Below, in pieces: positions 1 through 64,000 of a DNA stretch of 64,000 nucleotides. A program made the position numbers and the translations under genes. The notes beneath the pieces were generated by a model. It was given only the letters and a program-made list of their open reading frames with translations. It made no database searches and was not told where the DNA came from. The DNA lies in the NCBI GenBank assembly GCA_010093995.1, contig ML992513.1, positions 230,578 through 294,577 on the forward strand. Reading direction: 5' to 3'. How positions within the stretch are numbered: position 1 is the first letter of the stretch; each line of letters begins with the position of its first letter. This DNA is from Elsinoe ampelina. Its lineage: Eukaryota.

Positions 1-500
1 ACTTATGCCGGCCTTAGTATATATATTTAAGCTTCCTAGAGGAACTAGGTTTCTTATAAAGAATATTCTTAGTAGCTATAGAGAAGGCTATAGCTCCCTT
101 ACTAGCCTTTATAGTACTATATAGCTTATAGAGTTTATAAAACTGTCTAAACTTAGTAATTAGTTTAAGTATAGTTAGTAGAGTTAGTAAATCTAGATTA
201 ATAAGATACTTATTAGTAAATGCTAGTTTAGCCTTTAAGATAGAGAGTAAGAAGTCTCTCTATAGCCTTAAGCCTTAAGCTTCTAGTAGATTATAGTTCC
301 TAGCCTTATCTATAACCTCTTTCTATTACTAAAGCTAATAGTCTATATTTTATAAGAAAGAGCTAGATAGCTACTTCCTCTAGAGTGCTTTAATCTTAAG
401 CTAAATAGCTATATTAGATAGAGTAAATCTATTCTTTAATGCTCTAAGAATAGCCTATAGATAAGGATTCTCTTCTAGTTAGATAATAGTAAGAACTTAT

Positions 501-965
501 TATTACGAACTAGTAGGACAAGCTAGAGCGTAGGGATATTAGGACTAATTAAACTACTAAGGTTATTACGTAACCTAGCCTAACGTTTACCTAGTTCTCT
601 ATCTTCTCTAGTAGCTCTACCCCGGAAACTATAGAGCACGTAGGATTACTAGCGGATATATACTTTGTCTTCTCTAGTAGCTCTACTACGGAGTATATAA
701 AGTATATAGAGTACGTAGTAAGAAATACATATATATAGAAATAGTCCTTACCTTATATAAGTACTATAGTTAACCTCGTCTAGATAGCGAATACTAGTAT
801 TACTAAGACTAGCCTTTATAATACTATCTAATTGTACTTTATTATCTATAAGATATACCTTCTCTAACTCTTACCTTAGTACTATACTACTATAGAAGTA
901 GAACTACCTCGTTCTTAGCTTAGCTTAGACTACTAATATAAGCTATATTTAGACAGTTCGTAATA
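501..965 (+). repeat. Gypsy A copy 1, 5' LTR
   Basis: Direct repeat of 7059-7523, differing by C>T/G>A transitions. Confidence 0.95.
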
Positions 966-982
966 TTTTAACTACCCTTACT

Positions 983-3900
983 ATAGTATAGTACGCTATA
1001 AGGTTAATAAGTAACTCTTACTCTAAGTTACTATTAGTATCTTCGATCGCTAGTAAGCTAGGAAAGCTTACTATTAATAACATATCTACTACTAGTTTAA
1101 CCTCGGGTAAACATAGAAGGTCTCTTAGTATAGAGAAAGAATAGAGTAAGCCTAAGTTAGAAGTGGAACTCTTCTATAAGGACTGCGCCTACTTAAGGCA
1201 CTTTCTTGTTTAACTTAAAGCCTTCTTTGCCCTAGAGAGAGATAAGTACGCTAACGACGTAGTAAAGGTCCTCTATACTAGGATATACCTTAAAGGCGCT
1301 ACCTTTAGGTAGTTCGAGCCTTATATAAGTAGCTACCTAGATAGACAACTAGGCCTAGATATAAAGGCTATCTTTAAGAGCTTTAGCATCTTCTAGGCAA
1401 AGATTAAGTAAGTCTTTAATATATCTAATAAGAAATACGTCGCTATAACGAAGATCCGACAACTATAATAACGTAGGTCTATAGCCTAGTACTATTCCTA
1501 GTTCTAATAACTTGTAATGCACCTAGACTAAGATAATAGTACTAAACATTTAGTATTCTACTAAGGACTAAGCGACTCGGTTAAAGACTAAATAATACCT
1601 AAGCTGCCTAATAGCCTCTAAGAACTAGTAGACACTATAATTGCTATTAATAACTAACTTTATAAACGACATATAGAACGTTATAGAGGATATAAGGCAA
1701 ACACTAGATATACGCGTTCCTCTCGAAACTATAGAGACCCTATAGAACTTAATACTATATACGAAGGCTGCCTCTTATAGGTATAAGGCTAAAGTTATAG
1801 AGGAAAGTTCCTTAGTAGAAAAGAGAGAGAGAAGTATAGATAAGACAATTTATATTTTAAGTGTAAAAGACCTAGGTATCGGGCTAGGGACTACTAATAA
1901 GGGGCGCTAGCCGATAGATTATATATAATAGTTGCTAGGCTAGTAGAGAAAAAGGCTAACACTACTATAGAAGACCTAACGACCTTTAGCGTAGGTAAGG
2001 AAATATAGAAGAAGTCTACGACAACTCGAGAGGTAATAGAATTCTCTTCGAATGTTACGCTTAATATCTCTATAACTAATAGTAAATAATAAAGCTAACA
2101 CGTAACGCTATTATAGATAGTATATTATAATAACTCTTGTTATATTTACTTATTAGACAAGTAGAGATCTAGTTAGTTTCTATATAAGCTATCTAAGTAT
2201 AGGTAACTAACGAAATAGCTAGACTAGGAACCTAACCTAGAAGAGCTCCCTATAATTAGTAGTAACATTAACTAACCTTAGAAGGTAGTTAGCGACAATT
2301 ACTAATATATAATTATCGAGATAAAGTATTAGGACGCAAGTGCTATATAACAATATAGTAGCCTTACCTTTAGCCCTTATAGTAAACTATAAGGAAAGGC
2401 ATATTATATATTACTCTAGAAATGTATAAATCTAGATTACGAATAGTACTATACTATTTACTTATACAATATACTCGGAGAAGAGGCTATTAGTCTTAAA
2501 TACACTACGGACTTCTTAGTAATTGAAATAGGTAGTACTATTCTCTATAGCTAAGTACGGGAATATACTTAGTGTAGCTTTACTAACTATAACTATACTA
2601 GAGGTAGTAGCGACGAAGAGGAATATAACGAAGAATATGCCGAATAACAATAATATAATAATATAGATAATAATTTATTTAACAACGACGACGATATACT
2701 ACTACTAGGCGAACGACTTAAAGTATACCTTATAGGGATATAGAGAAACTATATAATAATATACACCTATTACTAGAATAGAATATAACAAGATAAATCT
2801 ACTTAACCTACTTTTGTCTTCGATACTAATACCTAGCTACACCTAGAAGGAATAGTTATACTAATATAAGTATACGACACTACTTAGTATAACTAATAGA
2901 GAATTATTAGACTTTATAGTCATTAAGGAACGTAAGCACTAGAAGTTTACCTCGCTATGTTAAACAATAACAAGACACGACTAGCCTAATAGATATAGTA
3001 CTAATAGTAGATACGCGTAGGAAGGGATTAGCTACTTATCTAAGGCGCTATAATAACAAAAAACTAGCTAGTTGTTACCTAATAAGGTAAGATAATAACA
3101 CTAGCTAAAGCCTTAATATAATAAAGATCTACACGTTAAATTACTTTATACTAGAAGTCTAGATATAAGGAAATAAGGTAAGAGCAATAATAGATTCGGG
3201 AGCTAACTATAGCTATATCTCTATAATAGTTACTAATTAGCTTAAACCTTATTAACATTAGAAGGAGTTACCTTACCTACTTACTATAGTAAATAGAACC
3301 TCTATAGAGAAGGACGGAAAAGTTACTTAGAAACTATAAAACGTTATAATTAGAATTAGGACACATATAGAAAAATAATTAATTAATATAGTTAATATAT
3401 AGTATAATATAGTACTTAGTATAGACTAGCTTTAATAATATAATCTAGACGTAGACTAGATTAAAGGAACACTCGAATTCTCTAAGTATAATTATAGGAC
3501 ATAGGGAGTATAATTAGCTCTATAGATACTAACTATAAGAATAGTATAGGTACGACTAATAGTTAGAGCTATCGCTAGCGTAAGTAATTAAGTACTTCCG
3601 CCGGAATATAAAGACTTTAAGGACTTATTTAAAGAAAGGAAAGGCATTATAGCCTTACTCTAATATAAACTATAGAATTATAAAATACCTTTCGAAGAGA
3701 GTAAATCCCCGATATACTATTAAGGTCTTATACTACTGTCGAAATAAGAGGAGAATATCCTTAAGAACTATATCGATAAGTACTTACTTAAAGGATTTAT
3801 ATAACTATTAAAATTACCTATTACGTATAGAGTGCTTTTTACACTAAAAAAGGATAAAACATTATAAATATACATTAATTACTAGAAACTTAATACACTT

Positions 3901-6439
3901 ACTAGGAAGAATTACTATCCCCTACTAAGGATTAATAAACTTTAAGACCGACTACTTAGAGCTAAATAGTTCACTGCGATTAATATTAGGGATGCCTATT
4001 ATTAAGTATAAATAAAGAAGAGTAAGGAGTAGAAAATAGCTTTTAGAACATAATAGAGTCTATATAAGTACCTCGTTATACTCTTTAGGTTAACTAATGC
4101 TCCTATAACCTTCTAAGAGTTAATTAATAATACTCTATAAGAATACTTTAATAACTTTATCTTAGTATATTTAGATAATATTGTTATTTTCTTAAAGATG
4201 TATAATAAACATATAGGACATATTTATAAAGTACTATAGAAACTAAAAGAGAAAGACCTACTAGTAAAACTCTCTAAGTATAAGTTCTATAAGCACAAGA
4301 TACAATTTCTAGGCTATATTATATCTACTAATAGCATTAGACCTAATCTAAGGAAGATCGAGTTAGTAAATAACTAGCCGGAACCTACGATAGTTAAGGA
4401 GGTTTAAGCGCTACTAGAGTTCTTTAACTACTACTATAAGTTTGTTAAAGGATTCTTTAAGGTAGCTATACTAATATCTAACCTTACGAAAAAGAAAACT
4501 AGCTTTATCTTCGACGAGAAATGTAGGTAGGCCTTTAAGGAGCTAAAGCTTAGGCTTATAATAGTATCTATCCTAGCACTCTTTAACCTAGACCGATAAG
4601 TACTACTAGAAACGGATGCCTTAGACTTTACAATAGAAGCGTATCTAGTATAGAAGAACGTAGAAGAATAACACTACCTAATTATATACTACTTACGAAA
4701 AATAACTAGACCTAAACTTAACTACGATATATATAATAAGGAATTACTCGCGATTATAGAAGTGTTCTATAAATAGAGAGTATACCTAGAAGAGATAACC
4801 TTACCTATATAAGTCTATACCGACTATAAGAACCTTCTATATTAAACAATAACTAAGGTTCTTAATAGATAATAGATTCGATAGTTAGAAACACTTATAA
4901 GCTATAACTTCTAGATCTACTATGTTAAGGAATTAGAGAATAGCGAAGTAGACGCTCTTAGCCGCTAGTCGGATTACTTAAAAAATATAACAATAATAGA
5001 GGCCTCTATACTAAAGTAGTAGGATAGCGCTTTAGTCTATAAGCACCCGAAGGTAGAGTAGTTATATAGCCTCACCTAGGAGCTTACGTAAGAATAGAAA
5101 AAAAGAAGTTATTTAAATATACTATAATAACCTAACTATAGGATATAGTAGGATCGATAAGACTATTAAACTTATTACATAAAACTACCTCTAGAAAGAA
5201 CTCCGAAACGATATTAAGACATATATTACTATATATAATACATGCTATAAGTCTAAACACTCTCGATATAAACTATATAGCCTACTATAACTCTTACTAC
5301 TACTAGATAAACTATAGTAATTAGTTATAATAGACTTTATAGGACCTCTACTACTATTAGAAGAACCTCTTACAGGTGTAAAGTATAATAGTATTCTAGT
5401 CCTAGTAGATAGATTTACGAAGTATTACTATTTTGTACTATATAAGATAATAGTAACTACTAAGGATATAGCCTTTATCTTCCTCCGAATAATTGTTTTA
5501 TAATACGGAGTACTACGAGACTTAATAACTAATAGGGATAAGCTATTTACGTCACAATTCTAGTAATTATTTATAGACCTACTAGGAGTTAAATATAAGC
5601 TATTAACCTCCTTTTACCTATAAATAGATAGACAAACTAAATAGGCAAATTAAGTACTAGAGTAGTACCTACGCTACTACCTAAACTATAAGTAAGACTT
5701 ATAGGTAATACTATTACTACTCGTAGAGCTTGCTATTAATAATAGAAAGTTAGTAAATAGAGTTTTACTATTCTATATAAACTATAGAATACACCTAAAT
5801 CTATACTACGATATACTTAGAATTAAGCTAATATCTAAGGATATAAATAGACTAGTAGCTAACATTAAGAAGTTATATAACTAGCTATACTAAGATATAG
5901 CATTTATATTACAAAGAATAGTAGGGTTTACTAACTAGAAGAGAATTATAGGACTAATTCTATAGAAGGGAGAGAAGGTTTACCTCCTTAGTAAAAACAT
6001 TAAAACGAAACAACTAAGTAAGAAACTTAACTACACTAAACTAGGACCCTTTAAGATCCTAGAAAAGAAAAACAAAAACGTATACAAACTAGAACTACCT
6101 AGACATATAAGGATCTATCTAGTCTTTTATATATTACTATTAGAGAAAGCACTATAGGACATAGTACCTAGACTTATTAAACTAGATAAAGAAACACAGG
6201 AGCTATAATATAAAATTAAAAGAGTTTTACGTTATAAATCTATAAGGGGAAAACGTTACTATCTTATTTACTAGAAAGGATATTAGTATAGTAAGGTAAT
6301 ATAGGAACTAGAGGAACACTTTACCTCGTAAGCAATTCTAGATTACTAAACTAAAAACCTATCCTAAGTAAACTAACTAGGTAGGCTAGACGCTACTAAT
6401 ACTAAACAAAAATAAGAACGCCTAAGAAAGACTACTTAG
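983..6439 (+). pseudogene. gag-pol of Gypsy A copy 1 (gag with CCHC, protease, RT, RNase H, integrase, chromodomain), inactivated by RIP
   Basis: De-RIPed motifs: CFKCKRPGHRARDC ~1850-1895; IDSGA ~3190; YLDDI ~4168-4182; ETDASD ~4610; DGQTERAN ~5630; chromodomain YYLVHWKGY...WEPEEH ~6255-6320. Many TAA/TAG stops. Confidence 0.9.
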
Positions 6440-6984
6440 CCGATAGAAGTACCTTAATCGTCGCTAAATAAGGAACCCTAATCGGAGTTAGGTATAAATA
6501 ATTACTAATCCTATAGTAGGATAGAATCCACCGACAATAGTATTTCCTCTTACTCTAGGACTTAAATACGAGTTTCCTCTAGGTAAATTACTTTCTCTAC
6601 CTTATTCTCTAGTTTCTATATCGCTTTACATAGGCAAAGCTTATCGCCTATAGCTCTTTAATAAGCCTCTTTCGCCTTTTTATAAGCTTCTTTAGCTTCC
6701 TTTCTAGTAGCCTTAGCTATAACTAATTCCTTTTATAAACGAATATACTTAGACTAGAGACGCTACTATTCTAATTTTGTTACTTAAATATTATAATCTA
6801 AGTAGTTACTTACGACATACTAGCTATAGATACCCGACCGAATATAGACCTTATAGTCTAGCCCCTTCGATTTATAACAAGAATAAGCCTATAGCATGTT
6901 AGTTCTAAATAGTTTAATAAACTTCGAGAGATTCTTTTATATAGATATACTAGATTTACTATGCCTTTAATAACTAGAAGGCAT
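6436..6984 (-). pseudogene. Antisense ORF in Gypsy A 3' region: Zn(II)2Cys6-like cluster plus coiled coil (RIP-degraded)
   Basis: Single 549-nt frame. Six TAT codons (RIP of TGT) are spaced C-x2-C-x6-C-x8-C-x2-C-x7-C at 6885-6793, followed by a K/E/A-rich helix. Same frame and length in copy 2. Confidence 0.65.
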
Positions 6985-7058
6985 ATTTAGTATATAGCGC
7001 GTAAAGATAGAGAAGAATACTTACTTATTAGAACAACTTAATTAAAGGAGGAGAGTAA

Positions 7059-7523
7059 TATTACGAACTAGTAGGACAAGCTAGAGCGTAGAGATATTAG
7101 GACTAATTAAACTACTAAGGTTATTACGTGACCTAGTCTAATATTTACCTAGTTCTCTATCTTCTCTAGTAGCTCTACCCCGGAAACTATAGAGCGCGTA
7201 GAATTACTAGCGGACGTGTACTCTATCTTCTCTAGTAGCTCTACTACGGAGCATATAGAGTATATAGAGTATATAGTAAGGAATATATATATATAGGAAT
7301 AGTCCTTACCTTATATAAGTACTATAGTTAACCTTGTCTAGATAGCGAACACTAGTATTACTAAGGCTAGCCTTTATAATACTATCTAATTGTACTTTAT
7401 TATCTATAAGACATATCTTCTCTAACTCTTACCTTAGTGCTATACTACTATAGAAGTAGAACTACCTCGTTCTTAGCTTAGCTTAGACTACTAACGTAGG
7501 CTGTGTTTAGACAGTTCGTGACA
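7059..7523 (+). repeat. Gypsy A copy 1, 3' LTR
   Basis: Direct repeat of 501-965; ends TGACA and is preceded by the PPT. Confidence 0.95.
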
Positions 7524-7989
7524 CTTATAGTACAATTAATAACTAAATAAGGCTAGCTAAATTAGCTAAGGCCTTATACTATTTATTATATTATACTTAT
7601 TCCTCCTTATATATCTAGAAGAGTACTAAGAAGTTAGTATTTACTACCTCTAGCCTTTAAGGCTTAGGGAGCCCTTCTAGTTTAATAGTCTTCTAGGGAT
7701 TAATAAGGTTCTATATCTTAGTGTTTAATACTCTTATCTTAATAATATATAGCTAGCTAGCCTATTTAGCTAATATAGTAAGAATAATAAGTGTTCTAGC
7801 TATTAAGGTATTAGTATCTATAGTTGTTTATCTCCTTATTAATATCTAAATCCTGTAGTTATAGTTAAGGTAGTTCTTAATAGATTCTAATACTTAAAAA
7901 GTAAGATAGTAGAGAATTAACTAATAAATAGAGTAGGAAAGTAACTAAGTAATATACTTATATAGGGGTAGTTATACTAGGCTTATAAC

Positions 7990-8248
7990 TATTAACTTGT
8001 GTAGGGGAGGAAACAGGATTAATTACTGCCTAATCTACTAAACTAAGGTGGATTATAACTATATAAATACTTAACCTAGTGTACTAAAAGATAGCTAAAT
8101 TAAAAGAACTCCTTAATAGTAGCAGATTAAGACAATAATTATCTAATTTGATTATGGATTAGTAAAATGGTAAGATAGTGTTCAGTTCAACCTTGGGATG
8201 AACTGACTCAGGGTCTTCTTGGCGCTCCAGCTTATGCCTCGGTTGACA
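7990..8248 (-). repeat. Copia 5' LTR (259 bp)
   Basis: Inverted match to 59260-59518 with the same length and TG...CA termini. Confidence 0.85.
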
Positions 8249-8601
8249 GGGAAGCCCCCGGCGTTTGTCCGGGTTGCGGGGTGAACAGGCAAGCAAAAGT
8301 GGAATGAACGCGGGGTGAAAGGTCCTTAGACTCGTGAGAGTGAAGATCGTCAGGTGAAAAGAGGGCTCAGCATGTCATTCAAGGTCATTTTTCATTCGAG
8401 CGATCGACCGCTATTCGATATCGCTTTACTCCTCACAGCGATTTCGGCTGCCGCATTTCCCGTATGGCTCTCTCATGTCCACAATGCGAAGCCGCCAAAC
8501 CAGACCATACCATAACGCCGCGCTCATGAAGCTTTTCATCCTTGATGATGCTGCCGGGTTGCGACTTTACCGTCGCCATTAGTCAATTCCCCTTTTCGAC
8601 C

Positions 8602-9727
8602 CTATCGTTTCTTCCCACCTGGCCTGGGCTTGCATTCGTCCGCCTGGATTGGATGGAGCATAATCTTGTTCGGAAGCTGAGGATTGTTTGCGCCATAGCC
8701 CTTGCTCCAGTCGTATGATACAGCATAAGCGAAGATGGTCCCTGACGAGTTGAAGTCTGTTGCGGAAATTGTGCCCCCGACCTCGGGGTACCCCTTCAAC
8801 CTGTGCTTGGCGTCCTTGTCCCAGAAGTGGAATGTGCCGTCGCTGCCTGCTGTGCTGAATGTGCCGTGCTGTGGGTGGAAGGAGATGGCGTTGACAGAGT
8901 AAACGTTGGCCACATCCCGCTGGTTGGGTACGTTTTGTCTGTGGCATTTGAAGCTGAAGTTTGAGCTTGCATCCTTGTCTTCCACGTACTGGATAGCACA
9001 TCTTCCCTCAATGCTGCCGACAGCAAAACCAGTAGCGTCGGTGAAGCAGGAGACTGTGCGCGTCTGCCATTTCAGTGGACTCTGCATCTGCTTGTAGAAT
9101 TTGGCGGGCTCGTTGAGGTTGACCACGTTGATCCATCTCTCTGCCGTACCAATGACGAGAAGTTGGTCTTGCACGTCCATGCAGTATACTCGATCCTGGC
9201 ACTCCAGAGATGCCACAGGCTGCTGTTGTCGCAGGTCCCAGTATTTCACAGTCTTGTCCCAGGATCCGGTGACCAACATCGGGTTACCCTGCACCATGAT
9301 ACTCTCCACACATCGAATTGGTTGGTCATGTGCGGCGACTTGTTGAGGTGTTGTGCTATTCGCACCCAGATCGAGCATACGGGCTGCCTTGTCTGCTCCA
9401 GCACCAAAGACCTTTGTCCCGTCCTATCCATTGTGAGTTGTGCACCTCTTGACCTATTGTGAATCCTACCTTGGACCAGCATGTGTTCAATACCGGGCCC
9501 TCGTGCTCGAACAATGCCTTTCCTTGACTGTTTCCTTGCGCGTCGATCTCGTAAATGCGGACCTTCTTGTCCCAAGAAGCTACTGAGAGAAAGTCTCGCT
9601 GTGGATTGAAGGCCATGTCGGAGATGGAGTCCTCGGGAGGGTTGCTGAGCTGGACATCCTTTGTGAGATCGCCTTGTGTGGCGCTTGCTGAGCTCGAGCT
9701 GGCATTGCTGCCAAAGAGGCCAGACAT
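8602..9727 (-). CDS. RAE1: Poly(A)+ RNA export WD40 protein Rae1/Gle2
   Basis: Starts MSGLFG...DVQLSNPPEDSISD. WD40 repeats; SPLKWQTR, GSIEGRCAIQY, FSFKCHR and FAYAVSYDWSKG motifs. Intron 9424-9469 (GT..AG). Confidence 0.95.
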
Positions 9728-10806
9728 TCTGTGATTCTTCTCGCTGCTGTCGAGGTAAGTAAGAAGTCCTCTTCCCATGTTGACCAAGTATCATAGGTTT
9801 AGAGGGAGGACTCACCACTCTAGTGAAGGATTGTTATAGATCAAGGCATGTAAAGAAGCGGCGTCTCGTGTGAATGAATGGGTGTTGCAATTCCAGGCGG
9901 CAATGTGAATGTCTATCTTGCGCGTGCCTGGAGCTCGAGTTGCGATCCACGAAAAATCACGTCCGAGCTCCGCGCCGGCTGAACCTCGGAGCAGAATCGC
10001 CGCGTATTGAAAACTTCTGCTCTTTGTTTGTCTTCCTCCTTCACTTCTCGCTCGAAGAATCGCAATCAAGGCTTCCAACAGAATGTTCTTTCGTTCTCTA
10101 CATACCGCCTTGGGAGAAAGTCCCCGGACAGCTCTGCCTCGCAGAGAATGCTGAAAAGCGCCGCCATAGAAGCATCTTTCGCGGCTAAAGTCTTCCATGC
10201 CTCCATCCCCCAAGGTCACCCTTGGACTGCTTGCACTCCGTTCACGAAATTCTTGGATCTACTCTCTTCGTATCGAGGGCTATGTCTGAAGGCAGGATGA
10301 GGATACGAGTCCGTCCTAGGTATGGCGCGAGTCTGGTACTTGGTGGAAGTGACGGAGGAGGTTCATGGTCTTCTAATTTGATCAAGGGCAAGCTGGAGCC
10401 AGGTATGAATAGACCATCTTTCGTCGAGGTCGATAGATATGCGATTGCCTGTCCTCGGACATGGTAACTCGATGGGGCTTATTCTCGATGCGAGGAGTAC
10501 CACTTTTGGGTCTGGCAGGGTGGCTTGTCCACGCCTCACACTCGGTCAAACGGGTCAGATTCTATCATACGTTCAGGTGATGATGAGGATATAGAGTCAA
10601 GCACTGAATCAGTGGCGGAGAGGCATGCTTCACTGTGTGTTCTCTTCGTTCACATTCTTTGATGCTATACCATTCCTACGACGGTATCTGATGAACGAAG
10701 ATAATTTTTTCCTATTCAAAGCCCACCAGGGACTAGCTAGCAATGTAGCTGCAACTCATGATCATTCCCCATATTCCCGCCTGTCTTGCCACACCCGTCC
10801 GCCTAA

Positions 10807-11250
10807 CTATGCTGGCGGCGTACCCCTCGACGGAGGACGCCCTCCATTGTCTCTCCAGCGGATTTGCTGATCATGGACCTTTTTAGTATCAAGAAGCCAG
10901 ACCTGACAGGCACTCTCTCCTGGTCTACCGAAGAACCCCTTACCGTAGCCCTTGTCAGAACCTTTGGCACAGACGCGATAGAACTGAGAGTAGCAGTATG
11001 TCTGCGGCACCCAGGCTTGAGGGCATTGACCCTGAGGCCAGATCCAGGCCACGTTATCACCTACAGTCTTGCCGTCGGCGCCATATGCTGAGGGCACCAC
11101 GACGTTGGTGTTCGAGCAGAACTGATCGATGGCCTCGACGAGCTGAGGGTTCTTCCACATGCAGACCATGCGTGCTGTGTTGCCTAGGCTGAAGGGTTGG
11201 GCAGCGGCCAGCGCTGCCGTTGTGATGGTCGTCAGTATCGTGAAATGCAT
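10807..11250 (-). CDS. Small secreted cysteine-rich protein (candidate effector)
   Basis: 147 aa with an N-terminal signal peptide (MHFTILTTITTAALAAA) and 6 Cys in the mature region. Confidence 0.75.
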   Translation of the reverse strand: MHFTILTTITTAALAAAQPFSLGNTARMVCMWKNPQLVEAIDQFCSNTNVVVPSAYGADGKTVGDNVAWIWPQGQCPQAWVPQTYCYSQFYRVCAKGSDKGYGKGFFGRPGESACQVWLLDTKKVHDQQIRWRDNGGRPPSRGTPPA

Positions 11251-12579
11251 GATTGTATCTTGTGACAGTTGTCAGAATTATGACGAAAAGAAGAGATTGA
11301 AGTGCACAGAGGATGAATGAGTTGTGGTGGGTGTTGAAGTGTCACTGGTTGTCTTTCAGGCAGGTTTATTGACGTCCCAAATTGGTAGTCAATGGCTTTG
11401 TTTCACAAATCATCTCGCCACCGAATGTGCTATGCATAATTGACGCAACGGTACAGGTTTGAACTACGTAGATCTACAGCGTTCTGGCGATTGTGGTGGT
11501 GGTGTTCAGCAGCAAGATTGTTCGCTGAAAGATTGCGCGAAATTTGGATCACAGCCAACAATCAATGGTATATCCAACCTTCAAGACCCCCCCCCCCCCT
11601 CCCACCCCCAACTAGAAATGTGATGACCTAGTCCAAGAGTTGTGGGATGTCATTCAGACGATGTCCACGTCACATACTGTATGTGGTCTTCTAAGGTACG
11701 TCACGTTCTTCTATGTCAATCTTGTAACTCCTGTTCCCGTATCTCGCGAACCTCTGCTGTAGCATCCGGGAACCAATTCAATTTCAACTTAGTAACGAAT
11801 CCCTCGCGAGCCCTCCCCAGCACTATGCAAATAATATATTATTTTCTTTTATCATAACCACTTGGAATGATTCAGTTTTCTGTTGGATCCTGAACTCCAT
11901 CATCGGTGCTATCTTGGTCTAGCGGTATGACGCTCGCCTCACAAGCAGCAATGCAGTGTTCGCGATAGGTCCGGAGTTCGATCCTCCGAGATAGTACAAC
12001 CCTTCTGCTTGTTGGGTATTCGTTTTGGGCTTTCTGAGCTCTTGCCGGAGCCTTTTTGCGACCTGGGCGCGACCTGCTGATTTCTGCGTATCACCATCAA
12101 AACAAAAACGATATCTCGCTGTCAGAATGCTGGTTGGAGCATGAGCCGCAAGGTTTGGTTTGTCTTCGGGCCAATTCTGCCGTTGATTGATCACGCCTTC
12201 GCCATGGTGGCCTTTAGAGTTGCGTACACTTTTGCAGCCCTACCACCTTCCCAAATGCGGATCGTCTCTGGAGAACCTTCACAGCTGTCACTTCAGATCA
12301 TTGGGCTGTCACTGCTATCACGAATGGTACCGTAAATTATTGGTACATGCCCTGATCTTCTCACAATCAATGGCGGAAATGTCGTTATCAAGCATACCGG
12401 TGGGGCATGGAAGGGCAGATTATGCAGGGCTAAGGTGAGTGTCAATCTCTAGAACAACTCTTATATCTCGTGGCGCCGTTCTTAGTGTTGCTGGTCATTG
12501 CTTAGCCTATCTTGTTTTGGTCCCCTTCTTCTTTCCTCCTGCAAGACTATCGCCCTCTTGAGCAAGTCTCTGCTATAGC

Positions 12580-14999
12580 ATGGCCTCTTCAGAGCTACCC
12601 TCACGCACTGCTAAGGCTGGCGCGGATGAGCCCGAGGTCGCTTCCGTGGGCAAGGAACTGGCATTCGCCAGCGACGAGGACGATGAAGCGCCCAAGTACT
12701 CAACGGGCGAGAAAATCGCCGAAATAGACAACAAGGGTGGAGAGGGCGACGACGAAGTCGAATATGTCAAGGGTCACGCTGTCATCAACGACGGTAGGCT
12801 GACCATATCGAATTGTCCATTCAAGCATTCTGACATGCTGCAGGGAAGGACGTCTCTCGCTTCCTGATATCAGCCAGGGATGATGGAGACCCTGCTTTCA
12901 CATTTCGATCCCTCCTGCTGGGCACTGCTTTCACTGCCTTATCGTCGGTCATCACTATGCTCTACGTGTTCAAGCCGCTTCAGATGCAGGTTTCGGCTGT
13001 CTTCATCCAATGTGAGTAACAAGGACATCCACATTAACAGATGAGGAACATATTTTGACACTCCATAGTGCTTGTCTTCGTCCTTGGAGAAGCATGGGCA
13101 CGAGCGACTCCGCGACCGGATCGTATCCACTGGCGCCCAGCTCAGGTCGTGCTCAGATTCCTCAACTCTGGTCAGCCCTTTGGTATCAAGGAGCATGTAG
13201 TGGCATCACTCATTGCTTCCTCCGGCAACAATGGACTGGCAGGGGTTGAGATCTACGCTGTCGAGCGACTCTTTTACAACAAGGCTGTCTCGGCCAGCAC
13301 CGCCGTCTTGGGCACATTCTCGATCTCTCTCTGCGGCTTCGTACTTGCTGGTATCCTTCGACCACTCATCGTCTACCCAGCCGAGATGGTCTACTGGTCA
13401 ACATTGCCACAAGTCATTCTGTTTCAGAAGCTACACTTTGACAGAAAGGAGAATCGAGATCGCCTACTAAAGTTCCTGTACGCACTTGTTCTCGCGGCGA
13501 TCTGGGAATTCTTCCCAGCATATATCGTGACATGGTTTGGAGGCATATCGATTGTCTGCCTTGCAACGATCAAGGCAAACGAAGATACTCGGACTGTTAT
13601 TTCAACCATCTTCGGCGGAGCATCGTCGAACGAGGGTCTTGGTATTTTGAACTTCTCTCTGGACTGGCAATATATCCAGAGCACGTATCTCTCACTGCCA
13701 CTCAAGCAGCAATTGAACTCGTGGATCGGATATGTCATCTTCTATATTGCTATGAGTGGGTTGTACTACAGCAATACTTGGTCGGCGAAGGACTTTCCAT
13801 TCATGTCAACATCGCTATTCCAAAGCAACGGAACGAGACTTGCCACGACCTCACTTCTGGACTCCAATGGACTCATCGACTACCAGAAGCTGGAGCGGGT
13901 TGGTCTCCCACACCTCACCTCCGCTACTGCTTGGGGCTATCTGACTCAAACTCTGGCCATCGGCGCACTGATCACTCATGTCATCCTCTTCTTTGGTAAA
14001 GACATGTTACTTGCATGGAAGCAGGCGCGTGCACGAACCCAGCCAGATCCTCACTACCAGGGTATGCTACGCTACAGAGAGGTCCCTTCATGGTGGTATA
14101 TTGCTGTCTTCATCCTCTGCTTCTTCGCTGGCCTCATCGTCAACATCAAAGGCGAGACAACAATGCCAGTCTGGGGCTACATCATCGCCCTTATCCTCGG
14201 CGCCTTCATTGCTCCCTTCTCCTGCATCTTGTACGGTCTCTACGGCACTAGCGTCGGCACGAACGCTTTGTCGAAGATGATAGGAGGTGCAGTCCATCCT
14301 GGACGGCCCATCGCCAATCTCTACTTCGCGGCCTGGTCTCACCAAGTCATTCTCCTCGCCGTCAACCTAGCGAATTGGCTCAAGGTAGGACAGTACACCA
14401 AAATTCCTCCTCGGGTCATGTTCGTCACGCAGGTCTACGCCTCGCTCCTCGGTGCTGCGCTCAATTACACTGTCATGACCATCATCGTTACCAATCAACG
14501 AGAGATCCTCCTCGATCCAAAGGGCAACAATGTCTGGTCTGGCTCGACGGTGCAGTCACTCAACTCCCAAGCTGTTACGTGGGCGCTGGCTAAAGAGATC
14601 TACGGCGCCGGCGGACGCTACCTCATCGTCCCTCTCGGCCTTGTAATTGGCATGGCCTTTCCAGTTGTCCACTGGGGCCTGATCAAGTTCATCCCCAGCC
14701 TGAAGAAATTCCCGATCAACACTGCCATCATCGCATCGTACGCTGGACAGATGTACTTTGGTACTACTTCATGGATTTGGTCATCGATCGCCGTCGGCGT
14801 CTTCTCCCAGGTCTGGCTGAGGAGACGTAGGCCGGGGATCTACAACAAGTACAACTATCTCATCGGTGCGGCGCTGGATGGTGGATCGCAGATTGTCATC
14901 TTCTTATTGTCGTTTGCTGTCTTTGGGGCAAGTGGGAAGGAGAGACCGTTCCCGACGTGGTGGGGGACGCCTGAGGGGAACCCGGATCATTGCTTGTAA
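12580..14999 (+). CDS. OPT-family oligopeptide transporter
   Basis: Exons ~12580-12794, 12844-13011 and 13069-14999. RDDGDPAFTFRS, PFGIKEH, GRPIANLYF, LKVGQYTKIPPR and KYNYLIGAALDGG motifs; many TM helices. Confidence 0.93.
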
Positions 15000-15349
15000 G
15001 CCTACTCATGACTGAAACTGGTTATTGCAGTTCTAGCTTGAGGCGGCCCAGATGTTCTGGTCAGGGAACGGGGAATGGTGGTGCTCAGTGATCTCCTTAC
15101 AACAGTCAAGACGGAATGATTCAAATGGTTTGGATGGTCATCTGATCGCAGCGGGAGACAATGCAATATCTATACTTCTCCTTGATTCAGTCACCCTCAG
15201 TCAACGTGATCAATACCTCTCCTTTTTCCCAATGCACCTCTATGACCCCGCTCGAGCACACATCCCGAGCTCCAACCCCTCCTTCATTCCTCCCACCTTC
15301 ACCACCAGACCTCTTCATCCCCTCTACTCATCCCCCTTCTACCTTCACA

Positions 15350-16355
15350 ATGTCCCAAAACGTCCACCTCCCCCACCTCCGCGAAGCCAAACCCCCATCC
15401 TCCACCCCTCGCACTCCCATCCCCGACCTCTTCCTCCTCAAGGACAGAACAATCATAAGTCCGTCTCCCCTCTCTTCCCCCCTCTCTCCCATCCCTTTCC
15501 TTCCTTCTCCCCTTGCTCATCCCCAAAGTCACCGGCGCCGCCGGCTTCCTGGGCTCCACCCTCGCCACCGCCACGCTGCAAAGCGGCGCCGACGTCATCG
15601 CCCTGGACATCCTGCCCGCGCCGCCTGCCAGCTCGTGGGATGGGGTCGGAGCCGCAGCGGACGCGCACGGGGGCAAGGTGGAGTACGTGCAATGCGACAC
15701 CACCGACGAGGGAAAGGTCAAGGCGGCGTTCGAGGCTTTTGTCCCCTCGCTGCGATGGCCGATACGAGGGCTGGTGGCGTGCGCGGGGATATCAGACAAT
15801 GGGCCTGCGATGGAGTTTGATGCTAGGAGAATCAGGAGGTTGTTGGACGTAAATGTCACGGGGACGTTTCTCGTTGCGCAGGCCGTGGCGAGGGAGACGA
15901 CGCGTGTAGGGGTTGGGGGGAGTATGGTGCTTGTGGCGAGTATGAGTGGGTATGTGGCGAACAAGGTATGTATAGTGTTTCTTAAAGGTGTCACTTGGGG
16001 GAACATAGGAGTGGGAATGGTACTGATGCGAGCAGGGTGTGGATACAGCTGATATAACTCATCCAAGGCGGCGGTGCAGCAGCTCGCGAGATCGCTGGCG
16101 GCCGAGTGGGGATCGAGGAAGGGGGTGCCGCTGATTAGAGTCAATTCATTGTCGCCTGGGTATATCAGGACTGTGGCGACAGCGGAGGCGTTGGAGAAGC
16201 CTGGCATGGAGGAGCAGTGGGTTGGGGATAACATGCTGTATAGGTTAAGTACGGCGGACGAGTTTAGGGCGCCGGTACTGTTCATGCTGGGCGATGGGAG
16301 CAGCTTCATGACTGGAGCGGACCTGAGGGTTGATGGTGGCCACTGTGCCTGGTAG
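15350..16355 (+). CDS. Short-chain dehydrogenase/reductase (polyol dehydrogenase-like)
   Basis: VTGAAGFLG Rossmann motif, NVTG, ASMSG, YNSSKAA (YxxxK) and IRVNSLSPGYI. Two introns (~15459-15528 and ~15966-16034). Confidence 0.9.
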
Positions 16356-16414
16356 TCATATGCAGGCTGGGGGACCTGCCGATCGGGGGTGTGAGAGGTA
16401 CAGATGGCTCTTGA

Positions 16415-17571
16415 TTATGAATCGTCAATGATGGTCATGCTAGCAGACATCAGCTGTAAACGAAGTGCTTGTACCGATTGGTGTTCTCGCATAACCGGCT
16501 CACACTCCAGGAAGACATTCAGGTGGCGTGACAGGGCCTGATAGTCAGCGTCGAATGACCTCAGTTCCCGATCGACATACTCCTGGTTGATCCTTGCGTT
16601 CGATAACGACATCTCGAAGATTTGCCGCTCACGGGAAGTTTGCAGCATACTCGCAAGCCTGACAGCTGTGATAGAACCACCATCTAGTTCTCTCATGGCA
16701 TCCTCCAGATACCTTCTATCGTCCGCGAAGTCCTCGTGCTCTTCGCAGCCATCGTTGAGCCATCCTGGAACGTTGGCGATAAAAAGAGGATGTTGCACGG
16801 CGGCAGCGGCTGGGACGACTCGAGCTGTATCCCAGTCAATGATACTTGTGGAAGGTCAGAACAATACACATCAAGCCAGGCAGTGAGCTTCACCCTTGGA
16901 TATTACCACCATCGACAATCACGTTCCAAGCATTCATGTCACCATGTCGTACAAGACTCCAGTGATCCTCCTGACCATGTGCAACATCAGAGACCATGTT
17001 ACGTCTTATCAGGAAGTGTAAAGGGTCGCCCCAACGTCCGTTGGTCTGAATCAAAGATCGCTTCAAGCCTTTATCGACCTGATCATACAGCCAGTCAGAG
17101 TAGCTGGGTCCCTGATCTGGGAGCTGTGTCAGAGCCAATGAAATCAGAAGATACCATTGAGGGTTCACCTTCATTATCCATCTCGGTTGTCCACAATGTA
17201 AACATGAAGTGAGCAAGACCATCGAGAAGTCTGCGTCGTTGTGCCAGCGTAAGAAGCCTCTTCGACCAGTGACCCAACGGTGATCCTGAGACGTAGTCTA
17301 AGAGTAAATACTCAACGTGCACTTTATGAACTGTAGGAGCCGCTAGTACAGGATTCTGGACCCGGATGCTTTGTAAGAGCTTGTACCCTCGACAAGCGAG
17401 TCTGCCAGCCTCAGCATCTACAGCTATGCGTACGCAAGCTTCTTTGCCAGAGTCAGATTGCATTCGATATATCTTGTTGGAATGACCTCGCATCAGCTCT
17501 CCAACGACGATCCAGGGCTCGCCAAAGATGGACGATGCCTCTGACAAGGCTGTCTGCAGCAGGCCAGCCAT
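16415..17571 (-). CDS. Aminoglycoside-phosphotransferase-like (APH/kinase-like) protein
   Basis: Three ORF pieces joined by two GT-AG introns give GHSNKIY, LLLDYVSG, RHGDMNAWNVIV and IIDWD motifs. Confidence 0.75.
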
Positions 17572-17853
17572 GTGATCATGGATCGCCGGTGTCGTACCAG
17601 GATGGACATCGTGAGTGAGGCGAAGCCATGAAGTAGCCGTGCGGCACAGTTCTAGCGGGGTAATACGAATGATTGGCTGCATTGGTGTTGCTAGGAAGGA
17701 TCTGAACCGGAATCTGGGCGTTGAGGTGAACCGCGTCAATCGTTCATCCTTGGTTGTAGCTATTGCTGGCAATCCCGTCCTTCGTCTTGGTGCCTTTGTC
17801 GGTGAGAGGGACGAGTCACTCCCTTGAGCCAAGAAGTTGTACAAGTTCACAGT

Positions 17854-19501
17854 CTAGCATTCCTCGAAGACCAGGAGGGCTTTGAAGTCCTTGGGTCTCG
17901 ATGCAACGACCTGGTCGTCCATCTCCATTTCGGTTGGCATCTCTGGTGGCAACGTGGTCTTGAATCGACTGTACACCTCTCTCAACAGTGTCTTCATCTC
18001 GAGCAGAGCCAAACTACTCATCATCAGTGTAATTTCCAGAGGTCTGATTGCATCCAACTTACTTCTTCCCGACACAACCTCTTCCGCCGGCAGAGAAAGT
18101 GAACATCAATCTGTTCATGTCTGGCAGTCTTTCCTTGTCGAACCACCTCTCAGGCTTGAAGGCATATGCATCTGGATAGACGTTCTCGTTGAGCAGATGC
18201 ATCGAGTAAGCACAGCAGCTAACAATGGTGTTTTCTGGAAGTGTGTAGCCGCAAATGGTTCGACCTCCTGAAGGAACTAATCGCGGGAGGCTCATGGGAA
18301 TCGGTGGGAACCGACGGAGACCTTCTTTGACGACAACATCAAGATACTCTAGACTTTCCAGCTTTGCCGTAGGATTGCTCTGTAGTTCCTGCCGAAGCTT
18401 ATCTTGAATGTGGTGGGATCGTGGTAGCGACAACTCATGCATGAGGAAGCAGAGACCGTCGCCGGTTGTCTCGATTCCTGCAGCCATGTGATCCATACAC
18501 TCGGCAGCAGCCTGTACCGTGGAGAGGGCGGGATTCTTGCTCAACTTGTGTAAGACTGCAGAGGGCCCTAGACGGGACTGCTCGACCTGGTCTAGGACAA
18601 AGCGCTGTGAGATTCCCCACGTAGAGGTCTCGAAACGACTCAAGATCTTGTGTAGCCACGGCAAATACATCTCGACCATTCGTCCTGGCAGTGATCAGTA
18701 TCAAGTCATCATCTATGTCTGCAAACCTGTACTTCTCATGTTATCGTAGTATGTCAGCTCCTCGACATACTCTCGATGCGAGGGGTTACCCAACGTATCT
18801 GTACCACCAGGATTGAAAAGCAGATGTGACACTCCGTCAATAGCATAGCAGTGGAGGATGAACTGCTTAGGGTCAGCGGTGTCCAGTAACGATTCGAGCG
18901 TTCCGACAGACATATGCATCTAGGTGGCTCCCTGCAGACGCTTTGCACTTCTCAACCACCTTCATGGCTCTCGTTGATATCCCAACCATGACTTCTGGAC
19001 GGGCGACATTTGTCATGGCGTATCGCTCCGCGAACAACTTCTTCCGTTGAGCATGCTGTCTTCCGTCAGCGGCTGTAGTCATTGCGGCATCGATAGTGAC
19101 CTACCTCTTCTCTACCAAGCATAGAAAACATGGTCCTGTGATCTGTCAGATATGAACATTCTGAAACCAAGCTCAGGCTTATCTCACCTTTGATCATACT
19201 GCTTGAACATGTCGTAGAAATCGGACTTGTCATAGCCACTGCCACCACTTTGGTAGATCTCCTTCATCCCTTCGAGATTGATGAAAGATACCTGGTCGGG
19301 TGCAAGTCTAACAACGTCTCCATACTGTTCGTGTAGACCGTGAATGTACTGTCTCCTCCGTCGCGTCCATTCGTAGTATATCAGGACCAGCCTGGTCACA
19401 TTGGCAAACCATGGACCAGGCACTCTTGTGCACCACGTCTGCCATGCTTGAAAAATATATCGACCGATGAGGGTGCCAGCGAGGAGCCACAGAGCAAGCA
19501 T
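17854..19501 (-). CDS. Cytochrome P450
   Basis: N-terminal TM and PGP; YGDVVRLAP; AGIETT (I-helix); EGLR (ExxR); PERW; FSAGGRGCVG heme motif; several introns. Confidence 0.93.
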
Positions 19502-20117
19502 GCCCGCTCTTGCAAGTCACTTAAGTACGGCTGGCAGCGAGGTCTCTTTGTGGTTAAGGAGGAACGTGGGAAGGAGAAATGAAGTCACGCGGCGTTGAGC
19601 AGAGCAGAGGGATGGTTTCAAAGTTTCGCCATCACCTTCCATTAGAGTGTACCAACGCGACATCTTTCCATTAGCGACAACTCTTCATCTCTCTATCTAG
19701 AATTTCTCTCGTAATTGGATAAGCCACATTGATTTCATGGTTGAGTACAGACCAAGCTTTCCAACAACGCAGTCCATACCGGCTCGAAGAACCTCCTCAG
19801 TCACGGTTGACCCGTTCGAAGTGATCTGAACGGCTGTCTTGATGTCCTCCAGAATGGTCTTCCAGGGCAGGTTCCGGACATGGGGTGTCATGCCAACGGT
19901 GAACCTCCTCGACCGAGCGATACACCTCCCTTCACCAGTGGGTATCCGACCTGTAGGCTTGAAGGAGGAAATCGAGCCAGGTTGGGATAGCCAGACAGGT
20001 CCGTCTAAGTGTCACCTTCTCCACCCGTTCTCCGCTGGTCCTCGAGGCAGAATGGTAAATGACCAGTCCGTGACTTCTGTCATTCTCTCATGATGCAGAG
20101 ACAGCGCCGCAAGTCAT

Positions 20118-20714
20118 TCATCCAGCGAACAGTGTATCTTCCTCTCTGAGATACTCCCCGGCATCCGCCTGCCTGTACACCACAATGCCAGTTGGTTCCA
20201 GTCTCTTGACCTCATTGCTCGCCTTACTTGTCACACCAAATCCCAAAGGCCTGTCATTCAAGTCGCACACTACCACACCGCTATGCTCCGGTACCTCCTC
20301 GCTCATTCTCCCAACATGGGCCTTCAACACATGCCCGCCATACAGGAAAGGCATCTCTCCATTCGACTTGACGTGGACCTTGTACCTCGCGTGTGGTGCA
20401 ATGACGTCCAATGCAGTGATATGCAATCTGAACTGTCCCGTCTTTGTGAACTTGCCCAAGCATGTACCGAGGGAGAGGAGGTTGGGTCGAGCGATTGAGG
20501 TCGCAAGTCCGGCTAATGAGGAGCGGACGTAGTAGACTCGGTTGTGCGAGATGCGGAACACATGTCGGTCACCCTCAGAAGAGGTCTTATTCTTCTTCGT
20601 CGTTGATGTGGGAGCAGGCGCCGTGTCTGTGAGGAGATTGTTCAAAGATCGGCCAGTGTAGTTTGCCAGCTTCTTGAAGAGCGTCTGCGTCTCAGACTCG
20701 GTGAGAGGACGCAT
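20118..20714 (-). CDS. NIP7: 60S ribosome biogenesis protein Nip7
   Basis: MRPLTESETQTLFKKLANYTG, LGTCLGKFTKTG, EMPFLYG, PUA domain, and C-terminal QADAGEYLREEDTLF. Confidence 0.96.
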   Translation of the reverse strand: MRPLTESETQTLFKKLANYTGRSLNNLLTDTAPAPTSTTKKNKTSSEGDRHVFRISHNRVYYVRSSLAGLATSIARPNLLSLGTCLGKFTKTGQFRLHITALDVIAPHARYKVHVKSNGEMPFLYGGHVLKAHVGRMSEEVPEHSGVVVCDLNDRPLGFGVTSKASNEVKRLEPTGIVVYRQADAGEYLREEDTLFAG

Positions 20715-20989
20715 GCTTAGCGGCGGATACCTGAAGCGCTTATCTTCGTCTCGAGATGTGCGGGATGCTCGATCTAGCTATTCAATTGAGACCTGTAGAT
20801 GTTGTCGAAACAAGATGGTGGACCTAATGTGGACGCCGAATAATTTGGCTCAGCATAAGAGAGAGCCCCGCAAAAATTTGGAGATGCGGCAGAAAAGTAT
20901 AGGCGGTGAGCGGCGACGATACCTCGTTCTCAAGGTCACCGGCGAGGTTGTTTGTCCTAGTTTCGGGTTGCATATATTCCTCTCACCAA

Positions 20990-23002
20990 ATGTCACGATT
21001 ACCAGCGCCGAAGCGGAGGCGTTTGAGCCCGCCGGAGAATGAAACAGCAGCTGTCACGAAAAAGTTCTATCAGAATGCCTCGAACTGGGATCTGGAAGCG
21101 AACTATGCAGAGCGATCAAGGAAGAAGAAGGGCAAGGATAAGAAGAACGACAAGCTGCCGATCAAGACTAGTGAAGGAATAGTAGAGCATGCGGAGGAGG
21201 CAGACGGCCCATCAGAAGATGAAGTCGAGGACGAGCAGGGCGAAGCAGGCGCAGATGCTGCTGCAGAGCAGGAGAAGGACCCAGAAGAGGAGGAAGAGCC
21301 AGAGGATGTGAGGCCGCTTAAGGTGCAGGTTCTGGAGGCTAAGGAAGATCTGGCGCGAATGGCTGGGTCTATCAGCGAAGATCCCGAGGAGAATATCGGC
21401 CAGCTGAAAGGACTTGCAAAAATAGCAAGCTCGAGAGTACCCACGATCAAGAAACTTGCCATGGCAACACAACTTGCTGTATTCAAAGATATCATCCCTG
21501 GCTACCGGATACGAGCTCTCTCGGATGAGGACATGAAGGCGAAGCTCTCCAAGGATGTAAAACGTCTGCGGATATTCGAACAGACTCTCGTGTCCTGCTA
21601 CCGCGAGTATGTTCGAGGACTGGCTCGGGCGATTAAAAGTGCGTCGAATAATCGAACAGAAGAAAAGGCCTCAATTGCAAGCACGGCCATGATTTGTTTA
21701 TGCACTTTGCTTGAAGCGGTCCCACATTTCAATTTTCGGAATGATCTCCTCAACACACTGGTCTTGAAGCTTTCATCTCGATCTGTGGACAAGGATTTCC
21801 ATCGGGCGAGAACGGCAATGGAGACTCTCTTCACGAACGATGAGGATGGCAATGCCTCCCTTGAGGCTGTCTCTCTGCTCACCAAGATGTTCAAGTCAAA
21901 AGACTACAATATTCACTCATCTGTACTCAACACCTTTCTATCTCTTCGCTTGCTCTCAGAATACTCGTATCGAGCGTCCATGAACAGGATCGACAAGGAA
22001 GACCCCGACGCCCCTCCGCCACCAAAGGTCAAGAAGTCGAAGCGGGAGTTCCGGACCAAGCGAGAGCGGAAAAGGCTTCGAGAAACGAAAGTGATTGAGA
22101 AGGAAATGGTTGAAGCTGATGCGGCTGTATCTCATGAGGAAAGAGAGAAGAATCAATCTGAGATGCTGAAACTCGTGTTCGTGGCATATTTTCGAATTCT
22201 GAAGAAGAGGACACCGCATTTGATGGGAGCCGTATTGGAAGGTCTGGCACGATATGCTCATTTGATCAACCAAGACTTCTTCGGCGACATCCTTGAATCA
22301 CTTCGGGATCTAATATCATGGGAAGTGGATGAGGACGAGGAGACGGAAGAGGTCGGGAATAGAAGGGACAAGAGCCGAGAAACTCTGCTCTGTACAGTGA
22401 CCGCATTTGCACTTTTGCAGGGGCAAGATACCTTCAAAGCTGCAAATGGACTTCACTTGGACCTGAGTTTTTTCACTCAGCGACTATACAACGAGGTTCT
22501 ACCGTTGTCACTAGACGGTAGCATAGAAGTCGCAGCTAAGATCACAACAGCGGAAGAGTATGGAACTGTAAAGCAGCAGGACGCGGATCCGAAGAAAAAG
22601 GAGAAGATCAACGTCCAGACACCATCTCTACTCATGCTACGAGCACTGCAAGCGCTGCTTCTACCACCCCAAAACGCCCGATCCGTACCACCCACTCTAC
22701 TGGCCGCATTCACGAAGCGGTTAATGACATCTGCATTGCACTTGCCAGAAAAGTCGACACTGGCAGTACTCGCTTTGGTCAAGCAGGTCCTGAAAGTCCA
22801 AGGCGGCAAGATCTCCGGACTTTGGTATTCAGAGGAGCGAAAGGGCGATGGCGTCTTTGATATGGAGCGAGAAGAGCCAACAAGCTCCAATCCCTTTGCT
22901 GGCAACGTGTGGGAAGGCGAGTTGCTCAAGCTTCACTGGAGCGAAAAGGTGAAGGAGGCTGCAAAGGATATAGAGAGAGAGGTCGTCAGTAGACGGAAAT
23001 AG
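20990..23002 (+). CDS. NOC3: Nucleolar complex protein Noc3
   Basis: KLPIKT, VFKDIIPGYRIR, PHFNFR and LEGLARYAHLINQDFFGD motifs; CBF/Mak21-type C-terminus. ATG at 20990. Confidence 0.93.
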   Translation: MSRLPAPKRRRLSPPENETAAVTKKFYQNASNWDLEANYAERSRKKKGKDKKNDKLPIKTSEGIVEHAEEADGPSEDEVEDEQGEAGADAAAEQEKDPEEEEEPEDVRPLKVQVLEAKEDLARMAGSISEDPEENIGQLKGLAKIASSRVPTIKKLAMATQLAVFKDIIPGYRIRALSDEDMKAKLSKDVKRLRIFEQTLVSCYREYVRGLARAIKSASNNRTEEKASIASTAMICLCTLLEAVPHFNFRNDLLNTLVLKLSSRSVDKDFHRARTAMETLFTNDEDGNASLEAVSLLTKMFKSKDYNIHSSVLNTFLSLRLLSEYSYRASMNRIDKEDPDAPPPPKVKKSKREFRTKRERKRLRETKVIEKEMVEADAAVSHEEREKNQSEMLKLVFVAYFRILKKRTPHLMGAVLEGLARYAHLINQDFFGDILESLRDLISWEVDEDEETEEVGNRRDKSRETLLCTVTAFALLQGQDTFKAANGLHLDLSFFTQRLYNEVLPLSLDGSIEVAAKITTAEEYGTVKQQDADPKKKEKINVQTPSLLMLRALQALLLPPQNARSVPPTLLAAFTKRLMTSALHLPEKSTLAVLALVKQVLKVQGGKISGLWYSEERKGDGVFDMEREEPTSSNPFAGNVWEGELLKLHWSEKVKEAAKDIEREVVSRRK

Positions 23003-23783
23003 GATACCCTCTGATGTCCACATTTTCAGCAAGAAACCATCGACCTTTAAGCATGTGAAGGTTTTCCGGACCGTTGAACGAACGCCTGTTCGCTGATCTC
23101 CCGCCACACCAATTCCTCTTTGGGAGTATGCAGAAGACATGGTCACTTGCGCATTTCACATTTTTGTGCTCCGATGTGCTTACATCACGGACATTCATTC
23201 CGCTCACAGATTCTGACGCATTGATTTGGAGGCTTCCCGAGCATGATCACTCGATGCGAGCTTGCACAGACATCCTCACAGCGTACCTCGGATGCTCACG
23301 GAAGATCCTCCTTAATCCAAAGCCAATACACTACCATCTCTTTACAAATCAGATTCATACGATCATGTGAATACGATCAATCACTATGCATTCCGCTAAT
23401 CGCAGCGATGACATATGCTCACTACCCTCCATTCGGCCAAAGCTTTCAACCCCTCTCAGCGTGGGCAGCAGGTAGGATATAACGGCGATATGCCCTAGTC
23501 ACCGGTCGATATACCGGCCACACACAAGCACCAGTGCGGCTCGCTCAGTGTTCTGCAGTGGACCAGAACGTCCCCAACGGCTCGAGCGCTTGATTTTGCA
23601 AGTGGGAATATCGATTTCTCTTGGACCTCGCCGATTCGTATGCTGGGGCTGGGATATTGAATTTTGATACCAGAGGACATACAAGAAGCCATGGAGGCGA
23701 TCGTCGTGACAGCACCGTCAATTATTTCGAACTCTTCTGATATTTCTGGATCATCACAGACACTCTCGCTGGACAAGAAGAGA

Positions 23784-24392
23784 ATGGAAAGCCAAAGGAT
23801 GCCGTCTTCATCTCTCCTCGCCTTGCTATATCCGTTGCCACATATTCTTCTAACGATATACCTGGTCCCTCTTCTGCCGTACCCTTCGCTGACGCTGGCG
23901 CTGTCGGCATATGCGGCGCTCTCGCTGTTCGCCTCGATGCTGGGACTCTTCGGGCTACGACTCCGCTCGCCAACGTTCCTGTTCATCTTCTCCCACCATC
24001 TGATGCTGGATGTTTTCCTTTCACTCGTCCCACAACTCACGCTCCTGGCTGTCTTCCACGACTTTGCCGCCGGTGGCGACGTTTGCCCTACAGTCTACGA
24101 CGGCATGAAGAGCTACGGCAAGTTCAGAGTTCCGAGCTCGGAAGTGCCGTTTGCTGGTCTGGGCAAGTTGATCGGTCTTGGCGAGACGAACTGGTGCCAG
24201 CTTGGATTGCAGGCCACCCAAGCTGTCGCGGCGACGCTGATCGTTTTTGGAGGGGTCGCGCAGTGGAGAGCGGCTTTGGGTGTGCGGCGACTGGCGATCT
24301 GGTACGAGATGACCGAGAAAGTGGCTGCCGAGGAAGAGGAGGCGGAATGTGGCGAAAAGGAGGGTCTGCTGAGCAATGTGGAAGAGAAGTGA
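23784..24392 (+). CDS. Hypothetical multi-pass membrane protein
   Basis: About four hydrophobic segments with a Cys-containing loop before the last one. Start codon uncertain. Confidence 0.6.
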   Translation: MESQRMPSSSLLALLYPLPHILLTIYLVPLLPYPSLTLALSAYAALSLFASMLGLFGLRLRSPTFLFIFSHHLMLDVFLSLVPQLTLLAVFHDFAAGGDVCPTVYDGMKSYGKFRVPSSEVPFAGLGKLIGLGETNWCQLGLQATQAVAATLIVFGGVAQWRAALGVRRLAIWYEMTEKVAAEEEEAECGEKEGLLSNVEEK

Positions 24393-24464
24393 AAGCCGCT
24401 GTCCAGGACTGATCATCAACCGTCCTTCTCGACCGCAGCTCACAGCTCATTGCGAGGAAAATAC

Positions 24465-25637
24465 TCAATCCTCCCCGGCCTTCCTCTTCCGACTCCCTTC
24501 CACCACCTCCCCCTTCTGAGCATTCCAACACTTCACCACCCTCACCATCCCCCAATCCACCATCCCCTCAGCCCTCAACTTCCTCCCATCCCACCCAAAC
24601 TTCTCCGCCTCCTCCGCCCTGGCAACCAACCACTTCCCCCTCGCCACACCAAAACTCCCCTCATGTCTCGGCCCATACCCTTTCCTCGCCAACTTCCACC
24701 AACACCTCACCTCCCTCACCCCGCACCCCTCACAATCACACCTACAACCCCCACAATCCCCCACCGAACACACGCACACCACGATGCACCCGCAATGCAT
24801 ACAGCACTTCTCCACACTACTCGCCCAGCCCCCCTCCACCGTCCTCGCCATGACGACCTCCAGCCCCCGCCCCATCTCCCGCCCCGCAGCCGACACCAAC
24901 GCATCAAACACGGCGTCTGGCGCCAACGCGGCCGTCGGCGGGAACACGAAGCGGTTGATGTGCCACGCGCAGATCCGCGGCTCATTGACGGGCACCGAGT
25001 CGTCGGAGAGATGACTCAAGCCCTGGCCGGTCGCGACATCGATGGCGCCTTCCTCTCCCCCGCGTTCGTCCTCCTCGACGATCCTCTGGCTCTGGCCCGT
25101 CGCGAAGTTCTGGAACGGTAGGCTGGGGGAAAGTATCCCTGCTCTCCGGAAGAGGGAGAGTGGGTAGAGCGACTTGCACAGGGCGCAGCGGGCGCGGTTG
25201 TCCTGCGCGTCGCGGAGGGAGGTGAGGTGGCGGGTGCAGGCTGTTAGGTTGCAGGGGGAGGTTTCGGCTGGTTTGCGCGGGGGTGGGAGGAGGTGGTGCA
25301 GGGGGCGGCAGGTGAGGCGGAGGGAGAGGAGGGAGGGGGCGGGGAGGTGGTCGGTGAGGTGGAGGAGGAGTTCGGGGGGGAGGTTGAGGAGGGGCGAGAC
25401 GGGGACGGGGAGGGAGGGGAAGGGGAAGGAGGTGGTGCTGGAGGGGAGGGAGGAGGAGAATGTGAGTGGGGGACAGGGGGACGGGAGGGGGGAGGAGCCG
25501 GCGTTGCTGATGGGGATGGGGAGGCCGGTCGGGGATGGCTCCTTGTTGTCGTTTGGCGTCGTCTCCTGCTGGGTTGATGAAGATAGTGTAGCCGCTTCGT
25601 CCACTTCCGTGTCTGGGGTTGGGAGGACTTCGACCAT
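24465..25637 (-). CDS. F-box domain protein with Cys-rich C-terminus
   Basis: F-box LLNLPPELLLHLTDHLPAPSLLSLRLTCRPL; CALCK, ICAWH and CMHCG motifs. Start uncertain (25637 or 25700). Confidence 0.8.
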   Translation of the reverse strand: MVEVLPTPDTEVDEAATLSSSTQQETTPNDNKEPSPTGLPIPISNAGSSPLPSPCPPLTFSSSLPSSTTSFPFPSLPVPVSPLLNLPPELLLHLTDHLPAPSLLSLRLTCRPLHHLLPPPRKPAETSPCNLTACTRHLTSLRDAQDNRARCALCKSLYPLSLFRRAGILSPSLPFQNFATGQSQRIVEEDERGGEEGAIDVATGQGLSHLSDDSVPVNEPRICAWHINRFVFPPTAALAPDAVFDALVSAAGREMGRGLEVVMARTVEGGWASSVEKCCMHCGCIVVCVCSVGDCGGCRCDCEGCGVREVRCWWKLARKGYGPRHEGSFGVARGKWLVARAEEAEKFGWDGRKLRAEGMVDWGMVRVVKCWNAQKGEVVEGSRKRKAGED

Positions 25638-26898
25638 TTTGTTGGTTGTGATTGACGGGGCCAGCGTTGCCGCAGCGAACGAGAGGAGTTGGTACAGCAT
25701 TGTTGATTGTACGATAGTAGGAAACGAATGTAAGAACTGACAAACTCGAGAGAAATGTCGTGGTACTTGCGGCAAATTGAAGACAAAACCGGTGCTGGGT
25801 TGGTGGTCATATTTGAAACAATGTCTGGGGACCTTGTGGCATGTTACCGTGGCACGGGGCAAAAGTGCAGCGGTGCGATACGGCATGCGTAAATAACTAC
25901 ACGCACTGCCAGTCATCTGATTGCGCAGATAAGTGCAGAAATAGTGGTATACCTCTGTTTGGCAACGCTGCGCTGCGCATTCGGAAGCATGAGAACCCTC
26001 CATTCCGAGTTCCTGTCGGGCTGAAGGATTGCGCCGCTCGACGTGAAGATGTACAGCGTCCTTGAGCGGCGCGTCCCTTACCTGACCAGCGCTGCAAGAG
26101 TCTTATGCGGGCCGTCATCATTCTGAACGCGAAACGGGAACAGGAGGAGTAACGTGCGCCATGGGGGTTTGCAGCTCCCCCCCCTTTGCAGCGCTGCCAA
26201 ATCGAGGGTAGGATCGCCGCCCGTTAGCGTGTGTAAAAAGGCATCTTTTTGGCGGGTCTGAACACATCTTGGCGGGCTAAAAGCCCTAGTGCAGTTTCTT
26301 CTTAAGGCTTAAAAACGTGAAGCTGAAAAAAGGTAGTATAGACTAGCTCTTAAGGCTTAAAAATTAAAGCTAAAAAAAGGTATAATAAGCTATTACTACT
26401 AGCTATTATATAGAAGCGTTTATAACTCTTAACTATCCGGCACTTCTAGAAGCTAAGTGCTCTAAGTGCTTAGAGGCTAAGTGCTCTAAGTGCTCTAAGT
26501 ACTTTAGCTAACTATCTTCTATAGTAGTATTTAAGCTCTTTATATTTACTATTAAGGTAAGAATTGTAAAATTGATAGAGGAGGAGTTAGTAAGGCTAGA
26601 GGGAGTAGCGACAGTGTAAAAGGTAGTACTAGAAATAAGAAGAAGAATATTAGAGACTAGTAAGACTAAAGAGGTATAATAAAAAGTTATAGTAGTATTA
26701 GTAATAGAGAAGAAGAAGATAAAGATTAGTATAAAGAGTTTACTAAAGAGATTAAAGTATACCGCTGTCTCTTTTTAGCTAGCCTTTAACTACTTAGCTA
26801 AGTACTAGATTATAAGTTAGACTATAAGTTAAATTATAAACTAGATAAGGCCTTTAAAGGCTTAATTCTCTTCTTGTAATTATTACACTAGAATATAG

Positions 26899-29800
26899 TA
26901 TTATAAACTAGTAGGATAGCTAGAGCGTAGGGACGTTAGGACTAATTAAACTACTAAGGTTATTACGTGACCTAGTTTAATATTTACTTAATTCTCTATC
27001 TTCTCTAGTAACTCTACTCTAGAGACTATAGAGTATATAGGTTACTAGTAAATATGTACTCTATATTACCTCTAACTCTCGCTATAGAGTATATAGAGTA
27101 TATAGAGTATATAGTAAAGAATACATATATATAGGAATAGTCTTTACCTTATATAAGTACTATAGTTAACCTTATCTAGATAGTAAACACTAGTATTACT
27201 AAGGCTAGCCTTTATAATACTATCTAATTATACTTTATTATCTATAAGATATACCTTCTCTAACTCTTACTTTAGTACTATACTACTATAGAAGTAGAAC
27301 TACCTCGTTCTTAGCTTAGCTTAGACTACTAGTATAGGCTATATTAGATAGTTTATAATACTTTAACTACTCTTACTATAGTATAGCACGCTATAAGGTT
27401 AATAAGTAACTCTTGCTCTAAGTTACTATTAGTATCTTTAATCGCTAGTAAGCTAGGAAAGCTTACTATTAATAATATATCTACTACTAGTTTAACCTTA
27501 AGTAAATATAGAAGGTCTCTTAGTATAGAGAAAAGATAGAGTAGGCCTAAGTTAGAAGTAGAACTCTTCTATAGGGACTACGCCTACTTAAGGCACTTTC
27601 TTGTTTAACTTAAGGCCTTCTTTACCCTAGAGGGGAACAAGTACACTAATAATATAGTAAAAGTCCTCTATACTAGAATATACCTTAAAGGTGCTACCTT
27701 TAGGTAGTTCGAGCCTTATATAAGTAGCTACCTAGATAGATAACTAGGCCTAGATATAAAGGCTATCTTTAAGAGCTTTAGTATCTTCTAGGCAAAGATT
27801 AAGTAAGTCTTTAATATATCTAATAAGAAGTATATTACTATAACAAAGATTTAATAACTATAATAATATAGGTCTATAGCCTAGTACTATTCCTAGTTCT
27901 AGTAACTCGTAATACACCTAGACTAGGACGATAGTACTAAACACTCTATATTCTATTAAGGGCTAAGCGACTTAGTTAAAGATTAAATAATACTCGAGCC
28001 GCTAGATAGCCTTTAAGAACTAGTAAATACTATAATTACTATTAATAACTAACTCTATAAACAACATATAGAACGCTATAGAGAATATAAAGTAAACACT
28101 AGATACACGTGTTTCTCTTAGAGTTATAGAGACTCTATAGAACTTAATACTATATGTAAAGGTTACCTCTTATAGGTATAAGACTATAGCTATAGAGGAA
28201 AGTTCCTTAGCGAAAAAGAGAGAGAGAAGTATAGATAAGACAATCTATATTTTAAATATAAAAGACCTAGACATTAGGCTAGAGACTACTAATAAGAGGC
28301 GCTAGCTAATAGATTATATATAATAGTTACTAGGCTAGTAGAGAAAAAGGCTAATACTACTATAGAAGACCTAACGACCTTTAGTATAGATAAGAAAATA
28401 TAGAAGAAGTCTATAATAACTTAAGAGACAATAGAACTCTCTCTAGATATTACGCTTAATATCTCTATAACTAATAATAAATAATAAAGCTATTATATAA
28501 CGCTATTATAGATAGTATATTATAACAACTCTTATTATATTTACTTATTAGATAAGTAGGGATCTAGTTAGTTCCTATATAAGCTATCTAAGTATAGGTA
28601 ACTAATAAAATAGCTAGACTAGGGACCTAACCTAGAAGAGCTCTCTATAATTAGTAGTAATATTAACTAACCTTAGAAGGTAGTTAGTAATAATTACTAA
28701 TATACGATTATTAAAACGAAGTATTAGAACGCAAGTACTATATAACAATATAGTAGCCTTACCTTTAGCCTTTATAGTAAACTATAAGGAAAGGTATATT
28801 ATATATCGCTCTAGAAATATATAAATCTAAATTATAAATAGTACTATACTATCTACTTATATAATATACTTAGAGAAGACACTATTAGTCTTAAATACAC
28901 TATAGACTTCTTAGTAATCGAAATAGATAGTACTATCCCCTATAGCTAAGTAAAGAAATATACTTAGTATAGCTTTACTAATTATAACTATACTAGGGGT
29001 AGTAGCGATAAAGAGAAATATAATAAAGAATATACTAAATAACTATAATATAATAATATAGATAAGAATTTATTTAACAACAATAATAATAACAATGTAC
29101 TACTACTAGATAAGTAACTTAAGGTGTACCTTATAGAAATATAGAGAAATTATATAATAATATACACCTACTACTAGAGTAGGACATAATAAGACAAATC
29201 TACTTAACTTATATTTGTCTTTAATACTAATATATAGCTCTATTTAGAAGGAATAGTTATACTAATATAGGTGTATAATACTACTTAGTATAATTAGTAG
29301 AGAATTATTAGACTTTATAGTTATTAAGGAACTTAAGCGCTAGAAGTCTAGCTTACTATATTAAATAGTAATAAGACACGACTAGCCTAATAAGTATAGT
29401 ACTAATAGTAGATATATACGGGAAGGAATTAGCTACTTATCTAAGGAGCTATAATAACAAAAAACTAGCTAGTTATTACCTAATAAGGTAAGACAATAAC
29501 ACTAGCTAAAGCCTTAATATAATAAAGATCTATATATCGAACTACTTTATACTAGAAGTCGAAATATAAGAGAATAAAGTAAGAGTAATAATAGATTTAG
29601 GAGCTAACTATAGCTACGTTTCTATAATAGTTACTAACTAGCTTAAACCTTATTAATATTAGAAGGAGTTACCTTACCTACTTACTATAGCGAATAGAAC
29701 CTCTATAGGGAAGAATAGGAAAGTTACTTAGGAACTATAAAATATTATAATCAAAATCAAAACACACATAGAAAAACAATTAATCAATATAGTAAACATA

Positions 29801-32800
29801 TAGTATAATATAGTACTTAGTATAGACTAGCTTTAATAACATAATCTAGACATAGACTAGATTAAAGAAATACTTAAATTCCCTAAGTATAATTATAAAA
29901 CGTAAAAAGTATAATTAGCTCTATAGATACTAACTATAAGAATAGTATAGGTACAACTAATAGTTAGAGCTATTACTAGCGTAAGTAATTAAGTACTTTC
30001 GCTAGAATATAAAAACTTTAAGGATTTATTTAAAGAAAGAAAAGGCATTATAGCCTTACTCTAATATAAACTATAGAATTATAAAATACTCTTTAAAGAG
30101 AGTAAATTCCTAATATACTATTAAGGTCTTATACTACTATCGAAATAAGAGAAGAATATCCTTAAGAACTATATCGATAAGTACCTACTTAAAGGATTTA
30201 TACAACTATTAAAATTACCTATTATATATAGAGTGCTTTTTGTACCTAAAAAGAATAGAATATTATAAATATACATTAATTACTAAAAACTTAATATACT
30301 TACTAAGAAGAATTACTATTCTCTACTAAGGATTAACAAACTTTAAGACTAACTACTTAGAGCTAAATAGTTTACTATAATTAATATTAGGGACGCCTAT
30401 TATTAAGTATAAATAAAGGAGAGCGAAGAGTAAAAAACAGCTTTTAGGACGTAATAGAGTCTATATAAGTACCTCGTTATACTCTTTAGGTTAACTAATA
30501 CTTCTATAACCTTCTAAGAGTTAATTAATAATACTCTATAAGAATACTTTAATACCTTTATCTTAGTATATTTAGATAATATTATTATCTTCTTAAAGAT
30601 ATATAACAAATATATAAAATATATTTATAAGGTACTATAGAAACTAAAAGAAAAAGACTTACTAGTAAAGCTCTCTAAGTATAAGTTTTATAAATATAAG
30701 ATATAATTTCTAAGCTATATTATATCTACTAATAGTATTAGACCTAATCTAAAGAAGATCGAGTTAGTAAATAACTAGCTAAAACTTACTATAGTTAAGA
30801 AGGTTTAAGCACTACTAGGATTCTTTAACTACTATTACAAGTTTATCGAAGGATTCTCTAAGGTAGCTACGCTAATATCTAACCTTACGAAGAAAGAAAC
30901 TAGCTTTGTCTTTAACGAAAAGTATAAGTAGGCCTTTAAGGAGCTAAAGCTTAGACTTATAATAGTACCTGTCCTAGTACTCTTTAACCTAGACTAGTAA
31001 GCGCTACTAGAAATAGATACCTTAGACTTTATAATAGAAGCGTATCTAGCGTAGAAGAATATAGAAGAACGACGCTACCTAATTATATACTACTTACGAA
31101 AAATAACTAGATCTAAACTTAACTATAATATATATAATAAGGAGTTACTTATAATTATAGAAGTATTCTATAAGTAGAGAGTATACCTAGAAGAAATAAC
31201 CTTACCTATATAAGTCTATACTAACTATAAGAATCTATTATATTAGATAATAACTAAGGTTCTTAATAGATAATAGATTCGATAGTTAGAAACACTTATA
31301 AGCTATAACTTTTAGATCTACTATATTAAGGAATTAGAGAATAGTAGAGTAGACGCTCTTAGCCGATAACTAGATTACTTAAAGAATATAACAATAATAG
31401 AGGCCTCTATACTAAAGTAGTAAAATAGCGCTCTAGTCTATAAGTACCCGAAGGTAGAGTAGTTATATAGCCTTACTTAGAAGCTTATATAAGAATAGAA
31501 GAAAGAAGTTATTTAAATATACTATAACGACCTAATAGTAGAGTATAGTAGAATTAATAAGACTATTAAACTTATTATATAAAACTACCTATAGAAAGAA
31601 CTCTAAAACAATATTAAGATATATATTACTATATACGATATATGCTACAAGTCTAAGCACTTATAACATAAGCTATATAGGCTATTATAACTCTTACTAC
31701 TACTAGATAAACTATAGTAATTAGTTATAATAGACTTTATAGAACCTCTACTACTATTAGAAGAACCTCTTACAGGTATAAAGTATAATAGTATTCTAGT
31801 TCTAGTAGATAGATTTACAAAATATTACTACTTTATACTATATAAAACAATAGTAACTACCGAGGATATAGCCTTTACCTTTCTCTAAATAATTGTTTTA
31901 TAACATAAAGTACTATAAGACCTAATAACTAATAGAGATAAGCTATTTATATTATAATTCTAGTAATTATTTATAGACCTACTAGGAGTTAAATATAAGC
32001 TATTAATCTTCTTTTATCTATAAATAGATAAATAAACTAAATAGGCAAATTAAGTACTAGAGTAGTACCTACGCTACTACCTAAACTATAAGTAAGACTT
32101 ATAGGTAACACTATTACTACTTATAGAGCTTGCTATTAATAATAGAAAGTTAGCTAATAAAATTTTACTATTTTATATAAACTATAGAATATACCTAGAT
32201 CTATACTATAACATACTTAGAATTAAGCTAATATCTAAGGATACTAATATANNNNNNNNNNNNNNNNNNNNNNNNNNNNNNNNNNNNNNNNNNNNNNNNN
32301 NNNNNNNNNNNNNNNNNNNNNNNNNNNNNNNNNNNNNNNNNNNNNNNNNNNNNNNNNNNNNNNNNNNNNNNNNNNNNNNNNNNNNNNNNNNNNNNNTAGT
32401 CTTTTATATATTACTACTAGAGAAAGCACTATAGAATACTATACCTAGACCTATTAAACTAGATAAAGAAACATAGGAGCTATAGTATAAAATCGAAAGA
32501 GTTTTATATTATAAATCTATAAGAGAAAAGCGTTACTATCTTATCTACTAGAAAGGATATTAGTATAGTAAGGCAATATAGGAACTAGAGAAACACTTTA
32601 CCTCGTAAGTAATTCTAAATTACTAGACTAAAAACCTATCCTAAGTAAACTAACTAGGTAGGCCCGACGCTACTAATACTAAATAAAAATAAGAATGCCT
32701 AAGGAAGACTACTTAGCTAATAGAAGCACCTTAATCGTTACTAAATAAGGAACTCTAATCGGAGTTAGGTATAAATAATTACTAGTTCTATAGTAGAATA

Positions 32801-33797
32801 AAATTTACTAACGATAGTATTTCCTTCTACTTTAAGATTTAAATATAAGTCTTCTCTAGAGAGATTACTTTCTCTACCTTATTCTTTAACTTTTATATCT
32901 CTTTATATAGGTAAAGCTTATTACCTATAGCTCTTTAATAAGTCTCTTTTACCTTTTTATAAGCTTCTTTAGCTTTCTTTCTAGCGGCCTTAGCTATAAC
33001 TAATTCCTTTTATAAACGAATATACTTAGACTAAAGATACTACTATTTTAATTTTATTACTTAAATATTATAACTCGAGTAGTTACTCGTAATATACTAG
33101 CTATAAATATCCGACCGAATATAGACTTTATAGTCTAGCTCTTTTAACTTATAACAAGAGTAAGCTTATAGCATAATAGTTCTAAATAACTTAATAAACT
33201 CTAAAAGGTTCTTTCGTATAGATATACTAGATTTACTATGTCTTTAATAACTAGAAGGCATATTTAGTATATAGTATAGAAGGATAAGAAAGAATACTTA
33301 CTTATTAAAACAACTCGATTAAAAGAGAAAAGTAATATTATAAACTAGTAGGATAGCTAAAGCGTAGAGACGTTAGAACTAATTAAACTACTAAGGTTAT
33401 TACGTAACCTAGCTTAATATTTACTTAATTCTCTATCTTCTCTAGTAACTCTACCTTAGAGACTATAGAGTATATAGGTTACTAGTAGACGTATACTCTA
33501 TATTGCCCCTAACTCTCGCTATAGAGTATATAGAGTATATAGAGTATATAGTAAAGAATATATATATATAGAAATAGTTCTTACCTTATATAAGTACTAT
33601 AGTTAACCTCATCTAGATAGTAAACACTAGTATTACTAAGGCTAGCCTTTATAATACTATCTAATTGTACTTTATTATCTATAAGATATACCTTCTCTAA
33701 CTCTTACCTTAGTACTATACTACTATAGAAGTAGAACTATCTTATTCTTAGCTTAGCTTAGACTACTAGCGTAGGCTATATTAGATAGTTTATAATA
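26899..33797 (+). mobile_element. Full-length RIP-degraded Gypsy chromovirus, family A, copy 2 (contains an N gap at ~32252-32396)
   Basis: 462-bp LTRs at 26899-27360 and 33336-33797. TSD TATAG at 26894-26898 and 33798-33802. Collinear with 501-7523; gag-pol remnant 27378-32716. Confidence 0.95.
32713..33261 (-). pseudogene. Antisense Zn2Cys6-like ORF of Gypsy A copy 2
   Basis: 549 nt, with the same six TAT/TAC positions as copy 1. Confidence 0.65.
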
Positions 33798-33802
33798 TAT
33801 AG

Positions 33803-35570
33803 CGTTAAGGTATTACTGCCTTAATTACTTGTATATAGTTTATACTATTTAAGTTTATAAGTCTTTATAGCTAAAGAGTAACTTATAGTTTTACTAGTGC
33901 TTTTAAGCCTATTAATACTTAGTATAAGTAACGTAAGTCTTCTTCTTAAGCTATTTAAGTAGCTATTACTGTTTATGCTTTTTAATTAAGTCTTCTATGT
34001 TAAGTATATACGTATTAGCCTTTATATAATTCTTTAGCCTTGTCTTTTTAGTTCTTACCTCTTCTTCTAACTTAGCTACTCTCTTATAAAGAAGTATATT
34101 AGTGTTAGTAGTAATATTATAGCTCTTTTATAGCTTCTCTACTATTACTTCTACTATAGAGTTAGTAAGGTAGCGTATATAGCTAAGCTAATAGTTAAAA
34201 TAACACTAAGTTTAAGGCGTAATATCGAGAGTAAAAGGAGTAATATCTAGTAGAGAGCTATCTAAGGGGACTTAAGAGAATAAGGTAGCTATAAGGCTAT
34301 TAAGTTAATTAAGCACTTAGTATAGATTATAAGGCTAAATTCTAGCGGCTTTAAAGGCGTCGAGTTAAGCGTTATAGCTAAAGGTAATATTGTAAATATT
34401 TAAATAAGCCTTAATAAGATTAGTATATATAATTTTATTAACTACTTAGTGTGCTTTAGCTTAGATCTTACATCGATAATTAGCCTTTAAAGCTATAAAG
34501 ATTATAATGTTAAGAGGCTAAAGAAGGTATATTAAATACATAGGGAGGATAAGAAGAATAATACCTTTCTTATAAGTAAGTAATAGAAAGAGAAGTAACT
34601 TATAGGTACTATAGCTATCTATTATAAGTAGCCTTTTATAGTGCTAAAGATTCTTCTCTTTTACCTTCTCTATCGAATTTAGATAGTAAGGTCTTATATA
34701 CTTATAAAAAAGATATAACTACTCGATAGTATAATTCTTATCTAACTAGCTATTTTATAATACTACTATCTTACTATTTTATATACTATCTTATAGTAAT
34801 AGTTAAGTAAGCTAGTAGCTCTAATTAACATTAATATTACTACCTTTAAGAATAATATAGAGAGGTATTTAATAGCTACTAGCACTTAGAGTCTCGATAG
34901 TTGTAGCCTATGTTCTATCCCTTAGTTAGTAGTATATTAGTGCCTTTAAGTCTCTCTTAATAACTAACTAAGCTAGGCTAGTTTAGCCTATTATATATCT
35001 AGTCTTATCTATGTTATATATGTTACAACTATCAATATTATACTAGTTAATCGTCGCTTCTAAGATGCTAAACTACAACTTAATAAAAGCTAGATCTTAG
35101 TTCTTATTTACTCTTTTACTATTAAGGGCTTAAGTATACTTAAGAGATAGTTCTAAATAATATTTAAAGAACTTATAAGGCTAGTTTTTGCTAATAGGCT
35201 AAGGCTAAGACTAGTAAGGGAGAGAGGAGTTATTTATCTAGTTATACTAAATAATTTAATTAGTAAGTTTACTAATTATAGTATAAGTAGGAGAGTATCT
35301 ACTATTAATAAGATACTTAATATATCTAACTAAGGCCTCCTCTTATATAGGGGTAAGTTGTTATTATAGTATAGCTATACTTAACTATATAGTATAGAGG
35401 CCCTAAATATAGTATAATAGAGTTATTATAACTACTTCTAGATAGTAACAAGTAAGCTCTTTAAAGCTTAGAGAGTGTTTAGAGGCATAATATTTAGCAA
35501 TTGTAGCTTGAATTGCCTCTTTATAGCATGTAGTAGTAGTTCTAGAAGAGGGTATATTATAGTAATTAGG
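33803..35570 (-). pseudogene. Fot1/pogo DDE transposase remnant (C-terminus continues left of the Gypsy insert)
   Basis: De-RIPed HTH-like EAIQAAIAEY...TTLLRRIQG ~35400-35520; LIMDGHGT ~34605-34630; LPxHSTHLLQPLDIVIF ~34495-34550. Confidence 0.8.
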
Positions 35571-37924
35571 TAGTTAATACTAAAGCTATCGAGCAAAACT
35601 TAGGGATTTCTCGATTGCCTATTTAAGCCAAATACTAGAGCTGCGGCTCGTGCGCCGATAGGCGTCGCTTCTCGGCATGACGCGGCCCGTCTCTATATCG
35701 AGTTAAATTAGCGAGCTTGCCGCCGTGGGCCTGCAAAGGGGGGGGGGGGGCTACAAACCCCCATGGCGCACGTTAGTGCCGCGGAGAGCAGGTTTCTCGA
35801 GGACGAGGGTCTGTTGCAAACGCCATGGACAGGGTCCAATCACGCTGACCCGAGCCACATGCACGGGAATGAGCGCATGCGGACGGCGGCTGTGATCAAC
35901 CCAGTTGAAGCGGTAGTATGTCATCTGATGATGGGATGGAGGCGACAGTCGTCGTAAGACGTTATCAGAGATAAGTTGTTTCGAGGAGAAGAAGCTGCCA
36001 GCGTTATTAGTTATCAAGCAGGCAAAGACGAGCTGAAGACTGTGGCTGATGATGAATCTGCTTAGCCACAGTGGTGAAGGCATCGGCCTGAGGCTCTCCG
36101 GTCGGTCTATCTCCGGCCTGCATAAGGTTCCAGAGATTGCGACCCACTGTGGAGACATTTTTTGGAGAAAGCGCCGCACGTCGTCGCCAGAAAGATGGTC
36201 CGAGGGGGATCATCGATGAGAGCTCGAGCATGGTCAGGTGAGAGCCCAGAATGCATGATGTCCGTCGCTGACTCGCATGTCGACAACCATGACAGCTGCA
36301 CTTCAGGGCTTGCCTCTTCTGATCGATAGATCTAGCATGGCCGACTGCTTCTGCAAGATATCGTCGTTCAAATGCATAGATCGCTGGCTCCTCCCGCGAT
36401 GGTGCGGACATTCGAGAGCAACTTGGTCGCGCCGGCGCTCTGCCACACCCATTGTACGGTGGGGGTCCTCGTTTCTTGGCCTCTACTGTTCTCCGGACAG
36501 GTCGGCAAAAAGTCCACCACTATAGAGCGGGGCAGATTACCTATCATGTTGGGGATGTGTAAAGCTCGTGACCAGTATGCAACGCTGGTGCATCGAGGGC
36601 CTGAGGACAAGACGCGGGCTGGAGATGCTCGGTGTAAGTTCACTTACCACAGAATGCACAATGTCCAGGTTAGAGATGGAGCACGAGAGCATAGCTTCCA
36701 GAACGCTGGTCAATTGCCGTCAGCCAATGCAAAGTGTGTGATGGAAAGAATTCACGTGGGAAGGACCCAGTAGCACCAACGGGCTGTTCTCAGCGTCACG
36801 TCTACCCTCCACGAGACATGGTACCGCATGCGCTAGATGGACTAGATGCATCTCTGGTCTGCCTCATGTAGCCGGATACATCTACAATACTTTGACATGT
36901 ATTTATGCCGAACCTGTAACGTCGGCATGACCTGCCACAATCTGGCAAAGTCCTCTCCAGGAGCATAAGCCAGAAGTGTCAAGTGTTTCGTGCATAGTGT
37001 TGTCCAATCTGGCGTGGGGACAGAAATCAATAGCGAACATGAAGATCGACAGCCGGAATTGCGCACAGCAGAGCGAGCGGCACATCATCGACGGGGGATG
37101 AGGGTCGAAAAAGAGCCTTTTGCTCCTGCGGCTCGCCTGTGAATGGTCAACCTGTCAAGGCCGGGCGGAAATTGGGCGATTGTGTGAGGCCAAAGCGCCA
37201 TCGAAATGGCACGGATCAATCGTCAATCCTTGGGTCCCCAAGAGAGCTTGTCGAGTCGTCGAGCGAAAGAGTGGGTGAGGTGGGCTGCTCGAGGCTCAGG
37301 CAGGCTCTCGAGCGTGACAAGCGAATACCCGCAATCAATCCTTCTCACCGAACTACCCAAAGGACGGTCCACGGTCCATCTCCAATAATCCCAGAAGCCG
37401 ACATCTCCCACGCATCTGTTGTCAAAGTCAAACCTCTTCTCCCTCCCACAACCCTTTCGCGATCTCTCGCTGCCCGCATACCATTGACGAGTCTCTGTCG
37501 CTCGCAGCGGGTCGGTGTTGTCATTCTTTTCTTCTCCCCCTCAGTATACATACGACCCGAGTCGCGTTTTTTTCTGGTGAGACAAATTTTTCCCGTCCTC
37601 GGCACTCGCTCGACCGCCGCACCCTGCACCGAATTGTCCCAGGCGTACCCTGCACAGATCCCCAAATTCTCCAGCTTATGCCTGAGGCTCAACCATGAGC
37701 AGAATTGTTTTCTGCCCATACTGTTTCATGTCATTATCAATTGCGCCTGACCTTTGCACCACGCGCCGTTCATCCTCTACGTTGCACATGGCTGGCTGTT
37801 CGGTTTGCTAACGACTTCTATGGACAGAACGGGCTTTTCTCTCACGAGTCGCGACCTGATCCCGATCCTATAAACGACCGAGTCGACGGGTATTTGTACA
37901 TACAACCTACGAGAAAGATCGACA

Positions 37925-39267
37925 ATGTCATTTTTCGAGTCACAACCATGGGGAGGTGCCCCGGCGCGACAGCCTTCGTGGGAACAGCAGGCCCCGCCAT
38001 CACGATCGGGTATGTTTGAAAATAGCTGGGAACATATGATGGACAAATTTTTGACTAAGTGGAAGGTGCCGCTTCTGCCTCTGGGAACGAGCCAGCCGCT
38101 TTCCTCGCGCAGATAGAAGGTATGCTCAGTCAGATAATCAGGGAAGAAGAAGTTGGGACTAATACATGCTTGCAGAGGTGGATCGAGCAATCGACAACCT
38201 GGTCAAGAGCGGGAAGTTCTACCCCGGCATGCCTGGAGGTCCTCCACCACTTCAAGGCATGCCAGGTCGCCGAGATTCTATGCCTGTCCTTGGTGGGAGG
38301 CCTTACAGTGAATATGGTAAGGGAAAATACTCGGATGCACTGTCATATCACGCTCACGTACGACAGACTCTCGCTCTGGTGGCTCCTCGAGACACCACTC
38401 AATCAGCGAATATGACGGAGGACGTTCGGGGTCATCTGCTGGTCTTCAAAACTACTATGCAGGTCAACGCTTTCCGCCTCGGCAGAACGAGCAAGATCAA
38501 GCCATGCAAGCAAAGCGACGACTGGCCGCACAGAGGGAGCGTGAACTGCGGAATTATCACCAGGAGCAGCAATACAACAAGAGTTAGTGCAATCTTCAAT
38601 ATAATCTTTAATCCTCATGCTGACCTTGTTAGGTTCGACCACTGTCAAGTCTGATCGTTCTTCAAGCCCGACCACGCTAAACGAGGATGACCGTCGGGAT
38701 CTTATCGCACGGCAGCACAGGGCGCTTTACGGGAACGAGACTGCCATGTATGCGGCTGATGGATCCGGTCGGCCTTCGCAGGACGCCAGACTCTCCATCT
38801 CTGGTCATCCCAGAGGACCCTCGCCTTTGGCCTTTGATCCTTTCTCGGTTCAGCAGCATGGAGGATCCGATGGACCTGTCCAGATGCCCTCACGCGACCA
38901 GATGTCCGCGAGCGAGCATAGGACAAGCACCTCTCCCACGTCAGCCGGCCGCAGTAATTTTGGTCTCGATAGCGCTCCACACTCTGCTGGTGGCAACACT
39001 GCCGCTTCACCGATGACATCTCCATCTGTCGGCTCCGGCAACATCCCGTCCATCGCCACCCAGAGTGGTGTCGCTCCTATCGGCACTCGCCCACTTCCGC
39101 AGTCTGCTACGTCAAAGCGCTCCACCACACCTAACGAGCGCTCGACTTCGGCAGCGTCCAATCCTACTGGCACAGACAAGACCTCCAGCCTCGGCTGGGG
39201 ATCTAGCAGCGGCGTCTGGGGCCCGTCGAAGAACACCCTTGGTGTACAGGCGCCTGTCTGGGGCTAG
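37925..39267 (+). CDS. Hypothetical low-complexity protein (multi-exon)
   Basis: Four GT-AG introns join MSFFESQPW...EEVDRAIDNLVKSGK...AKRRLAAQRERELRNYHQEQQY...DRRDLIARQHRALYG...VQAPVWG. It resembles an uncharacterised Pezizomycotina family (from recall, not searched). Confidence 0.8.
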
Positions 39268-39997
39268 AAGCTTCCAATGGATCATTCTTGCATGGGGAAA
39301 AGATCGTTTACGAGATAAGCTACCTGCGACATGTTTCTGCATTACGTTTTGGCGTTTGTCATCTTGGTTCGGGAGGGGCATGCTAGGATCTGGCGATACC
39401 CAAGGGACGAGGGGCACGGTCATGTTCAGTCAGTAGGGATATTGATGTTTGGAGCAACGACAAGAAATTGGGGCAGGGACGGAAAGAATGAGCGCGGTAT
39501 ACGATGTCTTTGGCTTGCGCTGGCATAGTCGTTGATCGGGTGTCTGGTAATGGGATCATGGGTACGGGAATTGGAACGGTATAGGTTGGGTAATCTGGAC
39601 ATTTGGCGCTGCACTGAGAACACTTATGGTGATCAAATCAAAAGTTGTATGGATGGGCAAATGTTCCGCCTCTATCGTGACACGTGCGACTACCTGACAG
39701 CAGTATAATGTAGCACTCAACGAACCATGGTCGATTTCATGGTCAGGGTCCAACCATGTCGAAGACGAACAGCTTTCCCCATAAATTGCCTGCCCAGACC
39801 TGCGGCTGTTCCCGGTGGCCCTGGAGCAATTTTGGAGATGTGAAAGCGTGTCTTTAACTGATCAAGCAGCCATCGACCATCAACTACGAATTCTACCACC
39901 CTCGAGCTATCCAGCATCGCCATCGTATAATTGAGCGACCAATTGGATTTGACGCTTGTATTTGACACAACACTGACTCCTGCACGGCTCTCACAAG

Positions 39998-40748
39998 ATG
40001 GTACGTGGACCCCTGGACTTACAAGCTGGTCGCATTGGATGAAGCGAAAGAGCTTGGAACATATGCAAAAAGAGCTTGAAATACTCGAATCGCTATCAGG
40101 CCTCGATAAACAGCTCGTTGGCTTGTCGGACTGCTGGCTTTGGGCGTCATGGCACGCGACACTGGCATATTGGGAAGCTTCGATTCCATACAGCGACCGC
40201 GATGCAAGACAGCACGACCTCAAGCAAGGCTGACCATATATACAGTCATCCCCGCGCCCTCAATCGCCGGTGAACGGTCCTGGTTCGCCCAGCACGGGGT
40301 CAACCACCGCTCGTCCTTCATCACCAAAGCCACCAGGAGGACCAGCCACAGCGATCAGGAGAAAGGCAGCAGCGGACAGGGCAGACAAGGTCGCAAATGT
40401 CAGGCCTAGCAGCACGAGAGCAGCTGGTGCCGGTGGCAGCAGCAGCACCATGTTGAGTACGTTCACACTATGACGTGCACCCGAAAACGCGGTTGGCCTT
40501 GTGATAGGGCCGGAACCGGCTGTACAGACACACGATAGGCATAACATACTGACTCTCTGCCAGGACTGTACACTGATGAGTCGCCGGGACTGAAGGTCGA
40601 CCCCTTTGTTGTCCTTGTCCTTTCTGTTGGTTTCATCATCTCGGTCGTCGCTCTCCACAGTAAGCTTGCAGTCTGTCGTCGGTAGATGCCAGTAGATGCT
40701 GACCACGATGCAGTCATCGCCAAGGTCACTCGACGATTCTCTTCTTAG
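39998..40748 (+). CDS. SBH1: Sec61 translocon beta subunit
   Basis: AIRRKAAA...GAGGSSSTML/LYTDESPGLKVDPFVVLVLSVGFIISVVALH/IIAKVTRRFSS. Exon 1 is ATG only; intron 40001-40245. Confidence 0.92.
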
Positions 40749-41149
40749 AGATCCGAGCATTGACAGCGACGCACATCATCTTACCACCCACCAATACCTC
40801 ATCTCTCGAGCACTTTTGAATCAGGATTGGATCCGGCAAAGGCTCATGTATTCTACCATTACCCAGAAAAGCTTTGTGCTTCTATAGCATTCGGCAGATA
40901 CTCTAGCAATTCACTTTGTATCCTCCTTCCAACTCTTGACGGCCAGTTCTGATAGCGAGTAATATGGGACGTTCCCGCATTCTGACCCCATCTATGCCGG
41001 CATAGCTCATAATGAAACGTGGTGTTCGAAGACTACGGAAAAACTGTGTTCATCTGTCACATGTCACTCTAGTTCATACTGCGGCGGCTCATGCAACAAA
41101 CTTCTCGAACAATTGCCAGCCTAAACTGGCAATTCGCAGAGAGCATCAA

Positions 41150-41181
41150 TTAGCCGCCCGTCGGAGCTGCTTTTTGGCTAA
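41150..41181. promoter_or_regulatory. Paired XlnR/Xyr1-type sites (TTAGCC 41150-41155, GGCTAA 41176-41181), with CreA-type SYGGRG sites at ~41212-41271
   Basis: Consensus matches upstream of the xylose reductase gene, a known XlnR target class. Confidence 0.55.
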
Positions 41182-41492
41182 AAGGTGCACGGAGCACATT
41201 TCACCCAGCGGCCCCGCAAATGCGATGCAACCCCCACCTTGAACCTCGAGATTCCCACGTCACAGCTGGAGCTTCCCATCTGCCTTACCATCCATAGCGG
41301 CAAAATAGTTCCCTCAACCACGATTGTCCTCATTATCCCAAGGCCTAACCCACCTGCCAAAATCTCTTGTCATTTCCCTAAACCCCATTTGTCTCACTAT
41401 CAAGAGCCGCGACATTCCCACAGCAACAAAGCATTGGTCGAGCCATAGATTGATCCTACATAACCAGCCCGACCCTGCAGAGGACCCTCTTT

Positions 41493-41700
41493 ATGACTTT
41501 TGTTCGAAATTTCTGTCGGTGCGTCAACTCTGACCAGAGCTTTGTTGTCCATAAGAAGGCTTGGGGCTGACCACACTACAAATAGCACCGCCCTCCCTCG
41601 ATCTTGCTCCTCGCTAGCCTGTGCCCCGCGACTCTACACTACCCCGCTTCAGAAATCTTTCAGCCCGCAAACACCGCTTTTCTACAGGACATACGCAGCC
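41493..41700 (+). CDS. Putative alternative 5' exons encoding a mitochondrial presequence for xylose reductase
   Basis: ATG 41493; intron 41519-41585 (GTGCGT...GCTGAC...TAG). Splices in frame to ATG 41701, giving 47 aa with no acidic residues. Confidence 0.65.
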
Positions 41701-42829
41701 ATGTCAGTCCCTAACGTCAAGCTCAACAGCGGCCACCAGGTGCGTATTGGATGCCATTGGTGCTGATCCGAGCTCAGTGTTGACGTGCTGCAGATGCCCC
41801 TCGTCGGCTTCGGTCTCTGGAAGGTCAACAACGACACTTGCGCAGACCAGGTCTACAACGCGATCAAGTCAGGCTACAGACTGTTCGATGGCGCCTGCGG
41901 TACGCAAAGATCAGAATACAGCAGAATGTAGAGCAATTTGACTGATTCCTCTCCAGACTACGGCAATGAGAAGGAGTGCGGAGAGGGCGTTGCGCGTGCC
42001 ATCAAGGACGGCCTCGTCAAGCGTGAGGAGCTCTTCCTCGTCTCCAAGCTCTGGAACTCTTTCCACGACAAGGAGCAGGTGAAGCCGATCGCGAAGAAGC
42101 AGCTCCAGGACTGGGGTATTGACTACTTTGACCTCTACATCGTCCACTTCCCCATTGCCTTGAAGTATGTTGACCCCTCTGTCCGCTACCCACCTGGCTG
42201 GCAAGACGAGGGTGGCAAGGACGTCACCCCCAGCAAGACCACTCTGGCCGACACCTGGAAGGCCATGGAGGAGCTCGTTGACGAGGGTCTCGCCAAGAGC
42301 ATCGGTGTCTCCAACTACAACGGTGCCCTGATCCTTGATCTCCTCCGCTACGCTAAGATCCTCCCCGCCACTCTCCAGATTGAGCACCACCCGTATCTCA
42401 CCCAGCAGCCTCTCATCGACCTGGTCAAGAAGAACGGTATTGCCGTAACCGCCTACAGCTCATTCGGACCCCAGTCTTTCCTCGAGCTCAACATGCAGCA
42501 AGCCAAGGACACCACTCTTCTGTTCGAGCACGACACCATCAAGAGCATCGCGGACAAGCACGGCAAGACCCCAGCCCAGATTCTCCTCCGTTGGGCCACC
42601 CAGCGCGGTGTGGCTGTCATCCCCAAGTCCAACAACCAGAGCCGTCTTGCCCAGAACTTGGACGTGTGCAGCTTCGATCTCAAGGATGATGAGATCAAGG
42701 CCATCTCCGGTCTCAACAAGGGCCTGAGGTTCAACGACCCGCTCGCCGTAAGTGATTGCCAGCCCTGTCTTTCGCACCAGCATACTGATATTTCACTAGT
42801 ACGGCGTCGCCCAGCCCATCTTCGCATAA
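41701..42829 (+). CDS. xyl1: NAD(P)H-dependent D-xylose reductase (aldo-keto reductase)
   Basis: [56 protein letters not shown] and IPKSN motifs. Three introns; ends YGVAQPIFA. Confidence 0.95.
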
Positions 42830-43134
42830 ATCAAGCACGAGCATCGACGTCTCGACGGCATGTTGCATGGAGCCATGTACAAGCAAGAGTCTGAAGGACG
42901 GACGGGAGGCGTGACGGATATGTGAAGACCGGCATGATACACTTTTGATGACATTTTTTTTGGGTACGGAATAGCTAGACTGTACATAGTGCGAACAAGT
43001 ACACCTGGTTCTCTCCAGCTGAATCGCTCCCACCTCAGACAGAAAATGTGTGTAAAGTTTGGTCATAAATCCAATCGTGTCTACAGGTATATGTACATCC
43101 TTGCCGGGCCAATGTCTTCTACAACATCTCTACT

Positions 43135-45222
43135 CTACTTGAACGGGTCCTCCTCGGGCCACAACATCTCCGTCTCCTCCACCACGCTAGGGCCATTCCA
43201 AATCTTTCCCTTCCCCCTCCCACCACCATCCTTCCACCTCTTCCCCTTCTTCTTCATCATCACCTGTCCCGGGCCTTCCTCGTTCCCCAAGCCATGCAAC
43301 CTCACCATCTCCGCCCTCTTCTCCGCCCTCTCCACCCCTTCCAACGCCCTACCCAGCACCTCCTCCACCTCCTCTCCCACATCCCACTCCCTCACCCTCC
43401 TCGCCGCCTCCCTCACCTCCTCCCCCGTGCCATGCAGTTCCCAAGCCCTCAACCCCGCCCTCACAGTCTCCCCATCCACCCTCGACCCATTTCTTTCACC
43501 TGTCCCGTGATCCCCTCGTCTCACCCAATCCACATGCCCAACCCACAACCCCCACACCCTCCCGACCCCCGCCCTGCCCCACCCCCCAAACCTCACCCCC
43601 CTATGCCTCTCAAACCCCGAAAACAACAGCCCCCACGTCCCCATCTCCACCCTCAACCCCGTCCCCATGGCCTCCTCCACCAACTCCACCGCCGTCTCCA
43701 ACTCCCCCGCCACCCACCCCGCGTGCTCGACCAGCATACGATACGTATGCGCATCCGGCGTCACGGGCGTGGCGTCCTGCACCTCCCTGCGCAGATCATG
43801 GTGGTGCCGCAGCTGCCACGCGGTGTACTTGAGCACATGGCCGGAGCGGCGTTGGGCGAGCCAGTCGTCGGCGGGGATGGCGGCGGGGCGACGGGAGGTG
43901 TGCAGGGCTTTCATGCGGGCGAAAGTGGCGAGGGCCGAGGCGAGGTCCCCCGCGTCGAGCAGGGCGCGGATCACGGCGTTGAGCGCGATGGTGTCGATGA
44001 GTTCGCCGGCGTGGAGCATGGATTTGTAGGCTTGTCGGATGCCCGGGACGGAGCGTTGGCGGCCCGAGTAGACGATGCGGAGGAGGTGGGTGTACCGGTC
44101 GGGTTGGAGGTGGCGGGTCGTGATGGTGTTGAGGAGGGTGCGGACGAGGGGGAGGGATTTGGCTTTGAGGGCTAGGACGCCGAGGGTGTTGAAGGTGACG
44201 ATGTCGCCGTGGGTGGAGGGGGTGGATTCGAATTGGTGAAAGAGGGAGAGGGCCCGTTCGAGGCGGGTGGTGGGGTCGAGGGTGGGGGAGCGGCCGATCC
44301 AGTGGAGGGAGGAGTTGAAGTCGCGGTGGGTGAGGGGGCGGGAGGAGGAGGTCATGTCGGACATGACGGTGAAGTATTGTTCGACTTGTTTGGTGGGTTT
44401 GGACTTGGTGCGGCGGAGGAGACTGAGGAAATCGGTGAGGAGGTGCTCGCTGATGTAGCAGACTCGGGGTGAGGGGATGAGCATGTATGCAGACCAGACT
44501 TGGTCTTTATCGGGCGTGGGCTGGTTGAGGAGCTCTCCGAAGCGGAAGACGGACGGTGCAGTCTTCTCGTCGAGTTGCTCGATCTTACGGGGTCTACCAG
44601 CATGTTGTGCCATGTGTCGTGTGACCAGATAGGTCTGTTTGGTTGTTTGTAGTCGGGTCTTCTCTTCCGCGTTGGCTTCTACCTTGGCCCGGATCTGAGC
44701 AATGTGCTTGTCATCCCTGATTCTCGTGCGTCCCTGTTGACGTGGATCTCTTTGTACTTCTTCCTTCCGCGGATCTGGTGGCTTCTCTTCGGGAGGTAGC
44801 ACACTCTCCAGCTCTTCTTCTGTGAACGGCACTTCGATTGCCTGGGCCGCAGCGGCAGAGTATCTCCGAGCTTTTGATAATGTAGACTGCGCTCGAGTGC
44901 TAGTCGCTGATAGCCCTGGCAGATTTCTGGTCCACCGAGGTCTATGGTATTCGTGTCTGCAGCGCTGGCTGGATTCCGAACCAGATATCGTGGTGGTGGC
45001 TGATCGCCCGACACAGGCTGTATGGCGAGAAGCGTGCTTGTATTCCTTCTCTTCGTGTTGTAGGCGCCCAGTACTACCCCTCCTCTCTTTCGAGCTTGCA
45101 TGACCCCTGTTGGTACTGTTTCCATGCTGAGAACGGTCGAATATAAGATGCTTCAGAAACCTTAGGCACTGAGGAGAGGGAATGGGAGCGCCTCTAGGAG
45201 CAGAGATGGGAGACAAGGACAT
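43135..45222 (-). CDS. Pentatricopeptide-repeat protein, probably mitochondrial
   Basis: 695 aa. PPR-like units (DIVTFNTL, PDRYTH, DTIALNAVIRALLDAGD, PDAHTYRMLV); basic N-terminus with RRYSAAA. Confidence 0.85.
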   Translation of the reverse strand: MSLSPISAPRGAPIPSPQCLRFLKHLIFDRSQHGNSTNRGHASSKERRGSTGRLQHEEKEYKHASRHTACVGRSATTTISGSESSQRCRHEYHRPRWTRNLPGLSATSTRAQSTLSKARRYSAAAAQAIEVPFTEEELESVLPPEEKPPDPRKEEVQRDPRQQGRTRIRDDKHIAQIRAKVEANAEEKTRLQTTKQTYLVTRHMAQHAGRPRKIEQLDEKTAPSVFRFGELLNQPTPDKDQVWSAYMLIPSPRVCYISEHLLTDFLSLLRRTKSKPTKQVEQYFTVMSDMTSSSRPLTHRDFNSSLHWIGRSPTLDPTTRLERALSLFHQFESTPSTHGDIVTFNTLGVLALKAKSLPLVRTLLNTITTRHLQPDRYTHLLRIVYSGRQRSVPGIRQAYKSMLHAGELIDTIALNAVIRALLDAGDLASALATFARMKALHTSRRPAAIPADDWLAQRRSGHVLKYTAWQLRHHHDLRREVQDATPVTPDAHTYRMLVEHAGWVAGELETAVELVEEAMGTGLRVEMGTWGLLFSGFERHRGVRFGGWGRAGVGRVWGLWVGHVDWVRRGDHGTGERNGSRVDGETVRAGLRAWELHGTGEEVREAARRVREWDVGEEVEEVLGRALEGVERAEKRAEMVRLHGLGNEEGPGQVMMKKKGKRWKDGGGRGKGKIWNGPSVVEETEMLWPEEDPFK

Positions 45223-45490
45223 GAATGGTCAAGCATGGTGTCGATTATCATCCAGCACATTCCGACCGGTGTTCATTGGCGCTCAATGGAGTGTCGTGGG
45301 GGGCTACTCGAATAATTCGCGATGGACGTCGGCGGGCGATCTGCTTGAAGCTCAGAAAAAATGCGGAGCGCTGATTGGTCGGCCAAAATTCAATGCCGAC
45401 TTCGAGGACATGGCAAGTTGAGGGCCAGTCGACAGCATCACATCAAAACATCTCATACACTGCTGGGATTGACTCAAGAGGGCCTCCAAG

Positions 45491-46296
45491 ATGGGTCGCT
45501 ACGACTTCGGACCACAGCGCGTGCACAAGGCGGTCACGCGACTCCTGGAAACTGGCCGCCAAACGATTCCACCTCCATGGTACAGCGCAGTGGAGATCTT
45601 CCCACCCTCAGAACGACTAGTACGACCAGCATTGCAATCCAAAGGACGAAAGAAGGGCAAAGCGAGCAAGATGTTTCAACCAGTGAAGATATCATACCCT
45701 GAAGACAAGTTACGAGAGGATTTCTTTGGGGACCATCCATGGGAGTTAGCACGACCGCGTACGATCTTGGAAGATGATGGAAAGGACTATCAGAGACAGA
45801 ACTGGAGCCGGTTAGAGGCGCCAGGACGAGCGATCAACGGCGAGAGGTGTGTAGTGCATGCTATTGCACGAGGAGCAGAGAGCTGACTTTGAACAGTGTC
45901 GTACAGCGACAGGTCTGGTTGATGCAGAACGAGGGTTTGACAAAGCCGGAAGCATACGACAAAGCTCGGAAAGAGTTCTATAAGATTCGAGAGGCACAAG
46001 ATATCGATCGGCGGATAGCAAAGGAGGAAGCACAGCACGTGGGAGCCTTCTTCGGAAAGAGCGCGATCGAGGTTGGGTTGGAATTGGAGGATAGAGAATT
46101 CGAAGCTTGGAAGGAGTGGTCGCAGAACGAGGTCACGACCATGCGGCAGATACAAGGATCGGTCTACTCTGGCACAGATAATGAGGATGCCATAGCGGCG
46201 CCGGAGGATTCGGACAAGGTAGTTGACGATATCGAATACCCTGCCGAGTCACAGGAGGGCAAGAATCCTGTAGCTGCATTTTCACAAGCGCGGTAG
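45491..46296 (+). CDS. RSM25: Mitochondrial small-subunit ribosomal protein mS23 (37S protein S25)
   Basis: PPWY, FQPVKISYPEDKLREDFFGDHPWELARPR, SVVQRQVWLM, AYDKARKEFY and EEAQHVGAFFG motifs. One intron (~45847-45897). Confidence 0.92.
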
Positions 46297-46483
46297 CTTT
46301 GAATGAAGATATATGGCTGCTATCATACGAAAGTCCCTTTGTCCTTACTGCATACATGAAGCCTGATGCTGGCCGCACAGGCTGGACCGTTCTGGTCTTG
46401 GTCCTCCATAACTCCGATCTTTCCTTGTCCAATTGATACAAAAGAGACTCGTCGTCCGCGTGGGTATATCTGGTTGAAGGGAA

Positions 46484-47042
46484 CTACCGATTGATGGGAA
46501 CGCCTTGAACATGCGGTGGCGGGCTAACAGCCTCGGCGTTTCTGTCAAGGTCGTCCTTTGCCTCTTCTCCGTCCTGCTCATCGACACTGACGCCTCGTTG
46601 TAGAATACTGCTCTCCTTGACTGGACTTCCCGCTTGACCATGGCTCTGCGTAGGCTGAAGGATAGGACCGCCGGTACCGTTGTGTGGATTAGACGAGGAC
46701 AGGTGCGGAATGGTGTCTGGAGATGGATGTTCGCGGCCGATGGCTGTAACCCCACCATCATCCGCCTTTCCGGCTTTGGACATGGCGTAGTCACCGCTGT
46801 CGAAATACTTGCGTTCCTGACCCTTTTATGCATTAGCGGCTGCCATATGTCCACGACTTAGATCCACGTACCTTGAGCTTGTTCTTGAGCAGGTCCTGCT
46901 TGTTAGGCAGCTTGCCATACATGCGGAAAAGCCTCTGCTCATCGGGTGTCAAGGACTAAACGAGTCAGTGGCTGCAGAGCGGCAGTGTCTCTCCACGAAT
47001 ACTCACGCTGACATCGACTTTGTTCTTCTGATGAGGATTCAT
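46484..47042 (-). CDS. IGO1: Endosulfine/ARPP19-family protein (Igo1/Igo2-like)
   Basis: Spliced MNPHQKNKVDV/SLTPDEQRLFRMYGKLPNKQDLLKNKLK/ERKYFDSGDYAMSKAGK, containing the FDSGDY Greatwall/Rim15 site. Two introns; the ORF track shows only the last part. Confidence 0.9.
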
Positions 47043-48091
47043 GGTGAAGTTGATTGTCCGCAATCCACGCTTTCAACGCCTGTTTTGATCTTTCACCGAA
47101 CCTGACTGCGTTGGCGACGGACACTGTCGCCGAAGTAGTGCGCTCTAGGCGGACGGTGCCGGGCCACAAGATGTTCGAGCTGTCTACTGAAGCTGATCGG
47201 CTGAGGCGAATGCTTGTGATTCAGTCAATTGTCGTAGCCAGAGAGCAGATATGACACTGCCTGTCGGCGGAGCGGTCTTGACTATGGTTCAAGGAGGGCT
47301 CGAGCCAGGGATGTGATCGAAACACAAGGGACGTGATGTTTGTGATCACTTCAAATGGGCTTTCCGGCGGTTGCGGATGATTGCTGAAGCTTCACGGTGT
47401 CTTTCGGCACAATATCGAAGACAATGTGACAAATGTGATGCTGCGATGGACGATTTTGGGACAAAGAGGGAGCGATGAGAACAAAATCCGCTTGAGTTGA
47501 CGTGAGCGAGCTTGGTCTTGGCGGAGGCATGCTTCCCCGCAAAAACGTTTGGAACCAGTCGAAAGCGATTTGCGTGGGATCACGGCATAAACTTTTTTGC
47601 ACTTCAGGAGAATAGCAAAGTTCAGACACGCAAAACCTGGCAGTAAATTGCCTCGTGATCATCAACAGCTTTCTGAGTGGGACTCTGGCGAAATTCCTCG
47701 CGGGCGATATCTGTGACTTTGACGAGAGATATCAGCGGTGGAGCGTTGTGCCTGCAACAACTTCGAGCTTGCAGCATCGTTTGGGACCAACGAGGATCTG
47801 CAATACAACGAAAACGGCAACAGCACGACAGATACAGACAAGGATCACAAGTACCCGACGTCTCTAGCAGTGCCGGACTTTGAAGCTCTTCCGGAGCTGT
47901 GAGCGAGTCGTCCCAAAAGATCTGCACCATTCGACTGGGATTGAGTTTGGCGATTCAGAAACCCTGCTCCAATCTGCAGCTCGAAGGTGTCACACATCTT
48001 GTGACTTCAAGACCGGCTGATCGTTACCGCTCCGCCATCGACATCTGTAAAGCGCTCTGTCAGCGGCATCTGGAGACGTGCTATCGATATC

Positions 48092-48928
48092 ATGGCTGGT
48101 AATGTAGCAGAGGTCGGCAAGAAATCATTTGTCGTCGAGCATCTAGATCCAGAATTGGAAGAGTGGTCGGCATTGGAGTATACGGCCATAGGGCGAGAGT
48201 CCGAGGCTGCAGGGTGTCTGTTCTATCTGAGTTCCGTCTCGCCTGAGCTCAAAGTCCCACCTGCGTTGCAGCAATCACAAGCTACAAAGGTAGAGCAGCG
48301 TAGTGTAGAAGACATATTCGCGTCTAACAAGGACCGCGTATGTTTGCTGGATCCGGCGGCAAAGACAGAACTTTCGCCATCCGATGCGGACAAGTTCGAC
48401 GTTTTCTTGTTCGGCGGTATCCTGGGTAGGCTCTTTTCGTCTGCTGGGGTGCGAGACATGATTGCTGACGAATGATAGGGGATGATCCTCCAAGAGGTAT
48501 TCGGCCTCTCAACTTCAATGGATCTGAAACTGACCTGCTTCAGATAGGACATCGGAATTGCGGAAGAAGGGGTACACAGGTCGACGGCTGGGTCCTGTAC
48601 AGATGACTACAGATACGGCCGTCAGGGTGACTAGGATAGTAGTCATGGATCAAAGTAGGTCTTGTTGTCGTATAATGTCTGGATACTGTATCTGATTCAC
48701 CGCGCAGTTGCTCTGGGCGACATCAACTACGTTGACCATCCTGAGATCAAGGTCGATGAACATGAAAGCACCCAAATGCCCTTTCGATATGTGGTTGACT
48801 CAGCGGGTCAGCCAATACTACCAGAGGTGAGCGGTACGAAAGGTCGCACAAAGCTTGATTAACGATTCTAGGGTATGCTTGAGGTGATAAAGAAAGACTC
48901 GGAGCGGGGTATTGACGATCTACTATGA
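48092..48928 (+). CDS. SFM1: SPOUT-family methyltransferase Sfm1-like (DUF431)
   Basis: FVVEHLDPELEEWSALEY, VCLLDP, FLFGGILG/DDPPRD/RTSELR, LGPVQMTTDTAVRV and TQMPFRYV motifs. Includes an 18-nt exon at 48479-48496. Confidence 0.88.
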
Positions 48929-49269
48929 AGGATACTATACCTGATGTATGAGCAATAAGAGATAGATTCAGAAATGCACGGGCAGTCTAGCCATGAATAC
49001 TACTATTTATTCTCTGTGTGCCTTGTTGGTGCGACCAAGATTGAACGTGCGAAGGAGGTGAGGTACGATAGAAGGTTGCCCCAAGCGCACAAGGTCAAGG
49101 TACCTTAGACAGAACAAAAGCGGATGCGGCTCTGTCGCGGCCGATGACATCATTGGCTAGATTGCACGTGGACGTTTGCTGGCTCCCATCCATGGATGTT
49201 TGTAGATCATGCCTGGTCTCCCTTGCAAATATCTTCGCTGGCTTCTGCTCTAGAGTGAAGATCGAGGTG

Positions 49270-51862
49270 ATGGCATCGTGAGTGTTCTCGTGCCTGTTGG
49301 AGCAGCCGTATGGTCAATACTGACCGACTGCAGCAACATTCTGCTTCTGCCCTTCCGGCGGACGCACAATGTATCATTAAAGGATGCCATCAAGCGCTAC
49401 ATCTCTTCCAAATATGATCAACATCCGCAGATGTTCACGAATGATTTGGATGCCATCGATCACCTTCGTCAGGAAGCTGTCAATGCCCTCGAACCGCACC
49501 ACAGCGGTGTTCGCAAGATTCAAGCCTATGCCGCCCAGCTGGTATGGATGGGCTCCAAGTTTCCGGTAGATGTAGGTCGCCCTGAAGCTTCTCCTCATGA
49601 ATATTTTCTGACGGTCTCAGATTGGGGTGGAGTTTGTTTGGTATCCGGCTTTAGGCTATAACACACATCGTCCAGGTAGGCGTTTAAAATCTGTCTAGGT
49701 CCTGTCTAAGGTATTGACGTGATGCAGTATCTCAAGACAATTTGCGTTTTGAGCTTGTCAACGTGCTGTTCAACCTGGCCGCCATGTATTCTCAGCTGGC
49801 CCTGGCTTCCAATCGTAGCACAGGTGATGGGCTCAAAGCTGCATGTAACTACTTCTCTCTCGCTGCGGGAGTGATCTCGCACATCAAGACTGTATGCATA
49901 CCAGATATGCGCACGACCCCACCGGAGGACATGGACGAGCCAACACTGGAAAGCGTAGAGCATCTCATGCTAGCAGAGGCGCAAGAGTGCTTCTGGCAAA
50001 AGGCTGTCAAAGACGGTCTCAAGGATGCTAGCATTGCAAAGCTTGCCGCCAAAGTTAGTGACTTTTACAGTCAGGCGGGTGACTGGGGTGTCAAGAGTGA
50101 CGCCATCAGCAGCGAGTGGATTCACCACATGAACGCCAAGCATCATCACTTTGCCGCTGCTGCGCAATATCGAGCTGCCTGTGATTGTCTGGAAAAGCGA
50201 AAGTATGGTGAAGAAGTCGCTCGACTCCGGGATAGCTTGACATGCGTCAACGAAGCGCTAAAGGAGACTCGTTATATCAACAAGGCAGTTCAAGCTGATC
50301 TAAACGGCCTGAAGAACAGGGTACAAGAAGATCTCAAACGCGCGGAAAAAGATAATGATATGATCTACCTTCTGCCGGTACCAAGCAAGCCCGAATTGAA
50401 AGTACTGGACCGCGCGACAATGGTGGTGGCAAAAGTGCCGCCGGAAGTCGGTGATTCCTTGAACATGCTGGGAGACAAGGGCGAACTCGGTCGACCTCTC
50501 TTCACGAAACTCGTCCCCTACTCTGTACATGTGGCTGCCAGTATCTACACGGATCGCCGCGATAGTCTGGTGAACGAGAAGGTCGTCCAGAGGCTTGAGG
50601 CGTTGACGATGCGGATCCACGAAGTCATGCAGTCACTCAACCTTCCGGGATCATTGCAAGCCCTGGAGAAGCCTCTCGGACTCCCTCCTGGTTTGTCATC
50701 GCACGCCCAGGAGATACGGCAGCAGAACGGCATCCAGCGACTTCATCGTGTCATGGCTGATACGGAAAAGCTGAAATCGAATGACAGAGCAACTTATCAG
50801 GAGGGTGTCGACCTACTTCGGTCTGAAGCGGCAGAAGATGAAGTTTCAAGACGCAAGTTTGGTACGGAACGCTGGAACCGGCCGCCGTCGAACGAAGCAG
50901 TGCCTCAGCTATACCGCCGTGTCACGGAGATAGACGGATATCTCAATCAGGCTGCCAACAGTGATCGCAAGCTGCAGAATCAATTGAAGCAGAACGAGAG
51001 CCTCATCCGCCTCTTGGGCGGCACGGACAGAGATCTTGAGGACTACGTGCCAAGCAGTCGAAGAGCGACAATGACGGCAAAAGTTGAGCGGGAGGCGAAT
51101 AATTTGCGGTCTATACTAAATGATCTTGGACGCTTGGAGACACGGCGGAAACGCAAGGTGGAGAATATTCGAGCAAAAGCAAAAGCCGATGATGTTCACC
51201 ACGATCTTTTGGCAGAAGCGGCACGGCTGGAAAGGGAGCATCCAATGCAGACCCTTGAAGCCGTTCAATTTGAGGACTTTTTTGACCGAAGGCTGGAGAT
51301 GTACCAGCCGGAACGAAATGAAGTCAACGCTGATGAGCGGGATCAGGAAGATCTTCTCAGTAAACTGCAAGAGGCCAATTCCGCTCTAGCCGGCGCTCGT
51401 TGTGGCGACTCATCAACGAAGGAGCGGGAGCAGGCACTGCAGAAGCTGGAAAACGCTTACCTCAGCTACAAAGATATCATCTCTAACCTGGAGACGGGTA
51501 GGGCATTCTACAACGATCTCGCTGCGGTCGTGACACGATTTCGGGACGACTGCAGAGCATTTGTTTATCAAAGAAGGTCAGAGGCATCGCAACTTGAAGG
51601 AGATTTGTCAACAGCACTTGCGCAGATGAGCCTGCAGAGTGCCAACAACACGATGTTGAGGCAGCAAAAACAGCACGACAGCGCGGCAGCACGGGTGGAA
51701 GGGGCTAGGCCCGGAAACATCCCTGCAGCTGGCCCACCGCTAGTCGCTCCTACACCGACTAGGGCCAGTATCGTGCCTCCTGCCGTGGCGGAGACGAAGC
51801 AGCCGGCTCCGGGCATGTGGACCCCTGACATGGGCATCAAGTTCGGGGGCGGCAGTAAATGA
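49270..51862 (+). CDS. palA: pH-response regulator PalA/Rim20 (BRO1 and V domains)
   Basis: MAS/NILLLPFRRTH, FELVNVLFNLAAMYSQ, AQECFWQKA, AEKDNDMIYL, LNLPGSLQALEKP and GRAFYNDL motifs. Three 5' introns. Confidence 0.93.
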
Positions 51863-51922
51863 AAAGACAACCGTCGGCGTTTGCCATGAATGTGCAGAAC
51901 AGAAGCAAATGCGTTTAGTGTA

Positions 51923-51945
51923 GGGGGGGGGGGGGGGGGGGGGGG
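51923..51945 (+). repeat. Poly-G tract (23 nt) downstream of the palA stop
   Basis: Directly visible homopolymer. Confidence 0.9.
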
Positions 51946-53771
51946 TGGGAAGGATGATGATCGAAGATCTCCCACATGACGCCGCACGGCATTATGATGG
52001 ATGATGATTCCCCATCTGGAAGGTAAGGGATTGTTATGTCGACTGCAGTCTGTTCGAGCACTCCAGATCCGACCCAATGTTCCACAACAAGCGTGCAGAG
52101 TACCCGATGCCGGGTTGGATGAGGGCGATGCAGGGGGAGCGGCACCTGTCAATACGAGGATGCGACGGCTTGGTGCAGCATGGATGATATTCGGAAGTGC
52201 CATGAACCGAAGATAGCAAGCATAATCCCAATGACCAGCAAAGTGCATGTCCAAGACCAATCGCGATAGCAGAGGCCACCAGCGTGCCTTGATCGAACAT
52301 TCACCAGCTAAGTTAGCAAACCTCCACCGACGTATGGGTGTCTGAACCCTGATCGGAGAGGATTCTGCACCTTGAAGCACCTTGAAGCACCTTTGCCCCC
52401 CCACCTGTCGGTCGTGCCGTCTCGCATACATTTGCTCGTGTTGCCTGATATCGATAATGCATGTTCTCGATGGGACGGCAGGACGGGGTTGTTGAGGGAA
52501 TTGCATCCTTGAACGAGCACTACGTGCCGTGTCTGACGGCACAGAATTGTTTCTGGTTGTATCCAGGGACCACTAGAAGCGCGTGGGCCCGTCCATGGCT
52601 GATGACAGAGTTTGGAGGATTCTTGCTCTTCCTCCTCATCCTCGACATCAATCTTGCGAGCATGAATTGAGCAGCTACTCTTCCTAGCGTGACTAACGTA
52701 CACAGCGAAGCTCTCTGGTCAGTTAGAACAAAGATCGCAAAACCTCGTTTCATCGATCGGTGCTCAAGGCGAGCTCCTGCATGCCTGTCGCCGATCTACC
52801 TAGCGCGCACTTGCATTTTGACTTTGACCAGATCGAAGATGGGCGCCAATCACTGGGTACCAAGGAAGCGATGGCCCAATATCTCTTAAGCTTCTGTTTG
52901 GTTGCCTGCGGGCCGGATGGAACCTCGTCCCGTCCACTAAAGGCACTACTACGAAAAGTACTACACTCACTCCCAACTCCGGCTTGCCGCCCAGCTCTTC
53001 ACCACGCCATCTCGCCTCTGCCTATCTTCGTTTGGGCATTGACAACGCACTAACTGAACCCTGCTCGGCGCCTCATCTGCATGTCATCGATCAATAGGCA
53101 GAGTTTGATCTTTGCATGCACGACCTCGAACACATGGGTTCGCGCGCTTGCAACCCCTTCCGCCATTTCCCCAAACTGCTCGTGGAGGCTCTGCTGTCGC
53201 CCATCGCTGATCACAGGGCCTGTTGATCTCAGATTGCATGGATGATGGGCAGATTGCAACGGCTCCTGATGACATTGCCACGGAAGACAACCACAGATCT
53301 TCAAACCGGACCGTTGCTGAAAAGCAACCCATCTGGCGGTAGGTAATTCTAGAACGGATCGATAGCCCGCATCATCGCAGGCCACACCAGGCATAACATG
53401 TCATGAACCATGCTCGTCCTACACCGCAGCAGCAGCCCAATTCGCCACGCCCTGTAATAAGCCACGAGCCATTGCCGCTACCCTGCTTACTGATCGGGTA
53501 CTCACATCGGACGAAGGTCTTGCCGCTGCTGATCCCGCAACAACTTCTCTTGGGCGCAGATACGGCCTTGGTGTCCTGCTCCGGTCCCGCCGCCCATGCA
53601 GGTTGCCCCAGACCCGTGGAAGTATTCAGCTAACGTCTATGCGTCGCCCATGCAGTCACCGCCGGATCAAAACCGATCTCAAACATGCTGGACAGCACGA
53701 CTTGGTCATGTAATATAGACTCATCTTTTGCATAGGTAGTAGTACCACCAATGATCTGATGGATCCAAGTC

Positions 53772-56210
53772 ATGTACGATCAACCTTCGTCCCATAGGCG
53801 ACTCAAGCCGAAGCGAGATCCCGCGGACCAAGACTCTTCAGCCGTCCTGGAGAAGCCGAGCAGGAAAAGAGTTACAGCTTCCGCATGCGTTGCTTGTCGC
53901 AAGCGTAAAAGCAAGGTAAACTAAACGACCATTCAAATCGTCCTTTGAATTAACTCCCATATAGTGCGACTCTACTAAGCCAGCGTGCTCCGCCTGTACG
54001 AGTGTCTACAACACCGAATGCAGCTATGATACAGATAGTGAGCCTGTCCGAAAGGCAAGCTCGCGACGACCCTCATCGAAACCCGATCCTATTCCCTCCA
54101 CCATCTCTGGTCTGAAAGAGATCATCGGTGCTCTTCAGACTCAGCCAGACGCAGATACTATCCTTCTGAACCAGCTGAGGAATGTACAGGCACGGCTGGA
54201 GATCCTGTCTGTGGGCTCTTCGGTCAGCGAGCTGCCTCCGACTCCCACAGCCTCTGTCGCATCTTTCGCTTCATCGGCCTACCAAGATACACCTCCAACA
54301 CAATACTTGAATGTGCAGCCACAGGCACAGGATTCAGCACCGTTCTCTTTCGACGCCAGCCAACCATGTGGATCATGGTTCGAGAAACCCATCCCCCACA
54401 AGCTCGTCTCTGAGCTCTTCAACGATTACGTCCTCTACCATCACCCGTACTTTCCCATCTTCTCAGTACAGCACTTCCTCAGCGATTTCCGCTCTGGCGA
54501 TACCCAATTCTGCAGTTCAATGCTCATATACGCCATCTTGTCCATGGCTTGCAACTATTGGAAGGGCAAGATACAAGGCGACCACGACAAGCCTGCACGC
54601 GCACACGAGTTTGGCGAGACTTTTGCCAATACTGTACAGAAAAAGCTTTTCAACACGAGAGAGGCCTCTTTGACCACAATACAAGCTCTTTCCATCTTGG
54701 GCATGCGACAAGGATCCACCGGGGATCTAAATGGCGCGTATCATTGGCATGGAGTCGCGCTGAGGATGGCCTTGTCCATGAATATGCATCTAGACGAGGA
54801 TGCGCAAGACGTCGAGATCGATCCTATTGAACAAGAGGTTCGTAAGTTGACCTTTTGGGGCATCTACAACCTCGAGATGTAAGGACGGCCCAGTGTGTCT
54901 CCCAGAGTCTCATAATCTTTCACAAGAAATCGCGTCATGCTTGCTTCCAGGATGGCACGCCAGATGACTGATCCAGTAGTAGGGCTCTCGCCATCTTCGC
55001 CGGTAAGGTCTCGCAGATTTCTAACGGCTCGATTGGTATTCCCAAGCGTATGTTCTGACCGTCGTCTTGCTATTCCACTCGAGCTAACCCATGTCCAAAC
55101 AGCAACGTATTCTGAGAAGCGGGACAGCCTTGTCGTTCCCCCTCTTAAGGGCAGGAGATACTCCGATGTCGAGCTCAATCGCGAGATTCACTACCTGCGT
55201 TACGTGTCGCATTTCTGCGAGCTCTCGAAACTTGTGAATGAGGTCAATTTGTCCTACTACGCTCCGCAAAAACAGATCAACATCAGTGACGTCTACTACG
55301 CACTACAGCGGTATCATTCTTGGGAGCACGAACTACCTATCGAATTCCAGAACACGGACCTTGGTGGAGCCGAAGTCAGCTATTTGCACATGTATTACAG
55401 ACAGCTTCTCATCCAGTACGGAATACTCAGATACCCTTGTCGATATGTAGGACTTTGAGCTTACCGATTCACAGGCTCCTGCGGCCCTTCTTAAACTGCG
55501 AGCCCGACAAGCTCGGCTTTTCCGCAAAGGCAATCTGCCTAGATCGAGCAATAGAGATTGTTCGATTATGGAGAGACTTGAAACAACAATATACCATGTG
55601 GGCTTTGCACATGCTTGTCATTCCTCCATTAAGAGACGCGGCCCATTTGTTCTTGTTCCAACTACACGAGCCAAGCGCTGCAGCATGCCTTCAAGAGATC
55701 ATCGGTATGGGAACAGGAAGGATTGTTGATATTATACTGATCAATCCTGCAGAGGACCTGCGAAGCTTCGCCTTCCTCCACCCCTTGGCCAGTTGTGTGA
55801 TCAACTCATTGCACGAAGTCGCCATCAAATACCATATAGACTGTCCAAAAGGTCTATTCGAACGACACCTTCAAGACGCCAAAAACACAAACCTACCATC
55901 TCTCGGAACATCAGCATTCACCGTGCGAGCCAAAATCGACATCGAAACACCCACGCATCATCCCACCTATCCTTCTCAAGCGCAAGGTCAATACCAGCAG
56001 CAGCCGGCAAGTCAAGAGATGGGACAATACGGCGTGTTCAACCTCGCCATGCATCATCCAACCCCAACCTACAGGACCACAACCGAGCGTGACTACCCGC
56101 AGTACTTTCCAGATCAGCAATTGAGCGGAGCCGTCATCCAGAGTGGCTACGAAATGATGCAGCCATACTCAGGCCAAGGACCAGGTCCACAACAACCACC
56201 AAGACCATGA
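53772..56210 (+). CDS. Zn(II)2Cys6 transcription factor with fungal-specific TF domain, NirA-like
   Basis: ACVACRKRKSK/CDSTKPACSACTSVYNTECSYD across an intron. Middle homology region (FCSSMLIYAIL, SLTTIQALSILG, EQEVRKLTFWG, HRLLRPFL). Several introns. Confidence 0.88.
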
Positions 56211-57230
56211 TCGACCATGCTGAGCCATCAGACAAGAACATCCGCCCGAACGAAAGTACGCATGGGCAGAAACCTCCCCGACGCGTCCGCACGCAGAATT
56301 TCTGCACGTCGAAAAGAGCGGAGTGATAGCGTCCACACTCTTTCGTTAAGAAGAGTTGCGCTATACAGTAGTGTACATGGCAAGAACAAGGGTGCTCGCA
56401 GTACGAGAATCGGAAGATAGTTCATGAACCCAGAAGCCGTCGTCTTTCGCTCCGTCCCGGGCTGTCTACCACGTATCCCAAAACTCAAAAAGTCACAACT
56501 CGTAACGATGACGCGCCGGTCGGGAAAGTTGCCATTGATGAGACGATGCACTTTGTCGGACCTGACAAGCGGAGCTAGAGGGTATACGCAATCTCTGATT
56601 CACTAGTGAGGATCCGTACCACACGATCAAATCGTTTGATTCCAAAGTCACTCCCGAACACGGTCTTGTGAAACCACGTCCATAGGGATCCTTGCGCTGC
56701 GTCTAGCATGGCAGCGTACGTGAGCTCTGGGTGGTGAACCTCGCGGGTGATCGTTCCACGGAGCTTAATGCCTGTTGGGAATGCTGCTCGTGTGCGCTGC
56801 CTGTCGATGAACTCGGTCGTCTTCCTCGGGGCAGTAGCAGGCCGTGATTTGAGCTGCTCGGTTGGCTCTGATCGAAGTGCTGACATGTCTTGGACGGGGA
56901 TGGGTCGTCGTATGTGGATATGGGTTGTGCTGTTTATCAATGTCGGCATCTATACGCGTGGCGGACCGTGAGGGGGGTCCTCTTCGCTTTTCGGAATATG
57001 TTCGTGTGACTTTTAGACGGTTTATGGGTATTGGATCGTTGAGGATGAGACACTGTCGGGTGAACAGCCTCGGTCGGCCAAAGACTAATTCTGACGTTTG
57101 TGTCATCATTCGTTGCTTTCTGTTTGGTCACGTACGCTGTGTGATACTACCAGGCATCTAAAGCCGACCACAAATCTCCTTCACAGACATGGTAATTGCA
57201 CCGAGAAATCCTAGTCGCTCTTCTCGACTC

Positions 57231-58897
57231 TCAAATCGTCTCTACTCTCAACATAGCCGGCACCCCTTGCTGCAACCCAGCACTAACCCCACTCGTCCTA
57301 CTCTCCATCCCCTCCGCATCCCCTCCCCTCTCCCTCAACGCCTCCTGTAAACTAATCACACTCCCCTCCTCTCCCCTTCCCCCCTCGTGGCCCCTGGCAA
57401 ACACCCGCCTTATACCCCTCGCCAACCTACTCCCTCCCACAAACACCCCGTTCGTATTAAACACCTCCTCGATACCCTCCAAACTCAACCCCTTGGTTTC
57501 CGGCATGAACGACCACAGTAACACCACGCTCGTGAGGCAGAATCCGCCGAAGAGGAAATACGCCCCGTAACTACTCTCCGCTAGAAAGATAGGCGTGAGG
57601 ATTGTGACGAGCCAATTCGTGAGGAACCCGATCCCCTGCGCGACGCAATTCGCCATGCTGCGCGTCTGGGGAGGTTGGATCTCGGAGGCGTAGATCTTGC
57701 CTACAATACCCCATGTGCAGCAGTAGGTCAGGCCGAAAATGAAGACGAGGGAGATGACGAGGAAGCGCGCGGGCGAGGTGGGGGTTATGGCGTTGCTGGC
57801 GTAGAGGGAGCCGATGAGCAGCATGCAGGTTGTGAGAATCAGGCCGCCGGTGAGGGTAATGGAGCGGCGGGTGAAGCGGTCGGTGAGGAGGAGGGCGGGG
57901 ATGGTGATGGCGAACATGAGGATGGCGGAGACGCCGGACGCGATGAAGGAGGCGGTGGTGGCGGGGAGGCCGGCTTGAGCGAACAGGCGGGGCGCGTAGT
58001 AGAGGACGCCGTCGATACCGGAGAGTTGGATCATGCCGAGCATGATTAGGGCGAGGGTGGTGCGGGTGCGGTAGGGGGCGGAGAAGATGGTGAAGATGGC
58101 GGTGAGAGGGTTGGGCTGGGCGGTGATGGTGCGAGCGGCGGAGGGGCCGAGGAGATCCTTTTCGGCTTCGATAGGGGAGAAGTTGAGTCGTTCTAGTTGG
58201 CGGATGGCGTCAGAGCGGCGGGATTGGAAGAGCAACCAGCGGGGAGATTCAGGTAGGAGGTTGCAAATGATGGCGAGGAGAAGACCCATGCCGGCTTGGA
58301 TGATGTAGATGGAACGGAAGGACCAGATGGAGTCGACCTTGACGGTGCCGTATGCAGTAAAGTACCCACAACAGATGCCGAATACTACACCAAGTTGAGG
58401 AGTCGCCATGAGCATACCACGTCGCATTGACGGAGCGATCTCGGTGACGTAGACTGCTTGAGGGGCCATCCAGGTGCCCATCCCAATGCCGCCTATCGCA
58501 CGACCAGCGAGGAAGATCGAAAGCTTCGGGGCCATTCCCTGCAGAAGAGCGCCAACGACGAAGAGGAGAGCACCAATCATGATCGCTCGTAGTCGACCGA
58601 CATAATCCGCAAGCTGTCCAGCATAGATTGACGGGAATGCACCTGTCAGTAAGATCATCGATACCGTGAGTCCATGCATGAAAGGAGTGAGTTCGCCGAA
58701 GGTCTGATGGAAGTATGGCATTTCGGTCACTGCTCCGGCTGAGCCTGTATCGTAGCCATTGAGCCAACCTTTTGGCTGTCAGTAGACCGTCAAACGAAGC
58801 CCTCAAGGGCGTTCTTGCCTGCTACCGAGATGAAGCAAGTCGCGACCACATAGCCGGGAGGCTTGAATATCCTTGGGGAGACTACGCCGAATGTCAT
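57231..58897 (-). CDS. MFS sugar-porter family transporter
   Basis: GWLNGYDTG, DYVGR, YVTEIAP..RG, LPESPRWL, QLSGIDGVLYYAP, YASEIQP and PETKGLSLE motifs. Exon 1 is 58897-58819. Confidence 0.93.
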
Positions 58898-59259
58898 CTT
58901 CGGCACCTTGTTAGCGACTCTAGACCAGGGAACAAATTGATCACCGAGATTTGGTCCTGGACGTTGTTCTCGAGATATGAGAGATACTTATCCTGACTCC
59001 GTCTCGTGGTTGTGAGAGATCGGCGAACAGTGGGCCGATAGCAATCTGACGCTGGAGGATTGTGACTTCATTGCTTAACAATCAATTCACCAGCTCCTAT
59101 CTGAGGGCGACGTTGGGAGCAAGACAGCCATTCATGCCATCGACAATGGCTGAGGTCCGTCGTCGCAGGGCAATAGTGGACTGTGTTAGAGTTTGCAGTA
59201 AGGTTTGAATTACTCTTGTCGAAGTGTGAATCAATTTGAATCACATGACTTCGCGTTTT

Positions 59260-61639
59260 TGTCAACCGAGGCATAAGCTGGAGCGCTAAGAAGACCCTGA
59301 ATCAGTTCATCCCAAGGTTGAACTAAACACTATCTTACTATTTTACTAATCCATGATCAAATTAGATAATTATTGTCTTAATCTGCTACTATTAAGGAGT
59401 TCTTTTAATTTAGCTATCTTTTAGTATACTAGGTTAAGTATTTATATAGTTATAATCTACCTTATTTTAGTAGTTTAGGTAGTAATTAATTCTTTTTCCT
59501 CCCCTATATAAATTAATAGTTATAAGTCTAGTATAACTACCCTTATATAAGTATATTACTTAGTTACTTTCCTACTCTATTTATTAGTTAATTCTCTACT
59601 ATCTTGCTTTTTAAGTATTAGAATCTATTAAGAACTACCTTAACTATAACTATAGAATTTAGGTATTAATAAAGGGATAAATAACTATAGATACTAATAC
59701 CTTAATAGCTAGAACACCTATTATTCTTGCTATATTAGCTAAATAGGCTAGCTAGCTATATATTATTAAGATAAGAGTATTAAATACTAAGATATAGAAC
59801 CTTATTAATCCCTAGAAAACTATTAAACTAGAAGGGCTTCCTAAGCCTTAGAGGCTAAAGGTAGTAAATACTAACTTCTTAGTATTCTTCTAGATATATA
59901 AGGAGGAATAAGCATAATATAACAAATAGTATAAGGCCTTAACTAATTTAGCTAGCCTTATTTAGTTATTAATTACACTATAAGTTCTTACTATTATCTA
60001 ACTAGAAGGGGATCCTTATCTATAGGCTATCCTTAGAGTATTAAAGAATAGATTTACTCTATCTAATATAGCTATTTAGCTTAAGGTTAAAGCACTCTAG
60101 AGGAAGTAGCTATCTAGCTCTTCCTTATAGAATATAGACTATTAGCTTTAGTAATAGAAAGAGGTTATAGANNNNNNNNNNNNNNNNNNNNNNNNNNNNN
60201 NNNNNNNNNNNNNNNNNNNNNNNNNNNNNNNNNNNNNNNNNNNNNNNNNNNNNNNNNNNNNNNNNNNNNNNNNNNNNNNNNNNNNNNNNNNNNNNNNNNN
60301 NNNNNNNNNNNNNNNNNNNNNNNNNNNNNNNNNNNNNNNNNNNNNNNNNNNNNNNNNNNNNNNNNNNNNNNNNNNNNNNNNNNNNNNNNNNNNNNNNNNN
60401 NNNNNNNNNNNNNNNNNNNNNNNNNNNNNNNNNNNNNNNNNNNNNNNNNNNNNNNNNNNNNNNNNNNNNNNNNNNNNNNNNNNNNNNNNNNNNNNNNNNN
60501 NNNNNNNNNNNNNNNNNNNNNNNNNNNNNNNNNNNNNNNNNNNNNNNNNNNNNNNNNNNNNNNNNNNNNNNNNNNNNNNNNNNNNNNNNNNNNNNNNNNN
60601 NNNNNNNNNNNNNNNNNNNNNNNNNNNNNNNNNNNNNNNNNNNNNNNNNNNNNNNNNNNNNNNNNNNNNCTATTCTATAGTAATACCTTACTTAGTATTA
60701 AGAGTTAAAGAACTATTAATATTATAGCTCTTTATAAAGGAAAGTCTATAACTATCTATCTTATAAAGGTAGCCTATATACTATTAATTATAACTAATCT
60801 AGTTAGCCTTAGGAGGTTTATTAATAGTAGAGTCTACTAGAACACTTAAACTATAGAGATTAGCTATAAAGGAAAAGTACTCTTCTTAGTTATACTAAAG
60901 TATAACTAATATATCTTTAAGAATAACTCTAAAGCTTCTAATATTACTACTATAGTATTAAGGAATAATAATAATTGTCTACTATTAGTATTTACTATAG
61001 TTACTATAAGGACTAATTAATCTTAGTATAAAGTTATAGACTATCTAAGCCTAGAGTCTATTAATTACCTTTTAACTGCTATAGTTAGTAGTAAACTAAC
61101 TCTAACTAAGCCTAGTTTAGCTTAACTAATTTATCTTAGGTCTCTATATTAGACTTATAAGCTATTAAATACTTAGTAGATTATATTAAGAAGCTCTAAC
61201 AATAAACTTACTATATTAAAGCTATTTAAGAGAACTACCTTTAATATTATTATTAATAGATTTACTAGCTATAATAAGGTAAGATATATAAGCTACTTTA
61301 CTTATAGGACTACTAACTATTAACTAGTTACTACTTATACTTATAGATATAAGATTAATAAAATCTATATTAAGATAATTACTTATATTAAAAGTAATTT
61401 TAGCTTCAAAATTAAATTCCTTAGAAGTAATAATAAGAGAGCCTTTAGCCTTAAATTTACTATCTTCCTAAATAGTAAAGAAATCTATTATAAGCTATCT
61501 ACTTTCTATACTTAAGCTTAGAATAGTTATAATAAAAGGATAGAAGCTATACTATTAAGGAGAGTAAGGGCAATTACTATCTTTACTAATCTACTAAGGG
61601 AATTATACTCTTATTAAAGCCTTATATTAAAGCTATATA
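59260..61639 (+). mobile_element. RIP-degraded Copia element (5' LTR 59260-59518, gag, N gap, integrase)
   Basis: LTR and gag match the left copy. After the gap: de-RIPed LWHKVMGHPS (GAG-pre-integrase) ~61022-61050 and IKFLRSDNE ~61411-61437. Continuity across the gap is assumed. Confidence 0.75.
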
Positions 61640-64000
61640 TATCGTAATATAGAGAACGCCTATTTAACTAAATAGTCCGTTAGTAGTAGAACTAATTACT
61701 ATTAAGCCCCGGGCGTAAGCGCTACGTAGGATATTTAAGTACATTATGTAAGCGGAACTAGCTACTACTAAGTGCCGCTCTAATACTAAGCTCTTATAAT
61801 TGCCTCCTCCTCTAGGAGAGCTATCCTTAGCTCTCGACCGGAAGTGTGTAATATATAGTATTATTTAGAGGTAATATAGGCGTAAGGTAGTTAAGGCATT
61901 TTTATAAAGGCCTCGTATATGTCTTATATAATGTCTAGTAGTAGTAGTCCTAGGAATCTAGTTCCTAGGGGAGCGTTTGTCTAGTCGCTATAGCGCTAAA
62001 GCTAATCGGCAGTAATAATATTACTTTTCTTAGAATTTCTAGTAGTATTATAGGAGATATACGCCTTGTGCTAGTAGCTATAATAAAGATATAGTACACT
62101 AGAGGTTAGTCTATATTATCTTATTATTCCCCCTTATGTTCTTCTTTTCTACCTAAAACACATTTATATTTTATTAACCTCTTACTATATAAGTATACTA
62201 CCTATAACTATTATATTATTTAACTCCGGCCCCCCTATAGCTAACACTTATAGCGTAAGGTCTACTAGCGCCTAGGGAGCTATTACTGCTAGCGCTAACT
62301 CTATAACTCTCTTACTTTCTAAAGAGAAGGCTAATACCTATACTAGGTATACTAATAGCGTCGCTAAGAGTAAGCTAATAGAGCTCTTATAAGGGACATA
62401 ACTAATTTATAGTAGGTCGTGTCTATACTAGAGGTAACTTTAGTATCTTCTTCTATTATAAGTGCGAACACTACGCCTATAATAAGTATATATACGAGCT
62501 ACTTCTATCTATCCTATATAACTTATACATCGACGCCTTTAACATAGTTACTAAGCTTAAGGCCCCCGACTAGGCCGGCATCACTGTAGCTAAGAAGTAT
62601 ATATATACTATAGCCTATAAGAACGTCTCTAAGGTTAAGAAGTTTAAGACTATACTTAAGGTATACTACACTAATAAGAACAAGGTCGTTAGTAAGGTCT
62701 TAACTCCTCGTATAGGGCCTATAGGTAGCTTACTTAGTAGTGTTATACTTAAGCGTAAGAAGGTTAAGAAACTATAGAAGATTAGGTATAGCCTTTATAG
62801 CTTAATTACTATCGGCAAGGAGGTAAGTTAAACTATGCTCTATATGCGTTATAAACATAGCTAATAGGTTTAGATAGTGCGTAACTCTAGTAGTTCTACT
62901 ACTAAAATCGACTATATTATAGCTAGTAGGTAGCTTATAGCCCCTATAGCACCTATAGGGGAGAATCTTAGTATAGAGGTAAACGAGGAGGATAGTAAGG
63001 ATAAGTAGGCACATACGAGACAGGTGTACGTCCCTAGCGCTATACCTATAATAAGGCCTTATATAGAGCATAATAGAGCATAGAGTTTAGGTTAATACCC
63101 GTAATAGTAGCGCAAGTATAGCGCTTTATTAAAATATATTTCCCTAGGTAAGGAGTCTACTCTTTACTCTATTTATATATTTATATAATCTATCTACTTA
63201 TATACTCTATAATCTACGCCTTTAGTAACCTTTCTTAGCTACTCTTAGCTATAACTTGTATATAGTAATTAGCTCTCTTATATTTACGTAATTCTCTTTA
63301 GGTTCCTAGCTATTAAACTTAATAGGCTAGTCCTTCTACTTTACTAAGTAGAATACCTTACCCTTTGTAGTTCTCCTGCCTAGAATCTTCTCTACTATCT
63401 ACTTATCTACTTCGTTAGCGAGAGGTATACTCTCTTCTAGCTCCTTACTAGCTTTACCTATCTATAGTTTAAGAAGAGATATATAAAAGACATTATAGAT
63501 GTAATACTAACTCAGTAAAGCTAGGTAATACGCCTATAATTTAATTGTGTCAAGTATATAGAATAGGCTAAGGAATTGTAGTTCTATCTTCTTCTTTAGT
63601 ATAGGTAGCTATAAGTTCTTAGCCGAGAGTAGTACTAAGTTACCTATACTATATACCTTTAGTATATACTTCCTATTGTAGTACTTAGCCTAGTAGGCGG
63701 AAGCCTCTTTCTATTACTCTACTAGCTTCGTATATATGTCTTATAAGCGTTATACTAACTCTACTACTACTAGTACTCTTCTCTCTAAAGTCTTGTCCCG
63801 AGACTTAATAGCTATTACCTCTAACTCTAGATAGTAGCTATATATTATTTAGAAGAGGCTTATACGTAGTATAGTATAAACGCTATTATTGCTTATAAAT
63901 TCCACTTGTAATAGACGTTCGGCCTAGTCGTTCTATAGCTCTATATAGTAGTACCTTAGGTACTATTCTAACATCTAGTTTTACTACTTAGTTTAACTAT
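61640..64000 (-). mobile_element. RIP-degraded Gypsy chromovirus, family B (3' LTR ~61640-62123, PPT, 3' region, chromodomain, integrase; runs off the window)
   Basis: - strand de-RIPed DGQTERQNQMLEQYLR, FLGPF, IHNVFHVSLL and VEKILG...FYLVKWKDW...SWEP at 63210-64000. PPT aagggggaa at ~62127-62135. Not alignable by eye to family A; LTR limits approximate. Confidence 0.8.
62213..62933 (+). pseudogene. Antisense, two-intron Cys6-cluster gene inside Gypsy B (RIP-degraded)
   Basis: Introns 62370-62412 (or 62415) and 62823-62867. Spliced Cys spacing is C-x2-C-x9/10-C-x12-C-x2-C-x6-C. Gene ends uncertain. Confidence 0.55.

Follow-up and report, generated by a model that had tools for sequence, protein, structure and literature searches.

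In yeast HTS1, VAS1 and LEU4, the mitochondrial and the cytosolic enzyme are translated from two AUGs in the same frame, and SUC2 makes use of two mRNAs. Xylose reductase, with which pentose catabolism begins in fungi and which is a standard component of xylose/xylitol engineering, is modelled as cytosolic, and the xylose reductases of model organisms start at the conventional Met. The consulted portions of the literature surveyed treat these enzymes as cytosolic, and two Aureobasidium genome papers (PMC11905612, PMC4227064) mention the reductase gene with no localisation given in the text seen. A close described parallel is idpA of Aspergillus nidulans (NADP-isocitrate dehydrogenase), which according to the part of the source consulted has two transcription starts; it is the longer of its mRNAs that supplies a mitochondrial targeting sequence (Szewczyk et al. 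2001, via PMC3798809). For fungal 6-phosphogluconate dehydrogenase, the sections consulted describe a cryptic upstream PTS2 produced by non-AUG initiation (PMC7214817). A full-text search of a limited collection found no description of a mitochondrial-type leader on a xylose reductase.

We analyzed such a leader in a 64,000-nt window of the Elsinoe ampelina genome (contig ML992513.1, positions 230,578 to 294,577). Five exons joined by their coordinates (Table 1) gave an open reading frame of 1107 nt with 368 codons and one terminal stop, and its first 47 residues are the extension peptide proposed by the initial annotation, all of whose elements were found exactly in place in the window sequence. 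These included the ATG at 41493 with its 26-nt exon, the 67-nt GT..AG intron at 41519-41585 and the shared donor, GTGCGT at 41519-41524 being the hexamer of the next intron's donor (41740-41745). The mini-exon encodes M-T-F-V-R-N-F-C plus two bases of an R codon, and the acceptor TAG of intron 1 lies at 41583-41585. The 5' UTR of the long mRNA (41294..41492) read as ATG-free by eye. The segment 41586..41700 has no ATG in any frame, no in-frame stop and no D or E, and in a short mRNA, were one made, it would also form the 5' leader. A search of 40000-44000 against Rfam returned no matching family.

Table 1. Features of the xylose reductase locus (window positions).
Feature	Position	Strand	Details and basis
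Inverted GGCTAA pair	41150-41155; 41176-41181	-; +	Upstream promoter region, span 41150..41181
5' UTR of long mRNA	41294..41492	+	Minimum extent, from contig reach
Mini-exon 1, coding, first start codon	41493..41518	+	26 nt; sequence and spliced contigs
Intron 1, phase 2	41519..41585	+	67 nt, GTGCGT...GCTGAC...TAG; contig joint
TATA-like CATAAGAA within intron 1	41550..41557	+	36 nt 5' of acceptor
Branch-site-like GCTGAC	41566..41571	+	Its A 15 nt 5' of acceptor
Exon 2, 5' part, encoding extension residues 9-47	41586..41700	+	Sequence and translation
Codons for R-T-Y-A, -3R type motif (MPP then Icp55)	41686..41697	+	Putative cleavage
Second, conventional start and first 13 enzyme codons	41701..41739	+	Context GCC ATG T, -3 G
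Intron 2	41740..41793	+	54 nt; contig joints
Exon 3	41794..41899	+	Sequence, contigs
Intron 3	41900..41956	+	57 nt; contig joints of X1, X3, X15
Exon 4, most of aldo-keto reductase domain	41957..42747	+	PF00248 and 1jez matches
Intron 4	42748..42799	+	52 nt; contig joints
Exon 5	42800..42829	+	Stop TAA 42827-42829; sequence
Puf-type TGTACATA in 3' UTR	42981..42988	+	Sequence

Homology identifies the product as a D-xylose reductase, one of the aldo-keto reductases, from a Dothideomycete of the Elsinoe type. Exon 4 alone matched PF00248 (Aldo_ket_red; E 2.3e-43, profile positions 51-290 of 291) and the Candida tenuis xylose reductase 1jez (E 1.7e-95, residues 52-312), the match to mammalian aldose reductases being weaker (E 1e-57). 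The best named relatives were entries for 'D-xylose reductase xyl1' of Elsinoe species. The D-Y in DYGNE, the K in SKLW and the H in HFP, which we take to be the catalytic Asp-Tyr-Lys-His tetrad, all occur in the window and were invariant in a 13-sequence alignment.

The upstream exon and intron 1 are real and spliced. The predicted joint from 41518 to 41586 was found in one contig each of four public runs (X1, X3, X15 and X6), every contig skipping exactly 67 nt with GT..AG borders. Runs X1, X3 and X15 come from three studies and are 99+% alike, and X6 is from a relative. The three coding introns are likewise spliced out of these contigs, X6 having its third joint slightly shifted. That these runs are RNA is a guess supported by the four precise GT..AG joints per contig, and because its splice joint is in RNA the upstream exon is beyond chance. 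At their 5' ends the contigs reach 41303 (X1), 41294 (X3) and 41357 (X15), all upstream of ATG 41493, and 41481 (X6), contig ends not being transcript starts; stretches without contig cover (intron 1 and 5' of 41294) carry no weight. From 41294 onward, no ATG was seen by eye before the one at 41493, and the spliced form, as a second check confirmed, is free of further ATGs from there to 41701. The contig from the close relative lacks 8 nt at ~41685-41693, within the R-T-Y codons, a deletion that would place the first ATG out of frame in that relative.

Comparison across fungi indicates that the 47-residue extension is conserved coding sequence, with homologous extensions in several Dothideomycete gene models and in environmental loci. 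The E. batatas protein KAG8624416.1 (368 aa) differs from the long form of the window at 4 of 368 positions, none of them among the 47 of the extension, which is present letter for letter in protein P0125. The E. ampelina record begins at ATG 41701 and has 0/321 differences from the short form of the window. The exon had been described as hidden, and this is correct for the E. ampelina record only, since the same 368-aa model is already public for E. batatas. Alignable extensions are present in models from Aureobasidium (369 aa, a cluster of 52 members), Pseudocercospora fuligena (370 aa), Cryomyces minteri (363 aa), Cercospora beticola and C. zeina (366 aa) and in another protein of 358 aa. 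A protein search with the extension alone returned no candidate among 90% cluster representatives; this blank was false because the Elsinoe representative lacks the exon, which the cluster member E. batatas has. Among 80 environmental fungal loci (metagenome/metatranscriptome), 38 carry R-x-[YF]-[ASTC] at most four residues before the conventional Met and 42 are without the motif, so the leader is not universal in xylose reductases. The window and 15 loci share a mini-exon of 26 or 29 nt and a phase-2 intron splitting the same Arg codon; the mini-exon models of L040 and L059 were unlike the rest and were left out of later counts. The frame of the extension is open, at variable length, in ~20 lineages, which are related, so that such counts are not independent events.

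The extension resembles a cleavable mitochondrial leader in its make-up and R-x-Y-A end. As the initial annotation described, it is basic and acid-free (6 K+R and 0 D+E among 47 residues); it also contains 11 S+T and ends R-T-Y-A. Across 17 extensions, K+R ranged from 6 to 9 and D+E from 0 to 1 each. When the in-frame extensions of 13 representative lineages were pooled, leaving out the near-duplicates L003, L004, L076 and L020, D+E made up 2/529 residues and K+R 84/529 with no stops, compared to D+E of 35/508 and 22/515 and 8 and 9 stops in the two other frames, over which the basic residues in frame were approximately doubled. The extensions end R-x-Y/F-A/S, which fits the -3R motif at which mitochondrial leaders are processed, given as RX(F/Y/L)|(A/S) in the parts consulted of PMC4986872 and PMC7723863. 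The maximum hydrophobic moment (11 residues, 100 degrees) reached 0.72 in the window where shuffles averaged 0.49, a marginal excess (fraction 0.044), and it was not above shuffles in five relatives (fractions 0.16-0.55). No hydrophobic core of the signal-peptide type was seen by eye in the extensions, and a search of the protein Atlas with residues 1-50 gave no usable match. A peroxisomal reading through PTS2 was rejected, as neither the strict consensus R-[LVIQ]-x2-[LVIHQ]-[LSGAK]-x-[HQ]-[LAF] nor the loose [RK]-[LVIQ]-x5-[HQ]-[LAF] was matched in any of the 17 locus-derived extensions. The C. beticola model contains R-L-Q-L-I-N-S-H-L, a lone loose match noticed by eye.

The idea that the locus yields two isoforms fits the arrangement of the two starts. 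No ATG occurred in any frame in the 1595 nt between the starts of 13 lineages, whereas 5000 shuffles averaged 13.1 and never gave fewer than 3. The second Met is invariant and its ATG has a purine at -3 in 17/17. For C. beticola, two deposited models of 366 aa and 320 aa are identical over 320/320 residues. The first ATG of the window (41493-41495) stands in a weak context, with T at -3, and for that reason the long protein may be made in minor amounts. Most relatives have a purine there (L001, L009, L012, L014, L015, L018, L052, L080); leakiness is therefore not the conserved feature, and leaky scanning as a conserved mechanism is weakened.

The TATA-like CATAAGAA that had been noted near 41550 is present and has canonical TATA counterparts in relatives. 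TATAWR occurs in intron 1 of five of eight lineages, compared to 0.16 expected from locus density or 0.43 from shuffles, and YATAWR in seven of eight including the window, in a test that left out contiguous loci and whose motif class was fixed after the sequences were viewed. In the five lineages the element reads TATAAG, TATATA or TATAAA and lies 41-70 nt 5' of the acceptor; that of the window, CATAAG, is a non-canonical TATA. Three cDNA-like metatranscriptome contigs (L002, L006, L008) start 5-20 nt 5' of the intron-1 acceptor and are without the first ATG, although such contig starts cannot establish transcript starts. We infer from these relatives that CATAAGAA is a candidate core of an internal promoter for a short mRNA.

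Two further motifs flank the gene. The GGCTAA pair may represent candidate xylanolytic-activator (XlnR-type) sites, GGCTAA presumably being the XlnR site; across the window the hexamer is not enriched (74 found vs 97 expected). The Puf-type TGTACATA was located where the initial annotation placed it but occurs in only 1 of 23 extension-bearing 3' regions, that of the window, and Puf3-type UGUAHAUA, an element of mRNAs for mitochondrial proteins, was found in 0/22 other extension-bearing loci and 0/22 loci without the extension, counting loci with at least 100 nt of 3' sequence. The element is probably a chance match. It is the part of the earlier interpretation that is unsupported; the spliced exon and the leader-like conserved extension held, the intronic element has TATA counterparts in relatives, and the idea of two isoforms fits, with import and a second transcription start in the window's own organism as predictions.

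Taken as a whole, the sequence features suggest that this xylose reductase probably has an additional mitochondrial form. The reading we favour, and regard as fairly probable, is that the mitochondrial precursor is translated from a long mRNA, the cytosolic enzyme coming from a short mRNA made by an intron-1 promoter or from leaky scanning. The long mRNA starts upstream of 41294-41357 and includes mini-exon 1, with removal of intron 1 as observed in the contigs. Translation from ATG 41493 would produce a 368-aa precursor whose 47 residues act as a cleavable mitochondrial presequence, as composition, the -3R motif and conservation suggest. After import, MPP and Icp55 are predicted to cut at R-T-Y|A; the resulting enzyme, with the mature N-terminus A-A-M-S-V-P, would exceed the cytosolic form by only two residues. 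The cytosolic enzyme of 321 aa would start at ATG 41701, reached mainly, judging from the relatives, via a short mRNA from a TATA-type promoter in intron 1; in the window's species leaky scanning past the weak first ATG may also serve this second start.

The same two starts could be served by the long transcript alone, one mRNA giving both proteins by leaky scanning while the intronic TATA-like element is functionless in this species. The window agrees with this account in having T at -3 of the first ATG and G at -3 of the second, no ATG between the starts and CATAAG rather than TATA, and the contigs from its own organism are the long spliced form. Most relatives, however, have a purine at -3 of the first ATG, the intron-1 TATAWR of five lineages is far over expectation, and the relatives' metatranscriptome contigs begin just 5' of the intron-1 acceptor, and we consider this account unlikely. 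The choice could also lie in splicing. If intron 1 is retained, the frame of ATG 41493 ends at TGA 41568-41570 within the intron (ORF 41454-41570), leaving a 25-codon upstream ORF; with reinitiation at ATG 41701, the ratio of spliced to retained transcripts would then decide how the enzyme is divided between mitochondria and cytosol. The cDNA-like contig L005, whose coding region is contiguous, retains a 60-nt intron 1, but this is a single contig that may represent pre-mRNA or the DNA of a gene lacking coding introns, all contigs from the window's organism have the spliced joint, and the conserved TATA box is left unexplained. We rate this switch as the least probable of the readings considered.

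A different question is whether the extension is translated without being mitochondrial, having another destination or role, or whether the chief effect of the first ATG and its frame is to dampen translation of the main ORF. Amphipathicity that does not exceed shuffles in five of six peptides would agree with this, as would the relative of run X6, which apparently tolerates a frameshift in the extension, and the cytosolic placing of xylose reductases in the literature portions surveyed. These points are set against a frame kept open at variable length in ~20 lineages, the near absence of acidic residues (2/529) with basic ones doubled over other frames, the lack of PTS2 matches (0/17) and, by eye, of a signal-peptide-type core. 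R-x-Y/F-A/S moreover adjoins the mature start in 38/80 loci, and the sources as consulted define the cleavage site of matrix-targeted precursors by this context. A non-mitochondrial extension accordingly seems to us very unlikely.

If the mitochondrial form exists, fungal mitochondria would contain an unrecognised NADPH-dependent aldose/aldehyde reductase, and pentose/polyol and NADPH metabolism in these fungi would be compartmented in ways absent from current metabolic models. An NADPH-consuming matrix enzyme in many plant-, rock- or lichen-associated ascomycetes would bear on redox balance, aldehyde detoxification and polyols; the specific roles put forward earlier, a polyol/NAD(P)H shuttle or aldehyde detoxification, are speculation. 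Many records, including those of E. ampelina, E. australis and E. fawcettii, begin at the second ATG and would have their annotation changed. The intronic TATA box offers a compact testable case of a promoter within a fungal intron of 60-110 nt. More broadly, many Pezizomycotina might keep an old two-promoter design in a single xylose reductase gene, the mini-exon promoter giving the mitochondrial and the intronic TATA the cytosolic enzyme, a generalization we hold tentatively and with some doubt. Its scope would be, with the same reserve, Dothideomycetes such as Elsinoe, Aureobasidium, Cercospora, Pseudocercospora and Cryomyces, together with environmental lineages whose enzyme is only 55-66% identical to those of the named genera.

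Set beside the solved Candida tenuis xylose reductase (PDB 1jez/1k8c/1mi3), the short form is an ordinary 321-aa enzyme of the same aldo-keto reductase family; unlike that protein, which starts at the conventional Met, this gene and many relatives add a basic leader of 40-57 residues. As with HTS1, VAS1, LEU4 and SUC2, the long mRNA would hold the targeting peptide and the short mRNA would begin between the AUGs, whereas those genes belong to other enzyme families and have no intron between the starts. The gene resembles 6-phosphogluconate dehydrogenase, as described in the consulted part of that work, in that annotated 5' 'untranslated' sequence encodes a conserved organelle-type signal that would give a cytosolic sugar/NADPH enzyme a second location; it differs in using a normal AUG in an extra exon and a signal of mitochondrial type, with no PTS2 in the 17 extensions. 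Compared to idpA, the first start of the xylose reductase lies in a separate 26-nt mini-exon with the candidate second promoter within the following intron, the protein ends P-I-F-A without a C-terminal PTS1, and both its second transcription start and its localisation are predictions. Like idpA, it is a single gene with two in-frame starts, a mitochondrial-type leader encoded solely between them and a leaderless shorter product, and its enzyme, from a filamentous ascomycete, is NADP(H)-linked.

The gene at 41493-42829 (+) belongs to the aldo-keto reductases and is of the fungal xylose reductase type. On its own, exon 4 matched PF00248 in Pfam (E = 2.3e-43) and residues 52-312 of the Candida tenuis xylose reductase 1jez (E = 1.7e-95). 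The initial annotation had proposed a mini-exon and intron upstream of the conventional start, and direct inspection of the sequence located every element it named. Joined by their coordinates, the five exons give 1107 nt and 368 codons with a single terminal stop.

Features of the reductase gene and its flanks (window positions)
Feature	Position	Strand	Remark
Sec61-beta domain (PF03911)	40545-40685	+	end of upstream same-strand gene
GGCTAA	41150-41155	-	inverted pair with next, 26 nt apart
GGCTAA	41176-41181	+
First start codon, ATG	41493	+	opens 26-nt exon
Exons joined	41493-41518, 41586-41739, 41794-41899, 41957-42747, 42800-42829	+
Intron 1 donor GTGCGT	41519	+	same hexamer at 41740
TATA-like CATAAGAA	41550-41557	+	inside intron 1
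GCTGAC	41566-41571	+	inside intron 1
TGA	41568-41570	+	stop of 25-codon ORF if intron 1 is retained
Intron 1 acceptor TAG	ends 41585	+
R-T-Y-A, -3R-type motif	41686-41697	+
Conventional (second) start codon, ATG	41701	+
Puf-type TGTACATA	42981-42988	+	3' of coding region
Convergent ORF	43135-45228	-	697 codons

The exon and its intron are real, confirming the initial observation. One contig each from the sequencing runs X1, X3, X15 and X6 skipped the 67-nt GT..AG intron, joining 41518 to 41586. These runs carry no RNA label in their records; the contigs themselves are spliced and also skip the coding introns of 54, 57 and 52 nt, with a slightly different third joint in X6 (59 nt skipped and two further letters changed). 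X1, X3 and X15 are at least 99% alike and come from three studies with two organism codes, while X6 is a relative. The contigs reach back to 41303 (X1), 41294 (X3) and 41357 (X15), ends that are not to be equated with transcript starts, and so contain the first ATG. Both the upstream transcripts and the junction, whose absence would have spoken against the exon, are therefore represented. By eye, the first ATG downstream of 41294 is the one opening the mini-exon, and from there to the second ATG the spliced form has zero further ATGs in any frame. Among metatranscriptome relatives of the intron-bearing type, no cDNA-like contig had a spliced mini-exon.

The closest named relatives were Elsinoe proteins. 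The E. ampelina record KAF2220156.1 (321 aa) uses the second ATG as its start and has 0/321 differences from the short form, while E. batatas KAG8624416.1 (368 aa) carries the 47-residue extension letter for letter and differs from the long form at 4/368 positions, all within the mature part. The exon described as hidden is thus hidden in some annotations only, such as that of E. ampelina, since the E. batatas model is public and contains it. Of the five named Elsinoe/Sphaceloma records in this cluster, four (P0003, P0123, P0124, P0126) begin at the second ATG (321-322 aa), E. batatas (P0125) being the sole 368-aa model. The extension alone gave no match as a query against representatives of 90% protein clusters, because only cluster representatives were searched. 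Extended models are already public, though apparently without comment.

The extension is conserved, with alignable N-termini in environmental loci and in longer models from Aureobasidium (369 aa; several in a cluster of 52 members), Cercospora beticola and C. zeina (366 aa), Pseudocercospora fuligena (370 aa), Cryomyces minteri (363 aa) and an unnamed Logan protein (358 aa). Scanning metagenome contigs with a 13-sequence alignment yielded 80 fungal loci, and R-x-[YF]-[ASTC] stood within 4 residues before the conventional Met in 38 of them. The motif was absent in the other 42, some of which are incomplete contigs or another reductase subfamily; about half of the reductase loci lack the leader, a result that counts against the proposed reading. 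A mini-exon of 26 or 29 nt with a start codon was present in 15 loci and the window, followed by an intron of 60-108 nt in phase 2 that splits the same Arg codon; the mini-exon models of L040 and L059, unlike all others, were discarded. In the alignment, both start Met residues, the split Arg, one Leu, one Pro and R-x-Y are retained. These observations establish the exon together with its reading frame and conservation. In five other loci (L011, L033, L052, L077, L080) an in-frame upstream ATG was contiguous with the coding region, with no intron; their reductases are 55-68% identical to the Cryomyces query, and L080 has a basic leader of 26 residues. Given such intron-less leaders in distant lineages, the leader may be older than the mini-exon arrangement or may have arisen more than once.

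In composition the extension resembles a mitochondrial matrix-targeting leader. The 17 extensions have 6-9 K+R and 0-1 D+E. In counts summed across 13 representative lineages, a set from which the near-duplicates L003, L004, L076 and L020 had been removed, the reading frame had D+E 2/529, K+R 84/529 and 0 stops, the other two frames having D+E 35/508 and 22/515, K+R 40/508 and 47/515, and 8 and 9 stops, respectively. The conserved end fits the -3R motif RX(F/Y/L)|(A/S), described in the cited texts as cleaved by MPP before Icp55 removes one residue (PMC4986872, PMC7723863). Cleavage at R-T-Y|A would give a mature mitochondrial enzyme starting two residues ahead of the cytosolic Met. A PTS2 was found in 0/17 extensions. 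In the amphipathic-moment test the window's extension stood marginally above its shuffles (fraction 0.044), and those of five relatives did not exceed theirs (0.16-0.55). Against the leader stands the contig of the close relative X6, which lacks 8 nt (about 41685-41693) from the codons for R-T-Y. The deletion would shift the first ATG out of frame; it may reflect a true loss or an artefact of assembly. At 42001 and 42307 this contig carries two of the four substitutions seen in E. batatas, and apart from the deletion its extension differs at three sites, two of them synonymous and one changing Thr to Arg. Judged from these sequence features, the long form would be imported into mitochondria; we infer this destination, and the promoter within intron 1 discussed below, on good grounds. 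The interpretation given in the initial annotation is in this sense supported in part. The Puf-type motif of the initial annotation is present in the window and is not conserved, occurring in 1/23 extension-bearing loci with at least 100 nt of 3' sequence (the window only; 0/22 others).

The conventional Met was present in every extension-bearing sequence inspected, with a purine at -3 in 17/17. The 1595 nt between both starts in 13 lineages contain 0 ATG in any frame, compared with 23.6 expected from locus-wide density and a mean of 13.1 (minimum 3 in 5000) in composition-matched shuffles, as expected if ribosomes must get to the second ATG, whether they enter at a 5' end located between the two starts or scan through the first. 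For C. beticola, two models of 366 and 320 aa with consecutive accession numbers are identical over 320/320 residues, suggesting isoforms of one gene.

Several routes could lead to the short form. The TATA-like element in intron 1 has clear counterparts 41-70 nt before the acceptor in relatives: TATAAGAA (the L001/L003/L004/L012/L076 group), TATATATA (L009), TATAAAG (L014) and TATATAAAAA (L018). TATAWR occurs in intron 1 of 5/8 lineages (expected 0.16 from each locus's own density, 0.43 from shuffles) and YATAWR in 7/8, window included; these counts overstate independence, since the motif class was chosen with the sequences already in view and the lineages share ancestry. The 5' ends of the cDNA-like metatranscriptome contigs L002, L006 and L008 lie 5-20 nt before the acceptor of intron 1, and all three are without the first ATG. 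Judging from these relatives, a short mRNA from a candidate promoter inside intron 1 would yield a cytosolic enzyme from the second ATG. Leaky scanning may contribute in the window's organism, where T stands at -3 of the first ATG; most relatives have a purine there, and a leaky first start is therefore not what has been conserved. Intron-1 retention is a possible third route: the first ATG would then open a 25-codon ORF, and metatranscriptome contig L005 (L005:53-262), whose coding region is uninterrupted, retains the whole of intron 1.

Upstream, the Sec61-beta match (E 1.1e-13) has a parallel in an Acarospora record (P0068, 434 aa) with PF03911 and PF00248 fused in one model, so this neighbourhood seems conserved across classes; the fusion itself probably results from mis-annotation across the leader region. 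The inverted GGCTAA pair, candidate XlnR/Xyr1-type sites, lies roughly 115-145 nt beyond the upstream limit of the contigs. If the pair acts as such, the long mRNA that encodes the leader would come from a xylose-responsive promoter. Across the whole window the hexamer shows no enrichment (74 found, 97 expected). Downstream, the convergent ORF, which has a weak match to PPR_2 (E 4.6e-06, short of the Pfam cut-off), ends some 300 nt away from the stop codon of the reductase gene. In X3, one contig spans 42360-43196, those of other runs stopping at 42999-43018, so the two 3' ends may overlap in RNA.

Full-text literature searches, as far as the texts were available, returned no publication on a natural mitochondrial or dual-targeted xylose reductase, and the accessible portions of two Aureobasidium genome papers do not give the reductase's localisation. 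In the logic proposed here, a longer transcript adds a mitochondrial leader that a shorter one omits, and yeast two-AUG genes operate by the same logic. The arrangement also resembles Aspergillus nidulans idpA, where, according to the source consulted, the longer of two transcripts includes a mitochondrial targeting sequence that is absent from the shorter (Szewczyk et al., 2001, via PMC3798809). Unlike idpA and the yeast genes, the reductase gene has a mini-exon set apart by an intron, and that intron holds a candidate promoter.

Follow-up and report, generated by a model that had tools for sequence, protein, structure and literature searches.

A RIP-inactivated, intron-bearing antisense gene between pol and the 3′ LTR of an Elsinoe ampelina chromovirus, a candidate for an element-encoded Zn2Cys6-type regulator

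LTR retrotransposons are commonly assumed to need gag and pol alone. In retroviruses, antisense genes transcribed from the 3′ LTR include HTLV-1 HBZ, which encodes a bZIP protein, and HIV-1 ASP. Several plant Ty3/Gypsy elements are described as carrying antisense ORFs between pol and the 3′ LTR, namely Grande, RIRE2, Retand (with a TRP28 domain) and PvRetro13 (PMC7264820, PMC11963269). In the relevant passages of these papers, a DNA-binding, regulatory function is suggested for TRP28 on the model of retroviral antisense genes (PMC7264820, PMC11963269), a comparison also drawn in PMC11963269. The closest described system is fungal: in Botrytis, the Boty element, which has a chromodomain, carries an antisense gene, brtn, reported in 2011 according to later citing passages (PMC8365987, PMC7264820, PMC4227169). 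The gene is ascribed to Boty/BcGypsy1 elements of Botrytis cinerea and of Sclerotinia (Zhao et al., 2011, Virology 417:248; cited in PMC8365987, PMC7264820, PMC4227169, PMC5987419).

The locus compared here lies in a 64,000-nt stretch of Elsinoe ampelina DNA (contig ML992513.1, positions 230,578 to 294,577; hereafter the window). Its plus strand holds a once-coding gene, now inactivated by RIP, that is antisense to the minus-strand pol of a Ty3/Gypsy chromovirus and comprises three exons, about 225 codons and four premature stops. Exon 1 (62237–62369) carries Cys1 and Cys2 as TAT codons at 62339 and 62348, within the string acc tat act agg tat (62336–62350), and one TAG in frame, at 62273; where translation began is uncertain, with in-frame ATA codons at 62237 and 62303 as candidate starts. 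Intron 1 (62370–62412; 43 nt) reads GTAAGC...ACTAAT...TAG. Exon 2 (62413–62822), whose frame from 62415 reads GRVY TRGNFSIFFYYKCEHYAYNKYIYE, encodes Cys3 (TAT, 62424), Cys4 (intact TGC, 62463–62465), Cys5 (TAC, 62472) and Cys6 (TAC, 62493), followed by a helical region; its 136 codons up to 62822 contain two TAG stops, at 62571 and 62775. Intron 2 (62823–62873; 51 nt) reads GTAAGT...GCTAAT...TAG, and exon 3 (62874–63008) encodes the acidic tail EVNEEDSKDK, with one internal TAG and a terminal TAG at 63006–63008. Five of the six cysteine codons are now TAT or TAC and the ATG is gone; the window copy is dead. Transcription and splicing of the gene are predicted from its sequence; two sequencing runs presumed to be RNA placed nothing on the stretch, which counts neither for nor against a transcript. 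An earlier note on this DNA had described the antisense Cys6 gene as such, the string between chromodomain and polypurine tract, an intron of 43–46 nt from 62370, the frame restored behind it with the fourth Cys intact, and only two TAG stops after the Cys cluster; all of this was found again. For its second intron, placed at 62823–62867, the GTAAGT donor stands and the 3′ end shifts.

The host element (family B) is represented in the window by a single copy that the window end cuts. The 3′ part of pol (63196–64000, minus strand) includes the integrase C-terminus and a Chromo domain at ~63255–63398 (Pfam E 1.6e-6; 28.4 bits against a cut-off of 25.1), SH3_Tf2-1 staying under its cut-off (26.9 against 30 bits), and the pol frame holds 29 stops in 313 codons. 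The closest protein to this pol is an Elsinoe fawcettii polyprotein of 1198 aa with RVT_1, rve and Chromo families (P0004, KAF4546986.1), which aligns at 44% identity over 259 aa free of gaps and from which the probable position of the pol stop was placed. As judged from these domains, the element has the makeup of a Ty3/Gypsy chromovirus, that is, pol with integrase followed by a C-terminal chromodomain. The probable 3′ LTR (61801–62224, minus strand) has a well-placed outer end and an approximate inner end, the 5′ LTR lying outside the window. Near the outer end, summed contig depth drops from 45–87 thousand to 9–33 thousand at ~61790, contigs from the adjoining repeat end at 61796–61798, and the minus strand at 61801 reads ...GGCA; the inner end, GTTAAAT, is similar, once RIP is allowed for, to the TGTTAGG with which LTRs of relatives start. 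The polypurine-tract candidate (62225–62238; minus strand ATAGGGGGGCCGGA) is accompanied by a second purine run at 62127–62152, and relatives carry AAGAAGGGGGGGGCAAT immediately before the 3′ LTR; we take the run at 62225–62238 to be the probable plus-strand primer. The antisense gene (62237–63008, plus strand) sits between the Chromo domain of the minus-strand pol and this LTR.

A homologue of the gene is found in Elsinoe fawcettii as a 213-aa hypothetical protein (P0002, KAF4546987.1). In an exhaustive HMMER search, P0002 was the single match to exon 2 (E 2.3e-4); the same pair gave 8e-16 in pairwise BLASTP and a z of 17 with a RIP-aware score that 0 of 300 shuffles reached. The spliced model aligns with residues 2–213 of P0002 over 210 columns, 55 identical and 63 more RIP-compatible, with all six Cys columns matched, the TAG at 62775 opposite Q158, and a score of 537 as compared with 277 ± 18.6 for codon shuffles. 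Exon 3 matches residues 165–213 in the RIP-aware comparison (z 4.3, 0 of 300 shuffles; z 2.5 and −0.3 in the other two frames), and exon 1 is weak in the score-based test (z 2.1, its score being reached by 15 of 300 shuffles). When residues 26–40 of P0002 were placed ungapped with RIP reversal allowed, the exon 1 site ranked second among 40,918 positions, and the exon fits the family-wide C-x-R-C-A motif. The homology also delimits intron 1, since it ends at the K of 62366–62368 (Q40) and restarts at the G of 62415 (G41), and the 46 nt in between could not be coding in frame. Exon 1 and intron 1 are read from one RIPped copy and from its collinearity with the predicted protein P0002. For intron 2, an end at 62873 is more likely than one at 62867 (45 nt), because one TAG then drops out, a CTAAT branch site lies 8 nt before the AG, and exon 3 starts with IVRN. 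The antisense gene shares 32% raw identity with its Elsinoe homologue, and pol shares 44% with its own. Used whole or as residues 28–170 in word-based protein searches, P0002 found only itself. A protein atlas, consulted for leads only, gave unnamed Ascomycota proteins as the nearest clusters (0.91 and 0.88), with DUF3716 on 28% of one cluster at 0.77.

Beyond Elsinoe, the gene was followed through 24 related pol loci from metagenomes. P0002 matched one of them, L001, by tblastn on the minus strand just downstream of pol (E 5e-6), and exon 2 of the window gene matched the L001 exon by BLASTP (4e-6); plain BLASTP gave no alignment between exon 3 and the last exon of L001. An HMM of the Cys domain yielded 16 matches at E < 1e-3 in 15 of the 24 loci, all on the strand opposite pol. 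Wherever 800 nt or more follow pol, as in 14 loci, the six-Cys domain stands on the antisense strand, and in all five loci with LTR pairs the gene sits inside the element, flanked by pol and the 3′ LTR; in L014, 127 nt of identical LTR accompany an intact 230-aa reading. All exon borders examined in six non-RIPped loci (L001, L003, L004, L009, L012 and L014) have GT[AG] donors, CT[AG]AC branch sites and YAG acceptors. The donor of intron 2 follows IGKE in the window and VGKA, at the same place, in L001, and the exon 3 start IVRN is collinear with LLRD of L001 and with PPIVRD/PPIVND of L003 and L014. Relatives outside the subfamily of the window gene have no intron at the intron 1 site and carry one after Cys6 instead. 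A metagenome scan with alignment A1 and a viral-contig scan with P0004 found no relative. Comparison of the loci shows that the gene belongs to the element and has been kept, with its predicted introns, in several lineages of related elements. Its position, strand, family-wide presence and conservation are all those of an antisense additional ORF between pol and the 3′ LTR (aORF-3R). Because the gene, with canonical introns, recurs in all 14 of these loci, and inside the LTR pair wherever there is one, it is an accessory gene general to a clade of fungal chromoviruses, as the earlier note had proposed.

The encoded protein, of about 225 aa, starts with a short N-terminus and the six-Cys domain; a conserved linker, C-x-P-[VIL]-P, then leads into a long helical stretch, and the C-terminal tail is acidic. 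The Cys pattern of the family is C-x2-C-x9-11-C-x7-12-C-x2-C-x6-C, with x10 in the first half of the window copy. The canonical Zn2Cys6 spacing is C-x2-C-x6-C-x5-12-C-x2-C-x6-8-C; the second half and the x7-12 linker of the family fit it, whereas the first half, C-x2-C-x9-11-C in all members, departs from it. Pfam Zn_clus (PF00172) was absent at E ≤ 10 from the matches of P0002 and of its residues 26–82, and at E ≤ 1 from those of four Cys-domain exons (L003, L004, L009 and L014). Across all of Pfam there was likewise no meaningful match for the window frame (LAGLIDADG_2, E 0.19), for P0002 (Imm5_like, E 0.013, under the cut-off) or for residues 26–82, and ten exon ORFs of relatives gave sub-threshold rows only, such as zf-RRPl_C4 (E 0.019). 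Run against 177,635 PDB sequences, the domain profile matched GAL4 twice (E 2 and 8.4), with the last four Cys in register, and nothing else at E ≤ 10; the P0002 sequence itself found nothing in the PDB. An AlphaFold model of the L009 exon (pLDDT 72.2) gave 12 Foldseek matches at E ≤ 10, all weak and all Zn2Cys6 DNA-binding domains, most of which superpose with TM 0.37–0.46 and an rmsd of 1.5–3.5 Å over 32–42 residues. The full-length model of P0002 was poor (pLDDT 47.5) and was left out of the fold search, and a homodimer prediction for two copies of residues 28–175 with zinc scored 0.02. In the LTRs of relatives, CCG-Nx-CGG words were no commoner than a rough chance estimate: two LTR families each held a single everted pair. 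These models and profiles weakly suggest a Zn2Cys6-like fold for the six-Cys domain. The binuclear-zinc-like cluster of the earlier note is thus upheld as a six-Cys pattern recovered in homologues, with weak searches pointing to such a fold, and not as a Pfam Zn_clus domain of canonical spacing.

Taken together, we regard it as fairly probable that the locus is a RIP-killed accessory gene of a Ty3/Gypsy chromovirus lineage whose product is an element-encoded DNA-binding regulator of Zn2Cys6 type. The gene lies between pol and the 3′ LTR, opposite to gag-pol, and has two short predicted spliceosomal introns; these can persist because they are antisense to the genomic RNA of the element, from which they are never spliced out. 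According to this proposal, an antisense transcript of the gene's own, with its start in the 3′ LTR or close to it, would encode the protein, in a layout analogous to that of retroviral antisense genes. The Cys domain would bind two zinc ions in a Zn2Cys6-type fold, and the protein could activate or modulate transcription, either that driven by the LTR or that of the host. A more specific version, which we advance only tentatively, is that an ascomycete chromovirus clade encodes an antisense Gal4-type factor, Zn2Cys6-like and acidic-tailed, that binds LTR or host promoters and switches the element on or tunes it.

The gene could also be a real, conserved antisense accessory gene whose protein is no DNA-binding transcription regulator and has some other zinc-dependent role, for example in RNA/cDNA binding, in integrase or chromatin contact, or in countering host silencing. 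We consider this somewhat unlikely. The missing Zn_clus match, the fact that no Pfam family covers any exon, the non-canonical spacing of the first three Cys and the weakness of all structural matches speak for such a role, whereas the weak matches of three separate searches are exclusively to Zn2Cys6 DNA-binding domains. Moreover, Gal4-type activators are built in the order Cys domain, linker, long helices and acidic tail, which is the order seen here and argues for a regulator.

If instead a host gene or foreign fragment had landed once in the window copy, by capture or nested insertion, the segment would be no part of the element. The single, truncated copy in the window, with its 5′ LTR outside, would allow this; however, two DNA runs from the source genome placed 3,903 and 2,194 contigs on 60670–64000 at no less than 80% likeness and covered all 30 bins. 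Contigs of many diverged copies span the gene continuously with its pol and LTR flanks, in line with the earlier note, for which absence of the segment from other family B copies would have meant a one-off capture. Variant contigs number up to 22 at single places within the gene and differ almost entirely by transitions; one contig of another copy has a 1-nt deletion at 62842, in intron 2, the only indel listed within the gene. The closest accessory protein and the closest pol, P0002 and P0004, moreover have consecutive accessions and are each recorded on one contig, 18,192 bp long; by accession order and contig they appear to be neighbours in Elsinoe fawcettii. With the recurrence of the gene in the related loci and inside their LTR pairs, a one-off capture is very improbable.

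Chance is the weakest explanation: GTAAG and CTAAT words abound in RIPped DNA (37 GTAAGY donors in 41,270 nt) and exon 1 by itself is non-significant, but an open frame with splice-like signals arising from RIP-biased composition is scarcely credible against an extreme frame, the z of exon 2 against a non-RIPped protein of another genome, and the existence of intact homologues. The frame of exon 2 was set against 38,014 windows of 136 codons, in six frames over all RIP-mutated DNA of the 64-kb window, where the median is 15 stops; only six of them have two stops or fewer, all on the plus strand and starting at 62406–62421. The strict pattern GTAAGY..CTAAY..YAG occurs nine times in the 41,270 nt, two of these inside the 770-nt gene.

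The earlier interpretation also held that a second, dissimilar chromovirus in the window, family A, had a counterpart in the same layout. This part was not recovered: the antisense frames of family A contain 21–31 stops per ~250 codons and have no Pfam match, and comparisons with the family B gene, P0002 and five Cys domains (tblastn and a RIP-aware test of low power here) stayed at background level. The interpretation therefore stands for a real antisense accessory gene and is not supported for the family A leg. The description of the module as poorly described calls for qualification. The antisense gene of Boty had been reported in 2011; by title or abstract, no zinc-cluster antisense gene was found in a fungal retrotransposon, Figure S1 of PMC8365987, on additional ORFs of BcGypsy, may bear on novelty, and the word "antisense" occurs 0 times in a survey of fungal LTR elements (PMC3248453).

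A conserved, intron-bearing antisense gene in several fungal chromovirus lineages is a part of their biology that is absent from standard annotation. Such a gene is hidden by TE masking and missed by gene callers, with only one match among billions of predicted proteins; a profile now allows the family to be defined. Should the protein be a DNA-binding regulator of the zinc-cluster type, the elements would carry their own switch, which would bear on how fungal transposons escape from or use host control and on the origin of some fungal regulators. The Gal4-type reading, if true, would provide a fungal counterpart of retroviral transactivators and antisense regulators and a possible route for zinc-cluster domains between transposons and host regulatory networks. 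The report of brtn, possibly of the same family, tempers this claim.

Among known systems, the fungal Zn2Cys6 factors GAL4, PPR1, PUT3, LEU3, Pho7 and AlcR share with the family six Cys in two C-x2-C...C halves, predicted helix-plus-strand halves that superpose, a following helical region and an acidic tail. They differ in being large and encoded by cellular host genes, whereas the element protein has 130–230 aa and is transposon-borne, as well as in their first-half spacing (x6 as opposed to x9-11) and in PF00172, unmatched here. Many of them carry a fungal-specific middle homology region, which the element protein presumably lacks. The retroviral antisense genes offer an analogy in that an antisense gene resides in a retroelement, would be spliced independently of the genomic RNA and may be regulatory; they differ in their animal retroviral setting and unrelated proteins. 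The antisense ORFs of the plant elements occupy the same position and orientation and are conserved within families, as described in the passages concerned (PMC7264820, PMC11963269), but those elements are assigned there to non-chromovirus Tat/Retand lineages, their region between pol and the 3′ LTR measures 2.9–6.6 kb as compared with ~1 kb here, and their proteins are unrelated to the window gene as far as tested (no Pfam match here). Nearest is brtn, which, as described in citing passages, is an extra antisense gene between pol and the 3′ LTR (PMC7264820), in a Ty3/Gypsy element that comes from an ascomycete and has a chromodomain (PMC4227169). The citing passages speak of no cysteine or zinc-cluster domain, the Boty hosts are Leotiomycetes whereas the nearest relative of the window gene is from a Dothideomycete, and searches with P0001 or P0002, which are weak for distant relatives, brought up nothing under the name BRTN. 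By position and orientation, likened from descriptions and not from sequences, the window gene is of the same kind as brtn, and the two may belong to the same family.

Within the window, GC-rich genic DNA alternates with AT-rich islands (1-8250, 26800-35000 and 59320-64000) whose C-to-T and G-to-A decay is characteristic of repeat-induced point mutation (RIP) in fungi; within a repeat island, 497 N (60173-60669) mark an assembly gap. A plus-strand Gypsy element, family A, is present in two full copies (~480-7510 and ~26900-33790), and the last 2 kb hold a different, minus-strand element, family B, as a 3' end truncated at the window end. The family B pol frame, with 29 stops in 313 codons (read as X), encodes a Chromo domain at ~63255-63398 (Pfam E 1.6e-6) and matches a Tf2-type integrase SH3 domain below the Pfam cut-off. 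Searched against longer proteins, this pol fragment matched a single protein, P0004 (KAF4546986.1; E 8.8e-56), a Tf2-type polyprotein of 1198 aa that carries a Chromo domain and comes from Elsinoe fawcettii; raw identity to P0004 is 46% for family B pol versus 26-32% for family A pol.

Antisense to family B pol, the earlier note had read a six-cysteine gene with two introns. In the sequence, acc tat act agg tat stands at 62336-62350, intron 1 is a 43-nt GTAAGC...ACTAAT...TAG segment (62370-62412), the frame GRVY runs from 62415 with TGC at 62463, and a main exon up to 62822 has just two TAG stops across 136 codons, all as described there. The open frame and its splice signals are far from chance. 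Across all RIPped DNA of the window, 136-codon windows in six frames have a median of 15 stops, and only six of 38,014 have two or fewer, all starting at 62406-62421 on the plus strand; of nine strict donor-branch-acceptor patterns in 41,270 nt of such DNA, two fall inside this 770-nt stretch.

With the raw 136-codon translation as query, HMMER run exhaustively over 1.84 billion representative proteins found exactly one at E <= 0.001, P0002 (KAF4546987.1; E 2.3e-4), a 213-aa hypothetical protein likewise from Elsinoe fawcettii, which is 32% identical to window exon 2 in pairwise BLASTP (8e-16). The proposed six-cysteine pattern is present in P0002 as C31-x2-C34-x9-C44-x12-C57-x2-C60-x6-C67; the window reads TAT or TAC at five of these positions and keeps TGC at the fourth. 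A change of TGT/TGC to TAT/TAC is the TpG-to-TpA change made by RIP, and the window copy of the gene is dead. In a RIP-aware local alignment, which allowed every window codon T-to-C or A-to-G reversion, the spliced model aligned with P0002 residues 2-213 over 210 columns, 55 identical and 63 further RIP-compatible, scoring 537 versus 277 +/- 18.6 for 100 codon shuffles. Taken singly, exons 2 (z 17) and 3 (z 4.3) reached scores matched by 0/300 shuffles each. Exon 1 was weak (z 2.1, reached by 15/300 shuffles, with one wrong frame at z 2.6) and is supported better by position than by score: for P0002 residues 26-40, its site ranks second best among 40,918 positions. Because P0002 and P0004 have consecutive accessions and are each reported on an 18,192-bp contig, the homologues of the antisense gene and of pol almost certainly adjoin in Elsinoe fawcettii.

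Homology to P0002 ends at K 62366-62368 (opposite Q40) and restarts at G 62415 (opposite G41), so that the two stretches flank the GT...AG segment. This first intron, seen in this copy only, lies between Cys2 and Cys3, and no intron follows Cys6. For the second intron, the GTAAGT donor at 62823 held, but the acceptor is better placed elsewhere than at 62867. Exon 2 aligns to its very end with an exon of L001, the closest metagenome locus (BLASTP 4e-6), and a donor directly follows IGK(E) in the window and VGK(A) in L001; this intron is common to both genes. An acceptor at 62873 eliminates one TAG and starts exon 3 with IVRN, collinear with LLRD in L001 and PPIVRD/PPIVND in two further loci, L003 and L014, so intron 2 is taken to span 62823-62873. 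The window gene then comprises exons 62237-62369, 62413-62822 and 62874-63008, 225 codons in all with four internal stops, one of which aligns with Q158 of P0002, against 29 stops in 313 codons of pol. RIP turns Gln and Trp codons into stops, so the small number of stops suggests a protein poor in both; in P0002, Gln occurs six times and Trp once. In the window, the start codon is uncertain, as are the exact borders of LTR and PPT. In relatives, the PPT-LTR junction reads AAGAAGGGGGGGGCAAT then TGTTAGG, which the window candidate at 62224-62236, GGGGGGCCGGA then GTTAAAT, resembles; a second stretch of purines occupies 62127-62152. The outer LTR end shows at 61790-61798 as a step in depth together with loose contig ends.

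That other family B copies carry the gene is borne out by two DNA runs compared with 60670-64000 at a likeness of at least 80%, in which 3,903 and 2,194 short contigs matched and all 30 bins were covered. Contigs of many diverged copies span the segment together with the pol and LTR flanks, as follows from up to 22 distinct variant contigs at single places within the gene (best 40 of 287 variable places), and gene depth is about equal to that of the flanks. Nearly all copy differences are transitions (C>T 90, G>A 84, A>G 45, T>C 42, against ~8 transversions, in X1, one DNA run), and among the best 40 of 287 variable places, indels occur only at 61117 and, as the loss of 1 nt in intron 2, at 62842. 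The surviving Cys4 TGC is TAT or TAC in other copies (62464 G>A, 62465 C>T). One contig in each DNA run joins 62958 to 63022, skipping 63 nt (62959-63021) that include the gene's stop codon, so some copies have an in-frame-length deletion at its 3' end.

Adjoining the family B LTR is a very AT-rich repeat (60670-61798, GC ~0.21) whose summed contig depth in the DNA runs is 2-5x that of family B. With 3 stops in 136 codons, the plus-strand frame of this repeat at 61180-61588 is fairly open; none of the repeat's six frames matched a Pfam family. Elsewhere, the flanks of family A copy 1 (309-500 and 7523-8248) form an inverted 95-96% match to the continuous stretch 59260-60171, with arms joining at 59980-59985. 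As the flanks match one unbroken stretch, this copy appears to have inserted into a third repeat family, of which 59260-60171 would be an uninterrupted copy showing the empty site, with a duplication of ~5-6 bp.

Scanning metagenome contigs with P0004 yielded 24 loci with pol on the plus strand, 36-64% identical to it. In L001 (GC 0.57), P0002 matched the minus strand just downstream of pol (5840-5694, E 5e-6), where the contig end truncates the gene. Locus after locus, minus-strand ORFs past pol fall into three parts, one Cys-rich, one helical and in a different frame, and one acidic. An HMM built from the aligned Cys domains (alignment A2) gave 16 hits (E < 1e-3) in 15 loci, every one antisense to pol, and the domain occurs in all 14 loci that extend 800 nt or more beyond pol; of the remaining ten, L001 has the 3' part of the gene, L008 has both ends, and eight are too short to judge. 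Cys domains are 22-44% identical among relatives, and by this identity the loci represent about six lineages, one of which (the L003 group) contains nine loci, several degraded. The LTR pairs detectable in five loci place the gene between pol and the 3' LTR in 5/5. Predicted canonical spliceosomal introns antisense to the genomic RNA, as proposed for family B, recur in the six non-RIPped loci with examined gene models, where antisense donors (GT[AG]), branch sites (CT[AG]AC) and acceptors (YAG) stand at all exon borders. Relatives outside the P0002 subfamily have introns right after Cys6 (between C-x-P/Q and [VI]-P) and ahead of the acidic tail. In L014 (5671-6866), the two LTRs are 100% identical over the 127 nt available, and once its two canonical introns are spliced out, the antisense gene reads through 230 aa without a break; the element looks young and is a good candidate for experimental work. 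L008 has the gene's 5' (Cys) part at the contig start (31-546) and its 3' part at the contig end (7029-7487), as expected if the assembler had collapsed both LTRs and the contig wraps round the element.

No Pfam family matched any part of the antisense protein, and three weak but independent searches agree on Zn2Cys6 DNA-binding domains. Against 177,635 distinct PDB sequences, the A2 profile gave only two rows at E <= 10, both GAL4 (E 2 and 8.4); Cys3 to Cys6 stand in register there, and the helix that follows aligns too. For the 56-aa exon of a further locus, L009, AlphaFold with A2 gave a model (pLDDT 72.2) in which a short helix starts at each C-x2-C; in Foldseek against 350,542 chains, 12/12 matches at E <= 10 were Zn2Cys6 DNA-binding domains (Pho7, PPR1, LAC9, LEU3, PUT3 and GAL4; E 0.76-9.7, none significant alone). 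No score is significant alone, AlphaFold may echo a familiar cysteine pattern, and the half-site 1 spacing (x9-11) is non-canonical; the domain is therefore termed Zn2Cys6-like and kept out of PF00172. Long helices are predicted downstream in a low-confidence model, and an Asp/Glu-rich tail occurs in 4/4 members with the last exon read (L001, L003, L014 and P0002). Everted CCG/CGG words are the kind of site bound by zinc-cluster factors. One CCG-N4/N6-CGG word per LTR was seen in two lineages (L007:5233-5242 and L014:6841-6852), by rough estimate not above chance frequency.

Judged from sequence, the related elements carry a conserved, intron-bearing antisense gene. Introns outlast retrotransposition only if the genomic RNA escapes splicing at them, as it does at an antisense gene, so they can persist here. 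Such a gene requires a promoter of its own, reading from the 3' LTR side, and a separate polyadenylation site close to where pol ends. The product would be a small protein that binds DNA through a zinc cluster, has an acidic effector tail and may regulate transcription of the element or of host genes. We regard a genuine accessory gene of the lineage as highly probable, and the predicted DNA-binding regulator role as slightly favoured.

The counterpart supposed for family A is without support here, in a low-power test that is inconclusive rather than negative. Its antisense frames (three per copy, both copies) contain 21-31 stops per ~250 codons and had no Pfam matches. They showed no similarity to the family B gene, P0002 or five Cys domains, in a comparison of low power: the RIP-aware test gives even family B just z ~2 against more distant relatives. 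On the sense strand, both copies have the strict donor-branch-acceptor pattern just past the chromodomain (6328-6380 and 32605-32657), probably a chance match carried in both.

In the literature searched, as far as its available text extends, no zinc-cluster-like antisense gene in fungal retrotransposons was described, and the word 'antisense' is absent from a kingdom-wide survey of fungal LTR elements (PMC3248453). For plant Gypsy elements, the available text (PMC7264820, PMC11963269) documents antisense ORFs in the interval from pol to the 3' LTR well, and a DNA-binding regulatory role has been proposed for the Retand TRP28 domain (PMC11963269). In fungi, the accessible accounts of Boty/BcGypsy1 of Botrytis and Sclerotinia report an antisense gene, brtn, a chromodomain in Boty and a BRTN-like transcript in Monilinia (PMC8365987, PMC4227169, PMC5987419). 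The earlier view of a general accessory module of fungal chromoviruses is borne out for a clade by the gene's retention among related loci, and its 'poorly described' is qualified by the brtn report. Like brtn, to whose family it may belong, the present gene is antisense in a chromodomain-bearing fungal element; compared with the descriptions of brtn, the new points appear to be a clade-wide gene and a Zn2Cys6-like fold.
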